64,000 nucleotides of DNA from Escherichia coli (GTDB taxonomy: Bacteria > Pseudomonadota > Gammaproteobacteria > Enterobacterales > Enterobacteriaceae): NCBI GenBank assembly GCA_902499925.1, contig GCA_902499925.1_4130.1; one strand, given 5' to 3'. The position numbers and the translations under genes were made by a program. A model generated the notes under the pieces. That model did not search any database and was not told the origin of the DNA. It saw only the letters and a list, made by a program, of their open reading frames with translations. How positions within the stretch are numbered: position 1 is the first letter of the stretch; each line of letters begins with the position of its first letter. Shown here one piece after another: positions 1-64,000 of this stretch.

Positions 1-337
1 GATATCACCCGAACCCAGTAACTTGTCACGGAATTGTTTAAACTCGATTTCTTCATCGGATAATGAAAAACCCAAATCCATAAAGCACATACCACCAGCA
101 CTGAAGCATGACCCAGATGATGTACCAATTAAAATATCATCCATCCCATATAAGCCGTAAAAAATATTGGAGTACCAAGTACTAAGTTTACTTCGGTGAT
201 GATATTTAAGAACATTCTTCTTGATATTTACATCTAATGAATTAGCTGTTGATATCACTTTTTTGGTTAAAATAATAGTTTTGTTCAAATTACTCAACCA
301 TACTTTAGTATCAGTTGGGCTAAGAGCAGTGTATTTC
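1..337 (-). CDS. hypothetical protein, N-terminal part only (gene runs off left edge)
   Basis: Open minus frame from ATG near 337 to window edge; contains GTSSG (GxSxG-like) motif; no family assignment. Confidence 0.4.
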
Positions 338-340
338 ATA

Positions 341-865
341 TTAATCCTCTAAATTCCATTCATCAACCATAGTTGAGCATAATTCCATGTGTCGGAAATA
401 TTTCTCATTAAGTGAATATGGACTCTTATAAAATTGTCGTACATCAGTGAATATATCATAGTTTCTATATATAAATGACATATTTTTATTCATGAATTCT
501 ATAATCTTCCATAACTTTTCTGTATCGTTTTGTATAGTTTCTGCACTCAATCCCGTCAATTTCATTAGACGCTTGATTTTAAAGCCAGACTCTATTGACG
601 TATTATTATGCTTGGTTAAGTAACTATAGCCAATGGAACTATATATTAGTTCAATACTATCAGTACTGGTTATTGTTCCTAGAAATGATTTTAAATTTCT
701 ATTCAACCAATACCATTTTTTGTTCTTGTTATAGCAAGAATACCACTTTTTAACTATAGCTATTGCCTCTGAATTTAAACTTTCGGCAAATTCATCAATT
801 AAAAACATGTGATTGAAAAATACATCACTTTGATCTTCAGATAATTTATATTGCTGCATATCCAC
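341..865 (-). CDS. hypothetical protein
   Basis: 174-aa ORF, tightly packed with neighbours on same strand. Confidence 0.55.
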   Translation of the reverse strand: MDMQQYKLSEDQSDVFFNHMFLIDEFAESLNSEAIAIVKKWYSCYNKNKKWYWLNRNLKSFLGTITSTDSIELIYSSIGYSYLTKHNNTSIESGFKIKRLMKLTGLSAETIQNDTEKLWKIIEFMNKNMSFIYRNYDIFTDVRQFYKSPYSLNEKYFRHMELCSTMVDEWNLED

Positions 866-978
866 CTACCCTATTAACAATTACACCTTGGGTATTTACC
901 TTGTATGGATCAATTTTTGATCAATATTTTTTGATATGCAGCAAATAAAATGGGAATCATGAAAGATTCCCTAAGTAA

Positions 979-1425
979 TTATTTCTGGAATGGAGTGTAC
1001 TGGTACTGCTCACAATCGGAAACAGTTAGTACACCTTCATCATAACCGTACTGGAGAATAAGATCAAATGCTTTATCAACCATAGCTACAACGTCTTTGT
1101 AACGAACAATAGTATGTGCCTGTTTCTCAACTGCTTTCATAATACCCATCAACATCCAGCGACCTTCATCAGTGTGAAGTTTAGCAAAACGAGGACGTTT
1201 AGTTGCTGCCATAATGTCAGTCCATTCTGCTTTAAACACTGATGGACGTTTAGGAATATCATACAGAGTTGTTGGGAATGTTACGTTGTTTTTCTTCATA
1301 GCTTCAGCTTGTGCAGCACGATAACCTTGACGGAATAGTGGGTGCTGTGATTTTAGCTGTTCATTGTTAAAAACTACTTTGTTTTTAAACGCGGCAGAAC
1401 CTTCTTTGTATTGTGCATTAGACAT
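979..1425 (-). CDS. hypothetical protein
   Basis: 148-aa ORF, start/stop checked against sequence (cat at 1423-1425, tta at 979-981). Confidence 0.55.
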   Translation of the reverse strand: MSNAQYKEGSAAFKNKVVFNNEQLKSQHPLFRQGYRAAQAEAMKKNNVTFPTTLYDIPKRPSVFKAEWTDIMAATKRPRFAKLHTDEGRWMLMGIMKAVEKQAHTIVRYKDVVAMVDKAFDLILQYGYDEGVLTVSDCEQYQYTPFQK

Positions 1426-1426
1426 A

Positions 1427-1756
1427 TTATTCTTTCCCCTCGTCAGTACTGATGAATTTTTTATCTGAGAATGTGCCGTGTTCTTGACGCATAGCTTCTG
1501 CGTGTTGAACTGCGTTAATTGGATTAATGTTCTTTTTAATAAGAACTTCTTGCATTAATTCGAGAACAATAGAAAAACCATTGAGTACTCGCTCTGCCTC
1601 GTCAACACCTTTCAATTCAATAGCCACTGCACTAATCTGATCTAATGCGGTATTAATAAACTCTGAATCATCTAACACATCATTGACTTCAGTATTATTA
1701 CGTACAAGAACTTTCATATAATCTCCAGAAATAAGATGCCCCAAATGAGGCATCAA
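1427..1756 (-). CDS. hypothetical protein
   Basis: 109-aa ORF immediately upstream of 979..1425. Confidence 0.5.
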   Translation of the reverse strand: MMPHLGHLISGDYMKVLVRNNTEVNDVLDDSEFINTALDQISAVAIELKGVDEAERVLNGFSIVLELMQEVLIKKNINPINAVQHAEAMRQEHGTFSDKKFISTDEGKE

Positions 1757-1768
1757 ATGAAATTCAAA

Positions 1769-2464
1769 TTAGACCCACTCTTCAACGCCACCGCGACGTT
1801 TGACGAGATACTTACCTTCTTCGTTGCGTGGTCCGAGGATGATACCATCAATGAAACCATGTTCACCGTATTCGAGTGCTTCTTCAGCGTTCAACCACAG
1901 GTCACGATCCGCATCTTTCAGTAGTTGTTCGTGTGATACACCAACTGCTTCAGCAATTTCTTTCGTCAATAGTGTGTTCAATGCATCAGAGTGTTTCAAA
2001 GAAATCTTCTGATCGGTAATCAGACCCTGAGTACCGGAACTTACTTGGTGGCACATGAAGTAAGAACGCTTACCACCTAGACGGAAACCTTTAGTACCAA
2101 CAACTGATTGAGTATAGCAACCCATTGATGCTGCATAACCCATTACTACTGTACGGATAGGAGATACACAAGACTTAGCAATGTCAGCGATACCCAAACC
2201 TGCGTGTACTGAACCACCAGGAGAACTAATGTAGAAGGTAATTGGTTCCGAACCCTGAGAATCCAACCACACCAATTGTTGCTTGATGATATGTGCCATT
2301 TGGTCATTGAAGTCAGTATCAAGGAAAATGATACGGTCTTGCATCATACGAGATGCTAGGTCATAAGTACGTTCTGCACCATTAACTTTTTCAACTACAT
2401 AAGGAATAGAAATGTTGCGAACTTCACCACCAGCATAACCACCAAAATTGAATTGTTCAACCAT
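1769..2464 (-). CDS. clpP: ClpP-like ATP-dependent protease proteolytic subunit (S14 peptidase)
   Basis: ISSPGGSV, catalytic Ser in GYAASMG, His in MCHQ, Asp in DADRD; overall colinear with bacterial ClpP. Confidence 0.85.
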   Translation of the reverse strand: MVEQFNFGGYAGGEVRNISIPYVVEKVNGAERTYDLASRMMQDRIIFLDTDFNDQMAHIIKQQLVWLDSQGSEPITFYISSPGGSVHAGLGIADIAKSCVSPIRTVVMGYAASMGCYTQSVVGTKGFRLGGKRSYFMCHQVSSGTQGLITDQKISLKHSDALNTLLTKEIAEAVGVSHEQLLKDADRDLWLNAEEALEYGEHGFIDGIILGPRNEEGKYLVKRRGGVEEWV

Positions 2465-2523
2465 TGTTATTTTCCTCTATTGTTTCATTGATGTGAGTAT
2501 TATATCACAGTGTTCGTATTTGT

Positions 2524-2907
2524 CTACAAGTTTCTTAAAAAATCTAGTAAACCGCAAATTGTATGTTTATTAAACATATCGTGGTCAATCTTTAACAACT
2601 TAACCATAGCATTATCATACACCGTAGAGTCGGTAATGTCAAACAAAGAATTTGTGTAATAACGTTCATTTTCTACATAAATGTATAAGTCATTTGATTT
2701 GTCAAGATCTTCATAGAAGTCAGCATCAAAGTACTCTGCAAATCCATCAATCCAAACCTCAACTGAATCATCATCTAAGCAGTAGTTTCTTGCTTCTTTT
2801 GAATATATTTCCAGCTTTCTGGCTGCACTGGAGTAATGTGTATACGCATTAATTACGTACTTTATTTCATCATTGTACTCAATTACATACACAACGATAT
2901 TTTCCAT
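2524..2907 (-). CDS. hypothetical protein
   Basis: 127-aa ORF. Confidence 0.5.
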   Translation of the reverse strand: MENIVVYVIEYNDEIKYVINAYTHYSSAARKLEIYSKEARNYCLDDDSVEVWIDGFAEYFDADFYEDLDKSNDLYIYVENERYYTNSLFDITDSTVYDNAMVKLLKIDHDMFNKHTICGLLDFLRNL

Positions 2908-3302
2908 CAGTACACCCCTATTGATGTAAGAGCGTATAGAAATTCATAGCGTGTACCAACTGGAATGTCATCAAAATCAATCTCAATCATTCTTAGTGAA
3001 TTTGAAAATTGTTCGTATCTAAAGAACATATTAATTGATAAAGTACTGAATGGCAACACATCACCACGACTATCATCATGAACAAGAACATACACCTTTC
3101 CCACAAATGAATCTAAATCGTCTGCTTGTTTTACATCACGGGTGAAGTGATATCTATCTTTCATCACAGTACCAGTACCATCTGGATTGTAGTATTGGGT
3201 TTTGTCACAAGAGGATAGCATACGCATACCCCATCGTTGATACATATGACAGCTACCCAATATAACAAGCATTTTGTCATCAATGTGAAATGTATGTATC
3301 AT
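2907..3302 (-). CDS. hypothetical protein
   Basis: 131-aa ORF, 1-nt overlap with downstream gene. Confidence 0.5.
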   Translation of the reverse strand: MIHTFHIDDKMLVILGSCHMYQRWGMRMLSSCDKTQYYNPDGTGTVMKDRYHFTRDVKQADDLDSFVGKVYVLVHDDSRGDVLPFSTLSINMFFRYEQFSNSLRMIEIDFDDIPVGTRYEFLYALTSIGVY

Positions 3303-3311
3303 AACCTCACC

Positions 3312-4103
3312 TTAGATTTCAAATACAAATTTAGGATCGTAATCGAAGTTCTCACATGCACCACTGTAAGATTCATAACCTCTTGGGTTACAAATGATAC
3401 GAGTTTTTCCAATGTTGTAGTCAAAACTACTATGAACATGACCATGAATCCAAACATCAGCACCCAAATCTTCGATGTACTGGTCCATATCAGAACAATA
3501 ACATCCATTCAGTGAGTCATTCTTGTATCTCGGAGATACACTCTGATAACTTGGTGCATGATGTGTTACCACCACAACCTTGATATCATTATCATTCATT
3601 AGACGAACTGTGTCAACTGAATTTTTGATAAATTGTTTATCCTGATAATGCATGAACTCAACATCATCAGGTTTGAGCTTACGTTTCCACGGTTCTGATG
3701 TTGTTCCATGACGAATGTGTTTATAATCATTCATCTTTTGTTGAGCATCAAACTTAACCAGTGCATTGCCTTTATCAAAGTCAGTCCACAGTGTACTGCC
3801 AACCAGCAGTACACCATCCAGCCATACAAATTTGTTTTGCAAAAAGATGAAATTTGGAATCTCATCTTGCATATCGGATAGTACTTTATTAGTCTTGTGA
3901 ATGTTTGAACCGTAGTACTCATGATTACCAGGAACCAGTACTACATTCTTGAACTGCTTGCACAGGGATTCGATACCAGTACGATAACGACTGCGTTTAG
4001 CTTCATCAAAGTCCCCTGCAATAATCAGCACTGTATCACTGTAATCACCACTATGGAGGTAATCAGTGCCACCGTGTACGTCTGACGTTACAACAAATTT
4101 CAT
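3312..4103 (-). CDS. calcineurin-like metallophosphoesterase
   Basis: Metallophosphoesterase signature blocks DVHG, GDFD, GNHE, HGHVH; AGGAGG RBS upstream of ATG. Confidence 0.75.
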   Translation of the reverse strand: MKFVVTSDVHGGTDYLHSGDYSDTVLIIAGDFDEAKRSRYRTGIESLCKQFKNVVLVPGNHEYYGSNIHKTNKVLSDMQDEIPNFIFLQNKFVWLDGVLLVGSTLWTDFDKGNALVKFDAQQKMNDYKHIRHGTTSEPWKRKLKPDDVEFMHYQDKQFIKNSVDTVRLMNDNDIKVVVVTHHAPSYQSVSPRYKNDSLNGCYCSDMDQYIEDLGADVWIHGHVHSSFDYNIGKTRIICNPRGYESYSGACENFDYDPKFVFEI

Positions 4104-4122
4104 AATTACCTCCTATAAATGA

Positions 4123-5541
4123 TTAACCGAGTGATTCAAGAATACTATTAGAGAACACCTCAACCGCACTATCACGAATTTCTAAGATACGAGTATAGTC
4201 GTCACAAGTGTTTTTGTCAAATCTAAATTCAATAAACACTGGTAAAAATAGTGATGGCTCGCCAGTACGCTTATCGAATACAATATCATTGCACTCTACT
4301 GTTACTACTTGACCGATGAGTTCTTGCATTCTTTCCCAAATGGTTTTAAACGTCCATTCTGCGTCTTTCTCTTTAATTCCAGTACCTACATTAACTTTTA
4401 ATGTACCACAAGCACTTTCCAGTTGTAAAGAACCAAGGCTACCTTTACGCTTACCTTCACCTTCATTGAAACCAACAATACGCAAGTCCAATTGCATCTT
4501 AAGTTTCATTTTCAATTGCTTAGGAGAAGTGTGAGATTTCCAGATACCATCTTCACATTTCAGTACTGAACCCTCTTCACCTTCGTTCATTAGTTCACTA
4601 TTGTACTCAAATGCTTCTTTGATGTTTAGAACTTTACGGAATCCAACCATACGAACAAAATCACTACCGAGTTCGTTAATTGCATCTACTAAGATCTCAC
4701 GGCGTTCTTTACGTTTTACATCCCATACACCTTCACAAAATGCATCATATGGAACAACATCCCATAGAACGAATACAGTACGCATTGCTTCATTCTGACT
4801 GATGCTATCTTTACCAGCTTTCTGGATAATACCGTTACCAGTAGTGCGTGGGAGAATGGTTTCTCCATCATTGTCCAGTACTACACCTTCACCCATAAAG
4901 ACTACACCACTACTAAAACGTTCATCTTTACTTTGGATGATGTGAGCAAGACCTGCCATTTCACCATCACGACAACCCAGGAAGTCGTATAGTTTACCAT
5001 TACGGGATGTAGAAGTTAATGAACCATTAATGACAACGTGGTTCAAGTACTGACCATCCATTTTCACTTCTGATATAGCATAACCATAATCTTTGAAGTT
5101 AATGTTCTTTGCAGTCTTTTTGTCAATCAAAGAACAACGCATGTATGGTTCGTCTTTGATGAAACCTTTCCCGAACACATCATTGCAGTTCTTTTCTTGG
5201 ATACCACAATCAAGGTTCTTCGTGAGCATTTTACGAAGAACTTCTTGGTCATCTTCTGATACAGAACCCAGTACTGAAGCAATGAAGTCACGTCCAGCAT
5301 TTCCGGTCACACCACGTTTGTAAATGCATTCTAGCTTATCAATAGCTTCATCTAATGTCATATGTTGGTATACATCATCAGCTTGTGGTAGCTTTTTATA
5401 CCCACTTACAATTGAAGGGTCTAGTGTATATTTCAGTACTTTTTGTAATGTTTGGTTATCTTTGTTTTGTTCAAGGATAGCTTTTTTACCCAGAGTACTG
5501 CTAGTATTTTTAATGCTTTCAAGAATTGCTAAAATGCTCAT
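4123..5541 (-). CDS. 30: ATP-dependent DNA ligase (T4 gp30-like)
   Basis: N-terminus MSILAILESIK...KKAILEQNKDNQTLQKVLKYTL closely parallels T4 DNA ligase N-terminus; KxDG adenylation motif EVKMDGQ. Confidence 0.9.
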   Translation of the reverse strand: MSILAILESIKNTSSTLGKKAILEQNKDNQTLQKVLKYTLDPSIVSGYKKLPQADDVYQHMTLDEAIDKLECIYKRGVTGNAGRDFIASVLGSVSEDDQEVLRKMLTKNLDCGIQEKNCNDVFGKGFIKDEPYMRCSLIDKKTAKNINFKDYGYAISEVKMDGQYLNHVVINGSLTSTSRNGKLYDFLGCRDGEMAGLAHIIQSKDERFSSGVVFMGEGVVLDNDGETILPRTTGNGIIQKAGKDSISQNEAMRTVFVLWDVVPYDAFCEGVWDVKRKERREILVDAINELGSDFVRMVGFRKVLNIKEAFEYNSELMNEGEEGSVLKCEDGIWKSHTSPKQLKMKLKMQLDLRIVGFNEGEGKRKGSLGSLQLESACGTLKVNVGTGIKEKDAEWTFKTIWERMQELIGQVVTVECNDIVFDKRTGEPSLFLPVFIEFRFDKNTCDDYTRILEIRDSAVEVFSNSILESLG

Positions 5542-5552
5542 TGTATATTCCC

Positions 5553-6755
5553 TTATAGATAATACTTTCCAATGTAAAGTTTATTACTTAGTGATAGCTG
5601 GACGTGACAAGGTTTTTCTTGGTAGTAACGAGTTGATGATGTTTTATTTTCTGTTGGTGGGAAGAAAGGAGAACGGTATCCGTTCCATGTACCAAATGAT
5701 ACATGCTCGTTTAAATCCACATCCATTGTCATAATACCATTAGCATCAATTTCAACTGGATATGCACTGTATCGTTCAAATACATCAGTGTATTGAAGAA
5801 TATAATCACCATTACGACCATAATAACTTCTGGTTGTATTGTTCTTTACACCAAAGAAAACACGATATGCCTGTTCATCAACTTTACACATGAACGGAAC
5901 GTTCTCGTTGAATCGTCCATTACTCATTATATCATCAGGATTGATTTCTTCGTACTTTACTTTCAAATCTTGTGCTTTAAACGACTTATCACTTATCAGT
6001 ACTGGTATATTGCTTTCACATAATGGGTTACTGCGATTTCGTTGGATATTTTGCCAAAATGCATTAGCTTTAACAATTTCATCTTGAACTGTTGTTTTCA
6101 CATTCAGTGCAGCACTTGGTTCTAATGCATAAGTTTCAAGACGAGCATTAAGAGCATATGTCCCACGAGTAGTATTATATACTAAGTGATACTTGGAACT
6201 CTTATCAGAAAATGAAAACTCTTTAGTTTTCTTGATACAAATAGCATTTACTTTACCACAATAATAGTAATCTTCTTTATTGTGTCTAAAACCATCACCT
6301 ACTTTCAATTTAGAAACAACTTCTTTTTGTTGTTCTTTCTTATTCTCCTTCTCAACCAATTTAGCAAAGGTTTTAGTTTTACCGTTAATTAGTTCTAAAC
6401 TATTATTAAAGAACATAGGTTCAACAAATACACCCTTAACAATATCATTGTTGATGATAAGGTCGTTCATGTTTTTAGCACTCACCAAGAACTCGAAACC
6501 TTCAGGGTGACGTATGGTGAAGTATGTTTCACGAGCATGAACAGTGAGCTTATGTACCACAGAAAATCCAATTGTAGGCACATTATCAATCCATAGTGAA
6601 GGTAGATTGTTTTTCTTAGCCCAGTACTCGGCCTTTTCTTTTTTAGTCTCAAACGCTTTTGTGTGTGATTTTGTAGCATCTATAATGTAACCAGTAACTT
6701 GGTTATGATTTACATATGAACGAGCCACAAATAACTTCTCTGGAAAATCCATCAA
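5553..6755 (-). CDS. hypothetical protein
   Basis: 400-aa ORF, no recognisable motif. Confidence 0.6.
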   Translation of the reverse strand: MMDFPEKLFVARSYVNHNQVTGYIIDATKSHTKAFETKKEKAEYWAKKNNLPSLWIDNVPTIGFSVVHKLTVHARETYFTIRHPEGFEFLVSAKNMNDLIINNDIVKGVFVEPMFFNNSLELINGKTKTFAKLVEKENKKEQQKEVVSKLKVGDGFRHNKEDYYYCGKVNAICIKKTKEFSFSDKSSKYHLVYNTTRGTYALNARLETYALEPSAALNVKTTVQDEIVKANAFWQNIQRNRSNPLCESNIPVLISDKSFKAQDLKVKYEEINPDDIMSNGRFNENVPFMCKVDEQAYRVFFGVKNNTTRSYYGRNGDYILQYTDVFERYSAYPVEIDANGIMTMDVDLNEHVSFGTWNGYRSPFFPPTENKTSSTRYYQEKPCHVQLSLSNKLYIGKYYL

Positions 6756-7171
6756 ACAGTCCTCATTGTACTAATTGCTTTTAATGTGTTAAACAATGAA
6801 CCATATTTTACTTGCATTAGTTGATCCCCAGCAGGAAGATTCATACGCATAACAGACATGTCTTCAACCATTTCAGATGTACACAGTACTGCTACACATG
6901 TAGTTGCATCATTTAATCCGGCTTCATTGAATTTAGCGAATGGCACTTTTCCCTGCTTACAAAGGTCATCATAATAAGAATTTAACTTATCATGACCACC
7001 AGCATTTAGTACTACAATAGTTTCGTGGTCATAATACCATTCATCAATAATAGTACTGAAAGCAGTACCTTCATATTCTTTAATTAGTTTTACGCCAGCA
7101 TGAAATGCTTGAATTCCAGCTTGTACACCTTGGCAGTACATGTTTGTTAAGCAATATAATTTCATTTCCAT
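6752..7171 (-). CDS. hypothetical protein
   Basis: 139-aa ORF, 4-nt overlap with upstream gene. Confidence 0.55.
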   Translation of the reverse strand: MEMKLYCLTNMYCQGVQAGIQAFHAGVKLIKEYEGTAFSTIIDEWYYDHETIVVLNAGGHDKLNSYYDDLCKQGKVPFAKFNEAGLNDATTCVAVLCTSEMVEDMSVMRMNLPAGDQLMQVKYGSLFNTLKAISTMRTV

Positions 7172-7389
7172 ACCTCTTGTTTTTCTACAAACCCTTTACC
7201 ATCACAATGTGGACAAGCATAATAACTGCGATAGTCTTCAGATGGTACTTGTTGTGTTCCATTACATGTAGGGCATACTTTACGTGCACCAGAAATAATA
7301 CGTTCATGATGTTCAGCTTGTTTAGCTGAATCAAAAATACGACCATCTTCAGTTTGGTATTTTTCTACCATAACTTGAATTACTTTCAT
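7162..7389 (-). CDS. small zinc-ribbon protein
   Basis: 75 aa with CPTCNG...CPHCDG (two CxxC pairs). Confidence 0.5.
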   Translation of the reverse strand: MKVIQVMVEKYQTEDGRIFDSAKQAEHHERIISGARKVCPTCNGTQQVPSEDYRSYYACPHCDGKGFVEKQEVWK

Positions 7390-7399
7390 TTCTATTTCC

Positions 7400-7705
7400 T
7401 TATAAAAATGTTAAATCTTCAGTACTTAATTGTGATAATTTACCATCATATTCAACTTCAACATATATTGTTTGGTCTGAAATTGTAACTACTCTTCTAA
7501 TAACACCATCAACCACGACATTTTTTTTGTAATAGAATTTAACCTCTGCACCAATAAGTTTTTTTGATAGGAAGTTACGTACCTGTTTGATCTGGTCGGC
7601 AAGTATAGAATTGATGGTTTTTTTCATAATATATAAATCATACAATGATTTTTTAATATCATCATGCATATTATTACCTTTTGAAGCGGTTAAATGAATA
7701 CTCAT
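7400..7705 (-). CDS. small hypothetical protein (loose family D, KxIGxxV core)
   Basis: 101 aa; LSKKLIGAEVKFYY segment resembles other small ORFs in 7-15 kb. Confidence 0.45.
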   Translation of the reverse strand: MSIHLTASKGNNMHDDIKKSLYDLYIMKKTINSILADQIKQVRNFLSKKLIGAEVKFYYKKNVVVDGVIRRVVTISDQTIYVEVEYDGKLSQLSTEDLTFL

Positions 7706-8432
7706 CTTTTTCTTTACGTAAGTATCTCATCCCGTCACTTTGGGGAGTTGCAAGAGTTAAATCACCAGTTAAAAACTGACTATCAATCCAGATACGATTA
7801 CCGTAGATGAGTGGGTCTGATACTGCGGTATGACCACTAAAGACGCAATGGATACCATCAAGTCTAGGGACGTAATATGTGTTATTTTTCTTGCAGTAGT
7901 CGAATGTATCACGGTCCCACAAGCACTTATCAATTATATCAGCACTAAGTGATTTTGTCCCACTAACGAAACGTTCCCATGTGGTATATTCCAAAGGAAC
8001 ACCAGCATGAACCAGTCCAATCTTCAATCCTCGGTGATTGATTTGGATAATCATAGGGAGATCCTTTAAGTACTGACGAAAGAACTGTATACCAGTCTCA
8101 CCAACTTCATCAAGGAACTTGTCGCCACCATTGGACATCCAGCAGTGATACCAGTCACGGTGAGTTTCAGAATCAACACACATGATCTCATGGTTCCCAG
8201 CAATCATAAAACGGTTTTCACCGAAAAGGAATTCAAATAGTAGTTTGGAATTCTGGTCACCACGGTCAATAACATCACCTACACAAAAAACATAGTCATT
8301 ATTGGTGATACCAAATTCTTTCTTGGTAGCATCCCACAGTTTTCCGTTGCCGTGTAAATCACCAACGATATATAAATCTTTATCATCCGGTACTGTAACT
8401 TCCAAAAAATGTTTCATTATTGTTCCAACCAT
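7674..8432 (-). CDS. Ser/Thr protein phosphatase-like metallophosphoesterase (PP-lambda/ApaH-like)
   Basis: GDLHGN, GDVIDRG, GNHE motifs; alternative start at MKHFLEV (8417). Confidence 0.75.
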   Translation of the reverse strand: MVGTIMKHFLEVTVPDDKDLYIVGDLHGNGKLWDATKKEFGITNNDYVFCVGDVIDRGDQNSKLLFEFLFGENRFMIAGNHEIMCVDSETHRDWYHCWMSNGGDKFLDEVGETGIQFFRQYLKDLPMIIQINHRGLKIGLVHAGVPLEYTTWERFVSGTKSLSADIIDKCLWDRDTFDYCKKNNTYYVPRLDGIHCVFSGHTAVSDPLIYGNRIWIDSQFLTGDLTLATPQSDGMRYLRKEKDEYSFNRFKR

Positions 8433-8671
8433 ATAATGTTAGTGTGTTTTGTAACTTGTGTTCCTGCAAAAGAACCATCTTTAAGATACGTATTAACTTT
8501 GAAACGCCATTCACCACCGCTAATATACATATCAGCGATAATGTACTTCCCATAACCCCTTGAGTTTATCAAACGTACTTCTTGTCCAATATACTTCGGC
8601 TTCAAATCATTAATAAAATCATCAGCCAAAGACATAAGATATCGCAAATGTGAATAGTCGGTGTTGAACAT
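8417..8671 (-). CDS. small hypothetical protein (loose family D)
   Basis: Track ORF 8417..8746 trimmed to internal Met (MFNTDY) giving TAATG junction with upstream ORF; KYIGQEVRLIN segment. Confidence 0.4.
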   Translation of the reverse strand: MFNTDYSHLRYLMSLADDFINDLKPKYIGQEVRLINSRGYGKYIIADMYISGGEWRFKVNTYLKDGSFAGTQVTKHTNIIWLEQ

Positions 8672-8886
8672 TATTTCTTTCTCTTGAAGTGGGATATAAT
8701 ATCTTTTATTATTGAGATAAAAAGATACACCATAGTTACAGGCCAAATTATAGCCATCAGTGCTGCTGATTGTAGACTCATTGCAGTTATGATTTCATCT
8801 TTGAAACATTTCCAATTCAGTACTAGAAAGTTACATATAAATGAGCAAAACGCTACGAACCCATATATTGCAAAAAATGTAGTCAT
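8671..8886 (-). CDS. small membrane protein
   Basis: 71 aa, two hydrophobic helices, C-terminal KRKK. Confidence 0.4.
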   Translation of the reverse strand: MTTFFAIYGFVAFCSFICNFLVLNWKCFKDEIITAMSLQSAALMAIIWPVTMVYLFISIIKDIISHFKRKK

Positions 8887-8888
8887 TA

Positions 8889-9221
8889 TTATTCCTCATC
8901 AACTTGAATAAGATATTCTAAACTTATTTCATCACCAAAGGCAGCGGCATCAATTGCATCGTGATTGATGTATTCTACTTGTGCAATTAAACGTATACCG
9001 TATTTCATAATTTCAATAATTCTCATTCTTGTATTGGAATTTATGTACTGGTAGTATGATTCATACTCTGGATCATCGTCAATTTCCGCATATCGGTTGA
9101 TGTACTCGTCAGTAAATTTTACTATCTTACCGACGAGTTCTGTTTCTGCACTTTTATAGAAATCATCTTTCATTTGATGCAACGCAATCAAGTACTGATT
9201 ATATTGTGCAAGATGTTTCAT
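8889..9221 (-). CDS. hypothetical protein
   Basis: 110-aa acidic ORF. Confidence 0.5.
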   Translation of the reverse strand: MKHLAQYNQYLIALHQMKDDFYKSAETELVGKIVKFTDEYINRYAEIDDDPEYESYYQYINSNTRMRIIEIMKYGIRLIAQVEYINHDAIDAAAFGDEISLEYLIQVDEE

Positions 9222-9223
9222 TG

Positions 9224-9820
9224 TTAATCACAGCTACCGGAACTGGAACTTGAGCTTGAATCACAGCTAGAGCTATCATATGAACCAGTATCAGCAGAAG
9301 AGATATATGGCGTTACGATTGCTGCGGTGGTGGCTGCTGTAATAATATGGGAAGTATGGTCGTGTGTACCTTGTTGTGGTTCATCTTGGACTTTGTTTTT
9401 ATTCTTCCCTTTAGTATAGCGAGCTTTCTTTGTAGTTTTGGTGTTCTTTGGTGCTTTAGTACTTTTCGGTGCTGCTTTAGGCTTTACTTCATTAACTACA
9501 GGAACAACAGTAACATTAACTTTAGGGTCAGATTCATCAAGTGCATTGTGAACATTCACTTGCATTTGAACTTCAACTTTAAGTTCTTCTTGTTCTTCAG
9601 GAATAACTTTTTCAGGTTCTGGTGTAACCTGATCACGTTTATCATTAATCATGAAGTTGATATTACGTTCACCTAGTACTAATAAAGTAACAATGGTGAG
9701 TACTGGGGTCAGTACTAGACTAAGTAGTACATAACCGATAACACTACGGTTGTAATTGTATGCAAGCATACCTGCAATGACTACACCTAGTACACTAATA
9801 ACTGCTGCGATTGTTAACAT
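9224..9820 (-). CDS. membrane-anchored protein with Lys-rich and Ser/Cys/Asp-rich tail
   Basis: N-terminal TM helices, KxK-rich middle, C-terminal SSSSSSSSGSCD low-complexity. Confidence 0.5.
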   Translation of the reverse strand: MLTIAAVISVLGVVIAGMLAYNYNRSVIGYVLLSLVLTPVLTIVTLLVLGERNINFMINDKRDQVTPEPEKVIPEEQEELKVEVQMQVNVHNALDESDPKVNVTVVPVVNEVKPKAAPKSTKAPKNTKTTKKARYTKGKNKNKVQDEPQQGTHDHTSHIITAATTAAIVTPYISSADTGSYDSSSCDSSSSSSSGSCD

Positions 9821-10133
9821 ATTCTACTCCTTTGTATATAAATTTACCAATATCTTCGATGTATAAACAGATTCCACCTCGTTCATTTAACACAACCCAA
9901 TCACCAAAACCGCAACGAATGTTTTGTATATTAAATTCTTCAATACCATCCGGTGAATACGCAATGAATGGACATAAATCATCTGATATCCCATTTACAT
10001 AGTTATTACATATTAAATCAAATGTATGTGAACTATAAGAATTATCAGTACTGAAAATGTGCATTAATGAACTAGATAGAATTACTATTGTTTTTTCCCA
10101 CATTTTTAAAAAATCGTTATTCACAACAACCAC
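9795..10133 (-). CDS. hypothetical protein
   Basis: 112-aa ORF. Confidence 0.45.
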   Translation of the reverse strand: MVVVNNDFLKMWEKTIVILSSSLMHIFSTDNSYSSHTFDLICNNYVNGISDDLCPFIAYSPDGIEEFNIQNIRCGFGDWVVLNERGGICLYIEDIGKFIYKGVEYVNNRSSY

Positions 10134-10181
10134 TCCATGTCAGTGTCGTAATGAAATTATATCACCGAATCAAGATATGTC

Positions 10182-10487
10182 TCATGAGATTCGCATTTCA
10201 TCCAGATATAAACTACATGCTTCGAAATTGTTGTCAGCACTTAAACCTAAATCAACCATCAGACCACAATGCGTTCCCCAGAATTTCTTTATGTATAGTT
10301 TTTTGCTACTATTACCTAAATCATAAACATATTCATTTTTAAATATACTTTTTAATTCTTCACATATACATTTTATTATCTTCATTAATTGATTATGATA
10401 TTCGTATGGTATTCCATCAAGTTCGTTAATTATTAATGCAAAACCATCATCATAGTACTTAAGTTTATTGAATGTTTGTATATCCAT
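10182..10487 (-). CDS. hypothetical protein
   Basis: 101-aa ORF. Confidence 0.45.
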   Translation of the reverse strand: MDIQTFNKLKYYDDGFALIINELDGIPYEYHNQLMKIIKCICEELKSIFKNEYVYDLGNSSKKLYIKKFWGTHCGLMVDLGLSADNNFEACSLYLDEMRIS

Positions 10488-10784
10488 TTAATATATAATC
10501 TCACTAGCTTCTATTGTGTAGACACCATCATCAGTCATTAATCTTACTGCAACTTTAATATTACTAGACATTCGTGTAACTATCAATCCAATAATTATAC
10601 CATTCTTTAAAGTACCATTATGGTATCTAACTTTTACTTCAGTTTTATTATCAATTAAGTATCTTCTAATTATGTGTATTTCATTTCTGAATAATTCTAA
10701 AAAAGCTTCACTATTTTCTTTATCTGACCCGTCTGAACACCAGTACAATAAATTTACTTGTTCAAATAATTTTTTTATATTCAT
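10488..10784 (-). CDS. small hypothetical protein (loose family D)
   Basis: 98 aa; EVKVRYHNGTLKNGIIIG segment. Confidence 0.45.
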   Translation of the reverse strand: MNIKKLFEQVNLLYWCSDGSDKENSEAFLELFRNEIHIIRRYLIDNKTEVKVRYHNGTLKNGIIIGLIVTRMSSNIKVAVRLMTDDGVYTIEASEIIY

Positions 10785-11083
10785 AAAAATCTCACAGATT
10801 TAATATTACTGGTTACATGATTTACCCAAGTGTTATCGAACTTGTAAACAATTGTATTAAGTGATTTATGAAAATTAACCTCGCACACTAATGCCTTGGA
10901 ACCATTGATTGTACAGACCGTGGATGGTAAGTTGTTTGCTAATATCTCTTTTTCATCTAAACAAAGTGAACTAATACAATCATAATAGAGAGGTTCAAGA
11001 ACTTTTTCAGTACTGAGAAAGTCAAAAGAAAGATCATCTATTAGTTTTATGTAATTGAATAAATTTTGATAGTACTCATTCAT
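10781..11083 (-). CDS. hypothetical protein
   Basis: Track ORF 10781..11140 trimmed to internal Met (MNEYYQ) to avoid overlap with upstream ORF. Confidence 0.4.
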   Translation of the reverse strand: MNEYYQNLFNYIKLIDDLSFDFLSTEKVLEPLYYDCISSLCLDEKEILANNLPSTVCTINGSKALVCEVNFHKSLNTIVYKFDNTWVNHVTSNIKSVRFL

Positions 11084-11327
11084 TGTCAATCCTCTTGAAT
11101 TTAGCATTATTCGAATAAGTATATGAATGTCCAAAATCATTTACACCATGCACATTCAATACACCGTCGATGAAATAGATTCGGTCAATGGTGAGTTCAC
11201 GTTTATAATCCGAATCATCATACCAGCACAGAACACGAATACCTTTGTACTTTGTCGTTAGCTCTTTTTCTAATGTAATTAAGTACTCGATATAACTTTT
11301 GAATAGCTCTAAGTCCTGCTCAAACAT
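11076..11327 (-). CDS. small hypothetical protein (loose family D)
   Basis: 83 aa; TTKYKGIRVLCWYD segment. Confidence 0.45.
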   Translation of the reverse strand: MFEQDLELFKSYIEYLITLEKELTTKYKGIRVLCWYDDSDYKRELTIDRIYFIDGVLNVHGVNDFGHSYTYSNNAKFKRIDNE

Positions 11328-11587
11328 CAGTGTTCCTCGTATAATTCTATGTCATCAACTCCAACTTGGCGAATTGCAGTACTTCTTTTAAATGTACCTT
11401 TTTCATATAAACATACAGTTAAACGTATTTCACACTTCAATGCACTGTAATAAATCATATCAATAACACCATATGTTTCATACATTTCTACGTATACATT
11501 TCGTCCTAAGTACTTTTCTTCTAAATCAGTAATTAGACTATTGATAAGATTACCTATCTGTGTTATATCTGTGTGAAATTTATCCAT
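11327..11587 (-). CDS. small hypothetical protein (loose family D)
   Basis: 86 aa; LEEKYLGRNVYVEMYE segment. Confidence 0.45.
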   Translation of the reverse strand: MDKFHTDITQIGNLINSLITDLEEKYLGRNVYVEMYETYGVIDMIYYSALKCEIRLTVCLYEKGTFKRSTAIRQVGVDDIELYEEH

Positions 11588-11812
11588 TACAATAATCCTC
11601 TCACATAAAACATTGATGAAAATAGATAATCTTCAGTACTAGAATTTAGTAGTTTATCAAAACTATAATTTTTATGCTTATTTTCATACAAAGACATTCT
11701 GTAGTATCTTTCTATATTTTCTAAGTAGTCTTTTCGTAATAACATCTGTGTTGTTACATTCACTATAATGTACCTTAAAAGAAAAAGGGACCAATATATG
11801 ATCCCTTTTGTA

Positions 11813-12745
11813 TTAGAAATTTCCTTCTGCCACTTGGAAAACTTTCATCCCAAGTAGCTTACGCCACATGAATACAACTTGATTGCGGTCATCATAAACC
11901 TTTTTAACATCGTAATGATCAACCACATTTTTCATGTACAGGTCGAATTTGACAACATCATCAGGACGTTTATCATCAATGTCTCGCATAAACAATGCAT
12001 CGTAAGGAATACCCCAATTCTTAAGCCACTGTTCGGTATCAGCACGACACCCTTCAGTACGCCCACTCATGACGATAATCTTGCGTTTATGAAAAACTGC
12101 TTCTGCGATAATAGACAAAATAACTTCTTCGTCTGGTGTATCCTGGAGTACAGTACTTTCATCGAACGGATTACGCCCCCATTTATGAGCAAGAGTTCCA
12201 TCGATATCAACGATGATAGCAGCTTCGCGTGAATTACCATAGTAACCAATGTGTAATGCCTTACTATAATAGTACGTATCTGCCATTGTGTCAATGATAT
12301 CATCTTGTACTGAACGCTCACGCTGGAGATTATATTTCTTACAAAGTTTTACGAACTCTTTAATCTTAAAGAATTCATGAACATCTGCACCACGGTCTTC
12401 ATTAGGTACAAAATCATCATAGAAGTTCTTTTCTTTGTAATCATAACCATTATCTTTAGCCCACATTTTCCATTGATCACGGAAATGTGGTTTAAGGTTC
12501 GTATCGGATACGATGATGTTCCAACCATTCTCTGCTGCTGAATTTGCTGCACTGAACTGTAAATTAGTTACGTACTTCTCATTAGCATCATTGAATTTGT
12601 AAGCATCATGTGAACCAGCCATAGATTCACGAATATCATCACGGTTGATGTTGATAGTCTTGGATTTGGCTTTTTTAATCTCTTGCACTGCCCATGTAGT
12701 TTTACCACACCCAGGCAATCCAACTGTTAGTGTGATAGTTGGCAT
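11813..12745 (-). CDS. pseT: polynucleotide 5'-kinase / 3'-phosphatase (T4 PseT-like)
   Basis: Walker A GLPGCGKT, NINRDD, phosphatase DxDGT motif IVDIDGTLA, C-terminal DDR..VV.MW block; colinear with T4 Pnk. Confidence 0.9.
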   Translation of the reverse strand: MPTITLTVGLPGCGKTTWAVQEIKKAKSKTININRDDIRESMAGSHDAYKFNDANEKYVTNLQFSAANSAAENGWNIIVSDTNLKPHFRDQWKMWAKDNGYDYKEKNFYDDFVPNEDRGADVHEFFKIKEFVKLCKKYNLQRERSVQDDIIDTMADTYYYSKALHIGYYGNSREAAIIVDIDGTLAHKWGRNPFDESTVLQDTPDEEVILSIIAEAVFHKRKIIVMSGRTEGCRADTEQWLKNWGIPYDALFMRDIDDKRPDDVVKFDLYMKNVVDHYDVKKVYDDRNQVVFMWRKLLGMKVFQVAEGNF

Positions 12746-12748
12746 ACT

Positions 12749-13078
12749 TTAATCCTCTAAAAATTTAACATGCTCTATATTATGATAGGTGAGCCATTCC
12801 TGTGGCGTTCCCTTGCGTATTAAAACACCAATATACGCAATACCATTAATTAGACCATTACTATCAGTATTCACATCAACTTTCACAATCTCAGAATCAT
12901 ACCAGTGTTTGAATGTGTAATCCCAACATCTGACTTTCTTTCCAATAAGATTGTTCTTGTATTTGTCAATCATTTCATCAACGATTGTTTGTACTGAATT
13001 TTTAATTTCAGCTTCTACTGACTTTATATACAGTAAATTACTTTGTGCATTGTTTATCATTGTATTTCCCAATCCCAA
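12749..13078 (-). CDS. small hypothetical protein (loose family D)
   Basis: 109 aa; KNNLIGKKVRCWDY segment. Confidence 0.45.
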   Translation of the reverse strand: MGLGNTMINNAQSNLLYIKSVEAEIKNSVQTIVDEMIDKYKNNLIGKKVRCWDYTFKHWYDSEIVKVDVNTDSNGLINGIAYIGVLIRKGTPQEWLTYHNIEHVKFLED

Positions 13079-13274
13079 ATCGCTTGGAGATTTTCACAAG
13101 TACAGATTCATCACAACGAATACTAGCAGTATCATTGGATGAACTGTACTTTAATGGGGTCCACTGTAATTGAGATTCTTCTAGGAACTTGATACATCTG
13201 AAATAATCTTTCAAGGAAAGAAATTTAACTACTGACATATCCTGAACAATACTATGCTGAACTTCAACTTTCAT
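13038..13274 (-). CDS. hypothetical protein
   Basis: 78-aa ORF overlapping neighbour 3' end; weakly supported. Confidence 0.3.
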   Translation of the reverse strand: MKVEVQHSIVQDMSVVKFLSLKDYFRCIKFLEESQLQWTPLKYSSSNDTASIRCDESVLVKISKRFGIGKYNDKQCTK

Positions 13275-13283
13275 ATGAACTCC

Positions 13284-13541
13284 TTATAGTGGGTCGAATT
13301 TATTTTCACGTTTCGATGTATAGCGAGTTACATCATGTATTCTCGGCTTAACACCTTTTGGTTTCCTTTTCTTCTTGTATTCAGTACTACTACACCCGAA
13401 AGTATTCTCGATTCGTTTCTTACTAATCTTCACACCTTTCTTAGAGCGTTTGTGCTGTAATTCATCGATTTCTTCTTGTATTTTCCTGAATTCTGTCGGA
13501 GAAAGGGAACCGTCATTTTTATACTTAGGTTTAGCCATCAC
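13284..13541 (-). CDS. small basic protein
   Basis: 85 aa, Lys/Arg-rich. Confidence 0.4.
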   Translation of the reverse strand: MMAKPKYKNDGSLSPTEFRKIQEEIDELQHKRSKKGVKISKKRIENTFGCSSTEYKKKRKPKGVKPRIHDVTRYTSKRENKFDPL

Positions 13542-13567
13542 TTCTCCTTGTGCTAGGCTAGATAGTA

Positions 13568-14710
13568 CTAAAAATCCTTTAGTACAATTTTCATGTACTT
13601 AATAAGAGTCTCTTTGTAATCGACTTTCTTATTGTTGTACATTGCAAAGGCCAAGCCCTGACGATTCAGTTCATTAGTTAAACACTCCTGAACCTTCTTA
13701 GCGAATTCCTTTCGCTCCAAGTGCTTGTGTTCCTTGACGAAGCTTTCAACTTCATCTTGTAAAGCATTATAGCACGAAAAGACTAGTTGTTCCATTCTTA
13801 ATATCTTTTGAGTAGCATATTCGTCAGTACTGAACAACTGTTTTAAATCATCACTCGAACCATTTAATACAGCTTCATATAAATGGGAATCGATTATAAT
13901 ACTGTCTTTCGTTAAATGCAAAGAACAATACCAGTCGGTTTTGATTTTGCACATTGTACCATTATTTAGGATGCACACAAAACCTTCAATGTCAAGCATT
14001 TTCTTAACTTCTTCAACACTTTCTTTGAATGTAGCACGAACAGGGAAAGTGTAATGAATATCTTTACCTGTCATATTAGTACTGTACTGTGCAAGGCATG
14101 GAAACTTATTACGTAATGCAGAACCACATAATAGTTCACCACTCTTGCGATGGCGAACGTTTAGTACAAATAATTGTTCAACCTGGTATGGTAATACAAT
14201 ACGGTACTCTGGACTTGTATACTCCAGATTAACAGTATAGCCCAAACGGTCTGCTTCGTCAATGTATTGATACAAATTTTGGTTCTCATTGAGAAGACGA
14301 GTACTGTTAATCGCATGGTCTGAATACAATGCAGTATGTGATTTACAACGAATTACACCATCATTATCACGGTAAGTACTGATTACTGAACCATCCAACT
14401 TAGGCATCACTACTGCAATGTCATCGAATGTGGTATCAGCAGGGAACATTGTAGCAGGATTTTCATAAGCATTGAAGAACTTTTTCATAGTACGAGCAGC
14501 ACAACGAATCATATCACCGTCTTCATCAATTTCCCACATAGAACCACGGGTTTCTAATGCATTGGGTTGCATGAAATCGGTATATGATGCTAGACGATAA
14601 CTGAATACACGATATGTTCCACCAGCAGGACTTTTATGATCCACATAAAAGAAAGCCTCACGGGTATTACATAAGTGCATTAAATCTTCATATATTTGTA
14701 AAAGGGTCAT
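13568..14710 (-). CDS. rnlA: RNA ligase 1 (T4 Rnl1/gp63-like)
   Basis: Colinear with T4 Rnl1: TYRVFSY, RGSMWE, adenylation motif KLDGSVISTY, later blocks EGFV and KIKTDWY. Confidence 0.9.
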   Translation of the reverse strand: MTLLQIYEDLMHLCNTREAFFYVDHKSPAGGTYRVFSYRLASYTDFMQPNALETRGSMWEIDEDGDMIRCAARTMKKFFNAYENPATMFPADTTFDDIAVVMPKLDGSVISTYRDNDGVIRCKSHTALYSDHAINSTRLLNENQNLYQYIDEADRLGYTVNLEYTSPEYRIVLPYQVEQLFVLNVRHRKSGELLCGSALRNKFPCLAQYSTNMTGKDIHYTFPVRATFKESVEEVKKMLDIEGFVCILNNGTMCKIKTDWYCSLHLTKDSIIIDSHLYEAVLNGSSDDLKQLFSTDEYATQKILRMEQLVFSCYNALQDEVESFVKEHKHLERKEFAKKVQECLTNELNRQGLAFAMYNNKKVDYKETLIKYMKIVLKDF

Positions 14711-14970
14711 TTTATTACCTCTATATCTACATCTGTGCCATAGTAGGAAACGTAACCATTATCTGAATTACATTGAATTGATAACTCTGATTCATAGTAT
14801 GTTACTTTGAACACTGTTAGAACTTTTTCATCAATTTTTCCCGTTAAATAATCCATTTCACGAACACGAACTTTGGTTCCTTTTGGGAGTTCTTGTGCAA
14901 TTTTATTAACAAGTTCAAAAGCAGCTTCTTCAAGTGTGTGCAACAATTGCAATCTATCTTGGATATTCAT
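14707..14970 (-). CDS. small hypothetical protein (loose family D)
   Basis: Track ORF 14707..15015 trimmed to internal Met (MNIQDR); PKGTKVRVREMD segment. Confidence 0.4.
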   Translation of the reverse strand: MNIQDRLQLLHTLEEAAFELVNKIAQELPKGTKVRVREMDYLTGKIDEKVLTVFKVTYYESELSIQCNSDNGYVSYYGTDVDIEVIK

Positions 14971-14971
14971 A

Positions 14972-15661
14972 TTATTTCCACCAAGTTGTATCACGACCAC
15001 CAGACAAAGATTCATTGTACTGATGTCTGAAATTAGTATTTGGATTATTTGTCATTGTACTAATAAAATCAAATTTAACATTCTCTTGAATGTAATTAAT
15101 AACATTATCTTTAAATTTAATAGTACTGAAGTCTAAATCTAAATGTTCATACAATACAGGATGACAAAACTCATGTGTACGCAATGATGGCATGGTATCC
15201 TTAATGTATTGCACAGTGTTAATCATTGCATTGTACTCAGGCATAGCACGCATCATCATTAGCTGAAAGTGTTCTTCCTCTGACATTGACTCATCCAAAT
15301 CAATAACTACTTCATCATTTTTAGAGTCATATACTTTAATGGAACTCTTTGTTGGATCAAGCATAGCCCACTCTGGATACAGGCATGTTTTCCAAAAAGG
15401 ATTATTGCACTGAAACATACTAATGAGATTTTGATTTTTATCAAAAATAGCAAATCCAAGATCCGAACTTGGCTGTACTTCACATACACAAATATCATAA
15501 GGGGAGTCTTCAGTACTGAATGAACCAACTACATTTGATATATGTGAATATGGAGTTTCTCTTGATTTTAATTCAAAGGCTCTCTCCATACGATTAACCT
15601 GTGGTTGTAATGTAATTACACCCCTCAGTACATATAAAATTCTATCTAAATCTTTAATCAA
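14972..15661 (-). CDS. hypothetical protein
   Basis: 229-aa ORF. Confidence 0.5.
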   Translation of the reverse strand: MIKDLDRILYVLRGVITLQPQVNRMERAFELKSRETPYSHISNVVGSFSTEDSPYDICVCEVQPSSDLGFAIFDKNQNLISMFQCNNPFWKTCLYPEWAMLDPTKSSIKVYDSKNDEVVIDLDESMSEEEHFQLMMMRAMPEYNAMINTVQYIKDTMPSLRTHEFCHPVLYEHLDLDFSTIKFKDNVINYIQENVKFDFISTMTNNPNTNFRHQYNESLSGGRDTTWWK

Positions 15662-16236
15662 AATTCTATCCTCGTATCGGTTAATTTCGTTCCGTCCATG
15701 TACTTAACAGTTATTTCAATGCGACGATCAGTACTCAATTTTTGAAGATCATTGTAGTACAATTTAAATTCTTCAAAGAACTCAAGTGGGGGAATATCGT
15801 ATAAAGTACCAATCTGGAAGTGCTCAGGTAATCCAAATTCCAATATATCAATCTTAGGCATAAGTCCATCTGCTGCTGCACCTTCTGGAGTACTGCTGTC
15901 TGCTATATAAAACATAGAATTACCATGACGCTGGATAACGAATATGCAATCATCTTCACTTACATAAATCATATTTCCAAGGTATGGATCGTTATCACAC
16001 AAATTATCATGGACGAGTTGTTGAACTTGAAGTAAATCTTTTATAATTCCCTGACCACTATCGTCAACTAGAATATGTAAACCAGAACAATCTTTGCTCA
16101 ACCAGCGGTATCTTGCATCACATCCTGATTCCATAAATGGATATTTTGAAAAATCCATATCAGTACCATTATAAAACCAATCGTACCACTCATTACGCAT
16201 AGTAATCAGCTTAGTACATAATTCTAATACATTCAT
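15658..16236 (-). CDS. hypothetical protein
   Basis: 192-aa ORF, 4-nt overlap with downstream gene. Confidence 0.5.
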   Translation of the reverse strand: MNVLELCTKLITMRNEWYDWFYNGTDMDFSKYPFMESGCDARYRWLSKDCSGLHILVDDSGQGIIKDLLQVQQLVHDNLCDNDPYLGNMIYVSEDDCIFVIQRHGNSMFYIADSSTPEGAAADGLMPKIDILEFGLPEHFQIGTLYDIPPLEFFEEFKLYYNDLQKLSTDRRIEITVKYMDGTKLTDTRIEF

Positions 16237-16243
16237 TTTAGTT

Positions 16244-16546
16244 TTATCCTCTTAGTTTAATAATACTGGCTGGATAATCTACCATAGTACTATCTGGTAA
16301 TCCTATACAGTAATAAGGAAAATATCCCATCTTTATATTAATACCAATTAACATTCCAGTTTTATATGAAGTATTAATTTCATAGTGGTCGTCTATATCA
16401 ACCGCCAGTCCATATAAGGATATGTTACAATCCTTGATGTATCGTTCAAAGATTTTATACATTGATGGGTATAAAGTTCCATTGGATTCTCTTACTATAT
16501 CAGCCAACAACTTTATAGTACTGTTAATTAAATCTATACTAATCAT
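16244..16546 (-). CDS. hypothetical protein
   Basis: 100-aa ORF. Confidence 0.45.
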   Translation of the reverse strand: MISIDLINSTIKLLADIVRESNGTLYPSMYKIFERYIKDCNISLYGLAVDIDDHYEINTSYKTGMLIGINIKMGYFPYYCIGLPDSTMVDYPASIIKLRG

Positions 16547-16590
16547 CTTTGTACCTGCGAAAAAAGACCAGCAAACGCTGGCCTTAACAT

Positions 16591-16872
16591 TTAAATTATT
16601 TCATACAGACAATATACACCATCAACGCCATCACAAGGAAAATCAACATAGAAATTCACACTAACAGTATCATAATCAATCTCAGTGATGCGTCCGGTTT
16701 TACCTACACTCTTCACGAATAGGTCAGAGCCAAGATATACAAACTCAAACTCATCTGCATACTCTTTTATAATATCAGCAAAATCACAACCATATCTGGG
16801 ATCAGTATTAATAATCTCAAGATATAATGTAATGTATTGTTCGTATGACCATGTGTGTAGGTAAAAATCCAT
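16591..16872 (-). CDS. hypothetical protein
   Basis: 93-aa ORF. Confidence 0.45.
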   Translation of the reverse strand: MDFYLHTWSYEQYITLYLEIINTDPRYGCDFADIIKEYADEFEFVYLGSDLFVKSVGKTGRITEIDYDTVSVNFYVDFPCDGVDGVYCLYEII

Positions 16873-16881
16873 AACAGTTCC

Positions 16882-17619
16882 TTAGAAATATACCATACCC
16901 ATCAATTCTGAATCTTCAGGGCGAGTATAGCCTTGTTTCTTAACTTTAAAGTAGAAGGATTCATTGTCTTCTAAATTATAACGTTTCTTCAAGCAACGGG
17001 TATATGTCTGGCAATTAGGATGAACCCATTCATATATATGAACACCATCTTCATTATAACCATTTATACTACAACGGTTGCCTTCATGTTTCTTGTAGTT
17101 CTTGCTTTTCTCGGTAAATTCTTTTACAGCAGTAGTACTTGGTGATTTATATTCAAAAGGAACTTCAGTCATACGGAAATAATAATATTGATCGTCTTCA
17201 TCATATCCCAAGAGCACTGTGTTAGTTTCACGTACATTGTAATGATTCTTACTTTTCAATTCATTTTCATATATATCTTGAAGTACTTCTTCAAATACTG
17301 TAGTACTGTCAGCATTTGGGTTGGATACACCTGATACTCTTCGTTCAATAATAAAATCAGTATATTTGCGGTCTTCTGCAATGTCTTCATTCATATAAAG
17401 ACTAACGAACTTATCCTTGTACGTCTTTACACTGTATTGTTTACTTTGAACTTCGCTATATACATCTGCTAACATATTCTCCTGACCGCACTGCACACCA
17501 CTTACAGAATAAGCACATGCATGTTCAGCCATCACTGATGTTAACATTTGAAAATTTGCCATGTTTAATTCATTCGCCATCTCTGTAGCGAAACGGATAC
17601 GGTCAAGCACTTTCCACAC
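16882..17619 (-). CDS. hypothetical protein
   Basis: 245-aa ORF. Confidence 0.5.
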   Translation of the reverse strand: MWKVLDRIRFATEMANELNMANFQMLTSVMAEHACAYSVSGVQCGQENMLADVYSEVQSKQYSVKTYKDKFVSLYMNEDIAEDRKYTDFIIERRVSGVSNPNADSTTVFEEVLQDIYENELKSKNHYNVRETNTVLLGYDEDDQYYYFRMTEVPFEYKSPSTTAVKEFTEKSKNYKKHEGNRCSINGYNEDGVHIYEWVHPNCQTYTRCLKKRYNLEDNESFYFKVKKQGYTRPEDSELMGMVYF

Positions 17620-17668
17620 TCCTTGTGTTAGTTATTGTTCCTTATCCATTATTATATCACTACTTGAG

Positions 17669-17971
17669 CTATCGTCCCGCTTTGTAACAATAAAGATTCT
17701 CAAATTTAAAGTTCTCTATATCACATTCCTCACGAACTCGGTTCTTGTTCCAGAACAGAATACGAATCCTTTCATAATCACGATAAACACTAATAATACT
17801 TCTGTGTTTAGATTTGTAGTACTGCTGTATAACCTGAAGAGTTATATCCCTCAGCTTGGACTTAATTGGGTAAGACATATCATTACTAGTTGTTATGGTA
17901 TAAACCATCTTCATTGTTTCAGCAACAAGTACTTCATTCGATTTATTTGCCATTAAAATCCTTACAAACAC
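17669..17971 (-). CDS. hypothetical protein
   Basis: 100-aa ORF. Confidence 0.45.
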   Translation of the reverse strand: MFVRILMANKSNEVLVAETMKMVYTITTSNDMSYPIKSKLRDITLQVIQQYYKSKHRSIISVYRDYERIRILFWNKNRVREECDIENFKFENLYCYKAGR

Positions 17972-18112
17972 TATGTAAAGTAAATCCTAAACCTACACCT
18001 ACGAATGGGAATAGTAAATTAATGTACCAGACATTCATTGTCGATAAGAAACAAATCCCACTTACGGTTAGTACTGCCAGTGAGAAAAGACTCCAGATAA
18101 AAAATAATGCTC

Positions 18113-18403
18113 TCATAAAAATGTTACCTCGTTAGATGAGTAGTTACGATATATTTGTGAATTATGTTCCACACCATGAATTGTTATATGCCCGTTGTAG
18201 AAAAAAGTAACATCTACTACTTTTAGTTCTTTGCGTTTTTTAGTACTGAAATATCTACCAACTAACGCAGCATATATATAATCCCTGTACTCTTGAGTAA
18301 TGAATTTATACATATTATGATTTGCACTACACTTTTCATCATAAGTATTAGTATATTCTTTCATCAGTAGAGCATATGTTTTTTGTATTAATATGATATT
18401 CAT
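18113..18403 (-). CDS. hypothetical protein
   Basis: 96-aa ORF. Confidence 0.45.
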   Translation of the reverse strand: MNIILIQKTYALLMKEYTNTYDEKCSANHNMYKFITQEYRDYIYAALVGRYFSTKKRKELKVVDVTFFYNGHITIHGVEHNSQIYRNYSSNEVTFL

Positions 18404-18663
18404 CTGTAGTTTAATATTGAAATGGGAAGACTATATATATGTGCGTAAAGTTTATCAACTCTTTCCATATTCACTTTTAAAGTACTTCCATAACGACTAA
18501 TGCTATCTATACGATAAAGCACGTCATTCAGCATCATTACGGTATCGGTGTAATCTTCACTAAGAGATTCAATGTAGATATCTTCAAGTTTCACATCCAT
18601 GCGTGGTATATCTAAATCCCTCAATAAACGCAGTGTTTGCACGATCAGTTCAGCTTTAGTCAT
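18400..18663 (-). CDS. hypothetical protein
   Basis: Track ORF 18400..18786 trimmed to internal Met (MTKAEL); ATGACTAA overlap with upstream zinc-ribbon ORF. Confidence 0.4.
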   Translation of the reverse strand: MTKAELIVQTLRLLRDLDIPRMDVKLEDIYIESLSEDYTDTVMMLNDVLYRIDSISRYGSTLKVNMERVDKLYAHIYSLPISILNYR

Positions 18664-18856
18664 GAATACGCTCACATGCCAGACAATAAATGCACTCAAT
18701 GTCAGGTCGCCATGATTTATCGAAATCTTTGTGCTGTTCTTCAGTGTATTCCGCATCATCATTGATAGGAAAGAAATCCCCAGCACCAGAGGCCCAGTCT
18801 GAATCTAAACGGAAACGAGCTAATTGAGTACTGTTGCAATATGGACATTTATTCAA
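18656..18856 (-). CDS. small zinc-ribbon protein
   Basis: 66 aa with CPYC ... CIYCLAC. Confidence 0.45.
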   Translation of the reverse strand: MNKCPYCNSTQLARFRLDSDWASGAGDFFPINDDAEYTEEQHKDFDKSWRPDIECIYCLACERIHD

Positions 18857-19133
18857 AATTTATTCCTTCTAACTGATATACGTTTAATGAAAATGACCCA
18901 CTATTATTATCGCATCTGAAACACAGTGTTAAAGAACCATTAAAACTAACAACATCAGTACATATACATTTTTCACCATTGGATATGATAGATTTTCCTA
19001 TATATAAATCTCTTACTATAGTACGGTAATGTTGCCATAAAAAATAATACACACTTTCATAGTACTCATCTTTTACATATGACAAGTATAAGAATTTATA
19101 AAATACTTGTATTTCCTTTAAGTTGTTTTTCAT
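18849..19133 (-). CDS. paralog family C member
   Basis: N-terminus MKNNLKEIQVFYKFLYLSY shared with four adjacent ORFs. Confidence 0.55.
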   Translation of the reverse strand: MKNNLKEIQVFYKFLYLSYVKDEYYESVYYFLWQHYRTIVRDLYIGKSIISNGEKCICTDVVSFNGSLTLCFRCDNNSGSFSLNVYQLEGINFE

Positions 19134-19407
19134 TCTCCAACTCCAGTAAATTTACACCAATCCAATCAACATCACTATCAGTACTTAATTCCAATCGTAG
19201 CTTACCGCTATGACTAACAATATCGCGGAATTTGTATATTTTATTATCACGAACTATACACAAATCATGGTAATATTCATGTAATTCATCCAAAAACTTT
19301 ATCCATACCGAACGATAGATTTCACCGTAGAGATATTCTCCAGCATCAACCGTAGCGTATTGGATATACAAAAATTTGTATGTGAATTGTATATCATTAA
19401 TATTCAT
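19096..19407 (-). CDS. paralog family C member
   Basis: MNINDIQFTYKFLYIQY. Confidence 0.55.
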   Translation of the reverse strand: MNINDIQFTYKFLYIQYATVDAGEYLYGEIYRSVWIKFLDELHEYYHDLCIVRDNKIYKFRDIVSHSGKLRLELSTDSDVDWIGVNLLELENEKQLKGNTSIL

Positions 19408-19417
19408 ATGTCAACTC

Positions 19418-19729
19418 TTATAGGTCCGTTAACTTCATAACTTTAATCTCCATAAATTCCCTATCAGTTTTTTCAAGAAATTCTACATGGATAATACCTT
19501 GATAAGATTTTACACCTGAATATTCAAATATGTCATCTCCATCAGTGTAAGTACTGTAATTCTTTTTTATATATTCAGCAATAGAATCTAAGTAATCATA
19601 GTAATTATTAATAAATGGTGATTCTTTTGATTCGACATGTTCACCAATCTTCCCACTAAAAAGATACATGTCATACAAACCATATATATTTTTATACGTG
19701 AATTGAACATCATTCAAATTTAATTTCAA
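19418..19729 (-). CDS. paralog family C member
   Basis: MKLNLNDVQFTYKNIYGLY. Confidence 0.55.
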   Translation of the reverse strand: MKLNLNDVQFTYKNIYGLYDMYLFSGKIGEHVESKESPFINNYYDYLDSIAEYIKKNYSTYTDGDDIFEYSGVKSYQGIIHVEFLEKTDREFMEIKVMKLTDL

Positions 19730-19986
19730 GGGAATATCTCCAGAGGAACACTCGTAAATCCAAAATCAGTGAAGAACTGTACCTCGACTTTACCATCGAG
19801 CTTAATGATTATATCTGAAAATTCTGCATGATCGTTGTTAATAATTACAGTACTGAATTTTTCTTTAATCCTCTCACGCACAATATTAATCATTTCAATA
19901 CATGTATCTTCTAAAAACACACTATTATTTTTATTTGCTAGGTCACGAATGCACTTGAATGTTAATTGGAAATCTTTATAATTCAT
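19726..19986 (-). CDS. paralog family C member
   Basis: MNYKDFQLTFKCIRDL; 4-nt overlaps on both sides. Confidence 0.55.
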   Translation of the reverse strand: MNYKDFQLTFKCIRDLANKNNSVFLEDTCIEMINIVRERIKEKFSTVIINNDHAEFSDIIIKLDGKVEVQFFTDFGFTSVPLEIFP

Positions 19987-20252
19987 ATATTCACCAAATC
20001 AACAGAGAATAAGTCGTTATCAAATTTATATGAAAGTACTAATCTACCACCAAAACTATCGACTCTAAGTATCTTTCGTTTTTTCCCATTAATGAAAATT
20101 TCAGTATTAATAAAATACTCACGTAATTCTTCTAGGTAATTTGACCATAATTTATGAGTAAACGCATTTTTATTAATTGTGTTAGTACTTCTGTGATTAT
20201 GGTGTAATTTAAATAATTCCATATAAGTGAATTGTATATGTTTGTAATTCAT
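19983..20252 (-). CDS. paralog family C member
   Basis: MNYKHIQFTYMELFKL. Confidence 0.55.
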   Translation of the reverse strand: MNYKHIQFTYMELFKLHHNHRSTNTINKNAFTHKLWSNYLEELREYFINTEIFINGKKRKILRVDSFGGRLVLSYKFDNDLFSVDLVNI

Positions 20253-20298
20253 ATTTCCCCTTACAAAAATAGCCCGAACTTATGTCGGGCTATATGTA

Positions 20299-20958
20299 TT
20301 ATTCATCGTCATCATCGTCGTCGAGATCTAGGTAAATGTCAGCATCACCATCATCAAAGTACTCAACAACTACACCAGGAATGTTCAGTGCTGTAAACAT
20401 CGCATCATATTTTTCATCAGATGGGATAAGAACAAACTCATCAATGCTTTGAATTTCAGGCATACGATCTTCAGGAATACCCATTTGCAACAAGGATTGG
20501 ATGATTTTTTCCTTGTATTCTTGGAACTTCTCTTCTGATTCGAAATCCATAATAAGTTGTGCTACATAACCATCTTCGTTACCAAATGCGATTGACATTT
20601 GTGCATCAGTACCGACATATGACCATGTACGCTTGCCAGTATTTTTCTCAATGAAGTTCTGAATTTCAAGAACGATTTCATGACGAGAACTATTGGCAAT
20701 GTTGTTAAGGTTAGCAACACCAGCAATAATTTCTGAACTATCATTGGATTCTTCGAATGTACCATAGTCACCTAATACATATTGAACACCATCACAATGT
20801 AATGCATATGCATAATCCAAATCAGCAAGTGAATCACACTTACCACGGATTGGGCGTAGGGAAAGCCCTAGGCGAAGATAACGAAAGTATGTATTAGTAT
20901 TTGTATTTGTCAACGTAATGCTCCTTAACAATATAAAAGTAGTTGCTGTTGTTGTCAA
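20299..20958 (-). CDS. acidic protein with poly-Asp C-terminus
   Basis: Ends DLDDDDDDE; true start uncertain (long N-terminal extension, next Met at residue 121). Confidence 0.45.
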   Translation of the reverse strand: MTTTATTFILLRSITLTNTNTNTYFRYLRLGLSLRPIRGKCDSLADLDYAYALHCDGVQYVLGDYGTFEESNDSSEIIAGVANLNNIANSSRHEIVLEIQNFIEKNTGKRTWSYVGTDAQMSIAFGNEDGYVAQLIMDFESEEKFQEYKEKIIQSLLQMGIPEDRMPEIQSIDEFVLIPSDEKYDAMFTALNIPGVVVEYFDDGDADIYLDLDDDDDDE

Positions 20959-21202
20959 AAAAGATGACTAATCCTTTGTAGACATTTACACCAATCTTGA
21001 TTTGGCATATTTTATTCGATTTACAAGCCTCAGTCAATAACATCTTGTGCTCTTTACTGAAAGTGTGGAATAGTGGTTTTACATGCCACATCTCCACACC
21101 ATCTAGTACTGGAAAATGTTCACTGAATTTGATCATTGATTCTTGTAAAAAATAACCTGTTAGATTCGAATCATCAGACATGTAAGTTCGCCAGGAAGTC
21201 AA
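20894..21202 (-). CDS. hypothetical protein
   Basis: 102-aa ORF. Confidence 0.4.
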   Translation of the reverse strand: MTSWRTYMSDDSNLTGYFLQESMIKFSEHFPVLDGVEMWHVKPLFHTFSKEHKMLLTEACKSNKICQIKIGVNVYKGLVIFFDNNSNYFYIVKEHYVDKYKY

Positions 21203-21467
21203 TTACTTCGTCATGTGTTAACTTATCACTACGCTCTAGAACATTGATGATGAATGGTGTTTGACTATATAATTCAGCCAGAAAAGCAACTTCATCAGAT
21301 GTATAAGAATATCCCATAGGAACAACTTGTGCAGTCCAGTTTCCTAAAGTTTTGTTTGCAATGATTGCAACCACCGTATTACCTTTGAATTCAACATGGA
21401 TTGAACGGAAACCCGAATCCTCATTCTGATCCCAAAGTACTGGGTTAGTTTTAAACAGTACTGACAT
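21174..21467 (-). CDS. hypothetical protein
   Basis: 97-aa ORF. Confidence 0.45.
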   Translation of the reverse strand: MSVLFKTNPVLWDQNEDSGFRSIHVEFKGNTVVAIIANKTLGNWTAQVVPMGYSYTSDEVAFLAELYSQTPFIINVLERSDKLTHDEVIDFLANLHV

Positions 21468-21469
21468 AG

Positions 21470-22003
21470 TTATTTCCTCATGTATTTTATTACATCTTCA
21501 AATAGTTTAGTTTTCAGTGCATCATCATTACCAGGTAGAAAAGTACTGAAGCTATTAAAATCTTCATTCTTGGCAAACTCACGCATCTGTGTGGAACTGT
21601 AGCGACTTACATTTCGGTCAATTCCAGCTTGAACTGCCTTGATTGAACAAAAATTATATAACTTCCCATTGTACGTGTCAAGTGTTTTTTGGAATGGTTC
21701 AAGTCTGTCTGAACCACATATGAAAAGAACATCTAAGTACTTTCCATCCAGTTCTCTCATTATATCAAACAGATTATCTTCTGTATAGATATTTTCTTGT
21801 ACAGATGGGTAAAATCCTTCTGTATAGTACATTTTCAGTTCAGGAGGTAATGGGTTTTTGACGGCATCAGTACTGGTACTAAGGAATATTTTCAAATCAG
21901 CATTGTACTGTTCTTGTAGTGCTTGAGCTTTTTCAAACACTAAACCATGACCTCGATGTACAGGGTTAATTCTTCCGAATGTCACTACGCATGTTTCTTT
22001 CAT
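21470..22003 (-). CDS. cytidylyltransferase-like nucleotidyltransferase (PPAT/NMNAT-like)
   Basis: N-terminal FGRINPVHRGH (GxFxPxHxGH) and C-terminal YSSTQMR (ISSTxxR-like) signatures. Confidence 0.65.
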   Translation of the reverse strand: MKETCVVTFGRINPVHRGHGLVFEKAQALQEQYNADLKIFLSTSTDAVKNPLPPELKMYYTEGFYPSVQENIYTEDNLFDIMRELDGKYLDVLFICGSDRLEPFQKTLDTYNGKLYNFCSIKAVQAGIDRNVSRYSSTQMREFAKNEDFNSFSTFLPGNDDALKTKLFEDVIKYMRK

Positions 22004-22524
22004 ATGTTCTTCATCACCTGACCAATAGATTTAAGATGGTTGATTTTAGCTGGAGTCAAATACTTATCCAGTACTATTAAACAACTAGGGAATGGAGCAC
22101 TGTCAGTCTTTTTATCTGGTTCTTCAGGGATACCGAACTTTAAGCGACCTTTTATAAAACAAATACAGTCGCATAACTTAGACGCATAGTCCTGGAACGC
22201 AATAGTATCAGTTCTTGATGGTACGAGAATCAGTACTGTAGCACCTTTGTTATATGCATCAACTGCCTTAGATAACCACGTTTTCAAATCACTGTACGGT
22301 GGGTTGAGCCACACGATATTGTTTCCCCAGTCCTGTTCAAGTGAATTGTCTTCTGGTGTAAAGAACTTATCACACAATGCAGTTTCTTTGACACAAGCTG
22401 CATCTAGTGTAAATTCCCAGAGTTCATCCAAATCTTCAAAGAAATCCTTTGGAGTAGTCCAGTTATCTTTTCCAGTACTGAAATGTACTGATTGTTTTTT
22501 CTTCGAAGCATCCTTCTTCGACAT
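22000..22524 (-). CDS. phage-type DNA N6-adenine methyltransferase (Dam-like)
   Basis: Catalytic NPPY (WLNPPYS) in a ~170-aa protein; 4-nt overlap with nucleotidyltransferase gene. Confidence 0.75.
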   Translation of the reverse strand: MSKKDASKKKQSVHFSTGKDNWTTPKDFFEDLDELWEFTLDAACVKETALCDKFFTPEDNSLEQDWGNNIVWLNPPYSDLKTWLSKAVDAYNKGATVLILVPSRTDTIAFQDYASKLCDCICFIKGRLKFGIPEEPDKKTDSAPFPSCLIVLDKYLTPAKINHLKSIGQVMKNI

Positions 22525-22540
22525 ACATAATTTCCTTTGA

Positions 22541-23137
22541 TTATAGACAGTTAAGTACTATGTCATCAAAAGTACTACTGTCAATGTTGTATTCATATAA
22601 AAATTTAAAATGTGATCCATAACGCATCATCAGATTAAACTCTTCTTCAGTATTAAATTTGTAATCATGAAGAGTTTCAAGGGTACATGTTAAACCTAAA
22701 AACTCAATAATTTCTGATGTTACATCATTTCCTGAATTGAAGTATTTAACCCAAACACATTTTCCTTGTGGGTTGAATTTTCTATATTCTCCTTCTAGTT
22801 CTCCATTGACGATATGTGCTTTCGCACTGATTAGATTATTACTATAACGCTCTTCGTAGTAGTTCCCATAACGAGCTTTAAGAATTGTAGGCTTCTTGGT
22901 TGGGAATAACTTAATGGAAGTTAATTCAAAACCGCACTGCAACTCTTTGATGTACGAAATACATCCCTTTTCTTTAATCACAACAAAACCAGTAAAATTC
23001 TCTTGGTCTTGGTTCTGATTGTCTGAATCAACAAATTCTAGTGTTTTATAAGTGACGCTTTTAGATTTTTTAATAAATGACATCATTATTCCTATGGAAA
23101 CATCAATGACTGTACATGGCGTTGACTTCATCAACAC
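22541..23137 (-). CDS. hypothetical protein
   Basis: 198-aa ORF. Confidence 0.5.
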   Translation of the reverse strand: MLMKSTPCTVIDVSIGIMMSFIKKSKSVTYKTLEFVDSDNQNQDQENFTGFVVIKEKGCISYIKELQCGFELTSIKLFPTKKPTILKARYGNYYEERYSNNLISAKAHIVNGELEGEYRKFNPQGKCVWVKYFNSGNDVTSEIIEFLGLTCTLETLHDYKFNTEEEFNLMMRYGSHFKFLYEYNIDSSTFDDIVLNCL

Positions 23138-23704
23138 CAGTCGAATTATACACGCTTCGCATGTCTAATTCAACGAAAGTACTATGATTTGTTTTAATTA
23201 ATATTGACGGGGTTTGCTTGAGCATATTTCATCCCCCCGCAGGGGAAAGAACAAAAAAAGTTTGACGCTGGTGGCCTTCACATAGTTCATATCACGAATT
23301 CTCTTACGAGGCGAAAGCGGGTTGCTCTGTTTCTCTCTATCGCGGTTCTTGTAGCAACGGTCGTCGGTCTTAAACATCCCGACACATAATACAAATACCA
23401 TATGACCAGTACTTGTATTTGATTTCACGAATTTTGGACGCAACTATATTGTATAAATTACGACCGCAAATTTCTCATGAAATCTCCCTTAGATAATTGG
23501 TAAGGTGCGATCCTTATATGTCTATCGAGGAACTCTCTTTATCCTATTGGAGTTCTTTATACAGCCGCATTGCCGTGAGTGGTTCAAACTATGCCATCAT
23601 CTAACGGGTTTCATTTGCTGTTCGTACTGAAAGGACTACTCATCTACCCTCTACTTTTCGAGTGGATTAGGCTTTAATCATTTCCATATGGAACCTTTCA
23701 GGAT

Positions 23705-23735
23705 TAAAAAAGGCGACAACATATTCTGCTGTCAC
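23705..23735 (-). terminator. rho-independent terminator candidate
   Basis: Minus-sense GGUGACAGCA-gaauau-GUUGUCGCC (9-bp stem, 2 GU) followed by UUUUUU, ~30 nt after stop of 23767..24615. Confidence 0.55.
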
Positions 23736-23766
23736 CTTACATTATATCATAAACTTATGGTATGTC

Positions 23767-24615
23767 TCAGTTGTATTCTGTTTTTTCAGTGAAATTAGTT
23801 AAGATATCTGCACTTAAGCTTCTCATAACCTCAATCTTACTTGGCATGAATCTGTGCTTGTTTTTTACATACAACTCGTCATCTTCAATGAAAGATGTGA
23901 ACATGAATACCATATCTTCACGTGGGATTGAGAGAATATTACAGTTTTCATTTTCAGCAACAGGGGAATCATTGTAGTACTTAGAGAATGCAGTACTTTG
24001 ACGACCGATTATGATAGAATTACGGATTAGAAAATTACTACAGTACTGAAAATCTTTGTAGTACTTGTCAAGGATATATGGCATTATCGCTTCTTTCACT
24101 TCTTCATATCCATTGGTACTATCAATTTCAGTACAATAATCTTCTCGGTCTTTATTCCCTCGATGATTATCAAACTCGTACTCAAAGAATAAATTTTCAT
24201 TTAATGAATTATTTGAACCAACTGATCCACTATAGTATGATTTTCTATCATTCATTCGATCATCGGGGCATGATGCATACATAGAAATGTCATGTGTTGA
24301 CGTACCGATATAAATTTTCTTAGTAATGTGATTGTACGCGATGTAATCATAATCTTGTACTCCAGTGAGCATTAACTGGAACATCAATTCATCAGGAACA
24401 TCAATCAACGGGTACTCAAACTTCGAATATCTACTACGACAGAAATTCTTTTCAAATGCTCGATATGCGATGAAATCTTTTAGGTTTGTAATAGATTCAT
24501 GCTCATGTGTATTACTGGTGCGTACATTGACATTAGTAGACGAGCAATACCCTTCAGATTCTTCTGCGTAGTCATAATAACCCTTACTGTAGTCAACGAT
24601 TAGATAAAGTTTCAT
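23767..24615 (-). CDS. hypothetical protein
   Basis: 282-aa ORF. Confidence 0.5.
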   Translation of the reverse strand: MKLYLIVDYSKGYYDYAEESEGYCSSTNVNVRTSNTHEHESITNLKDFIAYRAFEKNFCRSRYSKFEYPLIDVPDELMFQLMLTGVQDYDYIAYNHITKKIYIGTSTHDISMYASCPDDRMNDRKSYYSGSVGSNNSLNENLFFEYEFDNHRGNKDREDYCTEIDSTNGYEEVKEAIMPYILDKYYKDFQYCSNFLIRNSIIIGRQSTAFSKYYNDSPVAENENCNILSIPREDMVFMFTSFIEDDELYVKNKHRFMPSKIEVMRSLSADILTNFTEKTEYN

Positions 24616-24627
24616 ATATCTCCAGAC

Positions 24628-24656
24628 AAAAAAAAGACGAGATATTATATCCCGTC
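24628..24656 (-). terminator. rho-independent terminator candidate
   Basis: Minus-sense GACGGGA-uauaaua-UCUCGUC hairpin followed by U8; sits between 24667..24972 and 23767..24615. Confidence 0.5.
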
Positions 24657-24666
24657 CTTTGGTTTA

Positions 24667-24972
24667 TTAGTGGCTTGCCCAGCAGTAAACAGGACGTAGA
24701 TTTTCCATTGGGTTTACTTCAGGCTTCAGTACTGTAACACGAACTTCATACGGAGTACCATCTGCATGATGGAACGTTTCGTAATGAATACTCTCAATGA
24801 AGGTTTCATATTCTTCTTGAGAACGTGAACGAACTGATGGGGAATATTTCTTTTTGGTATCTGATTTTAGTGTAACACTTACTAGTTCTGATTCTTCACC
24901 ATTTTCAAGATTATTGAAATCGAACTCTGGTACACCTTCAAACATATCAAATTTCATTCCGTTGTCTTCCAT
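24667..24972 (-). CDS. hypothetical protein
   Basis: 101-aa ORF. Confidence 0.45.
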   Translation of the reverse strand: MEDNGMKFDMFEGVPEFDFNNLENGEESELVSVTLKSDTKKKYSPSVRSRSQEEYETFIESIHYETFHHADGTPYEVRVTVLKPEVNPMENLRPVYCWASH

Positions 24973-25023
24973 TTTAAATTCCTTTTTATATAATGTTAGT
25001 TAGATAGTTTTTAATAAATCAGA

Positions 25024-25410
25024 TTAGATTACGTCATACGGTAGAGTACCGTGACGGAATTTATCAAGTTGTGCAAGAACTTCTTTACGTTCTACAATCT
25101 CTGGCACATCTTCTTGCAGTTGGTCACATACTTCAACGATGAAATCCCAATCGCTCTCACAACTCACACGTACTGCTTCAATTGTTTTCCAATCAGCACT
25201 AATTTCACCTTCAGGATTTACATACGAAGGCCATACCTTTCCATAGTCTTGTACTGATTTGTCGTTAAGAACACGAATAGCATTGAAAATCTGTCCAGTA
25301 CTGAAGTGTTTAGTATTCTTCATGTCTTCTAAGCAACATAGCTTAGGTTCACCCTGGACTTCAATCAGAAGTACACCACCAATCGCTTTTAGAACAGAAC
25401 TTGTATTCAT
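25024..25410 (-). CDS. hypothetical protein
   Basis: 128-aa ORF. Confidence 0.5.
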   Translation of the reverse strand: MNTSSVLKAIGGVLLIEVQGEPKLCCLEDMKNTKHFSTGQIFNAIRVLNDKSVQDYGKVWPSYVNPEGEISADWKTIEAVRVSCESDWDFIVEVCDQLQEDVPEIVERKEVLAQLDKFRHGTLPYDVI

Positions 25411-25481
25411 CTATATCTCCATTTATCAAAAAAAGATGTGAACATTATATCACAAGGAATTGTCATGTCCACAATATTTTA

Positions 25482-25775
25482 TCAAATAGTCAAACTTTCG
25501 TGCCAGTTATTGAAATCGTTAATAGCCAGCATAAACATATTCTCATCATTAAATTCTAGAATGTGTTCATTGTATAAGTAGCTAATGTACTTATTACTAC
25601 AGTGTTTGCTATTCATAATTAGCATTTCAACTGCACGTTCATATGAACATGGGCTGAGATACAATTTTGTTCCATCAGGATGCTCAATCTCCACTGCACC
25701 AGGTGGAATAAAACGTTCACCAGTATAAGGGATATACGGCTCTGTTTTGAAAATAAGTTTGAATTTAGTATCCAT
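25482..25775 (-). CDS. hypothetical protein
   Basis: 97-aa ORF. Confidence 0.45.
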   Translation of the reverse strand: MDTKFKLIFKTEPYIPYTGERFIPPGAVEIEHPDGTKLYLSPCSYERAVEMLIMNSKHCSNKYISYLYNEHILEFNDENMFMLAINDFNNWHESLTI

Positions 25776-25791
25776 ACCAAATCCTCCATAA

Positions 25792-26649
25792 TTACATTGT
25801 TTCTTTTATGTTGCGTAACATAGTATTAACTATGTTCATCTTCCCGCCTAACTTGAAGTAATATTCCAATTTATTAATAATATTACTTTTTAATATCTCA
25901 AATATTTGATATTCATTTGTTTCGAAACTAAGTTCGAATTGGAAAGTATATAAATTGTTGAATAGATGTACCAACGATGCATCAGGTGATTCCATTGTAA
26001 ATGTGTAGTTGGCACGATAACCAGTACTAATCACTACTTCCGATGATTCACCTTTCATGGATATGTCAATATTATACATCATTGGGCGACCAGTTGCAAT
26101 ATCTTTCATTCGGAAGAATGCAGTACTACGATACACAACACCATCTTCGGTAACCTGTTCTTGTATAGTGATATTTGAAACTTCACTCTCTTTGAATTTG
26201 GATTCGAATGAATGAATACGATTTGATGTTTCATCATCCGTATACATAGTGCATGTATATTTTCCAAAATCATCTCTAGATGTATAAGATTTATCACTGG
26301 CGGTTTTATAAAACGAAACCCCATTGACGTGTTCTTCTTTGTACATCATAGTGTCATGTGATTTGTAGTATGAACAATTAGGTGTTGAAAGAGATTCAAA
26401 ATTGTTCACATCATGACAGTAAGAAATAGAAGAATCGCTATACAGTACTACATCACGAATTGCAACTTCTTTTGAAGTACCTTTTTTGACAGAAATTTGA
26501 AAGTCATTGCATGGGAAGATTCTATATCCATCGTATGTATCTGATGTACTGATACCAAATGGTGTTGGGGAATTTAGAAATTCGTTGATATGTTCAAGTA
26601 CTGAATACTTTTTGAAATTGCGAAAGTCAGTGCTATCTAACATATACAA
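25792..26649 (-). CDS. hypothetical protein
   Basis: 285-aa ORF. Confidence 0.5.
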   Translation of the reverse strand: MYMLDSTDFRNFKKYSVLEHINEFLNSPTPFGISTSDTYDGYRIFPCNDFQISVKKGTSKEVAIRDVVLYSDSSISYCHDVNNFESLSTPNCSYYKSHDTMMYKEEHVNGVSFYKTASDKSYTSRDDFGKYTCTMYTDDETSNRIHSFESKFKESEVSNITIQEQVTEDGVVYRSTAFFRMKDIATGRPMMYNIDISMKGESSEVVISTGYRANYTFTMESPDASLVHLFNNLYTFQFELSFETNEYQIFEILKSNIINKLEYYFKLGGKMNIVNTMLRNIKETM

Positions 26650-26806
26650 TCTCCATAAATTTGGACAAAAAATTAGTCGAGAATAAATCTCGACTTGTGT
26701 TTTACTTTACCATTCTTCATTGCTTTTTTACGGTCCACATGTGTTTGAGGTTTATTAAACTCATTCATATGCTTTTGTACAAAGTTGTTTACATTTTTAG
26801 CCATAC

Positions 26807-27280
26807 TTACTCCAAATCGGGATCTTTAACTGTTAGGCTTTCAATATCACTTGCGTAAAGAACTACATTAGTTTGTGTCTCTGATACTTTAAAATCATGA
26901 TAACTATCTTTCACTTTAAAATTATCCAAAATAAACCCTTTACTACAACACATCATGATTTTATCATCTTTGATGGTGTATGTATTCTTTTTCTTACGTA
27001 CTTCAGATTGTGGGGTAATATTATCATTGTTACGAATAACACAATCAATGTACTCGTCATTTGTACTCATAGGCATACCCATGATAAACGAATTACTAGT
27101 ACTGATTGTTAGTATAAAAACATTAGTATTTGGATTGTGAAAGAAGTCGTGCATAGTTTTACTGCATAAAAACAAGCACTGAATTATGTCCTTTACATTG
27201 AACATTATATCATGAACTTTGAATGCGTCCAACTCTAAAATGTCATCTATCTTTCCATTCTCAACAGTTTTAATCTCCAT
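26807..27280 (-). CDS. hypothetical protein
   Basis: 157-aa ORF. Confidence 0.45.
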   Translation of the reverse strand: MEIKTVENGKIDDILELDAFKVHDIMFNVKDIIQCLFLCSKTMHDFFHNPNTNVFILTISTSNSFIMGMPMSTNDEYIDCVIRNNDNITPQSEVRKKKNTYTIKDDKIMMCCSKGFILDNFKVKDSYHDFKVSETQTNVVLYASDIESLTVKDPDLE

Positions 27281-27322
27281 GATCTATCCTTGATCTTCAA
27301 AGGCACTCCATGTGCACATATA

Positions 27323-27823
27323 TTAGGTCACAGCTTTGTATTTCTCCATTGCTTCGGTGATATTCAATACTGCTTGCGGTACGTCACTTTTGTTGTATGC
27401 AGTGTTTAGTTTTTCCATGTTATTGAGAAGACTTAGAAACAATGGAAGTACTTCTGCATTGTCACTGAAGTTACAATCATTGACAGTACTCAATTGAAAT
27501 AACTCACCCGCATCAACATTGAGTGTGTTGTATTCTTTAACAATGTTTTCTTCAGTATTGAAGATGTAGAATACAGTCCCCATGTGGTGTAAGTATACAC
27601 CAGTTTCATTCTGAATATGACATGGGGTGATTACAATTGCTGTGTTATCAATATTATTTACTATTGTCAAACGCAGACTATGTAACCCAAAGATTACAGT
27701 ACAATCCTTTGTACTGTGTTGGATCTGGTCACTAGTAAAGGAAGACCCACTATGATTTTTAGAACCATTTAGTATTTCTTTGATAATTTTAAATGAATTC
27801 TTCATCGAATTAGTTAAAAGCAT
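27323..27823 (-). CDS. paralog family A member
   Basis: core GELFQLSTVN. Confidence 0.55.
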   Translation of the reverse strand: MLLTNSMKNSFKIIKEILNGSKNHSGSSFTSDQIQHSTKDCTVIFGLHSLRLTIVNNIDNTAIVITPCHIQNETGVYLHHMGTVFYIFNTEENIVKEYNTLNVDAGELFQLSTVNDCNFSDNAEVLPLFLSLLNNMEKLNTAYNKSDVPQAVLNITEAMEKYKAVT

Positions 27824-28223
27824 GAACTTTACCTTTAAGTAGATTAATTAATGTTCGCATAGATTCAGTACTGACAGTACCAAAATCAACACCTAAGCAC
27901 TCGTATTGAAAGAACTCAATAGAATCAATTGAGTCCAAAGGAATCTCAACAACCTGATTCCCTATACCAGACATAGTAACATTGCTTTTATTAATCGTCA
28001 AGAAGTTTTTTGAATAAGTATTAAATTTTAGTGAAATCGCGTCGGGGTGCTTTGTAACAATGCAGTACTGGGAACCATACACATATAGTACTTTACTTTC
28101 ACTAAGATCCGTTTTAAAAAAATGAATCCCATTGAAGTATTTCTCATTGGCTCCCATCGCCGCGATTAGTTCATCTGTTGTTGTTAACCTTGTTTCGTTC
28201 TTCGTTAAACTGTTGAAAAGCAT
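27810..28223 (-). CDS. paralog family A-like (divergent)
   Basis: IEFFQYECLG. Confidence 0.45.
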   Translation of the reverse strand: MLFNSLTKNETRLTTTDELIAAMGANEKYFNGIHFFKTDLSESKVLYVYGSQYCIVTKHPDAISLKFNTYSKNFLTINKSNVTMSGIGNQVVEIPLDSIDSIEFFQYECLGVDFGTVSTESMRTLINLLKGKVHAFN

Positions 28224-28644
28224 AGAATACTACCTTAACCATTTGTAGTGTTTCAGACATTACTTCTGATGAAAATTCAACATCATTGAATTTCAGCATA
28301 GTGTTCTGTGTAAAGAAAGTTGCTTCTAAGTCTTCCAGATTGAAGGGTTCATCAAACAAATTAGTACTGAACATGTCAGTCTTCTTCTTGTATGTGAACA
28401 AGAATTTGGAATTATAACGAAGAACTACTTCATCTTTATTGACCAAAATACGTGCAATGTTCTGACGTGCTAATGTTGTAATGTTTAAATTGAACACGTT
28501 CTTGCGTGTTTCAGTGATATCAACAAAATACCCATCTCCCTGATGGATATTACATCGTACATCCAACCCTTTCTGTACTGTATTGAACAGTGCATCTTGA
28601 ATAAAATAATTTGCTGTATCGATGTTTCCTAAAATATCTAACAT
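28171..28644 (-). CDS. paralog family A-like (divergent)
   Basis: EATFFTQNTML. Confidence 0.4.
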   Translation of the reverse strand: MLDILGNIDTANYFIQDALFNTVQKGLDVRCNIHQGDGYFVDITETRKNVFNLNITTLARQNIARILVNKDEVVLRYNSKFLFTYKKKTDMFSTNLFDEPFNLEDLEATFFTQNTMLKFNDVEFSSEVMSETLQMVKVVFYAFQQFNEERNKVNNNR

Positions 28645-29156
28645 AACTTCTCCTTGATTGCTGTCATATTTAGAAGAAATTCTTCAAGCAATTCCTCTGT
28701 AACATACTCAACATACCAGAATATCACAATATCTTTTGAAAGTCGAGTATTAATAAAAATATCTACTAACTCTTTGTAGTACTTTAAATCATTAAGATCT
28801 TTTAAAATCAATGAGTACTGAAATATTAATTCTTCTGTTAACTTAAATTCTGGATATAGTAGATCATTAAATTCCTTTGACCCAATTAGGACTTTAATTT
28901 CTTTAAAATTATTTGTTATACCACCATTGCTTCCATATAACGCCGCATATTCCATGAATTTGGCTTTGGGGTTCCAGTCCAGAACCGTTTCCCCTTTATA
29001 TGATAAACGATAGAACGCAGAGAACTTGGTTATTTCCCACGGTTGCTTAATGCCTAATTCATGTATATCAATCCCACTGTACAAAATATCAGTGAATATC
29101 TCACCAATCTTCAATAATAATTTAGTACGTGCTAGTACTGTCATAGGTTCAATCAT
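28638..29156 (-). CDS. paralog family A member
   Basis: EELIFQYSLIL. Confidence 0.55.
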   Translation of the reverse strand: MIEPMTVLARTKLLLKIGEIFTDILYSGIDIHELGIKQPWEITKFSAFYRLSYKGETVLDWNPKAKFMEYAALYGSNGGITNNFKEIKVLIGSKEFNDLLYPEFKLTEELIFQYSLILKDLNDLKYYKELVDIFINTRLSKDIVIFWYVEYVTEELLEEFLLNMTAIKEKLC

Positions 29157-29569
29157 TATACACCTTCATATTCATCAAGGAAATCTTCGATGATCATTTC
29201 TGCGTCATCCATGTGCATAGCATCAACTTCAACAATGCGAACCTTAGACGTATCCCAAATCATATAGCTAGGAACTGTATCTGGTTCGTAATCGTTTTGG
29301 TACTGAACTGCATCATAGCCGTTAATCTCGCAGTACTCAATCACTCCACGCCATTCATCATCACTGCCCATATCCGTCCATAGAAGCACGTTATCAACAT
29401 CAACTTCTAAGGTATGCAAGTATACTGTATCAGCGTCAACGACGTTTAGTGGGCTTCTCAGTTTGCGTAATGCAGCTTCTAAAGCACTGTGTTTACCTCC
29501 CATATGAAGGCCACCATACGGGATATAAAAGTTATCAATTTTTACAGTACTCGCATGATACAGTTTCAT
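29156..29569 (-). CDS. hypothetical protein
   Basis: 137-aa ORF without family A core. Confidence 0.45.
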   Translation of the reverse strand: MKLYHASTVKIDNFYIPYGGLHMGGKHSALEAALRKLRSPLNVVDADTVYLHTLEVDVDNVLLWTDMGSDDEWRGVIEYCEINGYDAVQYQNDYEPDTVPSYMIWDTSKVRIVEVDAMHMDDAEMIIEDFLDEYEGV

Positions 29570-29578
29570 TATTCATTC

Positions 29579-30163
29579 CTATTTCAGTACTTTGACCAGG
29601 GCTTTAACCGCTGTTTCAAGTTGTGCAAAGTCGTTGATTGTAAGATAATGAATACCCAATGTACTCATTTCTGAATCTATTTTACTATACAAATCGAACA
29701 TGTCAAGTAGATATTGATATGTATATGACTCCGATGACACACATGATTCTTGAAATAGACGTTCTTCCATATCATTTACTACTTCATCATTTACGTCTCG
29801 AATCACACCATCTTTGTATGTGTAGTAAATCTCATCCCATTCATCTGATAAGCGGAATAGTAAAGGTTTACCATTAAACATCTCAAGGTCATATGCATTG
29901 ACTTCACTCAATAACATATCATCAGGATCAGGTGTGAAATCGAATTGAGCGAGTGAAGAACCATCATAATCCTTAAGGAATACACCAATAGCATTCAATT
30001 TAACTTCGCCATAATTGCCATTCTTGAACTTCACACGAATATTAATATCAATGCTTTGAACCGTATCATCATCTTGGAACTGATAATCAATTTTATACTT
30101 TTCCCAAAGTTTTTTAATATCTTTGAAGTACTTAATTTTACTTTCTATTTCTTTAAAGTTCAT
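29579..30163 (-). CDS. paralog family A member
   Basis: EERLFQESCV. Confidence 0.55.
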   Translation of the reverse strand: MNFKEIESKIKYFKDIKKLWEKYKIDYQFQDDDTVQSIDINIRVKFKNGNYGEVKLNAIGVFLKDYDGSSLAQFDFTPDPDDMLLSEVNAYDLEMFNGKPLLFRLSDEWDEIYYTYKDGVIRDVNDEVVNDMEERLFQESCVSSESYTYQYLLDMFDLYSKIDSEMSTLGIHYLTINDFAQLETAVKALVKVLK

Positions 30164-30791
30164 CTGGAACCACCATCTCTTGTATGTTCTTGCATTTTAT
30201 CATTGCACAATTAGTATGTAAAATGATAGAGTACTTATGTAATGATTTAATTTTATAACACTCATTAAGTACTGAAATGATGCCCCATAACTCTTCTACA
30301 TCAATAGTGATAGGTTCACTAGTACTAAGTTGCATTAGTGCTGCTTCCACATCATCTTTATTATTGATTTTGAACTGCATACCATGTTTCAGTATTTTGG
30401 TTTTTGGATTATACTCTGCCATTACATCACCTTCAGGGTAACCCTCGTGTAATAATAATGTTGTATCATAATCTCCACAATTGAAATTAATTTCATCATA
30501 GTCAGGAACACAAATCATTCCTTCACCATATTGATTATCTACTGATTCGATTGTTAAAATACGCTGATGTTCATTACTCAGGATAATAGAATCGTGCCAG
30601 TACTGCGTAGTAAATTTACTACGTTTCTTTTGACAGCACATACTTGACATAGAGCCATACTTTTTATATAGGGACTTCTTGAATGCTATCGCACCAGGAG
30701 CCACCTTAATAACTTCTCGAATTAGGTCAATAGCTTCTTGATAACTTTTTCTCATTTGTCGTACCCATATAAAATATGATCTAGTGTGCAT
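30153..30791 (-). CDS. paralog family A-like (divergent)
   Basis: ALMQLSTSEP; start may be internal Met. Confidence 0.45.
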   Translation of the reverse strand: MHTRSYFIWVRQMRKSYQEAIDLIREVIKVAPGAIAFKKSLYKKYGSMSSMCCQKKRSKFTTQYWHDSIILSNEHQRILTIESVDNQYGEGMICVPDYDEINFNCGDYDTTLLLHEGYPEGDVMAEYNPKTKILKHGMQFKINNKDDVEAALMQLSTSEPITIDVEELWGIISVLNECYKIKSLHKYSIILHTNCAMIKCKNIQEMVVPDEL

Positions 30792-31303
30792 TGTACTTCT
30801 TCATGGAAGAACAATGGGTAAATTTGTATCAATTTTTCTTTAAGTTCAAGTGAATGGCATAATTCTAATGCTTTGATACAATCTTCATATTGAACTAAGC
30901 TATGTATTGTACTTAACTGGAAATGTTGTTCTTCAGAGTAAGCTAAATCATATACCAAATTATCATCTAAAAGGTTTGATTTCTTTGAAGGATCAAGTAC
31001 TGTGTTGCTATGACCTACCCAGAAAAAAGCATTGGTGTTCATATTATTACAACCCCAACCTTCCCCCATTTTCTGGTGAATAGCAAAGACACAACTATCA
31101 TAGAGATTAATACCAAGACGTTCTTCGTTGACATAAATCGTAACACCATCGATTGTCATGGTTATTTGGAAACGCATTGAACCTTCACTTCGTGAACGTG
31201 CACAGAAGCCAAGATAACGGTTAATAATTGTATTGATTTTATCTGCCCATCCTTCCACATCTTTGGATGCACATAATTTAAAAAGATCATGACTTTGATT
31301 CAT
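30752..31303 (-). CDS. paralog family A member
   Basis: EEQHFQLSTIH. Confidence 0.6.
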   Translation of the reverse strand: MNQSHDLFKLCASKDVEGWADKINTIINRYLGFCARSRSEGSMRFQITMTIDGVTIYVNEERLGINLYDSCVFAIHQKMGEGWGCNNMNTNAFFWVGHSNTVLDPSKKSNLLDDNLVYDLAYSEEQHFQLSTIHSLVQYEDCIKALELCHSLELKEKLIQIYPLFFHEEVQCTLDHILYGYDK

Positions 31304-31314
31304 GTAGTTCTCCG

Positions 31315-31896
31315 TTAATCAAGCATAAGTGGGATCATCGCCCATATCTTTTTCATAATCATATCTTCAGTAAAAACAAACGTTTTAGGTGCAGTATATG
31401 ATATTGACAACCCAAATGGAAGTACGATTGCATCATCAATTATATTATGAATATCAAACCATGTTTTTACACAATCATATGGTGGAAGTTCATGTATTGT
31501 ACTTAACTGAAAGTATTGTTCTTCACCAAATGTACTGCAATCAATATCACAAATTTTAGTGAATTGATGATTCCATTTAGATATAATACTGTTTTTATTA
31601 TTGAACATATTAGTTCTATGCATGAAACCATTTCTGCTAATATGATTTGATATTGCGTTTTCTTCAATATCATTGCTTATTTTAAAATTCATGTCAAAGT
31701 TGTAGTACGAACTCGACGATTCTTTGAATTTTAAATGAAAATAACGATTGTTATTAATTTCCATTTCAATACAAAACACATCTGAATCAAAACGATTAAA
31801 CTTGTAATCGTTGTCTTCAGGTAGATTCTGTAATTTTTTCATAACACCAAGCATAGGGTGAACTAAACTTCTAATAAAATCATTAGTTATTTTCAT
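31315..31896 (-). CDS. paralog family A member
   Basis: EEQYFQLSTIH (near-twin core of previous gene). Confidence 0.6.
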   Translation of the reverse strand: MKITNDFIRSLVHPMLGVMKKLQNLPEDNDYKFNRFDSDVFCIEMEINNNRYFHLKFKESSSSYYNFDMNFKISNDIEENAISNHISRNGFMHRTNMFNNKNSIISKWNHQFTKICDIDCSTFGEEQYFQLSTIHELPPYDCVKTWFDIHNIIDDAIVLPFGLSISYTAPKTFVFTEDMIMKKIWAMIPLMLD

Positions 31897-32389
31897 AGTA
31901 TTCCTTTAGAACTTTAAATGATTCAACAATACTATCTTGTGTGTAATTAGAACTATATACAATTGCATTTGATTTGATTGACCACAGATATGACATAAAG
32001 GTTATAACACTACTACATGAACTTAATGTATTGTTTTGGAATTCATTTTCTTCAATGTTATCAGTACTGGTATTGATGAATTGGATAGTATCTTGTTTCT
32101 GATTAGACATTGAAACTAAAGTACAATCAGTATAAGGAGTGTACAAAAACGTCTCATTACTAATTGAACTATCATTAGTATATGATGGTTTGGTAATATA
32201 AATCAAACGCATGATATCACGCTCAATACCCGATTTACGACTTTCCACTAAAGAAATCATATCTATATTTTTCATATGATCAACATTGACATGGAACTTT
32301 TTGTTGAGAATTACATCTTTTGGAGAATTTTTATATGAAGATAAGATCTCATACATCTCAACTAATTCTCGTGCATTTAATAAACTCAT
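31883..32389 (-). CDS. paralog family A-like (divergent)
   Basis: EENEFQNNTL. Confidence 0.45.
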   Translation of the reverse strand: MSLLNARELVEMYEILSSYKNSPKDVILNKKFHVNVDHMKNIDMISLVESRKSGIERDIMRLIYITKPSYTNDSSISNETFLYTPYTDCTLVSMSNQKQDTIQFINTSTDNIEENEFQNNTLSSCSSVITFMSYLWSIKSNAIVYSSNYTQDSIVESFKVLKEYYENN

Positions 32390-32814
32390 GTTTTGTCTCT
32401 TAATGAAAGAATATCCTTAGTATAAACTGAAACTGAAATATGATTATATTTCATCATTAATTTATACACATAAGAAGCTAGTACTAAATCGTAAATTAAT
32501 TTAGTATCATACAGTACTCCGTATTGTAAAGCAAGTGAATCAATATCATCTTTACTTTCAATATCCAGAAATGTGCCGAAATATGTAGTACCGTAGAGAT
32601 GAAAAGTGGAATTAATGCAATCAATGCATTCATTGTCCAATAGAGTAGATGCTGATGCCCTCGGTGAATCCCAAATAGTCACTGCGTGTATGCCCTCAAC
32701 GAACAAATCTATCCATATTTTGTGTCGTTGTCTTTTTTGTTTTTTATATTTTTCTGGATTTGAAAGTGTAGTGTCAATTATATCCCATATGTATAAGCAT
32801 TCATCTCTTGTCAT
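32386..32814 (-). CDS. hypothetical protein (possible degenerate family A)
   Basis: 142-aa ORF within array; LALQYGVLY. Confidence 0.4.
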   Translation of the reverse strand: MTRDECLYIWDIIDTTLSNPEKYKKQKRQRHKIWIDLFVEGIHAVTIWDSPRASASTLLDNECIDCINSTFHLYGTTYFGTFLDIESKDDIDSLALQYGVLYDTKLIYDLVLASYVYKLMMKYNHISVSVYTKDILSLRDKT

Positions 32815-33392
32815 TATAGCACCTTATCCATTGCTGCATTTAATGCTTTTAAACGATCAACATTCAAAGTATTGAAGATGTACGTTCCTAAAATGTGGAA
32901 ATCGAACTGGTTCTTTTTGTATGTGTGATAAATTAAACTACAAAAAACAACAGTACTAAGAACCTCTTCCGGTATAACGGTGCTCATCTGAAACAGTTCT
33001 TCATCAACTGTACTTGATTCTGGATTGATAGCTTTTAACTTATACTCTTCATCACCGAATAGTACTTTAATATTATATAAAACACCAACAGTACTAATAT
33101 GAAATGGATGGTGTGAAAAACTTCCATCATCATTAATTTGGATATCGGATCTAATCTCGCACTCTTCATTACTTTTACTATTATTTTTTACAATACAAAT
33201 ATTCCTGGCACCAGAAATAGTAAGAATACCGTGATCGTAATATTCTTTGGACATACATTTAGATGAAAATGACACATCACGGATGAGGTAATGTTTGTTA
33301 ATTTCTTTGGTACTACCAACAATGGATAACATTTTTGTACTGATATCATATAGCTGTTGGTGTCGGGCTGTCATATAACTATAAGCGTTCAT
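32814..33392 (-). CDS. paralog family A member
   Basis: DEELFQMSTVI. Confidence 0.55.
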   Translation of the reverse strand: MNAYSYMTARHQQLYDISTKMLSIVGSTKEINKHYLIRDVSFSSKCMSKEYYDHGILTISGARNICIVKNNSKSNEECEIRSDIQINDDGSFSHHPFHISTVGVLYNIKVLFGDEEYKLKAINPESSTVDEELFQMSTVIPEEVLSTVVFCSLIYHTYKKNQFDFHILGTYIFNTLNVDRLKALNAAMDKVL

Positions 33393-33963
33393 ATGTATCC
33401 TTGATGTTTTTGATTGCCGTGTGTAGCTCTTTTAATGTATCGGATTCACAGTTAATGAACTTACTATACATTACCAATTCACCAGTGTCAATAGCTTTTG
33501 CAGTTTCATAGCAAAGCATCATGTACTCAAACTCCTTGAAGTTGTCAAGTACTGATCTCTGGAAAATGTATGCTTCACGAATGTCTTCACTTTGATCTAG
33601 TTCTGGTGGAATTTCCAAATATGTATCATTCTCTACGTCATCAAAATTGGATTCGACAATTCGATTAATATCTTCGTGTAAAGCATTGACAAATATCATG
33701 TTTGGAGTAATGGAACCGATTTGCTCACTATGCCTTGATGTGCGGATATACATTGCCATAGTATCCCATGAACCTTTTTTCGTCGTTCCATAATCGTAAA
33801 CTTTATAAGACTCCAGTACTACTGAACCAAAACGATATGGTGATTTGCATTCAACTTTAAGACGATAATTTCCAATAGGCTCATGTTCAGTAATGTTGTG
33901 CTTTTCAGATAGTTCTGCAATGTCATGCATCAATTTCATAATTTGAATGTGTTCAGCTTGCAT
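33379..33963 (-). CDS. paralog family A member
   Basis: EAYIFQRSVL. Confidence 0.55.
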   Translation of the reverse strand: MQAEHIQIMKLMHDIAELSEKHNITEHEPIGNYRLKVECKSPYRFGSVVLESYKVYDYGTTKKGSWDTMAMYIRTSRHSEQIGSITPNMIFVNALHEDINRIVESNFDDVENDTYLEIPPELDQSEDIREAYIFQRSVLDNFKEFEYMMLCYETAKAIDTGELVMYSKFINCESDTLKELHTAIKNIKDTYERL

Positions 33964-34526
33964 TATAAGTCCTCTAATTTAACAGGTACATGTTCATTGA
34001 TGAACGTCTTAAGAGCCAGTACTAGATCTTCTAATTCTTCTGTACTGAATTTTAATATAGTTTTAAAGATTATCAATTCATTTCTTTCTATAATCTTTGG
34101 AATTTCATATGCTAACATAAGATTGCGAACAGTACCAGCGTTGTGTATGAGGTTCGCATTGAATAAAAGTACATCGTACTCGTCTTTTTTAATTTTATAA
34201 TTGTACTCTTCAATTACTTCATGTGTGTATGTATTCTTATAAGCAATTTTATTTTTATGAAATTTATAACCAACAGTAACACTATCATCATAAAATGTAG
34301 AACGATAATCTTGTTTTCTATCGCCGGACGAAATGATGTGTAATGCTGTGTATTTGTCCTCAACATCTAACTCAATGTTTGCATAACTGTTAACAGTTTC
34401 ATTCTTTAGGACGTTAATGTTATATTTCTCATTAACTTTAATGTACTGGCGTGAACCATTATCATCAATGAACTTAAAACAATGCTTTACCAACAATGTG
34501 ATTTCTTTAATTAATTCAGTACTCAT
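33963..34526 (-). CDS. hypothetical protein (possible degenerate family A)
   Basis: 187-aa ORF within array. Confidence 0.45.
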   Translation of the reverse strand: MSTELIKEITLLVKHCFKFIDDNGSRQYIKVNEKYNINVLKNETVNSYANIELDVEDKYTALHIISSGDRKQDYRSTFYDDSVTVGYKFHKNKIAYKNTYTHEVIEEYNYKIKKDEYDVLLFNANLIHNAGTVRNLMLAYEIPKIIERNELIIFKTILKFSTEELEDLVLALKTFINEHVPVKLEDL

Positions 34527-34553
34527 ATCTTCTCCTGTACTCTGTTAAAAGCG

Positions 34554-34582
34554 ATTATAACACACCTGAATGCTCATGTAAA
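34554..34582 (-). promoter_or_regulatory. sigma70-like promoter candidate
   Basis: Minus-sense TTTACA-17nt-TATAAT with TGn extension, ~25 nt upstream of ATG of 33963..34526. Confidence 0.5.
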
Positions 34583-34584
34583 GC

Positions 34585-34613
34585 ACTAAACACAAAAAGA
34601 CCCATAAGGGTCT
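34585..34613 (-). terminator. rho-independent terminator candidate
   Basis: Minus-sense AGACCC-uuau-GGGUCU followed by UUUUUGUGUUU immediately after stop of 34614..35198. Confidence 0.55.
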
Positions 34614-35132
34614 TTATTTTGGTAAAACGCTGTCAATGTACGCTAGAGCCTCATCTCGGAGGTACGTTCCATCTATCGTTATGTAATAGTTCTTAGGGAT
34701 ATCACTACCAATCTTCTCGTAAATTTTCATACATGATATCACATCTTCATCACAAATGGTACTCAATTGAAACTGTACTTCATCAGTTAAAGGTACGATA
34801 TCATGTTTAGATGGGGGGTTGGTATTTTCATTCAAAACAATATCAAACAAATTAGGAGTATTCTTTGACGAAATGTAACGATGTTTACTACGAATTACCA
34901 TTCTCGACAGAGAAATACTGGAACTCCATCTTGGGTCCACATCTTCGTATGTTAACGCAATTAACATTTCATAATAATCTTGGAATTTCATTGATGCATA
35001 ATATGTTTTGTCCTCACCGTACATTCCAAATGATTTGAATTCAATGTCACCTACATTGTGTGTATCACTATCACTATTCACGAATTTTAACAGACTGTTG
35101 ATTAGTCTGATTAGAATATCATCTTTATTCAT
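34614..35132 (-). CDS. paralog family A member
   Basis: DEVQFQLSTI; track ORF 34614..35198 trimmed to internal Met (MNKDDIL). Confidence 0.5.
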   Translation of the reverse strand: MNKDDILIRLINSLLKFVNSDSDTHNVGDIEFKSFGMYGEDKTYYASMKFQDYYEMLIALTYEDVDPRWSSSISLSRMVIRSKHRYISSKNTPNLFDIVLNENTNPPSKHDIVPLTDEVQFQLSTICDEDVISCMKIYEKIGSDIPKNYYITIDGTYLRDEALAYIDSVLPK

Positions 35133-35682
35133 TATCAGATAGCTCCCTGTGCATGTTGTATAAATCTCTAAAGTCCTGATAGAAATCTTTTTCTTCAAGA
35201 ATATCTTTTAAACTAGGAATCTCATCCATAATCTCATCGATATCAGTTTCAATAGTAAAACCTGATTTATAATTTTGTAAGAGATAACTAAAAGCAACAA
35301 TGTAAAGAATTTCATTTGGTTTATGGATTAACATGTGTTGGAACATAACTGATTCTAAATCAGATTCAGTACAAAGGTCAGCATAACATGTATCGTTTGT
35401 GTCAATTCGTACTTTACTTGAATTTGGATTCCATGTAAAGCAATGTGTTCCAACTGTTCCCAAACATCCTACTCTTGTACTATCATTTGTTCCCAAAAAG
35501 ATATCAAAATACGTTTCATCTGTATAATCGTATTTTTGTACTTTACCTTTTTTAAGGCACAAATCATTATCCTTTCGAAAAGTTTTAGATGATAATGTAT
35601 CAATGATGCACATTAATGTTTTTGCAAATGCAATACAATGACGTAATTCAAGTCTATGGAAATTATAATTAGTAAAATTCAT
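35125..35682 (-). CDS. paralog family A member
   Basis: ESVMFQHMLI. Confidence 0.5.
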   Translation of the reverse strand: MNFTNYNFHRLELRHCIAFAKTLMCIIDTLSSKTFRKDNDLCLKKGKVQKYDYTDETYFDIFLGTNDSTRVGCLGTVGTHCFTWNPNSSKVRIDTNDTCYADLCTESDLESVMFQHMLIHKPNEILYIVAFSYLLQNYKSGFTIETDIDEIMDEIPSLKDILEEKDFYQDFRDLYNMHRELSDNE

Positions 35683-36224
35683 AATTGTACCTTCAATATT
35701 TTATCAGCAATTGATATAACCTTCTCACTGAATACATTACCAATCTCAATCCTTATATACATAGCAGGTGGAATCTTTCCTTGAAGTGCATAATATGTTT
35801 GTATACCTAAGTACTCATTATTTGATAATGAAAATTTGATTCTCTCCATATCTATGTCTGATTTTGGTAAATCTAGTAGTTCATGGTGGTAGTCAACATT
35901 TTCAGTGTATATTTGATTTAAGTAATTTGAATGATCACTACTAATGTAGATGCTATCATCACGAATAATTACTTTATAATCAGAAGGTTCAAACTTATCT
36001 TTAGGCGAAAAGAAGACATCATCTATCTTCTCTTCTCGTATACCGAATAACAATTTGCCATCGTACTTTACATCAAGCATACCACCTAGAATAGTAATTA
36101 CACAATGTTCATCAATGTCATGACGTAAAGAACGAGTCTTGTATTTTGGGTTAATGAAAATTTTCATTAATTTTATACAAATGTCGGCAATGCATTTTAC
36201 ATTATCATTTTCTATGTACATCAA
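35679..36224 (-). CDS. hypothetical protein (possible degenerate family A)
   Basis: 181-aa ORF in array. Confidence 0.45.
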   Translation of the reverse strand: MMYIENDNVKCIADICIKLMKIFINPKYKTRSLRHDIDEHCVITILGGMLDVKYDGKLLFGIREEKIDDVFFSPKDKFEPSDYKVIIRDDSIYISSDHSNYLNQIYTENVDYHHELLDLPKSDIDMERIKFSLSNNEYLGIQTYYALQGKIPPAMYIRIEIGNVFSEKVISIADKILKVQL

Positions 36225-36699
36225 AAACCCTCTTTAATTCTTTTACATTTTTAATGAATACTTTCATTGCAGAGATCTCAAAAGATAATGATTTAAAATT
36301 GCAGTACTTTTTAAAGTACGACATAATGAATAGCATCTTGAGTTCTTTTTCTGTGTAAATTAAACTATTTTGAAAGTAACTTTCTTCTGATAAATCATCA
36401 AGAAACGGATATAAAACTCCATTTGTTCTCAAGAACATGATACCTTCACTCCATGATCTAAATGAAAGGTAATCAGTCTTACCACATTCATATAAGGAGT
36501 TTATCATTCCATCAATCATTAAGGAGAACTCAATACTGTATCCTAATCTTTGACACTTGTATCTCTTATCTTCTTTCTTTGTAATTACGAAGTGATGACC
36601 CAGTGAGTCTTTGTTATCGAAAATGAAATCAACTGTCTCTAAACACTCCTTAGCGAACTTCATAGTTTCTCTGTACTTTCGGTTCATTAGTCTCTCCAA
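36205..36699 (-). CDS. paralog family A member
   Basis: EESYFQNSLIY. Confidence 0.55.
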   Translation of the reverse strand: MERLMNRKYRETMKFAKECLETVDFIFDNKDSLGHHFVITKKEDKRYKCQRLGYSIEFSLMIDGMINSLYECGKTDYLSFRSWSEGIMFLRTNGVLYPFLDDLSEESYFQNSLIYTEKELKMLFIMSYFKKYCNFKSLSFEISAMKVFIKNVKELKRVFDVHRK

Positions 36700-37100
36700 A
36701 CTTTACCAGGGAAGTGTTTCTCGTAGAACTCATCATCACTTAACATATAATCAGGTGTTTCTACTTCTATGGGTTTGTAGAATGTTTCTGGAATGTGTGT
36801 GATTTTATTTGGTTGTACTTTATGTTCGCGTAAAACCTTCTGTATAGCTCCTAGACGTTGTAAATCAATACAGGTGGGCAGAACTAAGCTGTACTGAAAT
36901 AGCTCATCAGGGGTCATTATAGATACATCCTTGGCTTGTTTGATTTTATTGTTGGCATCAATGAATATATCAAATCCAAGTACTGCATTATAGCTTACAT
37001 ATGTTGTTTTGTTTTTGTCAATAGCTGCACTTAAACTATATCCATATATTCCATGTTGGTCAACAATGCATCGTTGCATAATTTTAATCATTTCGAACAT
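36687..37100 (-). CDS. paralog family A member
   Basis: PDELFQYSLVL. Confidence 0.55.
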   Translation of the reverse strand: MFEMIKIMQRCIVDQHGIYGYSLSAAIDKNKTTYVSYNAVLGFDIFIDANNKIKQAKDVSIMTPDELFQYSLVLPTCIDLQRLGAIQKVLREHKVQPNKITHIPETFYKPIEVETPDYMLSDDEFYEKHFPGKVWRD

Positions 37101-37446
37101 AATTTACCTCGTATGTGTTATAATTCCACGTTTTAACACTATCCATTTGTATATCCTGAACTTCATGGAAATATTTAAGTACCTTCTGGTATTCCATTAG
37201 TTCGTATACATCTTCAGTATTGACAGTGCTCTCCTGAAACAATTCCTCTTCTGATAAAGTACTATAATCAGGGATTTTTATTTCAGAATATATCTCATTC
37301 ATATATGAATCATTTTGGTAAATCTGTAGATAAAACTGATTATATTCAGGGATATAGGTTACGAAATGGTTCTTGATGAATTCATATCTTGAAGCAAAGC
37401 AATCATTGCCATCCGTCATGTACTGAATTGTTGTTGTATTATGCAT
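37084..37446 (-). CDS. paralog family A member
   Basis: STLSEEELFQESTV. Confidence 0.55.
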   Translation of the reverse strand: MHNTTTIQYMTDGNDCFASRYEFIKNHFVTYIPEYNQFYLQIYQNDSYMNEIYSEIKIPDYSTLSEEELFQESTVNTEDVYELMEYQKVLKYFHEVQDIQMDSVKTWNYNTYEVNYVRND

Positions 37447-37921
37447 TCAAATAATCCACGCATTTATGGTATACATCTAAATCTAAAAAGAATCGTTGTT
37501 TGTATTTGTAATGATGAAGTAGTGCACCATAAAGTAATATAGCATTAAGTACTTTTGCATCATGAATACAAGACCCTTGGAAGTACATTTCTTCAGTCAT
37601 GAAAACTAACTCATTGTAAGGGATAAGCACTGAATCTCTAAATGTATCAATGTTAATCTTCAAATCGGACCCTTGGCAATATGAAATATATTCACCTCTG
37701 TAATGAAAGTCATTATCGTCAAAGTACTCAGCATATACTTGATTGTCCCTATTATTTTTAAAGGCAAGTCTTCCTTTGGTTGAACTGAATTGGTCATATT
37801 GGAACATTCCACCAAAAGGAATTCCACCGAAAGGTTGGGGACTTCTGAACTCCTTTGCAATGCGATGAATGTTAGATGCAAATTCTAAAACACCATCGTA
37901 ATCATATTCTGTTGTAATCAT
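37439..37921 (-). CDS. paralog family A member
   Basis: EEMYFQGSCI. Confidence 0.55.
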   Translation of the reverse strand: MITTEYDYDGVLEFASNIHRIAKEFRSPQPFGGIPFGGMFQYDQFSSTKGRLAFKNNRDNQVYAEYFDDNDFHYRGEYISYCQGSDLKINIDTFRDSVLIPYNELVFMTEEMYFQGSCIHDAKVLNAILLYGALLHHYKYKQRFFLDLDVYHKCVDYLNA

Positions 37922-38397
37922 AGACCATTTTTCTCCATGTACTCAATGATTTCATCTACGAAGTTTAAATCCATATAGAATCTATCATTTGCGTCATTGA
38001 GTTCATCTTTAAGTACTGTAAAAATTGTAGAACTAAACACGATTCTCTCATTGTACAAAGTACTGTACTGGAAGAATTCTTCTTCTGATCTAACATTAAA
38101 TGTGTCATATTCATCATCAACATCAGATCTAGGATGATAGTACTTAAAACTATCAGATGTATGGAAACAATATGAGATAAAATCCCCTGATGGTGCATCG
38201 TCAAGTACACGAATACCACAGAAATTCTCATCTGTAGTATGCAACAAATTGCTATTCATTGACAAATAATTTTTGTACGCATAAAGTGTGCATCGTGGGA
38301 GAATTATATTCTCTTTAACTGTTACAAGGAACTTATGAAGTTTAATGATATTTTGTGCGATTTTTTGTGCATTGCTAAATGATAGGTCTTTGGACAT
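37918..38397 (-). CDS. paralog family A member
   Basis: EEEFFQYSTLY. Confidence 0.55.
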   Translation of the reverse strand: MSKDLSFSNAQKIAQNIIKLHKFLVTVKENIILPRCTLYAYKNYLSMNSNLLHTTDENFCGIRVLDDAPSGDFISYCFHTSDSFKYYHPRSDVDDEYDTFNVRSEEEFFQYSTLYNERIVFSSTIFTVLKDELNDANDRFYMDLNFVDEIIEYMEKNGL

Positions 38398-38456
38398 TGT
38401 GATATAACCCTTTACAATTAATATAAAGAGATTATATCACAAAGATTTGGAGGGTG

Positions 38457-38990
38457 TCAAGAGTTCTCACGAAGTTCTACCATTTCTTTCCATACTAAAT
38501 GGTAATCTTCTAAGTCCAGATAGAAGTCTTCATTTAAGTGCTCATATAAGTACTTGTACATGAATAGTACACCTAAATTGTATTCAGTAGTAAGCAATGA
38601 TTGTTGGAAGTAGTTTTCTTCATTTAGTTCTATATCCATGAACTCAAATCTACCTAGACCTTTTAATGTACGTATCTCAACATGTGAAGTATCTGTTTTA
38701 CTGAAGCACATGAATCCACCTCTAAATTCGGGATCATATTCACATTCATACTGTCCACTGTTATTATAGAAATCTCTATTACCATCCTTATCTTTTGGCT
38801 TAACAACTGATACGTGAAGGTCGTCATCTTTGTACATTGTACGTTCTGGCGTTTTCACACATTTTAACTTATTTTCTTTAATGTACTTGATAATATCAAT
38901 TATATCTTGTGCAGTACTGATTGCTGCCTCGAACGTATCCAACTTAAGATGATTGTATAGAGTTCCCTCGTTCTTTATTTTATCTAACAT
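38457..38990 (-). CDS. paralog family A member
   Basis: EENYFQQSLL; track ORF 38457..39047 trimmed to internal Met. Confidence 0.5.
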   Translation of the reverse strand: MLDKIKNEGTLYNHLKLDTFEAAISTAQDIIDIIKYIKENKLKCVKTPERTMYKDDDLHVSVVKPKDKDGNRDFYNNSGQYECEYDPEFRGGFMCFSKTDTSHVEIRTLKGLGRFEFMDIELNEENYFQQSLLTTEYNLGVLFMYKYLYEHLNEDFYLDLEDYHLVWKEMVELRENS

Positions 38991-38997
38991 ACTAACC

Positions 38998-39336
38998 TCA
39001 TAGTTCATACATCTTTGATTTGAATTGCATTGGTCCACCAACTTCACATGGATAATTTTCCATAATACGATTCAAAAGTATCTGGTACTGTTGTAGTACT
39101 TCAATTTCCAAATGTATACTACTATCCAGTACTAATGACTCCTGAAACAATTCACCTCTATCTAAACCTGAAAAATCATTTATAGTTAGCATTGGCTTAT
39201 CATTTGTACGCAATGTAAATGATTCCTCATTTCGGATTAATGTACAGAATTCATTATGTTTTCTGTTGTAATCCATTTTAACCAATAATAACTTGGTGTG
39301 AGTTGCGTACATTATTTTTACTAATTCAGTCTTCAT
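38998..39336 (-). CDS. paralog family A member
   Basis: RGELFQESLVL. Confidence 0.55.
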   Translation of the reverse strand: MKTELVKIMYATHTKLLLVKMDYNRKHNEFCTLIRNEESFTLRTNDKPMLTINDFSGLDRGELFQESLVLDSSIHLEIEVLQQYQILLNRIMENYPCEVGGPMQFKSKMYEL

Positions 39337-39685
39337 AACGGAATAAAATTCTCCTGTACTGCTCCGGCTTAGTACTCAATCTCTTCACTGGATAATTGTC
39401 GAAGATCCTTTTCATTTCTTTCTGGATTAAACAAAGAAAATCAAAATCACAATAGTATTTTTTATCCCATACTAAACTTTCTTGAAACAACTCATCTTCT
39501 TGCATTAGCGTAGTATCAATTGTATCTTCACGTGTATTTGAGTACGCTTCATGACATTGAAAACCATCCTCGGATAATCCTAATGTATATGCCGCCATTT
39601 CAAACATATCATCATTTGTCTTTAACGAAAGTAAACAACAAACGTATTTTTTCGTTGTGTAGTAAGTAATGCTAATGGTATTCAT
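39326..39685 (-). CDS. paralog family A member
   Basis: EDELFQESLVWDKKY. Confidence 0.55.
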   Translation of the reverse strand: MNTISITYYTTKKYVCCLLSLKTNDDMFEMAAYTLGLSEDGFQCHEAYSNTREDTIDTTLMQEDELFQESLVWDKKYYCDFDFLCLIQKEMKRIFDNYPVKRLSTKPEQYRRILFRYED

Positions 39686-39690
39686 TGGAT

Positions 39691-40293
39691 TTAAACCTCA
39701 GTATAAAGCTTACAATAGCTTTCATCGAAATCAAAAATACTTCTCAAGAACTGACAAAGGTCAGTAAAAATATTTACATTTGCTATATACACATTATCAA
39801 ATTCTGTTCTTTCGAAGAATGTATGCATAGAATTTGTAATATATCTCATTGCAGATTCACGCTGCATTGTTATATCATTTGTGAACATCGCATCTTCATC
39901 AGTACTGACTAATTCAATATCAAATGATTGCATATATGGGATACTCTTCCCTAGTGCAAAGCTATCACCGTATGATGCTTCAACTGCATCTTTAGAATAC
40001 ACCAATTGATATAAGTCCGAAATAGGGTTATAAAAAGTACGACATATTGATGAACATAATTTATTATCTATCCAAAAGAAAACCCTATTTGTATTACCGT
40101 CAAATGCTATACGCAATCCATCACCATCTAACGATATATCACCATCGAGATTAAAAGAGAACTGAACTAATGCTTTTTCTAAGTCCATTCTTTTGTGATA
40201 AATGATTTCTTGCATATAGATAATATCATTTACTAATTTCTTAAAATACAAATGAACCTCAGTACTACAACATTTATTTGCATTTAATAACAT
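39691..40293 (-). CDS. hypothetical protein (possible degenerate family A)
   Basis: 200-aa ORF in array. Confidence 0.45.
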   Translation of the reverse strand: MLLNANKCCSTEVHLYFKKLVNDIIYMQEIIYHKRMDLEKALVQFSFNLDGDISLDGDGLRIAFDGNTNRVFFWIDNKLCSSICRTFYNPISDLYQLVYSKDAVEASYGDSFALGKSIPYMQSFDIELVSTDEDAMFTNDITMQRESAMRYITNSMHTFFERTEFDNVYIANVNIFTDLCQFLRSIFDFDESYCKLYTEV

Positions 40294-40880
40294 AGTAGAT
40301 CCTTATACATTGCATGTATTCTTACAATGTCTCTGTAATAACTCATATCTTCACGATTATCATTAAAAACAGTAACACTGAATACAGCAGTACTAATTGA
40401 ACTATCAACAATGTACTCTTTTAATTTATTATAAAGATATATGCACTTAGTAGATGTATCATCCCACATAAGACTATTTTGAAAGATGTTTTCTTCTGTG
40501 TTAGGATATAAGTACTGATCAATCTTGTACCCCAATGAACTATCACAGTTTTTATATACAGAAATAGATGGGACATTCATATTGCACATAATACTAATAA
40601 CATTATCATTGTATGTAGAAATTAAACTGGTACTGGATGCTACACTTTCATCATAATTCAGTACTGAAATTCTTGCATTATCTGTGCAGTACAGATGTTT
40701 CATTCCACCTCTCATAGCCATAGTAAGAAATTTATCAGTGAACCATATTCCTTTTGTTTTCAGTATAGTTTCATGCATAAGATAAGTTTCAATGAAGATT
40801 TTTACACGCTCAAATGCCAAGTCAAGTTCATTGTACATAACGGATATCCTTCTGTAAAGAATCAATATATTCTTTAACAA
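40284..40880 (-). CDS. paralog family A member
   Basis: EENIFQNSLMW. Confidence 0.55.
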   Translation of the reverse strand: MLKNILILYRRISVMYNELDLAFERVKIFIETYLMHETILKTKGIWFTDKFLTMAMRGGMKHLYCTDNARISVLNYDESVASSTSLISTYNDNVISIMCNMNVPSISVYKNCDSSLGYKIDQYLYPNTEENIFQNSLMWDDTSTKCIYLYNKLKEYIVDSSISTAVFSVTVFNDNREDMSYYRDIVRIHAMYKDLLCY

Positions 40881-41019
40881 CTTGTTCCTGATACTGTGTA
40901 CCCAAATACATCAGTACTTTTAATTCTTTGAATTCAGTACCATATGAGTCGATTTGCATCATTCTTTTAGAGTATATACCGAATAGTTTATCAATATCAT
41001 CTTGGTTTATTATTTTCAT
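40828..41019 (-). CDS. paralog family B member (dispersed copy)
   Basis: LGTQYQEQVVKEYIDSL. Confidence 0.5.
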   Translation of the reverse strand: MKIINQDDIDKLFGIYSKRMMQIDSYGTEFKELKVLMYLGTQYQEQVVKEYIDSLQKDIRYVQ

Positions 41020-41224
41020 AAACCCTCTTCTGGATTAGTTCCTGTAAGTGCTGAATATAACCCTTCATTGCAACATCCTGTTTGTTAGAGCCAACGAAGA
41101 ACAATAGCTTAAAGTCATGGTAATCCATTTTTGGTTTAGTAGTGAACCATATGTCCCACACTGCACTCACAGTTCTCATGTATTCAATTCGATTAAATGT
41201 TTTTGAATACTTCATCGAAATCAA
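40997..41224 (-). CDS. paralog family B-like (dispersed copy)
   Basis: VGSNKQDVAMKGYIQHL. Confidence 0.45.
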   Translation of the reverse strand: MISMKYSKTFNRIEYMRTVSAVWDIWFTTKPKMDYHDFKLLFFVGSNKQDVAMKGYIQHLQELIQKRVYENNKPR

Positions 41225-41726
41225 CCTTTAATAAATTGATATTTAAATTACTGTTAAATGCCATCTGTAATTCCATATAGAACTGAATAATAGCATAGTC
41301 AGGATCAGTACAAGATAGTTGAAAGCACTGTTCTTCAAATGAATTGTAATTGTACTTAGGAATATTAATAGTACGATATAACTCTGGATAACCCCATATC
41401 ATAGTGTACACGTCAATTTCAGTACACTTTTTCTTAAAAGTCATCTGTCGAATAGTTTCAGATCTGGATTCAAGGTATACAACATTCTTATGAACGGCTG
41501 AACCAATTGAAAGCAATGATGTATCAATGACGTGTTTCTCACGTATATCACACTTCTGGAATGCACCATTCCCTTGTAACAGTTTATGGAAATCGTACTT
41601 CTCACTAATAACTGTACTAGGATCAATTAATCCAGTACTGCATTTTTTCAGTACTGGTACGATAGTGCGAATCTTTTTTGATAAATCTTGTAATGCATCA
41701 TAATCATTAATGTTAATTTTTCTCAA
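41193..41726 (-). CDS. paralog family A member
   Basis: EEQCFQLSCT. Confidence 0.55.
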   Translation of the reverse strand: MRKININDYDALQDLSKKIRTIVPVLKKCSTGLIDPSTVISEKYDFHKLLQGNGAFQKCDIREKHVIDTSLLSIGSAVHKNVVYLESRSETIRQMTFKKKCTEIDVYTMIWGYPELYRTINIPKYNYNSFEEQCFQLSCTDPDYAIIQFYMELQMAFNSNLNINLLKVDFDEVFKNI

Positions 41727-42169
41727 ACGGATGCCTCTTCTATAGTAACGAAATCAACTAACCTATCAAGTTTTTCAGTGTCTAGATAAAATATATCCAG
41801 TACTGACTTCTGATATAGTACACTAAATGTACATAGATTGTCAAGTGTTCCTTCATTATAAACAGTACTTCCCTGGAAGTACCCTTCTTCTGTACTCAGA
41901 GATAAAATATCAGAAATTTTAAAAGATTCTTCATTCTCATGACGCTCTATCGTAACTTCATCATATTTTCTGTTCAATGAAATATAATCGTATGCTAATT
42001 CAATAGTACTACAGTTGTTGTTGCTAGTGTCAAATAAAGAATCAATTGTAATCTTCGTACCATTAGAAACTTCTCTGCGTTTATCATCTACGTATTCAGG
42101 ATTTTCTTTGAAGAACTTAACAACTTTTAGAATATCATTTGCTTTCTTGATTGCACTTTCGTAACTCAT
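41723..42169 (-). CDS. paralog family A member
   Basis: EEGYFQGSTVY. Confidence 0.55.
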   Translation of the reverse strand: MSYESAIKKANDILKVVKFFKENPEYVDDKRREVSNGTKITIDSLFDTSNNNCSTIELAYDYISLNRKYDEVTIERHENEESFKISDILSLSTEEGYFQGSTVYNEGTLDNLCTFSVLYQKSVLDIFYLDTEKLDRLVDFVTIEEASV

Positions 42170-42608
42170 TTTTTCTGGACTCCATATATATCACCTGATT
42201 TAGTTCATATACATAATCTAAATCAATGAATATAGAATTATTAAAGTTCTCTTTCAGAAATGCATTAAAAACTACTAAAGCTCTTAATGCACTATTTGGG
42301 TATATAGTACTGTACTGGAAGTAAGCATCTTCTGAATTTAAGAATAGTACTTCTTCTTCGGTGAATTCAAAATATTTTCCACTTTCATCGATTGAATAGA
42401 AAGTTCCAGAATCCCATACGAAGTACTTGAATTCCAAATCATAATCATGGGACTCGTACTTATATTCATTACCTAATCCTAGAATATCTGTACCAACACT
42501 TATAGTACTAATATATGCCCCTTTATGGTCTAAGTACTTTACATTATTTTGAAAGAACTTTACTATATTAACTAATTCTTCAGCGTGCTTAAGATCACTT
42601 TCGTACAT
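42135..42608 (-). CDS. paralog family A member
   Basis: EDAYFQYSTIY. Confidence 0.55.
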   Translation of the reverse strand: MYESDLKHAEELVNIVKFFQNNVKYLDHKGAYISTISVGTDILGLGNEYKYESHDYDLEFKYFVWDSGTFYSIDESGKYFEFTEEEVLFLNSEDAYFQYSTIYPNSALRALVVFNAFLKENFNNSIFIDLDYVYELNQVIYMESRKNELRKCNQESK

Positions 42609-42922
42609 TATATTTCAACCTCTATATATTCTTGGGTAATTAAGTAATCCCAGTAGTACTTCACTTGTTTTTGTATCTCAATTAAAGCATAAAAATTAAT
42701 TCTCTTATCCCATACAAGTGATTCCTGAAAAAGAAATGTTTCATGATCATCTCTGTAATCACATTCAAGGAAGTCAGGAATATAATCACAATCGTGAAGA
42801 TATTCAATCATTAAAGATTCATTACATCTCCTAACTGCAAGATGTTGGAAATTATCATGATCGAAGAAATACATTAGACTAATTGTTCCAGGAATGTACT
42901 GAATACTGTATAAGAATTTCAT
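42608..42922 (-). CDS. paralog family A member
   Basis: ETFLFQESLVWDKR. Confidence 0.55.
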   Translation of the reverse strand: MKFLYSIQYIPGTISLMYFFDHDNFQHLAVRRCNESLMIEYLHDCDYIPDFLECDYRDDHETFLFQESLVWDKRINFYALIEIQKQVKYYWDYLITQEYIEVEI

Positions 42923-43362
42923 CGTTTACCCTTATATACTTCACGTACATATTCATAATCCAAATAAAATCTTGTACTATCAATACTTTTAAAGTACCAC
43001 ATAATAACTAAAGTATCTAGTACTTCATCATCATACAAAGTACTATTCTGAAAGTAATACTCTTCACTATCCCACGGACCTTTCAGTACTTCAAAGTTCA
43101 ATTTTAAAGGTCTGCTGCGATTATAAAAACGGATTTCACCACCATAAGCATAACTGATAAATTCTGCATCTGGATTGTATTGTGAAAAATCTGCGGGACT
43201 TTTGGAATTCAACCCAAGAATAACTGTAGTTGTAGCAAAATCACTATCCTTGTAGTAGTTACCATTCTCGGCTTTGTATACTTCTTCGAACTTCCCAGCC
43301 TTAATGTCTTCAATATATGCCTGTAGTTCTTTTGCTTTATCAAGAGCACTTCGTAATGACAT
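42919..43362 (-). CDS. paralog family A member (EEYYFQ subfamily)
   Basis: WDSEEYYFQNSTLY ... VIMWYFKS. Confidence 0.6.
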   Translation of the reverse strand: MSLRSALDKAKELQAYIEDIKAGKFEEVYKAENGNYYKDSDFATTTVILGLNSKSPADFSQYNPDAEFISYAYGGEIRFYNRSRPLKLNFEVLKGPWDSEEYYFQNSTLYDDEVLDTLVIMWYFKSIDSTRFYLDYEYVREVYKGKR

Positions 43363-43828
43363 TATCTTCCCCTACAGTATTCTCTACGTATTCATAATCG
43401 AAATAGAAACTACCAGAACCAATACTTTTAAAGTACCACATAATTACAATAACATCTAATTCTTCTTCATTGTACACAGTACTGTTCTGGAAGTAATATT
43501 CTTCACTATCCCACGGACCTTCTAGTACTGAATACGGAATGATTGTGTCATCAACATCACTATCTGTGTTGTAGATGGTAATATCTTCATTACGGCAATA
43601 ACTAATGTACTGATTGTACATATGATATTCACAGTTATCACTATCACCCGTATCAGTGTGTAGTACTAACGTTTCTGCATGTATCTCTGACTCATCATAA
43701 TCGTCGCGGTCTTTTACAAAAAATTCAGTATCAGATGTTTTATACACCCCAGGAACTGAACCTTCTTGTACCATAATCATGTACTCATGAATCTTCTTTG
43801 CTTCTTTCAATGCACTTTCTAATGACAT
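43340..43828 (-). CDS. paralog family A member (EEYYFQ subfamily)
   Basis: WDSEEYYFQNSTVY ... VIMWYFKS. Confidence 0.6.
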   Translation of the reverse strand: MSLESALKEAKKIHEYMIMVQEGSVPGVYKTSDTEFFVKDRDDYDESEIHAETLVLHTDTGDSDNCEYHMYNQYISYCRNEDITIYNTDSDVDDTIIPYSVLEGPWDSEEYYFQNSTVYNEEELDVIVIMWYFKSIGSGSFYFDYEYVENTVGEDNVITKCS

Positions 43829-43830
43829 TA

Positions 43831-44271
43831 CTAATCCCCTGTACTTAAATATTCACATGCTCCCCAGTCAAGGAAGAAGGGTTCAAAATTCAATTCCTTA
43901 AAGTACCACAAAACAACCAAGGAATCAAGCATTTCTTGGTTAAAAATAAGACTCTGTTGGAAGTAATACTCTTCAGTACCCCACGGCCCATCAAGTACCC
44001 CGAAGTCAACAGGTGTATTTGATGTGTCAAAAGTAATCTTAGTACCTGGAATATATACAAAAAAACTAGTATATTGACTACATGAAGAGTACTGTATAGT
44101 ATTGTCTTTATCATGGCCCATAAGTAAAATATCATCAGAGTATGTCTTTATACCTGATAGATAATACTCATTACCAAATGCACTTACTTTATCACCATAG
44201 AAACCACTTTTTATGTTATCGTGGAAGTGATGTATTTTGTGTGCCAGTTTAAGTGCACTTGCTAAACTCAT
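43831..44271 (-). CDS. paralog family A member (EEYYFQ subfamily)
   Basis: WGTEEYYFQQSLIF ... VVLWYFKE. Confidence 0.6.
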   Translation of the reverse strand: MSLASALKLAHKIHHFHDNIKSGFYGDKVSAFGNEYYLSGIKTYSDDILLMGHDKDNTIQYSSCSQYTSFFVYIPGTKITFDTSNTPVDFGVLDGPWGTEEYYFQQSLIFNQEMLDSLVVLWYFKELNFEPFFLDWGACEYLSTGD

Positions 44272-44738
44272 ATATCCTCTTTTATAACTCGTAGTAGATC
44301 CAAGTCCAAATAGAAGCTAGGACAATCTGTATTATTAAAGTACCACAGAATGACAAGCTTGTCAAGTACATCTTCCTCGTAGATAGTATTCTGCTGGAAG
44401 TAGAACTCTTCACTTCCCCAGTCATTATCCAGTACTGAATACGGAAGATGTTTCTCTGCTGCACCAGTTATAATGTCAGTATCTTGTATTAAAATATCAG
44501 CATCACGACAGAAGTACATGTAATTATCTTCCAAATTAACATCACACCCATTGAGTGTTGTTTCAGAAGAATCTAAGTTTTCTTCATACATGTGAATGTA
44601 CTCACTACTGTCATCGTATATCATTCGACAATAAGCTTTACCTTCCTTGAATAGATACCCATTGAGTCGATTGAGTACTATTTCCTTTTTACATAAATCA
44701 ATTAACTTAGCAATTTCTAATGCTCTTTCAAAACTCAT
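44268..44738 (-). CDS. paralog family A member (EEYYFQ subfamily)
   Basis: WGSEEFYFQQNTIY ... VILWYFNN. Confidence 0.6.
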   Translation of the reverse strand: MSFERALEIAKLIDLCKKEIVLNRLNGYLFKEGKAYCRMIYDDSSEYIHMYEENLDSSETTLNGCDVNLEDNYMYFCRDADILIQDTDIITGAAEKHLPYSVLDNDWGSEEFYFQQNTIYEEDVLDKLVILWYFNNTDCPSFYLDLDLLRVIKEDI

Positions 44739-44739
44739 A

Positions 44740-44925
44740 TCAACTCCTGTGTTGTGTCTTGATATAATCTCGGTACACCATGTGAATATTAGCTATATAC
44801 AATTCACTAATATCATATGTACCGAAGTACATGTCATTCCTAATGCTGTTGTTATGTCTAATATCAATTACGAATCGTCGAAGTATTGTATTCATGAATG
44901 ATTCCATTTGTTCTTTTTTATTCAT
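44740..44925 (-). CDS. small hypothetical protein
   Basis: 61-aa ORF filling the gap between array members. Confidence 0.35.
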   Translation of the reverse strand: MNKKEQMESFMNTILRRFVIDIRHNNSIRNDMYFGTYDISELYIANIHMVYRDYIKTQHRS

Positions 44926-45266
44926 AGCTTAAAACGATACCTATCTTTGGAATCAGTCTCTATACAGATTCTTCTATATTCTTTCATCTTCTGTTGGAGT
45001 TCAATGACTTCCTCTAGTGTACACAAGTACTTCTTGTCAAATATTAATGACTCTTGAAATATTTCAGCCTCACCCTGTACTGTTGTATAGTCTTTCATAT
45101 TTTCTACAACTGTTCCTTTGGACTGATAATCAATGAAGCTAAAGTAAGCACCATTAAATTTAATGTACTGATCCATTTTGTGTTCATAATCACCTTTGTT
45201 AAGATTGCAATACACTTCCAGTGAAGTACTAATCTTAGGTATAAACATAGAAAAATCATATTCCAT
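44922..45266 (-). CDS. paralog family A member (CNLNKGD subfamily)
   Basis: AEIFQESLIFDKKYLCTLEEV; track ORF 44922..45338 trimmed to internal Met (MEYDF). Confidence 0.55.
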   Translation of the reverse strand: MEYDFSMFIPKISTSLEVYCNLNKGDYEHKMDQYIKFNGAYFSFIDYQSKGTVVENMKDYTTVQGEAEIFQESLIFDKKYLCTLEEVIELQQKMKEYRRICIETDSKDRYRFKL

Positions 45267-45267
45267 A

Positions 45268-45633
45268 TTACTCACCTGCATTGAAATAATAACTACTTGT
45301 TGTTGGTGTAGATGTATCAAAGGTGTTTTCTTTAACATATCTCTTCATTTCATTTTGTATAAAAATCATATCTTCTATTGTACATGAGTACTTATTCTTG
45401 TCAAACACCAAAGAAGCTTGAAATAGTTCAACATCATCCAGTACTGTATAATCTGTAATACTTTCAGAGTTATAGTCGAAGTCATCATGCAATACATCAA
45501 TGAAATTAAAACACAAATCCGAGTACTGAATATATAAACTCAACTCATGTTCCGAATCACCCTTGACAAGATTGCAGCACAAATCCCACCCCGTTCTGGA
45601 CTTACAAACGTACATCGAATAATCAAATGTCAT
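45268..45633 (-). CDS. paralog family A member (CNLNKGD subfamily)
   Basis: VELFQASLVFDKNKY. Confidence 0.6.
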   Translation of the reverse strand: MTFDYSMYVCKSRTGWDLCCNLVKGDSEHELSLYIQYSDLCFNFIDVLHDDFDYNSESITDYTVLDDVELFQASLVFDKNKYSCTIEDMIFIQNEMKRYVKENTFDTSTPTTSSYYFNAGE

Positions 45634-45986
45634 TCTGGTATTCCTATATTGAATTTGTATTCTTGATTAATACTGACATTGCCTTTATTCAAAGAGTCAT
45701 ACTCTTTCATTTCATTTTGTATTGCAATAACTTCTTCAAATGTACACAAGTACTTCTTATCAAATACTAATGACTCCTGAAATAGTTCAGCGGCATCCAT
45801 TACTGTATAATCCGGCATATCCTGATGCGGATACTGTAATGAATTATAATCAATGAATGTGAATTTACCCTGAGTGAAATGAATATACTCATTTGCACTG
45901 TGCATTAAATCACCTTTGTTTAAATTACAAAAGTACTGAAAACTGTTCTTAAAAGAATGTACTGATATTACAAAATCAAATTCCAT
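45630..45986 (-). CDS. paralog family A member (CNLNKGD subfamily)
   Basis: AELFQESLVFDKKYLCTFEEV. Confidence 0.6.
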   Translation of the reverse strand: MEFDFVISVHSFKNSFQYFCNLNKGDLMHSANEYIHFTQGKFTFIDYNSLQYPHQDMPDYTVMDAAELFQESLVFDKKYLCTFEEVIAIQNEMKEYDSLNKGNVSINQEYKFNIGIPE

Positions 45987-46354
45987 CAGTACTCAACCTC
46001 TAAATTAAAAGATTCAGGAAACTTAGTCATATAATCTTCAGGATAGTTCTGCATTGTTTTGATCATCTCTACCTGTGTAGCACGGACGTATTCAATTGGT
46101 GCTCCTGGTAAATTCCAGACAGTACTTTCCTGAAAGAATTCCTCTTCTGACAGTACTGTAAGATTTACAAAATCATTACGGTAATTTTTTGAATCATCAT
46201 ATGTGAAGATTTTAAAAGACCCATTTTCATATAGTACAAGAACAAAATGTGAGAATTTTTGTAATGCACCACCCATTTCCACGTCCGCATGATTCAGTGT
46301 ACAGATGACCTCTTTTTTCCTCATACCGAATTGAATTCTAATTTCTTTTTTCAT
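45986..46354 (-). CDS. paralog family A member
   Basis: EEEFFQESTVW. Confidence 0.55.
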   Translation of the reverse strand: MKKEIRIQFGMRKKEVICTLNHADVEMGGALQKFSHFVLVLYENGSFKIFTYDDSKNYRNDFVNLTVLSEEEFFQESTVWNLPGAPIEYVRATQVEMIKTMQNYPEDYMTKFPESFNLEVEY

Positions 46355-46357
46355 AAA

Positions 46358-46494
46358 ATCTCCTTCAGATTAGTACTGAATTTGTACAGAATATTAGAAC
46401 TGTATCCATAATCAAATCACCTTTGTTTAAATTACAAAAGTACTGAAAACTATTCTTGAAAGAATGTACTGATATTACAAAATCAAATTCCATC
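46358..46494 (-). pseudogene. truncated duplicate of the 5' end of family A gene 45630..45986
   Basis: ~85 nt near-identical to 45903-45986; encodes MEFDFVISVHSFKNSFQYFCNLNKGDL then diverges and stops after ~45 codons; coordinates approximate. Confidence 0.55.
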
Positions 46495-46966
46495 ACTCTT
46501 CCCCTAGATTGAAATAATTACTAAAATTAGTTTCACCAGTTTTACACCATTTATCGATACAATCCTTGTGAATAAATTTGATCCTACGCTGGATTTCAAC
46601 TATCTCTTCTAATGTACAGTTGTACTTCTTATCAAATACTAATGCCTCCTGAAACAGTGCAGCCTCATCCATTAATGTATAATCCAGCATATCGGTTGCT
46701 TTACCCCTAAACCCAGTACTAAAATCCATCAAATAAAATTGAGAATTTTCGAACTTTATAAGTTTGTCCCTTGCGTAGTTTAAATCACGCTTGCACAAAT
46801 TACAGCACGTAATAAACTCACCAGTGTACATCCATGTCCCTATATGAAAATCTTTATATTTCATTTGCATCTTCATTTCAATTGTAATCTTTACTGTAAT
46901 TAATAAGGTAAACTCCAATATAAGGAGCACGTTCGCGGCGGGGTATTTTTTTGTTTCAGGAAACAT
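46493..46966 (-). CDS. paralog family A member (CNLNKGD subfamily)
   Basis: AALFQEALVFDKKYNCTLEEIV; true start probably internal (MKYKDF, near 46864). Confidence 0.55.
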   Translation of the reverse strand: MFPETKKYPAANVLLILEFTLLITVKITIEMKMQMKYKDFHIGTWMYTGEFITCCNLCKRDLNYARDKLIKFENSQFYLMDFSTGFRGKATDMLDYTLMDEAALFQEALVFDKKYNCTLEEIVEIQRRIKFIHKDCIDKWCKTGETNFSNYFNLGEE

Positions 46967-47078
46967 GAACTGTACTCTGAAAACACATTTTAAAACTTTA
47001 TATTAAACATATACCTTAACATGTTTTTCAGCGAAAATTTTTTTGACCCCCCCAGCGGCCTGTGAAAACGAAACGTCT

Positions 47079-47324
47079 CTATTTATTCAGCCTAGAAAGC
47101 TTGATTTCTTCAATCCTTTTCATCGCACAAAGCCTTCGACTCGTCCTCTCGTACATATTCAATACTCGTTGTAATGCATTATCTGTATTATCTGTAACTG
47201 CAATCTGAACCAAATATGTATCCTTCAAAATCGAATCCATCATGAATTCAAAACCTTTCACACTAAAGCAATATACCACTTCCGGCTCTTCAAACGTAAT
47301 CATAATTCCAATCCCCTGTCCCAT
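47079..47324 (-). CDS. hypothetical protein
   Basis: 81-aa ORF without family core. Confidence 0.4.
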   Translation of the reverse strand: MGQGIGIMITFEEPEVVYCFSVKGFEFMMDSILKDTYLVQIAVTDNTDNALQRVLNMYERTSRRLCAMKRIEEIKLSRLNK

Positions 47325-47493
47325 CTAACCTTCTAAGATATCTTGCGTAAATTATTTCGAAATATCTGTGCAACGAAATTACGGATTGCTCATAATCATC
47401 ATTCCTGTACATTGTGCATGTAAGAAAATCATTTAAACCGTAATCTAAACTGCACTTGAACTTCTCCTTTGCAACATCTCTAAAATTATCCAT
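47290..47493 (-). CDS. hypothetical protein
   Basis: 67-aa ORF. Confidence 0.35.
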   Translation of the reverse strand: MDNFRDVAKEKFKCSLDYGLNDFLTCTMYRNDDYEQSVISLHRYFEIIYARYLRRLDGTGDWNYDYV

Positions 47494-47656
47494 AATATGT
47501 CCTCTGCACAGCGTAGGTGTACTGTGAACTCAGCACCGTTAATAGGTAATCTATGTTGTAAGCACGATTTCCTCGTTGACTAGCACGACTAGAATAAAGA
47601 ATATTATCCACATATGTATCGAACTGTTCTTCAAATAACTCTTTCATCAGCACCCT

Positions 47657-48283
47657 TTAGCACCCTTTAACAACTTTTGAAATGTAATCTTCTAATGCAC
47701 CAATGTTCTTTGTATTCGTTCGAACTAAAAGATAACTTAAATTCTCGAACTCCTGAACATAATGCTTAACAGCGTACATGCATCGTAATTCAAAATCTGT
47801 ATGAACCGTTTTGTACTGAAATAACATCTCTTCTGAAGCATCTAAAAGCTCTGTAGCTTGTTCTGTACTGAACTTAAAGGGATTCTGTACTCCTGAACTA
47901 AAACACTTTTGTACGTTCGTCTGGACACCCTGTGATAGATATAATCCTGTACTACCATCTTGTGTTGATATCGAATTGAAACCATTACTTGCAACCATTA
48001 AATCTGAACTCAATACAAATAATAATTTATCTTCCTTATGAATTAATAAATCTGACTTCAGGGATTTTATTCCTGTACTGGTTATATCACCTATACTAAG
48101 ATTGTCACTGAACTTCTCAGCGTTGTTCGCAATGCTCTGGACAAGATTTTTTAATCTCTTAATGGCACTTCTGTCTTTTTCTAATGTATCTAATAAACTC
48201 ATTGAACTCATTGTACTTTCCTTACATATTTGTACTGAACAAAACGGAACTTTGAATGCCATTAATCGACACTTCATGTACAT
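47657..48283 (-). CDS. paralog family A member
   Basis: EEMLFQYKTV. Confidence 0.5.
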   Translation of the reverse strand: MYMKCRLMAFKVPFCSVQICKESTMSSMSLLDTLEKDRSAIKRLKNLVQSIANNAEKFSDNLSIGDITSTGIKSLKSDLLIHKEDKLLFVLSSDLMVASNGFNSISTQDGSTGLYLSQGVQTNVQKCFSSGVQNPFKFSTEQATELLDASEEMLFQYKTVHTDFELRCMYAVKHYVQEFENLSYLLVRTNTKNIGALEDYISKVVKGC

Positions 48284-48566
48284 ATATATTTTGTCTGAAT
48301 ACCTGAAGCAATTGAACTAAACTCTGTTGCATAATAATATGCATCGCTAAATTATCAAAGGCCGTTTCGTATTGGAATCGTGCAGCATCATCTTCTATGA
48401 AATTCGGAACTTGGACTGGATTTTCAAAATTTGTCCTTGTACTGAACTGTACATCATTGTCCTGTACCTTAATACCATATGAATTATCTTTGTTATCAAC
48501 TACATCAAATTCAATTAAACTACCATCTTTACTGACGTTTACTATATAAACTGAAAATCTACTCAT
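48222..48566 (-). CDS. paralog family A-like (divergent)
   Basis: DAARFQYETAF. Confidence 0.45.
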   Translation of the reverse strand: MSRFSVYIVNVSKDGSLIEFDVVDNKDNSYGIKVQDNDVQFSTRTNFENPVQVPNFIEDDAARFQYETAFDNLAMHIIMQQSLVQLLQVFRQNIYVHEVSINGIQSSVLFSTNM

Positions 48567-49204
48567 AATCCTATTTCCTTTAAATCTTCCAAAAATGTTT
48601 CATAATCACTTAAGGAAAAAAAGATATCCGTATCGATGTTCGCATCTAATACATTATACAAATTCTGCATCTGTAACACATCAGGAGCATCAATCAATGA
48701 TTGCTGGAAATAGGCAGCTTCATCTTCCAAAATATCTCTGAATGTTCTCTCTCGTACTCTGTGGTGTACTGAATTGAATATTGATTTCTCATCCTTAAGC
48801 ATTGGTAGGTATCGAATGTACATGTGTTCTCTTAGCTCTGGACTGATGGAACCCCTGAACTGTAACACGTATTCGAAGCACATAGCAACATCCTGAAGGT
48901 AATTGGCACTGTAATTATTGCTGTAAACAATCTTATGACTTCTGAACTCATCATCATTTCTGAACCAATTGTCACCTACTTTGGTGTACTTATGACTAAG
49001 CAATCCACCCTCTAACGCTTTGATGATCTTCAAAATGTTGTGTGCAAATGCATATGATGTATTGTACTTGGCCTGATACATGTGTGCCTCATCTGCCTCA
49101 TTTGGCGTTAAAATATTCACTGAAATGATTATAACACAAAAGCACCACGATGTTAAGCACTCTGTTGTCAAAATCATCTTGTGATGCAGGATGCAAGGAC
49201 GCAT
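48563..49204 (-). CDS. paralog family A member
   Basis: EAAYFQQSLI. Confidence 0.55.
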   Translation of the reverse strand: MRPCILHHKMILTTECLTSWCFCVIIISVNILTPNEADEAHMYQAKYNTSYAFAHNILKIIKALEGGLLSHKYTKVGDNWFRNDDEFRSHKIVYSNNYSANYLQDVAMCFEYVLQFRGSISPELREHMYIRYLPMLKDEKSIFNSVHHRVRERTFRDILEDEAAYFQQSLIDAPDVLQMQNLYNVLDANIDTDIFFSLSDYETFLEDLKEIGL

Positions 49205-49293
49205 TGATGTTAAAATTCACTATATCATTGTGGAATTGGTATGTGAACAAATCAAACTTCGTATGCCTTTGTTTGATATCATCGGCGGTCATA

Positions 49294-49902
49294 TTATATA
49301 TTCAACCCTTTAACAATGGAAATAAATTCTTTGTATACATTTTCAGGTAAAGCTCTACTACCATAAAGAACACTAAATTCAGGTAACATATCCGAAATCT
49401 CTTTCGCTAAATTTATTTCATCCCTGAACATTTGCACAGGCATGATATCCTGTACCAATGATAACTGAAAGAAAAATGATTCAATATCTTCATGCACCTC
49501 TGAATTTAAATAAATCTCTTCTGGAAACTGGTCTGTACTGTAATAATAAAATACGTCAATTCTTTTTTCATTATTTTGTACAAGAGGTAAATTTCTTTCG
49601 TCTCTCTTATTAATATTTGTTTTCCATGACTCAATGTTATTCGGAACCCAAAACTCATAAGGTGTTTTCTCTCCTGAAATATTATCCAGCTTCAATCCAT
49701 AATATTCACCTTCGCCGTACTTCTGCTTCAAAACAATACCTGTACTACTGATGTTTACAATGTACGTATCAACAATCCCCTCTGCGGTAAAAGGAATATT
49801 TAACTCTGAACCTTCAGGGTACTTAGCATTGAATGCATCTAATGCTTTACTAAGCACTGGAATTGCACTTGTACTGTACTTCATTAATTGATCTATGTTC
49901 AT
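49294..49902 (-). CDS. paralog family A member
   Basis: ESFFFQLSLV. Confidence 0.55.
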   Translation of the reverse strand: MNIDQLMKYSTSAIPVLSKALDAFNAKYPEGSELNIPFTAEGIVDTYIVNISSTGIVLKQKYGEGEYYGLKLDNISGEKTPYEFWVPNNIESWKTNINKRDERNLPLVQNNEKRIDVFYYYSTDQFPEEIYLNSEVHEDIESFFFQLSLVQDIMPVQMFRDEINLAKEISDMLPEFSVLYGSRALPENVYKEFISIVKGLNI

Positions 49903-50483
49903 TTTAATGCCCCTGTAATCATACTGAAATTTGAACGATACATATCGTACACTGTACTTTCTTTCTTGTGCACAATGAAATCATAAAGATCGACGAATGC
50001 AGGAATAATAATCTTGAATGATTTATTCTTGTACGTCCCAAACTCAACGGTGCTCAATTTTGCAACGAGCATAGCAACAAAGATTTCTTCTGGACTATGC
50101 AATGTACTGTACTGAAAATAATCCTCTGCACTTATTTCACCCATTGCACTAATATCTTGTACTTGTAATGAAATTTTAAGATAATAATAAGAAAAATCAT
50201 TCTCTGATTTGTTTTGTATTTTGTATTGGTCTATGGGTACATCTCTCATGAACCATAAACGGTCCTGACCATAAAAAGGAATGATTGAATTTGGGGAACC
50301 CAAAAAAACTTCTTCTCTATCAATATCCTTTAACTCAATTTGCATACTGGATGAATTGGCAATAATTAATTCATTAAAAATGTAATGAACCTTGTGTACC
50401 ATCTCTTGTACTGAATTGAAATCATCTGGTATTTTAAAATTTTCCATAGGTATCTCCTTAAAAATGATTACACATTGTACCAT
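49899..50483 (-). CDS. paralog family A member
   Basis: AEDYFQYSTLH. Confidence 0.55.
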   Translation of the reverse strand: MVQCVIIFKEIPMENFKIPDDFNSVQEMVHKVHYIFNELIIANSSSMQIELKDIDREEVFLGSPNSIIPFYGQDRLWFMRDVPIDQYKIQNKSENDFSYYYLKISLQVQDISAMGEISAEDYFQYSTLHSPEEIFVAMLVAKLSTVEFGTYKNKSFKIIIPAFVDLYDFIVHKKESTVYDMYRSNFSMITGALK

Positions 50484-50519
50484 GCATTTGTACTGGTGTC
50501 AAACAAAAAAGCCCATATC

Positions 50520-51017
50520 TTACGATACAGGCATGTTTATTTGAATTTCATTGTACAAATCATCAATATATAGACATGAAAACGATAAACTTTCTTTAAC
50601 TATATTGTTGTGATAAAGCATTTTAAACACTATATAGAAAAATAAATCAATATCATCATGTACTAAATTCTGCTGGAACCACCACTCTTCTGTTAAATCT
50701 TGTGCATTAAAATCATCAGGAACTTCAATTGACGACATATCAACATCTTCTTTGTACTCAAACCACATGTCGTCATTCGGATAACGTTCATGTTTTTCTG
50801 GGTAACAATTGCTGGGATTAAATGCTAAAATATAAAATGTCGTCGCAGAATGTTCTTTATTAAAAAATGAATTATTCCACACCTGATACCTTTCACCAAC
50901 ATCAATCTCTTTTGATACTGATGTTATTGCACATAATGTACGATATATTGTTTCTATTTTGTGAACAAATTTAAAGGCTGCATCTAAACTGAACTCTAAA
51001 TCAGACATGCGGTGCAT
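50520..51017 (-). CDS. paralog family A member
   Basis: EEWWFQQNLV. Confidence 0.55.
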   Translation of the reverse strand: MHRMSDLEFSLDAAFKFVHKIETIYRTLCAITSVSKEIDVGERYQVWNNSFFNKEHSATTFYILAFNPSNCYPEKHERYPNDDMWFEYKEDVDMSSIEVPDDFNAQDLTEEWWFQQNLVHDDIDLFFYIVFKMLYHNNIVKESLSFSCLYIDDLYNEIQINMPVS

Positions 51018-51337
51018 AAAATTATCTCAACTAAAATAAGAACGGTATTGAATTCGAGGCAACCTTTGATACCTTGATTGTACATGTACTTTGCTACTAC
51101 ATATTTCTGTACTAAATTATAATTATTAAATTCCTCAAAATTGTAATTTAGAATGAAATTTGTACTCAAAAATAACTTATGCATCTCTAATGCACTCTGA
51201 TAATATTTGTACAACTCACTGATATCAATACTTTGTAAATCACTTTGTTCATATGTATGATAAGGAATGGCGTCAATTTCAATATTATTAAACCATTCTC
51301 TTAACTTATTAATATCAAATGTATTATTCAGCTTCAT
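50996..51337 (-). CDS. hypothetical protein
   Basis: 113-aa ORF in array, no clear core. Confidence 0.4.
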   Translation of the reverse strand: MKLNNTFDINKLREWFNNIEIDAIPYHTYEQSDLQSIDISELYKYYQSALEMHKLFLSTNFILNYNFEEFNNYNLVQKYVVAKYMYNQGIKGCLEFNTVLILVEIILCTACLI

Positions 51338-51890
51338 AACTCAATACCTCCATTAAGCACTCATAAACACCATCAATCGCATAAGCACAAAAACTGAAAT
51401 TAATTTTGTTATTCTTGTGTAATGGACTATTGTATACTGTACTCATTATGACATTATAAAATAACAAACGCACTGGTACAAGCATTGAACCTTGGAAAAA
51501 TTCTTCCTCTGATTTATATGTATTGTACTCTATTGCTTTGTTCGTTTCTGTATCATATTTTACCATTACTAACGGGGCATTTTTATTATACCATGCGTAC
51601 TCTAAATCATTCTTTCCAATAACAGCACCAGGGGCAAAATCCAAAAGACTAATAACACTACGGGCATTTGGGGTATCAGGTGTATTGAATCGTTTATCAA
51701 AATGTCTCGTGCACGCAATATATGTATTGTACTTCGATGGAATAATACCAATACATTTGTGGATGTGACGCTTGTAATCTTTCTGTGCATTATATAAGGC
51801 TGCAACAATACAAGCTAACTTTTGTCCCATAAGGATTGCATTAGCGTAGGTGTACTGAATTTCATTGTACTCACTGTACGTCGATGTCAT
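51324..51890 (-). CDS. paralog family A member
   Basis: SEEEFFQGSML. Confidence 0.55.
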   Translation of the reverse strand: MTSTYSEYNEIQYTYANAILMGQKLACIVAALYNAQKDYKRHIHKCIGIIPSKYNTYIACTRHFDKRFNTPDTPNARSVISLLDFAPGAVIGKNDLEYAWYNKNAPLVMVKYDTETNKAIEYNTYKSEEEFFQGSMLVPVRLLFYNVIMSTVYNSPLHKNNKINFSFCAYAIDGVYECLMEVLSYEAE

Positions 51891-52182
51891 AATACGCTCC
51901 TACCTCATAATCTTTCTTGCTTTGGAATTCATTAACGACTTTCTGTATATTTCTTAATGTTACCATGTCATGTCCGTACATGTCAACCACCAATTGCATT
52001 TGGAAAAATTCTTCTTCAGATAATGTATTAAAATCTATAAAATAATCCGTAACAACCTGTGCGTCTAAATTTGCCATGTACCATTGATTGGTATCGACCT
52101 CTTTAACCAAATTCCATGCATCTGAATCGGATTCTAATTCTACATATATTAATGTTAATGTATAAAGCATTTTATACTTCAT
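51871..52182 (-). CDS. paralog family A member
   Basis: LSEEEFFQMQLV. Confidence 0.55.
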   Translation of the reverse strand: MKYKMLYTLTLIYVELESDSDAWNLVKEVDTNQWYMANLDAQVVTDYFIDFNTLSEEEFFQMQLVVDMYGHDMVTLRNIQKVVNEFQSKKDYEVGAYYDIDVQ

Positions 52183-52732
52183 AACTGTATCCTTGCATTA
52201 AAAGATCATAAGCAATATCAACTAATTCTAAACGAATGAAAAATTTTAAATTATCTTTCAATGGATTCAAATGCATTGTACTAAACAACATAAGATACTT
52301 CATTTGATTTGTATTGTATATTAGGGATGTCTGAAATACTTCTGCTTCATTGTAAGGATCAATGAATTTTATACCTTCTTCACTGTAATCCGTTTTGGAA
52401 TTCTGATATATAAAATAATCATCACCAGCATTATACCACAAATAACCTTCAAAACTAGAATCAAATTCTGAATTTTCATTTCGCATTAAAGGTGATACTG
52501 AAATTGGATTTGAACCAACTGTTGCACAAACCTCAAGGAAAGCATCTTCACTTCCCTTAACTTCCTCTTTGATTTTATCATTGTACTGACCTGCAAAACC
52601 AGCTTTTACTTCCAAATATAAACTACTACCAACTTTATTAATTCTTAAAAGGGAACTCTGTACTGTATTCGCATTATTCAGCACAAACACTATTGTGCAA
52701 ATCTTATGTACCAATAACTGAATATCATTCAT
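52172..52732 (-). CDS. paralog family A member
   Basis: EAEVFQTSLIY. Confidence 0.55.
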   Translation of the reverse strand: MNDIQLLVHKICTIVFVLNNANTVQSSLLRINKVGSSLYLEVKAGFAGQYNDKIKEEVKGSEDAFLEVCATVGSNPISVSPLMRNENSEFDSSFEGYLWYNAGDDYFIYQNSKTDYSEEGIKFIDPYNEAEVFQTSLIYNTNQMKYLMLFSTMHLNPLKDNLKFFIRLELVDIAYDLLMQGYSYEV

Positions 52733-52733
52733 A

Positions 52734-53063
52734 TTATACCCTTGTGCATTTAAGCACTGTAACTAAACCTTTTGCGTTCTTGAAATGCATTAACGATAAT
52801 GATGCATCAACGTATTGTAATGATACAATTACATCTTCTGATGTGTTCTTGAATAAAAATTCCTGTACTGAATTCTCACCAAAATAAATGTACTTTGTGG
52901 ACTCAATTTGCAAATACGGAATTTCTGTACTATGTAAAAAGATATCAATTTTATCATTGTTTTGTAATCTGCAATCAAATTGATATACTTCATAATCAGC
53001 GGCCTGTACTGTATTAGAGAACATTGATAAAATAAATGTTAGAGCTAAAATAATTTTATTCAT
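52734..53063 (-). CDS. small secreted/periplasmic protein candidate
   Basis: N-terminal signal-peptide-like MNKIILALTFILSMFSNTVQA followed by AD; 109 aa. Confidence 0.5.
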   Translation of the reverse strand: MNKIILALTFILSMFSNTVQAADYEVYQFDCRLQNNDKIDIFLHSTEIPYLQIESTKYIYFGENSVQEFLFKNTSEDVIVSLQYVDASLSLMHFKNAKGLVTVLKCTRV

Positions 53064-53396
53064 ATTGGTATTCCTTAATTTGGTGGATTTGGATGTAATA
53101 AATGATCTATATAATTTAAATGTTCTATTGTAACTAATGAAAGATAATAATTGTAATCATCAATACCACCCTTTAAATGTATATTGTAATACATCTTGAT
53201 ACTTACTAATAAAGAATCATTTAAATCATTTATTGCTTTTGTATTAACGTCTTTCATTAATGTTCTTCTCTTAAAAAACGCTTAATGGCACAATCTAAAT
53301 AAAAATCATAATACATCATATCTCGATTCTTAACCCATACACAATAATCTGCATTAATATTTCTTAATAATATATTCATATTATAATCTTCACTCC

Positions 53397-53786
53397 CTAA
53401 TCGTGCCATTTAATAGGATACTCCGTTCCATTTATTGTATAAGATATAATCCATCCGTAATGAATAGGACTATTCTTTTCTCCTTTAGGAATAAAATATA
53501 AAGATGTACTAGGATTATAACTGAATAAATCTTTATTGTCAAATGTAAAATGAGATAACGTTATCTTCCTTGAACTTGGACTAATAACATTCTTAACACC
53601 AAACACGGTATCTTGATATTTCTCTGAAAATTCAAACAATGCATCTGTAATTAAATCATTGAATTCTATACATAATGGTTTAAAAGAACCATCATTATCT
53701 TTGAATTCCTTATATAAAGAGCTTCTTGTATTCAAAAGAAATATTACTTTTTTAAGATCCTGAACTATTTCTGGATTCATATTCAT
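53397..53786 (-). CDS. hypothetical protein
   Basis: 129-aa ORF. Confidence 0.45.
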   Translation of the reverse strand: MNMNPEIVQDLKKVIFLLNTRSSLYKEFKDNDGSFKPLCIEFNDLITDALFEFSEKYQDTVFGVKNVISPSSRKITLSHFTFDNKDLFSYNPSTSLYFIPKGEKNSPIHYGWIISYTINGTEYPIKWHD

Positions 53787-54003
53787 TTATCTCATCCTGT
53801 AACTTAAGCATCAAAATTTGCATATTAATTTTTTGTACAAGGTGATTGAGAAATTTCTGTACTGTATCTTCTTGTTCTTTTGACCCAAGATAAAATAACA
53901 TATTAAATTCCGATAACCTCAGAGCAAAATCGTCATCTCCCCCTTGTAAACAAAAATCCCTGTACTTTGATGCATACAAATAACGGTTTATTTTTTTGTA
54001 CAT
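53752..54003 (-). CDS. paralog family B-like (dispersed copy)
   Basis: LGSKEQEDTVQKFLNHL. Confidence 0.45.
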   Translation of the reverse strand: MYKKINRYLYASKYRDFCLQGGDDDFALRLSEFNMLFYLGSKEQEDTVQKFLNHLVQKINMQILMLKLQDEINEYESRNSSGS

Positions 54004-54031
54004 TTATATTGCATCTCCTTTAGGTATATTC

Positions 54032-54343
54032 TTATATGTCAATTTCAATGATCCTCCCTGACATACCTTGTATTAGCTTATCATACATATCGAGCATCAC
54101 TTTTTGAATACTAATTAATACTGGCATCGTGCAAATATCAATGTCGTATATTAAGCTGTACTGGAATAATTCCTCTTCCTGCATTTGTACTAAATTAGGT
54201 AAAAGATAATTGTCTGCCTCTTCATCCTGGTACTTGAAATGCATAACGCCATCCTTTTTGTACAAAAGAATGTCAATATCACCTAACTCTTCTGCATAAC
54301 CAAAAATACATATACTCGATGTTTTTGCTATATTAAATTTCAT
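54032..54343 (-). CDS. paralog family A member
   Basis: EEELFQYSLIY. Confidence 0.55.
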   Translation of the reverse strand: MKFNIAKTSSICIFGYAEELGDIDILLYKKDGVMHFKYQDEEADNYLLPNLVQMQEEELFQYSLIYDIDICTMPVLISIQKVMLDMYDKLIQGMSGRIIEIDI

Positions 54344-54352
54344 ATTCTTCTC

Positions 54353-54703
54353 TTATATGTGGAATTCACATACGTGTTGAACAAAATTCTTTGGAAGATG
54401 ACAATGTGTAATCATCTGCTTTTGTACTTCCTTCATATCTTCGAATGTAAATCCTAAAGAATCATCATGTACTAACAAGTACTGAAACTCTTCTTCTTCA
54501 GAGATAGAACATAAATTCGGTACTGAAATTGTTTTTGTTTTTCTTGCACCTAATTTCCAATGAAAAGAATTATTGCATTTTCTGTACTCAAATATCTTCA
54601 ACCCAGAACCTGTATTAAAATCAGCTACTACAATGTAACATGAATTCTTACGTACAATACAATTGAACTTACGCATTATCTCCACCTCTCTCCGTCTGTA
54701 CAA
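54353..54703 (-). CDS. paralog family A member
   Basis: SISEEEEFQYLLV. Confidence 0.55.
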   Translation of the reverse strand: MYRRREVEIMRKFNCIVRKNSCYIVVADFNTGSGLKIFEYRKCNNSFHWKLGARKTKTISVPNLCSISEEEEFQYLLVHDDSLGFTFEDMKEVQKQMITHCHLPKNFVQHVCEFHI

Positions 54704-54921
54704 GAGTACTGGTACGTTGTCGTTAGGGTAGGAACCATGTTTGTAATGGGCATATTGTTAACAATAACCGTAACAGGCATAAGAATCGTCTCTTCTCTAC
54801 TCTGTCCTGTCCTTGTGCAATTCATCTTCTGCATTTCATCTGAATCCATGAAATACAATACAAATGGTGCAATCCCAAGAACAATACACAAGACGATAAG
54901 GAAATTTAAAAAATTTAACAT
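54676..54921 (-). CDS. small membrane protein
   Basis: 81 aa, hydrophobic N-terminal helix MLNFLNFLIVLCIVLGIAPFVLYF. Confidence 0.4.
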   Translation of the reverse strand: MLNFLNFLIVLCIVLGIAPFVLYFMDSDEMQKMNCTRTGQSREETILMPVTVIVNNMPITNMVPTLTTTYQYSCTDGERWR

Positions 54922-54990
54922 AATTTTTACCCTCTATTTGAACGCTCAAAAAGTACAGGTACTATAGCACTAAAGAAAAGTACTGTCAAG

Positions 54991-55356
54991 CTAGTATTGC
55001 ACTGTTCTAATGAAAGTACCTGAACTCATGGATTTAAGCTTATGAACCTCTTCCTGTATACCCTTGAGCAACTCTAAAGGCATTGGTACATCATGTACTA
55101 AGCTGTACTGAAAGTATTCTTCTTCAGATAAAGTACTAACATCTGGGACGCCAATTTTAGTTAGATAATCTTGATGTGTTGACCAATAAATTATATCTTC
55201 AGTACAATTGTACTCCCCATATACTGAACAATATTGATGAATATCTTTCCTGTACCCTTGAGCAATAAAGAACTTATCTACGGCATTAATAGAACTCACT
55301 TCGATTGTTACAGTACTTGAGCTTGTTTTTCCTTTATTATGCATATTAATCCCCAA
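54991..55356 (-). CDS. paralog family A member
   Basis: STLSEEEYFQYSLV. Confidence 0.55.
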   Translation of the reverse strand: MGINMHNKGKTSSSTVTIEVSSINAVDKFFIAQGYRKDIHQYCSVYGEYNCTEDIIYWSTHQDYLTKIGVPDVSTLSEEEYFQYSLVHDVPMPLELLKGIQEEVHKLKSMSSGTFIRTVQY

Positions 55357-55532
55357 ATTAGATATCGAACACTATCAGCTTGATAGTTAGTTCCTACTGT
55401 GTGTTTTAATATTAACTCATCTTTCAGTACTGAACATTCTGCATTAGATATAGGAAGTGAATTAATTCTTTGAATTTCTGGTCGCAACATACCGCGAATC
55501 TTGCGATAATCTTCGTATGATAATCTTTTCAT
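55308..55532 (-). CDS. paralog family B member (dispersed copy)
   Basis: VGTNYQADSVRYLIWGL. Confidence 0.5.
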   Translation of the reverse strand: MKRLSYEDYRKIRGMLRPEIQRINSLPISNAECSVLKDELILKHTVGTNYQADSVRYLIWGLICIIKEKQAQVL

Positions 55533-55535
55533 GGT

Positions 55536-55880
55536 TTAATACTCAATAATGTGTTCTTCATAATCACCATTAGGCTCCTGTTTAGCTTCTTTCATTAGTA
55601 CTATCATCTTATGTACTAATGGCATAGGAAACTCTAAATCCCATACTAATGATTCCTGAAAGTATTCCTCTGGTGATAAAGTACTTAAATCTTTAATATC
55701 AACGTGCTTGTATATTTTATTTTCGTAATTAACAAATGATATATATAAATCATTAATATAAGAATCATACGTAATTGTGAATGGCTTACCCTTGTAGTCC
55801 ATTACATCTCTACATAGACTACTTTTGATATATATATGTTCATAGGATTTATATACCTTGAGTTGTATATTAGTTTTCAT
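55536..55880 (-). CDS. paralog family A member
   Basis: STLSPEEYFQESLVW. Confidence 0.55.
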   Translation of the reverse strand: MKTNIQLKVYKSYEHIYIKSSLCRDVMDYKGKPFTITYDSYINDLYISFVNYENKIYKHVDIKDLSTLSPEEYFQESLVWDLEFPMPLVHKMIVLMKEAKQEPNGDYEEHIIEY

Positions 55881-56121
55881 ATTTCTCTTTATTAGCTTGT
55901 TTGGTTTTATAGTGAATTAAATCTATTAATGTAATCAAGTACAACTTCAAAAAGTACTCTTGATGGTTCGTACCTAATGATACAAAGAACTTATGCTCAT
56001 AAATCAAAACCTGTTTCACTTCAAAGGGACACTTAATCCTCTGTATAGGTTTAAGTAAATGATAGTACTTATTAAATCTATGATACATTTCTAGTTCTGT
56101 CAGTACTTTCATATTAAACAA
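55870..56121 (-). CDS. paralog family B member
   Basis: LGTNHQEYFLKLYL. Confidence 0.55.
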   Translation of the reverse strand: MFNMKVLTELEMYHRFNKYYHLLKPIQRIKCPFEVKQVLIYEHKFFVSLGTNHQEYFLKLYLITLIDLIHYKTKQANKEKYEN

Positions 56122-56335
56122 TCACTCCATTAGCTGTAGCATCACGTAAAGCTCTCAAATACTTCTGTACTGCTTGCTCTTGCTTATTTGTACCTAAAAG
56201 TATATACATCCATAATTCACTGTAATGTACATCTTGTGTATAAGGGTTGTTGTAACTTTTTGATAATATAGCATCAAATTCAGATGCATGAACCCTTGTG
56301 AACTTAAGAATATCTTGTTGTGTTATGATTCTCAT
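56114..56335 (-). CDS. paralog family B member
   Basis: LGTNKQEQAVQKYL. Confidence 0.55.
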   Translation of the reverse strand: MRIITQQDILKFTRVHASEFDAILSKSYNNPYTQDVHYSELWMYILLGTNKQEQAVQKYLRALRDATANGVIV

Positions 56336-56547
56336 ATCTTTTCCTGTACTATCTGTATAAGAATCCCTATGTGTGAATTAACAGTTCTCTCTTGATGCTG
56401 TGTTCCTAAGAGTGTCAGTACTATCATCTCTGAACGCAAAAGATTTTTCTGAAGTTCACTTATATCAGTCCTCATATCAAGATTCAGAAATTCTTGACTA
56501 TTTTTTCTGAATAGTGCCAAGTACTCTTGATTTGATATTTCCTTCAT
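56332..56547 (-). CDS. paralog family B member
   Basis: LGTQHQERTVNSHI. Confidence 0.55.
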   Translation of the reverse strand: MKEISNQEYLALFRKNSQEFLNLDMRTDISELQKNLLRSEMIVLTLLGTQHQERTVNSHIGILIQIVQEKI

Positions 56548-56774
56548 AGTTTATCCCTGATGCCATTTAAAAGTGCTCTAATATGCTCCTGTACGAATTT
56601 GTACTGACTGTCTGTTCCTAGAGTGAGTAGCAATCTTAAATCTGAACTTTTGATGTGATATTCTAAATCATTATTTGATTCTTGCATCAGTTTCTTAAAG
56701 GATGAGAAGTTTGCAGCCATTAGTTCAATGTATTCTGCTGTTCCTAGTGGTTTGTGTATTGGCTGTTTGTGCAT
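56544..56774 (-). CDS. paralog family B member
   Basis: LGTDSQYKFVQEHI. Confidence 0.55.
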   Translation of the reverse strand: MHKQPIHKPLGTAEYIELMAANFSSFKKLMQESNNDLEYHIKSSDLRLLLTLGTDSQYKFVQEHIRALLNGIRDKL

Positions 56775-56986
56775 TTTAATTTTATTACCCTTTTGAGTGT
56801 ATTAATGTAATTATACACATTGGCTTCTTGATAGTTAGTTCCCAGTGTAGCTTGAACATAGATTTCATTTAACTTAATAATTTTATCAGTATCTGGTAGT
56901 TTTGATGTGTTAATGGCAAATAACTTCAAAAACAGTCCATTTAAGATTGTTAGGTATTCTTCGTCGGTAATGATTCGCATTTGCAT
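56744..56986 (-). CDS. paralog family B member
   Basis: LGTNYQEANVYNYI. Confidence 0.6.
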   Translation of the reverse strand: MQMRIITDEEYLTILNGLFLKLFAINTSKLPDTDKIIKLNEIYVQATLGTNYQEANVYNYINTLKRVIKLKCTNSQYTNH

Positions 56987-57192
56987 TGGATAAACCTTTT
57001 TAGTTCTTTGATGTAATCATTAATATTGCATTCTTGATAGTTAGTCCCTAGGGTAGCTTGAACATAGATTTCACTCATTAGAATATTTTTTTCTTCATCA
57101 GGTAAATCTGTGGTCTTTGCTATATACAATTTTAGAATTAAACTACTTAATAGTTCGTGGTATTCACTTGGTGAAAGGATTTTCATTTGCAT
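56950..57192 (-). CDS. paralog family B member
   Basis: LGTNYQECNINDYI; near-duplicate of 56744..56986 at DNA level. Confidence 0.6.
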   Translation of the reverse strand: MQMKILSPSEYHELLSSLILKLYIAKTTDLPDEEKNILMSEIYVQATLGTNYQECNINDYIKELKRFIQCKCESLPTKNT

Positions 57193-57398
57193 GTTCTCAG
57201 TACAGATTCTTTAAGTTCATCGATGTAGTCCTCAACGAATTGCTCTTGGAAGTTAGTTCCAATATATAAAAGAACTCTTAAATCTGCTCTAAGTAACTCT
57301 TTTTCATCATCATCTATATCAGACAATGTTATGTTTAAGAATTTACTTGTATTAAAGATTAACAATTCTGTTTGTTCACTGTGGCTTAAAATTTTCAT
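57183..57398 (-). CDS. paralog family B member
   Basis: IGTNFQEQFVEDYI. Confidence 0.55.
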   Translation of the reverse strand: MKILSHSEQTELLIFNTSKFLNITLSDIDDDEKELLRADLRVLLYIGTNFQEQFVEDYIDELKESVLRTCK

Positions 57399-57606
57399 AA
57401 TCTCTTTTTGCTTTCCTCGACAGTAGGTACAAATACGATTCTTCGTATTGTGCTTGGAAGTTTGTGTTTAAGAGTCGAAACAACTTCTGTTCTTCTAGAA
57501 CGAGTTGCTTATCTTCATAACAACGGTAGCGTATCAACTTTTTGTATTCGATGTTGATTACATCCATTACTATAAGCCCATGTTCATCATCTGTCAAGTG
57601 CTTCAT
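57376..57606 (-). CDS. paralog family B member
   Basis: LNTNFQAQYEESYL. Confidence 0.5.
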   Translation of the reverse strand: MKHLTDDEHGLIVMDVINIEYKKLIRYRCYEDKQLVLEEQKLFRLLNTNFQAQYEESYLYLLSRKAKRDYENFKPQ

Positions 57607-57845
57607 GCTTTTTTTCTTTTCCTGATGTGTTTAGTTAAAAGGTATATTAGTTTTCTGATGTATTCTTCCTGATAGTTTGTTCCTAATAGTGCAAGAAGTT
57701 TTGCTTCAACTAAAGCTAATTGACGTTCTTCAAATGTGTGTTCCAGTATGTACTTTGGGTTTGATTTTTTAGAAATTGCACTATTAGTTTTCATTACAAT
57801 CTTATGATATTCATTAACTGTTAGGATTTTTAAATTCTTGAGCAT
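57603..57845 (-). CDS. paralog family B member
   Basis: LGTNYQEEYIRKLI. Confidence 0.55.
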   Translation of the reverse strand: MLKNLKILTVNEYHKIVMKTNSAISKKSNPKYILEHTFEERQLALVEAKLLALLGTNYQEEYIRKLIYLLTKHIRKRKKA

Positions 57846-58071
57846 GTACCTTTTCCTTTATAGAGAATTTAAGATATCGAAGCATACTTTCAATGTAATA
57901 CTCTTGTCTGTCAGTTCCAAGAAAGTACAGGAGTTGAATGTATAAAACTTCTGCACTCCTTTCGGCATGTGACTTGTTTGTGTCGTTTGGAAGTTGATTT
58001 GTAAGTTTTCTGGATTTAATTAATCGTTCTTTTAACTCATCGTCTGTTAAGTATTTCATTTGCATTTGCAT
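57814..58071 (-). CDS. paralog family B member
   Basis: LGTDRQEYYIESML. Confidence 0.55.
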   Translation of the reverse strand: MQMQMKYLTDDELKERLIKSRKLTNQLPNDTNKSHAERSAEVLYIQLLYFLGTDRQEYYIESMLRYLKFSIKEKVHAQEFKNPNS

Positions 58072-58297
58072 TTACTTTTTCCTTAATAGTGATTTTAAGA
58101 TATCTAATCATACGTGCAACATATTCCTCTTGTCTATCAGTTCCCAGAAGATATGGTAGTGATTGGAATAATACTTCTGCACTCCTTTCTGCTGGGGTTT
58201 GGTTTAGGTCAATTGGACGTTTATTGGTATATCTCTTGGCACGAACTAATCTCTCGACGTATTCATTATAGGTTAAGTATATCATTTCATTTTGCAT
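58037..58297 (-). CDS. paralog family B member
   Basis: LGTDRQEEYVARMI; twin of 57814..58071. Confidence 0.55.
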   Translation of the reverse strand: MQNEMIYLTYNEYVERLVRAKRYTNKRPIDLNQTPAERSAEVLFQSLPYLLGTDRQEEYVARMIRYLKITIKEKVNANANEILNRR

Positions 58298-58533
58298 TTA
58301 ATGTTTCTTACGTAAATTGTCTGGATTAAACAATCAATCCAAGTTTGAATATATTGGTTTTGATACTGTGTGCCTAAGAGACTCTGCATTTTAAACTCTG
58401 CTTCAAGTTCATATCTCTTTTCTATAGAAAAGCTCAAATGACCATATTCTTTATCGTATCTTCTCAGTGCTTCCCCAATTCTATCAAATCTTTCTGCTAA
58501 TCTGATGTTATTCACAATATTCATCGCATTCAT
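58282..58533 (-). CDS. paralog family B member
   Basis: LGTQYQNQYIQTWI. Confidence 0.55.
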   Translation of the reverse strand: MNAMNIVNNIRLAERFDRIGEALRRYDKEYGHLSFSIEKRYELEAEFKMQSLLGTQYQNQYIQTWIDCLIQTIYVRNIKCKMK

Positions 58534-58808
58534 CGATCAGTACACCTCAGTGGTTGGGTCATTTGATGAAAGTACAGCTTACCTCTGATTTCCAGTAGTA
58601 ACTCCGCGATTAAGCGATTTACTTCTGTATCTTGATAGTTTGTTCCTAAGAATACACCCATCTTTAACTCACGCATCATAATCATTTTCTTACTGTGTTG
58701 AATTTCTGGGTTGTGATAGATTGTATTACGTTTGTGCGTAATTTTTGTCATACGCTCGGTATATTCATCTTTACTTAAATTAATCATTTTTATTCTCCAA
58801 AGCATCAC
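58530..58808 (-). CDS. paralog family B member
   Basis: LGTNYQDTEVNRLI. Confidence 0.55.
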   Translation of the reverse strand: MMLWRIKMINLSKDEYTERMTKITHKRNTIYHNPEIQHSKKMIMMRELKMGVFLGTNYQDTEVNRLIAELLLEIRGKLYFHQMTQPLRCTDR

Positions 58809-59019
58809 ATTTATTTTCGATACAAATCATTAGTTCTCTAAGATAGTTTTTTATCTTACCTTCCTGATGGTTCGTCCCCAGGAAGTTGCATAACTCTGCT
58901 TCTATTATTTTGATTCTTCTGGTGTCAGGTTTCAATTTTTTGTTATTGAAGATTTGAATCCTTATATCCCTTGATGCATTTAAACGTTTTTGATATTCAT
59001 GGAAAGATAAATTAATCAT
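58780..59019 (-). CDS. paralog family B member
   Basis: LGTNHQEGKIKNYL. Confidence 0.55.
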   Translation of the reverse strand: MINLSFHEYQKRLNASRDIRIQIFNNKKLKPDTRRIKIIEAELCNFLGTNHQEGKIKNYLRELMICIENKCDALENKND

Positions 59020-59234
59020 TTACTTTGTATCTCTCTCTTGAGGGCATCAATTAACAACAGTACAGCATTCTCTTGATAGTTTGTTCCTAAGACTGAAAGC
59101 ATCTTAATCTCATTTACTACAATCAACTTCTTTGAGCGTTCAATAATGTTACTATTATAAACGGCGTTACGTGCTGGATAAGTTTTTGCAAGACGAACAT
59201 AATATTCATCTTTACTTAAATTAATCATTTGCAT
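59016..59234 (-). CDS. paralog family B member
   Basis: LGTNYQENAVLLLI. Confidence 0.55.
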   Translation of the reverse strand: MQMINLSKDEYYVRLAKTYPARNAVYNSNIIERSKKLIVVNEIKMLSVLGTNYQENAVLLLIDALKREIQSK

Positions 59235-59443
59235 TTACTTTGGATCTCCTTGACTAATGCATCAACCCACATGTCTATATACATTTGTTGATAGTTTGTC
59301 CCTATGAGTGCCCCTGCATAGAGTTCAGCTACCATTGCATGTTTTAGGTTGGCAGGGATGCTCTTATCAGATTGAATCTTTACTCTTCTGTTGGCACATG
59401 TTTTCAGAAGCTTAACATATTCGTAACCTATTAATTTTCTCAT
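59225..59443 (-). CDS. paralog family B member
   Basis: IGTNYQQMYIDMWV. Confidence 0.55.
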   Translation of the reverse strand: MRKLIGYEYVKLLKTCANRRVKIQSDKSIPANLKHAMVAELYAGALIGTNYQQMYIDMWVDALVKEIQSKCK

Positions 59444-59655
59444 TCTTTTGATATCACCTTGTTACGTAAGGCACTTAACAATACGTCAGTGTAGATGTTT
59501 TGATAGTTTGTTCCTACGAATACACCCAACTTCATTTCAGCTATTATAACACATTTGTCCTCTTGTGCAATAGACTTGTCTAAAGAAATACTAACAACTT
59601 TCCTTCTTATAGCTTGTAACCTCCAATGATACTGATACTCATTTAGGGTTATCAT
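59440..59655 (-). CDS. paralog family B member
   Basis: VGTNYQNIYTDVLL. Confidence 0.55.
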   Translation of the reverse strand: MITLNEYQYHWRLQAIRRKVVSISLDKSIAQEDKCVIIAEMKLGVFVGTNYQNIYTDVLLSALRNKVISKE

Positions 59656-59890
59656 TCTCTCGCCTCCATTTCTCGGTTCTAATGTGTTGACATTGTGCTT
59701 CGATGAACATATCTATTGATTTGGCAATTGCTTTTTTATCTGTGCCTGTCATCAGTACAAGCATCTCGGCCTCACAGTGAAGTAAACGCATGATATCATA
59801 GGGTAATATTCCAGATACCGTGTCATAGTGTTTCTGTGCCAGTGTCTGTAATAGTTTACAATACATTTTGTGATTTAGTCTGTGTCGCAT
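59639..59890 (-). CDS. paralog family B-like (divergent)
   Basis: TGTDKKAIAKSIDMFI. Confidence 0.45.
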   Translation of the reverse strand: MRHRLNHKMYCKLLQTLAQKHYDTVSGILPYDIMRLLHCEAEMLVLMTGTDKKAIAKSIDMFIEAQCQHIRTEKWRRENDNPK

Positions 59891-60147
59891 TGTTTATTCC
59901 ATTCTTTTTTGGCCTTGATGGTTTTATATTGGATTTGGTTTCTTAATGCTGATAAGTATCGTTGAATGAACAGATCTTGATAGTTTGTTCCAATGAATTT
60001 CATCAGATAAAGTTCACCGTTGATAACATCCACTTCAGGTGCACCATATAAGGCATTGTTTTTTCTAAGGGTATGGATTAAAGAGAATAGGGCAGTTTGA
60101 TACTCAACTCCTGATAAAGTCTTCATGTTTTGTGAGCCAATAATCAT
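59875..60147 (-). CDS. paralog family B member
   Basis: IGTNYQDLFIQRYL. Confidence 0.55.
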   Translation of the reverse strand: MIIGSQNMKTLSGVEYQTALFSLIHTLRKNNALYGAPEVDVINGELYLMKFIGTNYQDLFIQRYLSALRNQIQYKTIKAKKEWNKQCDTD

Positions 60148-60361
60148 CTAGTTTATCCTGTATAACATTCATTAATTGTTCGACATATTCTGTGCAAAAC
60201 TTATCTTGATATTGAGTCCCCATAAAGTACAACAACCATAGCTCATTAACTTTAGCTCGCATTTGGTTCCATGTAAGGCTGGGGTCATCGTAGACTATCC
60301 TTGCTATAGGGGTTAGTTTACGGACTATAGTTTCATATTCATCTAGTGTTAAGTGTTTCAT
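60104..60361 (-). CDS. paralog family B member
   Basis: MGTQYQDKFCTEYV. Confidence 0.55.
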   Translation of the reverse strand: MKHLTLDEYETIVRKLTPIARIVYDDPSLTWNQMRAKVNELWLLYFMGTQYQDKFCTEYVEQLMNVIQDKLDDYWLTKHEDFIRS

Positions 60362-60576
60362 TTACATTTGTCCCTTATTAGATCAGTGAGGGCAACTATG
60401 TGTGCAACAACATACTCTTCCTGAAAGTTCGTCCCCAGTACAGCCATCATGCGTATATCGGTGGTGTTTATCCTGTGTTCCCTTACACATAAACCTTCTG
60501 TGTGAGGAAGTGTAAAATATTTGTTTATTGCAGCAACGATAATTTTATTCTTCTCGGAGTTACTTAAATGTTTCAT
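60358..60576 (-). CDS. paralog family B member
   Basis: LGTNFQEEYVVAHI. Confidence 0.55.
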   Translation of the reverse strand: MKHLSNSEKNKIIVAAINKYFTLPHTEGLCVREHRINTTDIRMMAVLGTNFQEEYVVAHIVALTDLIRDKCK

Positions 60577-60785
60577 AGTTTGCTCTTAATGTATTTCTGG
60601 AGTGCAATTATATACTCATTCAAGAAATGCTCCTGATAGTCTGTGCCGAGGAATGCACCCAATAGTATATCATTTTCCAATACTAATGCTAAGTTTAAAT
60701 CATCAGTCTCTTCATATACTATGAGAATTTCAAGTTGTCTGGCAGCGACGCGTTCGGTATATAGATTTGAGTTAATGCTATTCAT
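60573..60785 (-). CDS. paralog family B member
   Basis: LGTDYQEHFLNEYIIALQKYIKSKL. Confidence 0.55.
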   Translation of the reverse strand: MNSINSNLYTERVAARQLEILIVYEETDDLNLALVLENDILLGAFLGTDYQEHFLNEYIIALQKYIKSKL

Positions 60786-60994
60786 AGTTTACTCTTAATG
60801 TAATTCTGGAGTGCAATTAAGTATTCCCCTACATAATACACCTGAAAGTCTGTATCCAAAAATGCACCCATAAGTAAATCTTTTTCTAATACCCTTGATA
60901 AGTTAAGGTCTGCATTTGAAAGGTATATAAGTAAGATTTCACCCTGTGCGGAATTGAAACGTTTCTTATATTCTTCTGGTGTTAAAAAAATCAT
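60782..60994 (-). CDS. paralog family B member
   Basis: LDTDFQVYYVGEYLIALQNYIKSKL; twin of 60573..60785. Confidence 0.55.
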   Translation of the reverse strand: MIFLTPEEYKKRFNSAQGEILLIYLSNADLNLSRVLEKDLLMGAFLDTDFQVYYVGEYLIALQNYIKSKL

Positions 60995-61200
60995 AGTTTC
61001 CTCTTAATATCTTCTATTAAAAATCGAATCCAATCGTCAACATACTCTTCCTGATGGTTTGTGTTCAGTACAGCCAACATGCGGATCTCTGCTCTTGCAA
61101 CTTCAATTGCAGTTTTAGGAAGGTCTTTTCTGATATCCAACATTAAGTCCATGTATCTCAAGATAAGACCGTATGATTGGGTTCGTGTTATAGTTTTCAT
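60991..61200 (-). CDS. paralog family B member
   Basis: LNTNHQEEYVDDWI. Confidence 0.5.
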   Translation of the reverse strand: MKTITRTQSYGLILRYMDLMLDIRKDLPKTAIEVARAEIRMLAVLNTNHQEEYVDDWIRFLIEDIKRKL

Positions 61201-61397
61201 TGTTTCCTCGTGGATAATATTTCATTTTTCAATGCATCCATATATTGAATCACCCATCTTCCCTGATAGCTTGTTCCCAATGTAATCAAAAGGTATAACT
61301 CAATTCGTTCTAAGTTTGTGTCTGTGTTATAAATCTTTACCATGTTTTTACGTAACAGTTCTTGATAATCTTCTTTATTTAAAATACGCATTTTCAT
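61197..61397 (-). CDS. paralog family B member
   Basis: LGTSYQGRWVIQYM. Confidence 0.5.
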   Translation of the reverse strand: MKMRILNKEDYQELLRKNMVKIYNTDTNLERIELYLLITLGTSYQGRWVIQYMDALKNEILSTRKQ

Positions 61398-61591
61398 AGT
61401 CTACCTTTTATGTCCCTTCGTAATTCTTGTAAGTATAGTTCGATATACTTTTCTTGATAGTTAGTTCCTATGAAAAGTTTCATAACCAATTCACGCTTAT
61501 ATGCAATACCACGGATATGTGACATATGTAGGATATATGCCATGTTGGATATGAGTGTGTGGTTGTGCTCTTCTTGAGTTAAAATACGCAT
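61394..61591 (-). CDS. paralog family B member (first gene of the tandem array in transcription order)
   Basis: IGTNYQEKYIELYL; track ORF 61394..61621 trimmed to internal Met (MRILTQ) preceded by GGAG. Confidence 0.55.
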   Translation of the reverse strand: MRILTQEEHNHTLISNMAYILHMSHIRGIAYKRELVMKLFIGTNYQEKYIELYLQELRRDIKGRL

Positions 61592-61619
61592 AGGGACTCC
61601 ATTAAAAATAATATCAATC

Positions 61620-61650
61620 ATATAATATACAATTCATATAAAAAGTCAAT
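61620..61650 (-). promoter_or_regulatory. sigma70-like promoter candidate upstream of family B array
   Basis: Minus-sense TTGACT-~16nt-TATTAT/ATATTA with TG upstream; approximate. Confidence 0.4.
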
Positions 61651-61840
61651 AACATTTTATTAGTAATACCCCTTTATCGAAGTCGCTAAGGTTACCCGCC
61701 CTTTAGCCCCCTACGCATTTTGCCATAGTCCAATCCCTTTTTATTCATAAAAGTCAAGGGATTACCTATGCATTTTTTTAACGCTGAAATTTAAAAATGC
61801 CTTGACTTTTTTATGATTCAGTACTAAATCCTTTTACGCA

Positions 61841-62050
61841 TTAATCCTTCGTTACGCTTACGATTATCTGTGTATCCCCATAGTCCTGCCATACTTCCAC
61901 GCCAGCCGCCGCCCTGGTTAGTCGTGCTGTCATCTGCTTAATGGTCTTAGGCTTTAGTGGAACCTGTTGCAGTACTGTACGCATAGCACTATCGACGTTA
62001 TCATGTACGCCTGCAATAGTGCCTAGAACGTTGTATACTGTATAGATCAT
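61841..62050 (-). CDS. hypothetical protein
   Basis: 69-aa ORF in GC-richer early-type block. Confidence 0.45.
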   Translation of the reverse strand: MIYTVYNVLGTIAGVHDNVDSAMRTVLQQVPLKPKTIKQMTARLTRAAAGVEVWQDYGDTQIIVSVTKD

Positions 62051-62118
62051 GTGTATGTACTCCTGATATAGTTAAGGCCGCTAGAGAGCGGCCTATGATG
62101 TTTGATGATGTGTAACGC

Positions 62119-62520
62119 TTACAACCCTAAGATAGTACGTGCTTCGTTGCGTTCCGTCCACAACTGCATGATGTGAGCAAGTAAGTCCTTGCTAATGTAT
62201 CCGGTGTTCATAGCTTCACGGATAGATACATCATAAGCACCGAAGCCAGTGCGAACGATACGCACATCATTCAGGTTAGTGTTATAGATACCGCCGAGAT
62301 CAACGGCTTCGAATACTGCATCAACAGAATATTCATTGTTGCCATCGTTGAAGTTTTCCAGTGCAATAGTATTGGATACCGCCCAACGTTTGCAGTTTCC
62401 AATGATGCGGCACTGTTCCGGTTGGATAGTGCCATTACTTACAGCGTACTCCAGTGCATCTTTACCAAAAGTCCGAGCCAGTACTAAAACGTCAGCGAAG
62501 GAAGTGATTGAGAAGGTCAT
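62119..62520 (-). CDS. hypothetical protein
   Basis: Track ORF 62119..62583 trimmed to Met (MTFSIT) that has AAGGAG RBS 8 nt upstream; the upstream codons overlap promoter/leader. Confidence 0.55.
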   Translation of the reverse strand: MTFSITSFADVLVLARTFGKDALEYAVSNGTIQPEQCRIIGNCKRWAVSNTIALENFNDGNNEYSVDAVFEAVDLGGIYNTNLNDVRIVRTGFGAYDVSIREAMNTGYISKDLLAHIMQLWTERNEARTILGL

Positions 62521-62537
62521 GATAAAACTCCTTAATT

Positions 62538-62602
62538 TAGGAGGGAGAACCATTTCCCCCTCTCTATGTAAAACATTATACATGAATCTAAGTACTATGC
62601 AA
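62538..62602 (-). promoter_or_regulatory. sigma70-like promoter plus conserved leader hairpin (copy 1)
   Basis: Minus-sense TTGCAT-16nt-TGTATAAT then leader GAGGGGGA-aauggu-UCUCCCUC hairpin before RBS. Confidence 0.6.
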
Positions 62603-62609
62603 GTACTTT

Positions 62610-62942
62610 TTACATTTTGATACCTGGATTCAGGTAGCGGTGAGATCCATATTCTGGATCGGTTTCGGCCCAGTACTGTAAATCTATAGTACCTTTAGCG
62701 TTAATCTTGTCTACCAGCTTATTCATCTTAGCGTATACTACATCAGCATCGATGCGTTTAAAGCCAGTGGCTTTAGTGAAGTAGTAGTGATTTGCTTCAC
62801 TATCATTAAGGATGTACCGAGCACCGTTTGCCGTTTGTGCAATAATGATTGAGTATTCTACGTTACGGTCGAGGCCGTCAATGAATACAGAGGAAACATT
62901 AGTACGGATGAAAGCTTTAACGATAGCGATTGAAGTAGTCAT
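62610..62942 (-). CDS. hypothetical protein
   Basis: 110-aa ORF; AGGAG RBS. Confidence 0.5.
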   Translation of the reverse strand: MTTSIAIVKAFIRTNVSSVFIDGLDRNVEYSIIIAQTANGARYILNDSEANHYYFTKATGFKRIDADVVYAKMNKLVDKINAKGTIDLQYWAETDPEYGSHRYLNPGIKM

Positions 62943-62996
62943 TTTGAATCTCCTAACTTTGTGGGCCGTCGCACCGTTGCCGCCCTACGAGATACA

Positions 62997-63025
62997 TTAT
63001 CGCAGTACTGATATACTTTGTCAAT
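62997..63025 (-). promoter_or_regulatory. sigma70-like promoter candidate
   Basis: Minus-sense TTGACA-17nt-GATAAT upstream of 62610..62942. Confidence 0.5.
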
Positions 63026-63147
63026 ACTTTTTTATTAATAGTTTCCACTCCACCAGCAGATAGTTACTCACCGTTATTAACTATATATTTTGGGTACACC
63101 TATGCACCCTGTGGGCTAGTTTTTGTCTATGCGTATATAATAGCAAA

Positions 63148-63177
63148 GGGACTGACCGGAGTCAATCCCTTTTTTTA
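63148..63177. terminator. terminator-like hairpin (strand ambiguous)
   Basis: GGGACUGAC-cgga-GUCAAUCCC; T7 run follows on plus strand, weaker U-tract on minus strand downstream of 63188..63388. Confidence 0.45.
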
Positions 63178-63187
63178 TTCTTTTTTG

Positions 63188-63388
63188 TTAGATGATTCTC
63201 CAATCATCAACGATCATGGTAAGATACCGAACCAGTGATCCGAGTGATTCGTGTTCTCGATAGTCTGCCGCTCCACCAGCGGTACAAGTACAGCCGATTA
63301 AGCCGTTTTGTAGTTCCTGGATCTTTACGTCGATCTGGTTGGCTTTAGCTTCTTTCAGTACTTCAACCAGGGCGATAGCGATAGACAT
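63188..63388 (-). CDS. hypothetical small protein
   Basis: 66-aa ORF with GGAG RBS, immediately downstream of consensus promoter. Confidence 0.5.
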   Translation of the reverse strand: MSIAIALVEVLKEAKANQIDVKIQELQNGLIGCTCTAGGAADYREHESLGSLVRYLTMIVDDWRII

Positions 63389-63410
63389 AATGTTTTACTC
63401 CAAACTATTG

Positions 63411-63471
63411 GCGGGAGAACTATTCCCCCGCTCTATGTAAAACATTATACATTACTGGTTAGTACTGTCAA
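63411..63471 (-). promoter_or_regulatory. sigma70-like promoter plus conserved leader hairpin (copy 2)
   Basis: Minus-sense TTGACA-16nt-TGTATAAT (perfect consensus) then leader GCGGGGGA-auagu-UCUCCCGC hairpin. Confidence 0.65.
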
Positions 63472-63478
63472 ATAGTTT

Positions 63479-63736
63479 TTATGAAATATCTTCGATGTAG
63501 TCGGCCCATTTCATTTTTTCAGTACTGTCAATGGCGACCGGATTATTTGGATCAAACCATTCACCATCACCGCAATACATACCCACGGCTACGGTTTTAT
63601 AGCCATCCTGGGCCGCACTCCACGACATTGCACGATAGATATGGCCTTTAACTGGTTGCAGTACTGGTAACGTTTTATGGTCTTCTACGTAGGCCATAGC
63701 TTGAGGATTTACCCGATATTGTGTGAACTGATCCAT
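63479..63736 (-). CDS. hypothetical protein
   Basis: 85-aa ORF. Confidence 0.5.
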   Translation of the reverse strand: MDQFTQYRVNPQAMAYVEDHKTLPVLQPVKGHIYRAMSWSAAQDGYKTVAVGMYCGDGEWFDPNNPVAIDSTEKMKWADYIEDIS

Positions 63737-63818
63737 TATGTTTCCCCTTGTAGTTAGTAAAGTTATTACATCAGTACTATCAAGCTATGTCAATAGTACT
63801 GAAATAAAACTTTTAGAT

Positions 63819-64000
63819 TAGATTATTGAGGCCGTCAATGGTAGACTCACTTTCTTCTTTCTCCCATTGTCGGTAGTACTTCCATGCTTCATGATAGGTG
63901 GCGATTAGTTCATCTTTTTGATCCTGGTTACATGCCAGTACTGAATCACGGTGAGCGGTGTTATAGATAGAATCGAATGATTTCTTCTCTTCTGCCAGGT
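63819..64000 (-). CDS. hypothetical protein, C-terminal part only (gene starts beyond right edge)
   Basis: Open minus frame entering from right edge and ending ...IDGLNNLI near 63819. Confidence 0.4.

Follow-up and report, generated by a model that had tools for sequence, protein, structure and literature searches.

Leader-hairpin promoter cassettes before small genes in the direct terminal repeat of an Asteriusvirus jumbo phage

The stretch of DNA analyzed here (64,000 nucleotides, in the following called the window) belongs to an Asteriusvirus jumbo coliphage of the PBECO4/121Q group. The region of interest is 95-99% identical to 27 of the 46 matching phage records. Upstream of the two minus-strand genes 62119..62520 and 63188..63388 the first-pass annotation had described a repeated promoter-leader cassette, and both the repeats and the open reading frames are real. 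Both copies lie in the last ~2.3 kb of a direct terminal repeat of about 21-21.5 kb, which is annotated in OQ718158. There are exactly two occurrences of the 21-mer TGTATAATGTTTTACATAGAG in the window (62562-62582 and 63431-63451), both on the minus strand; dinucleotide shuffles, used as the chance control, gave 0 matches. The genes flanking the two copies are unrelated to each other, and the proteins encoded downstream of the cassettes, including the product of 62119..62520, match only PHROGs of unknown function. The two copies and two neighbouring features are made up as follows.

Copy 1:
62597..62612, minus strand: upstream part, an A-rich stretch between the upstream stop codon and the -35
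62610-62612, minus strand: stop codon of the upstream gene, within the A-rich stretch
62602-62607, minus strand: AGTACT, adjoining the -35
62597-62602, minus strand: -35 hexamer TTGCAT, read from the sequence
62591-62596, minus strand: second AGTACT, in the -35/-10 spacer
62575..62580, minus strand: -10 hexamer TATAAT, spacer 16 nt
A62567, minus strand: putative +1, the A of the conserved CAT, 8th nucleotide past the -10 hexamer
62541..62562, minus strand: leader hairpin, GAGGGGGAA-ATGG-TTCTCCCTC, loop AUGG, RNA 3' arm UUCUCCCUC
62528-62533, minus strand: Shine-Dalgarno (SD) sequence AAGGAG
62518-62520, minus strand: start codon ATG, opening the 133-aa ORFan 62119..62520

Copy 2:
63461..63481, minus strand: upstream part, with the upstream gene's stop codon (63479-63481) and then an A-rich stretch
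63466-63471, minus strand: -35 hexamer TTGACA, from the promoter scan
63461-63466, minus strand: AGTACT, overlapping the final base of the -35
63444..63449, minus strand: -10 hexamer TATAAT, spacer 16 nt, consensus match 12/12
A63436, minus strand: putative +1, from promoter geometry
63411..63431, minus strand: leader hairpin, GCGGGGGAA-TAG-TTCTCCCGC, loop UAG, RNA 3' arm UUCUCCCGC
63398-63401, minus strand: SD sequence GGAG
63386-63388, minus strand: start codon ATG, opening the 66-aa ORFan 63188..63388

Context:
62996..63024, minus strand: related promoter TTGACA-17-GATAAT with AGTACT before the -10, for gene 62610..62942
63145..63172, minus strand: terminator-like hairpin past gene 63188..63388, with 12 pairs and then a T-rich tail

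Each of the two stems has nine pairs, one of them a G.U. The hairpin of copy 1, which would span ~+6 to ~+27 relative to the putative start, has a predicted energy of -15.9 kcal/mol and scores 38.3 bits with our covariance model (R1). For copy 2 the corresponding values are -14.5 kcal/mol and 21.8 bits (E 7e-4), and the hairpin is the centroid structure of the fold. Where copy 1 has A62561 and T62542, copy 2 has C63430 and G63412. The exchange of an A-U for a C-G pair, with pairing intact, is thus read directly from the sequence as the annotation had stated. The extended -10 which it also proposed does not hold up: a TG is present at -14/-13 and abuts TATAAT directly instead of forming TGnTATAAT, so that this is not a canonical extended -10, and the promoter scan reports no TG for copy 2. 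We rejected the promoter at 62996-63024 as a member of the same kind, its leader having only a weak 4-bp GGGC/GCCC with a fold z-score of +0.49, no better than shuffles.

The existence of the two copies is beyond doubt, but their number was underestimated. The search for further copies that the first-pass annotation had suggested, carried out in the terminal repeat of a relative with 96.6% identity, yielded 26 cassettes (TATAAT, 8-14 nt and a hairpin), all in gene orientation. Copies 1 and 2 are the only family members within the window, the family numbers ~26 per terminal repeat, and similar cassettes occur in several phage families. The other 61.7 kb of the window, which lie beyond the terminal repeat, contain no such cassette. 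Within the repeat they sit before nearly every small ORFan, and their parts follow a constant order: an A-rich part with AGTACT, which adjoins the -35 in 18 of the 26 members, a sigma70-type -35, TATAAT, a start region ..TTTACAT.., the hairpin, a linker with the SD, and the ATG. The predicted promoters combine TTGACA or TTGCAT with a spacer of 16-17 nt and TATAAT, and the columns TATAAT..TT..AT are invariant across the 26 cassettes. The stem begins 8-14 nt (mode 12) past the -10, that is at ~+6. If the A of the CAT is +1, the predicted 5' tail measures 5.0 +/- 1.1 nt (range 1-7), and 3 nt in the GCAUA-GGGGG subfamily.

The hairpin has a run of G in its 5' arm and a run of C/U in its 3' arm. 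It is the sole structure in intergenic gaps of ~85 nt, and its stem of 7-9 bp (mostly 8-9, rarely 10-12) folds with a predicted -11 to -17 kcal/mol in all 26 cassettes. Although the loop-proximal stem GGGGA[G/A]AA...UUC[U/C]CCC is kept in the 26 copies, the loops of 3-5 nt differ within one genome (AUGG, ACGG, UAG, CAC, AUGA, AAAC, GCGG). The linker of ~20 nt which follows is A-rich and unstructured and carries the SD; the 8 nt past the stem contain on average 1.7 T, and 20.0 +/- 2.1 nt separate the end of the stem from the ATG. The hairpin is found on one early promoter class and absent from another. Since 64 of 151 distinct leaders with the same promoter have no hairpin, we regard it as modulatory and not as essential.

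The 14 stem variants of this genome keep their pairing, as do 38 distinct stems across related phages. A MAFFT alignment of the 26 cassettes left the arms out of register and was not used for pair counts, which were made with a loop-anchored seed and R1. The arms of one copy pair with each other at 7.79 of 8 positions compared to 6.52 of 8 when the two arms come from different copies; the former is a value that none of 20,000 permutations reached. In a set of 19 sequences from this genome the inner eight pairs are formed in every one, while the sequence varies at four of the eight stem positions; 91% of the cells are paired versus 61-69% in slid controls, and double changes occur at four pairs, covering 18 cells. 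For covariation a score of 0.365 was obtained, compared with 0.186 for shuffles (0 of 500 as high); these counts overstate the number of independent events because the cassettes are paralogs linked by duplication and exchange. Among the IMG/VR matches the hairpin fits the pattern in 20 of the 23 with cassette context, and most of the 16 without context lack a hairpin. Selection for pairing, which the annotation had deduced from a single change, is therefore backed by family-wide covariation that is far stronger. It is the structure rather than the sequence that is conserved in this leader hairpin, apart from the polarity of its arms: in 38 of 38 stems the G-run is 5' and the C-run 3'. Simple stability does not require such constancy, which may reflect common descent or some sequence requirement. 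Pairing alone is no proof of a role at the RNA level because the hairpins of the two strands have similar stabilities (sense -11.6, antisense -10.8 kcal/mol).

The cassettes are exchanged between genes and coincide with indel junctions. Six of the nine indel junctions between the terminal repeats of two phages are at cassettes, four of them with 67-101 nt of overlapping homology. In phage EJP2 the two hairpin variants have changed places between the orthologous loci, and one of them comes with the promoter type of the other copy; the variants thus travel as units by cassette exchange. For this reason the A-U/C-G difference, although pairing is kept, need not be the independent compensatory mutation between the two copies that had been proposed. 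An insertion of ~1.4 kb suggested by BLAST rows with multiple pieces proved spurious: the extra pieces are paralogous cassette matches, and the sequences in fact differ by one gene lost from between two cassettes.

A like architecture is present in other Rak2-like jumbo phages, in Vequintavirinae and in Stephanstirmvirinae. Independent lineages with stems of their own include fENko-Kae01, Erwinia phage Hallingskeid, Yersinia phage fHe-Yen9-03, UPEC06 (Vequintavirinae) and FBKp34 (Stephanstirmvirinae). At the positional ortholog of copy 1 in fENko-Kae01 the hairpin is identical and the remainder of the leader has diverged. Searched against Rfam with E values up to 10, the segment 61500-64000 gave only a chance miRNA match. 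Published work on Asteriusvirus, CBB, phAPEC6, fEgEco12 and Certrevirus mentions sigma70-like promoters and leaves the leader hairpin undescribed. That the genes are early, as the annotation took them to be, is plausible from their location in the terminal repeat, the sigma70-type promoters and the analogy to PA5oct. In this distant relative the genes of the terminal repeat are transcribed early (PMC7318152). The PA5oct repeat is operon-like without per-gene cassettes and is therefore not comparable for the mapping of starts.

Copies 1 and 2 belong to a multi-copy family of self-contained cassettes, plausibly for early expression. We suggest that their hairpin is a 5'-proximal stabilizing or insulating structure, a reading to which we give about an even chance. 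The host RNA polymerase would start at the A of the CAT, and the hairpin would therefore be the 5'-proximal structure of each early mRNA. Hairpins at the 5' terminus stabilize mRNA, as in ompA and T7 gene 10, but the predicted single-stranded tail of 5 nt is at the upper edge of the reported range that blocks 5'-end-dependent decay. Most likely the hairpin would shield the early mRNA from such decay by RppH/RNase E. It could further sequester both the G-run, which resembles an SD, and the C/U-run, which resembles an anti-SD, and the ribosome-binding site would therefore behave alike before any gene. In read-through transcripts the hairpin might act as an intercistronic barrier or protect the 3' end. 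When the 5' arm is replaced in silico, the SD is predicted to become less accessible in most copies; in copies 1 and 2 of the window the hairpin gives no gain in predicted accessibility, and in copy 1 a competing predicted fold sequesters the SD. Of the roles that the annotation had listed (operator, RNase site or stabilizer), cleavage by RNase III is unlikely: a processing site needs ~20 bp (about two turns) of double-stranded RNA, and the stems are shorter.

Several other readings have to be weighed against a stabilizing or insulating hairpin. The hairpin could be a terminator or attenuator, as proposed for the PeSL (promoter-early stem-loop) cassettes of T4-type phages, which would stop or damp read-through from upstream and perhaps also the cassette's own transcripts unless a factor permits passage. 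In RB49/phi1 one PeSL stem-loop lowered the expression of a reporter to the same degree as the rrnB T1 terminator (PMC2839356), and the RB49 stem-loops likewise lack a classical U tract. In addition, the hairpin is the only structure in the short intergenic gaps, and the FBKp34 record annotates the equivalent hairpin as a terminator. A terminator downstream of the cassette's own start would, however, abort each transcript at ~+30, and the placement which this role predicts differs from the one in these cassettes. Hairpins with T-runs do exist in the same region (63145-63172 of the window, ~4892 and ~15790 of L002), whereas the T-poor tails of the leader hairpins are A-rich; an intrinsic terminator would require a U tract directly after the hairpin. 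The terminator scan listed neither leader hairpin stem as terminator-like, its only match in the leader of copy 1 being a weak 5-bp CTCCT...AGGAG at 62528-62543, which overlaps the hairpin end and the SD. We consider termination or attenuation a possible but unlikely function. A site for a phage or host protein, such as a translational repressor, a nuclease or an antitermination factor, which co-regulates the early genes of the terminal repeat, for example in a post-early shut-off, seems to us unlikely. The constant polarity, the conserved loop-proximal stem and the fixed distance from hairpin to SD and ATG would agree with such a site, and the restriction to one early promoter class is the split expected of a regulon-style signal. 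On the other hand the loops are free to vary within one genome, as are half of the stem positions, no boxA-like partner motif was seen in the leaders read, no Rfam family matches, and the module occurs in phage families with unrelated gene sets.

The inverted repeat might also act at the level of DNA, either as a recombination substrate which shuffles ORFans or as a promoter-proximal element for initiation or escape, the RNA hairpin being incidental. The indel junctions and swaps at the cassettes point in this direction, as do the similar stabilities of both strands and a crossover mapped within a PeSL loop of RB49 (PMC2839356). But homologous recombination requires identity and not an inverted repeat, and it would not select for compensatory changes, whereas pairing survives sequence change in 38 different stems. 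Several members, both window copies among them, contain G.U pairs, which are A.C mismatches on the opposite strand. In our view a role at the DNA level is improbable. Recent duplication alone, with the double change a matter of chance, is already disfavoured by the family-wide counts and highly improbable. The exact 21-mer and the exchange of paralogous cassettes between loci would be accounted for in this way, but the flanking genes are unrelated, the inner pairs form in all 19 sequences of this genome, distant phages with different stems still pair, and the hairpin accompanies the cassette context in IMG/VR. Finally, and more speculatively, the leader hairpin could be a cis-acting control signal rather than a passive stabilizer, one which assigns a shared fate to one class of early mRNAs from the terminal repeat and spreads between unrelated enterobacterial phage families in a mobile promoter-leader cassette; we give this only a small chance. 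The fate may be selective survival at a time when the phage directs host RNases against host messages, factor-dependent read-through of a promoter-proximal attenuator, or a timed shut-off through a protein that binds the hairpin.

For these poorly studied jumbo phages the cassettes provide a picture of early expression, in which each ORFan has one strong host-type promoter and a standard leader of 47 nt, all of this packed into the terminal repeat. They explain recurring misannotation, with hairpins taken for terminators and start codons placed within the hairpin. They are easy landmarks for tracing gene gain and loss in these phages as well as compact, naturally standardized expression parts for E. 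coli.

Among known systems, the lambda nut sites resemble the cassettes in having a short leader hairpin just past early promoters. In the leaders read, however, no boxA was seen; the stem has 8-9 bp compared to the 5 bp of boxB, the loops are variable and of 3-5 nt in contrast to the conserved pentaloop, and there is one hairpin per gene instead of one per operon. As is predicted for the cassettes, the leaders of ompA and T7 gene 10 (phi10, GGGAGACCACAACGGUUUCCCUC, a sequence we verified) open a highly expressed message with a hairpin whose 5' arm is rich in G and whose 3' arm is rich in C/U, and an unstructured A/U-rich stretch and a strong SD follow. Transcripts of T7 start inside the stem, whereas a tail of about 3-5 nt is predicted here, and with only 7.3 bits in R1 the T7 hairpin was rejected as a family member. 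The hallmark of these stabilizer hairpins is a longer mRNA half-life, and for the present cassettes such an effect would be suggested by analogy.

The closest known kind is the PeSL cassette, described from the T4-type phages RB49/phi1, PST and nt-1 (Arbiol et al. 2010, PMC2839356; Comeau et al. 2014, PMC4122927), and the present cassettes are a variant of it and not a new type of element. In both, an A-rich upstream region opens at the preceding gene's stop codon, and the cassette further comprises a promoter of sigma70 consensus (predicted here), a stable stem-loop with a G tract and then a C tract, an SD and an ATG. Cassettes of either kind recur between small ORFans of a variable (hyperplastic) early region and are sites of gene gain, loss and exchange. 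They differ in lineage, PeSLs belonging to Straboviridae and the present cassettes to Rak2-like jumbo phages. In the phage studied here the cassettes are limited to the direct terminal repeat. ORFan-shuffling cassettes of promoter and stem-loop, known from T4-type phages, are thereby extended to Rak2-like phages, Vequintavirinae and Stephanstirmvirinae. The two also differ in the order of their parts. The PeSL stem-loop lies inside the promoter and is expected within its own promoter, ahead of it or shortly before its start, where it would act on transcription arriving from upstream, whereas here it is always past the start region, within the leader of the transcript, to which the terminator role of PeSL is a poor fit. 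In the Rak2-like phages, Vequintavirinae and Stephanstirmvirinae the hairpin is thus relocated into the transcript, and a different function is therefore called for.

The 21-mer TGTATAATGTTTTACATAGAG occurs exactly twice in the window, at 62562-62582 and 63431-63451 on the minus strand, and is absent from shuffles of the window. The two cassettes are nearly identical and both intergenic, each beginning with the upstream gene's stop codon and ending at the ATG of the gene that follows.

Parts of the two promoter-leader cassettes (copy 1 before gene 62119..62520, copy 2 before gene 63188..63388)
Before the -35, minus strand: copy 1 upstream part, A-rich with AGTACT
62597-62602, minus strand: copy 1 -35, TTGCAT, then a 16-nt spacer
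62575-62580, minus strand: copy 1 -10, TATAAT, then GTTTTACATAGA
62562-62541, minus strand: copy 1 hairpin, GAGGGGGAA/ATGG/TTCTCCCTC, then CTAAATT and the SD AAGGAG
62518-62520, minus strand: copy 1 start codon, ATG
63466-63471, minus strand: copy 2 -35, TTGACA
63444-63449, minus strand: copy 2 -10, TATAAT, then the same start region as in copy 1
63431-63411, minus strand: copy 2 hairpin, GCGGGGGAA/TAG/TTCTCCCGC, then the SD GGAG
63386-63388, minus strand: copy 2 start codon, ATG

The first-pass annotation had claimed a compensatory change in the leader hairpin. This observation is correct, since the A-to-C change (62561/63430) is matched by a T-to-G change in the other arm (62542/63412). The extended -10 which it had also proposed is not canonical, since the TG directly abuts the TATAAT; the promoter scan, too, reports no TG for copy 2. 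For the copy 1 leader with its first codons (62506-62567, minus strand) an alternative fold of lower energy is predicted (-20.5 kcal/mol, 37% of the ensemble), in which the SD is sequestered by pairing with CUCCU, and the G-rich 5′ arm pairs with ACCUUCUC at the beginning of the coding sequence. The same prediction yields no SD-sequestering fold for copy 2. We regard the competing fold of copy 1 as predicted, gene-specific and unproven.

The region of the copies matches 46 phage records, with 95-99% identity in 27 of them; all belong to jumbo coliphages of Asteriusvirus type (PBECO4/121Q group) with genomes of 350-385 kb. The corresponding stretch of phage vB_Ec-M-J, which is 96.6% identical, forms the inner end of a direct terminal repeat annotated there with a length of 21,525 bp. 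Phage fEgEco12 has a terminal repeat of 20,993 bp, with restriction digests as confirmation (PMC13070987). Mapped onto vB_Ec-M-J, the terminal repeat covers only about 61,690-64,000 of the window; in the remaining ~61.7 kb, where small minus-strand genes are densely packed, such cassettes are absent. Just inside this unique region, adjoining the repeat, are about 20 tandem paralogous genes (56000-61621, minus strand) of 66-90 aa with 4-nt overlaps and the motif LGTNYQE. They appear to be driven by a single promoter at 61622-61649.

In the vB_Ec-M-J repeat the upstream regions of all 53 genes were inspected and a simple scan was run. We found 26 cassettes in which TATAAT is followed after 8-14 nt (mode 12) by a hairpin of 7-9 pairs; all 26 are in gene orientation, and folding calculations give the expected hairpin for each (-11 to -17 kcal/mol). 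From 12 of the cassettes we built a covariance model, which retrieves from the window exactly the two reported copies (38.3 bits for copy 1, 21.8 bits for copy 2) and no further match at E < 1 in the 64 kb. BLAST with a single cassette gives 10-16 places per genome, and 26-32 in records containing both repeat copies. The proteins encoded downstream are ORFans which match only PHROGs of unknown function and no Pfam family above cut-off. The cassettes also cause annotation artefacts: the start codon of EcMJ_009 is placed in a hairpin loop (position 5251 of the vB_Ec-M-J repeat, L002), a 30-aa CDS runs across a cassette of the UPEC06 locus (L006 3969-4061), the GenBank record of FBKp34 labels the hairpin as a terminator (L007 4036-4079), and the mechanical 154-aa window ORF 62119..62583 begins in the -10 region.

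Three lines of sequence evidence, within the genome, in a model-derived alignment and across lineages, indicate that the leader hairpin is under selection. Within a single genome there are 14 distinct stems, and arms pair with their own partner at 7.79 of 8 positions versus 6.52 when arms are swapped between copies; the observed value was reached in none of 20,000 permutations. In an alignment fitted to the covariance model all 19 sequences form the eight inner pairs, and at four pairs both partners have changed (18 cells); these sequences are paralogs, and the cell counts overstate the number of independent compensatory events. The covariation score of this alignment is 0.365 versus 0.186 in shuffles (0 of 500), and the paired fraction falls from 91% to 61-69% when the partner is slid by 1-3 columns. 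Other lineages have this architecture with different stems (GGGGGAA/TTCCCCC, GGGGGTA/TATCCCC, GGGAAGAG/CTCTTCCC, GGGTAAGC/GCTTACCC and GCGGCA/TGCCGC), and it is found in Klebsiella phage fENko-Kae01, Erwinia phage Hallingskeid and Yersinia phage fHe-Yen9-03 as well as in UPEC06 (Vequintavirinae) and FBKp34 (Stephanstirmvirinae). Using a cassette definition independent of the hairpin, we obtained 151 distinct leaders from all fetched loci. In 87 of these a hairpin of 7 bp or more lies no further than 10 nt from the predicted start, and the stems of these hairpins are of 38 distinct kinds. IMG/VR was searched with a pattern specifying only the promoter end and the G-run; among the matches listed, a complete hairpin follows in 20 of 23 with cassette context, and most of the 16 without this context lack a hairpin. 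Imperfect members exist: a G.A mismatch in a 10-bp stem is kept in several phages, one EJP2 copy has two mismatches and one UPEC06 copy has one.

The cassettes also move. Between the repeats of vB_Ec-M-J and E9.1 there are nine junctions, and at six of them one end is no more than 60 nt away from a hairpin cassette. At four of the nine, 67-101 nt are common to both flanks, an overlap which is the mark left when two copies of a cassette recombine. The gene EcMJ_044, for example, is lost between two cassettes of nearly the same sequence (L002 17746 and 18240). The EJP2 ortholog of the 402-nt gene is preceded by the C-G hairpin, and that of the 201-nt gene by the A-U hairpin with a copy-1-type promoter. 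The variants have thus been swapped between orthologous loci, and the difference between copies 1 and 2 is therefore real family covariation which need not have arisen in place. In the fENko-Kae01 ortholog of copy 1 the hairpin is identical and the remaining leader has diverged. The UPEC06 cassette at L006 4320-4405 is nearly identical to the Asteriusvirus cassette at L002 7850-7935, from AAAGTA.TTGCAAAGTAA.TCGAATAAAGTATAATACATTACATCA through the AAGGAAACTAAAATG end, and the hairpin at L006 7849 is identical to that at L002 1699. Sequence comparison suggests recent cassette exchange between unrelated coliphage lineages.

Separate from the cassette finding, the most striking by-observation is a roughly 11-22-fold excess of the palindrome AGTACT. 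It has 198 copies in the window versus 17.5 expected (11x), 142 versus 6.6 in the vB_Ec-M-J terminal repeat (22x), and an excess of 13-21x in EJP2, fENko-Kae01, Hallingskeid and fHe-Yen9-03; in the Vequintavirinae and Stephanstirmvirinae loci the count gave no excess. Within the window 176 of the 198 copies are inside ORFs and occupy all three codon phases (68/45/63), which points to a DNA-level signal and not a codon effect. Of the 26 cassettes, 18 have AGTACT immediately next to the -35 and 10 have it directly in front of TATAAT. It is nearly missing from 48000-52000 (0 per 4 kb), overlapping a run of minus-strand ORFs of ~190-210 aa, and from 56000-60000 (4 per 4 kb), with 9-22 elsewhere. 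A literature search found no paper on AGTACT over-representation.

Other non-coding features were seen. A unit lacking any ORF (63025-63137, minus strand) stands behind a sigma70-like promoter (TTGACT 63160-63165, TATTAT 63137-63142) and contains GCCCACAGGGTGCATAGGTGTACCC at 63092-63116 (minus strand). Similar combinations of a promoter with CCCACAGGGTGCGG, again with no ORF, are present in L002 and in the phage loci L003, L004, L009 and L010, some on the opposite strand. This unit could be a small RNA; its fold is no better than shuffles and it has no Rfam match. After gene 63188..63388 there is a terminator-like hairpin of 12 pairs with a T-rich tail (63145-63172, minus strand), within which lies the TTGACT that serves the following promoter as -35, and this overlap of terminator and promoter resembles one subclass of the PeSL (promoter-early stem-loop) cassettes. 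Several long intergenic regions (210-425 nt) of the terminal repeat begin with a cassette promoter (L002 ~3715-3830 and ~14170-14290; also loci L023, L025 and L009), followed by ATCAGGACGGGGAA...CCCGTTAAGTAG.CCAGGAGTAAG....CGAAAAACTCCCCTGAT with complementary ends. The ATCAGGACGGGGAA-containing region is a repeated non-coding unit of ~90 nt, possibly with a structure, before a second promoter.

The promoter geometry puts the inferred start of transcription on the 8th nt downstream of TATAAT, which is the A of the invariant CAT. The predicted tail before the stem is then 1-7 nt long (mean 5.0 ± 1.1), and the stem stands 20.0 ± 2.1 nt from the ATG. A terminator or attenuator is plausible by the PeSL precedent, but it fits poorly with this placement and with the A-rich sequence after the stem, which has a mean of 1.7 T in its first 8 nt; T-run-tailed hairpins are found elsewhere in the region (window 63145-63172, L002 ~4892). 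With its 8-9 bp the stem is too short for an RNase III site. The constant polarity of the arms speaks for a protein operator or regulon mark, as do the conservation of the loop-proximal stem and a class of promoters that lack the hairpin. The loops, however, vary freely, which argues against a loop-reading protein, and the spread of the hairpin over unrelated phages is a further point against such a role. An inverted repeat acting purely at the DNA level would fit the recombination data but leaves the compensatory change unexplained.

Our preferred reading, offered tentatively, is that the leader hairpin is a stabiliser and insulator, a mechanism we hold to be quite possible, if somewhat short of probable. 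The hairpin would be a 5′-proximal protective structure of the mRNA. Entry of RppH and RNase E is blocked by 5′-terminal base pairing, as known from work on ompA and T7 gene 10. The ribosome-binding site might further be insulated by pairing of the SD-like G-run with the anti-SD-like C/U-run; upon replacement of the 5′ arm in silico the predicted SD accessibility falls in most copies, but not in the two window copies. Finally, in read-through RNAs the hairpin could act as an intercistronic barrier. The hairpin-less leaders resemble the same leader with the module removed (ATCAA followed by CCACTGATAAGGA versus ATCAA, hairpin and ACCAATAAAAGGA), so that the hairpin is an optional, modulatory module.

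In form the T7 gene 10 leader is similar, as its checked sequence has a 5′ hairpin GGGAGACC...GGUUUCCCUC, an A/U-rich stretch and a strong SD. The covariance model gives this hairpin only 7.3 bits and we therefore rejected it as a family member; it is an analogy. The closest described kind is the PeSL cassette of T4-type phages, composed of an A/T-rich region that begins at the stop codon of the gene before it, a promoter of sigma70 consensus, a stem-loop in which poly-G is often followed by poly-C, an SD and the ATG (PMC2839356). PeSLs repeat between ORFans and mediate modular shuffling, and for the stem-loop a terminator or attenuator role was proposed and partly tested (PMC2839356). In the RB49 PeSLs whose sequences we inspected the stem-loop lies outside the transcript of its own cassette, which fits such a role. 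In contrast, the family described here has the parts of a PeSL in another order: its hairpin invariably comes after the conserved start region, and thus each cassette's own mRNA would begin with the hairpin. We did not find this leader hairpin described in the literature on these phages. We are confident that the elements are PeSL-like, mobile promoter-leader cassettes whose hairpin is under selection. What is new is a PeSL-type cassette in a jumbo-phage terminal repeat with the stem-loop moved into the leader, a type which is common to the jumbo phages and two other myovirus subfamilies.
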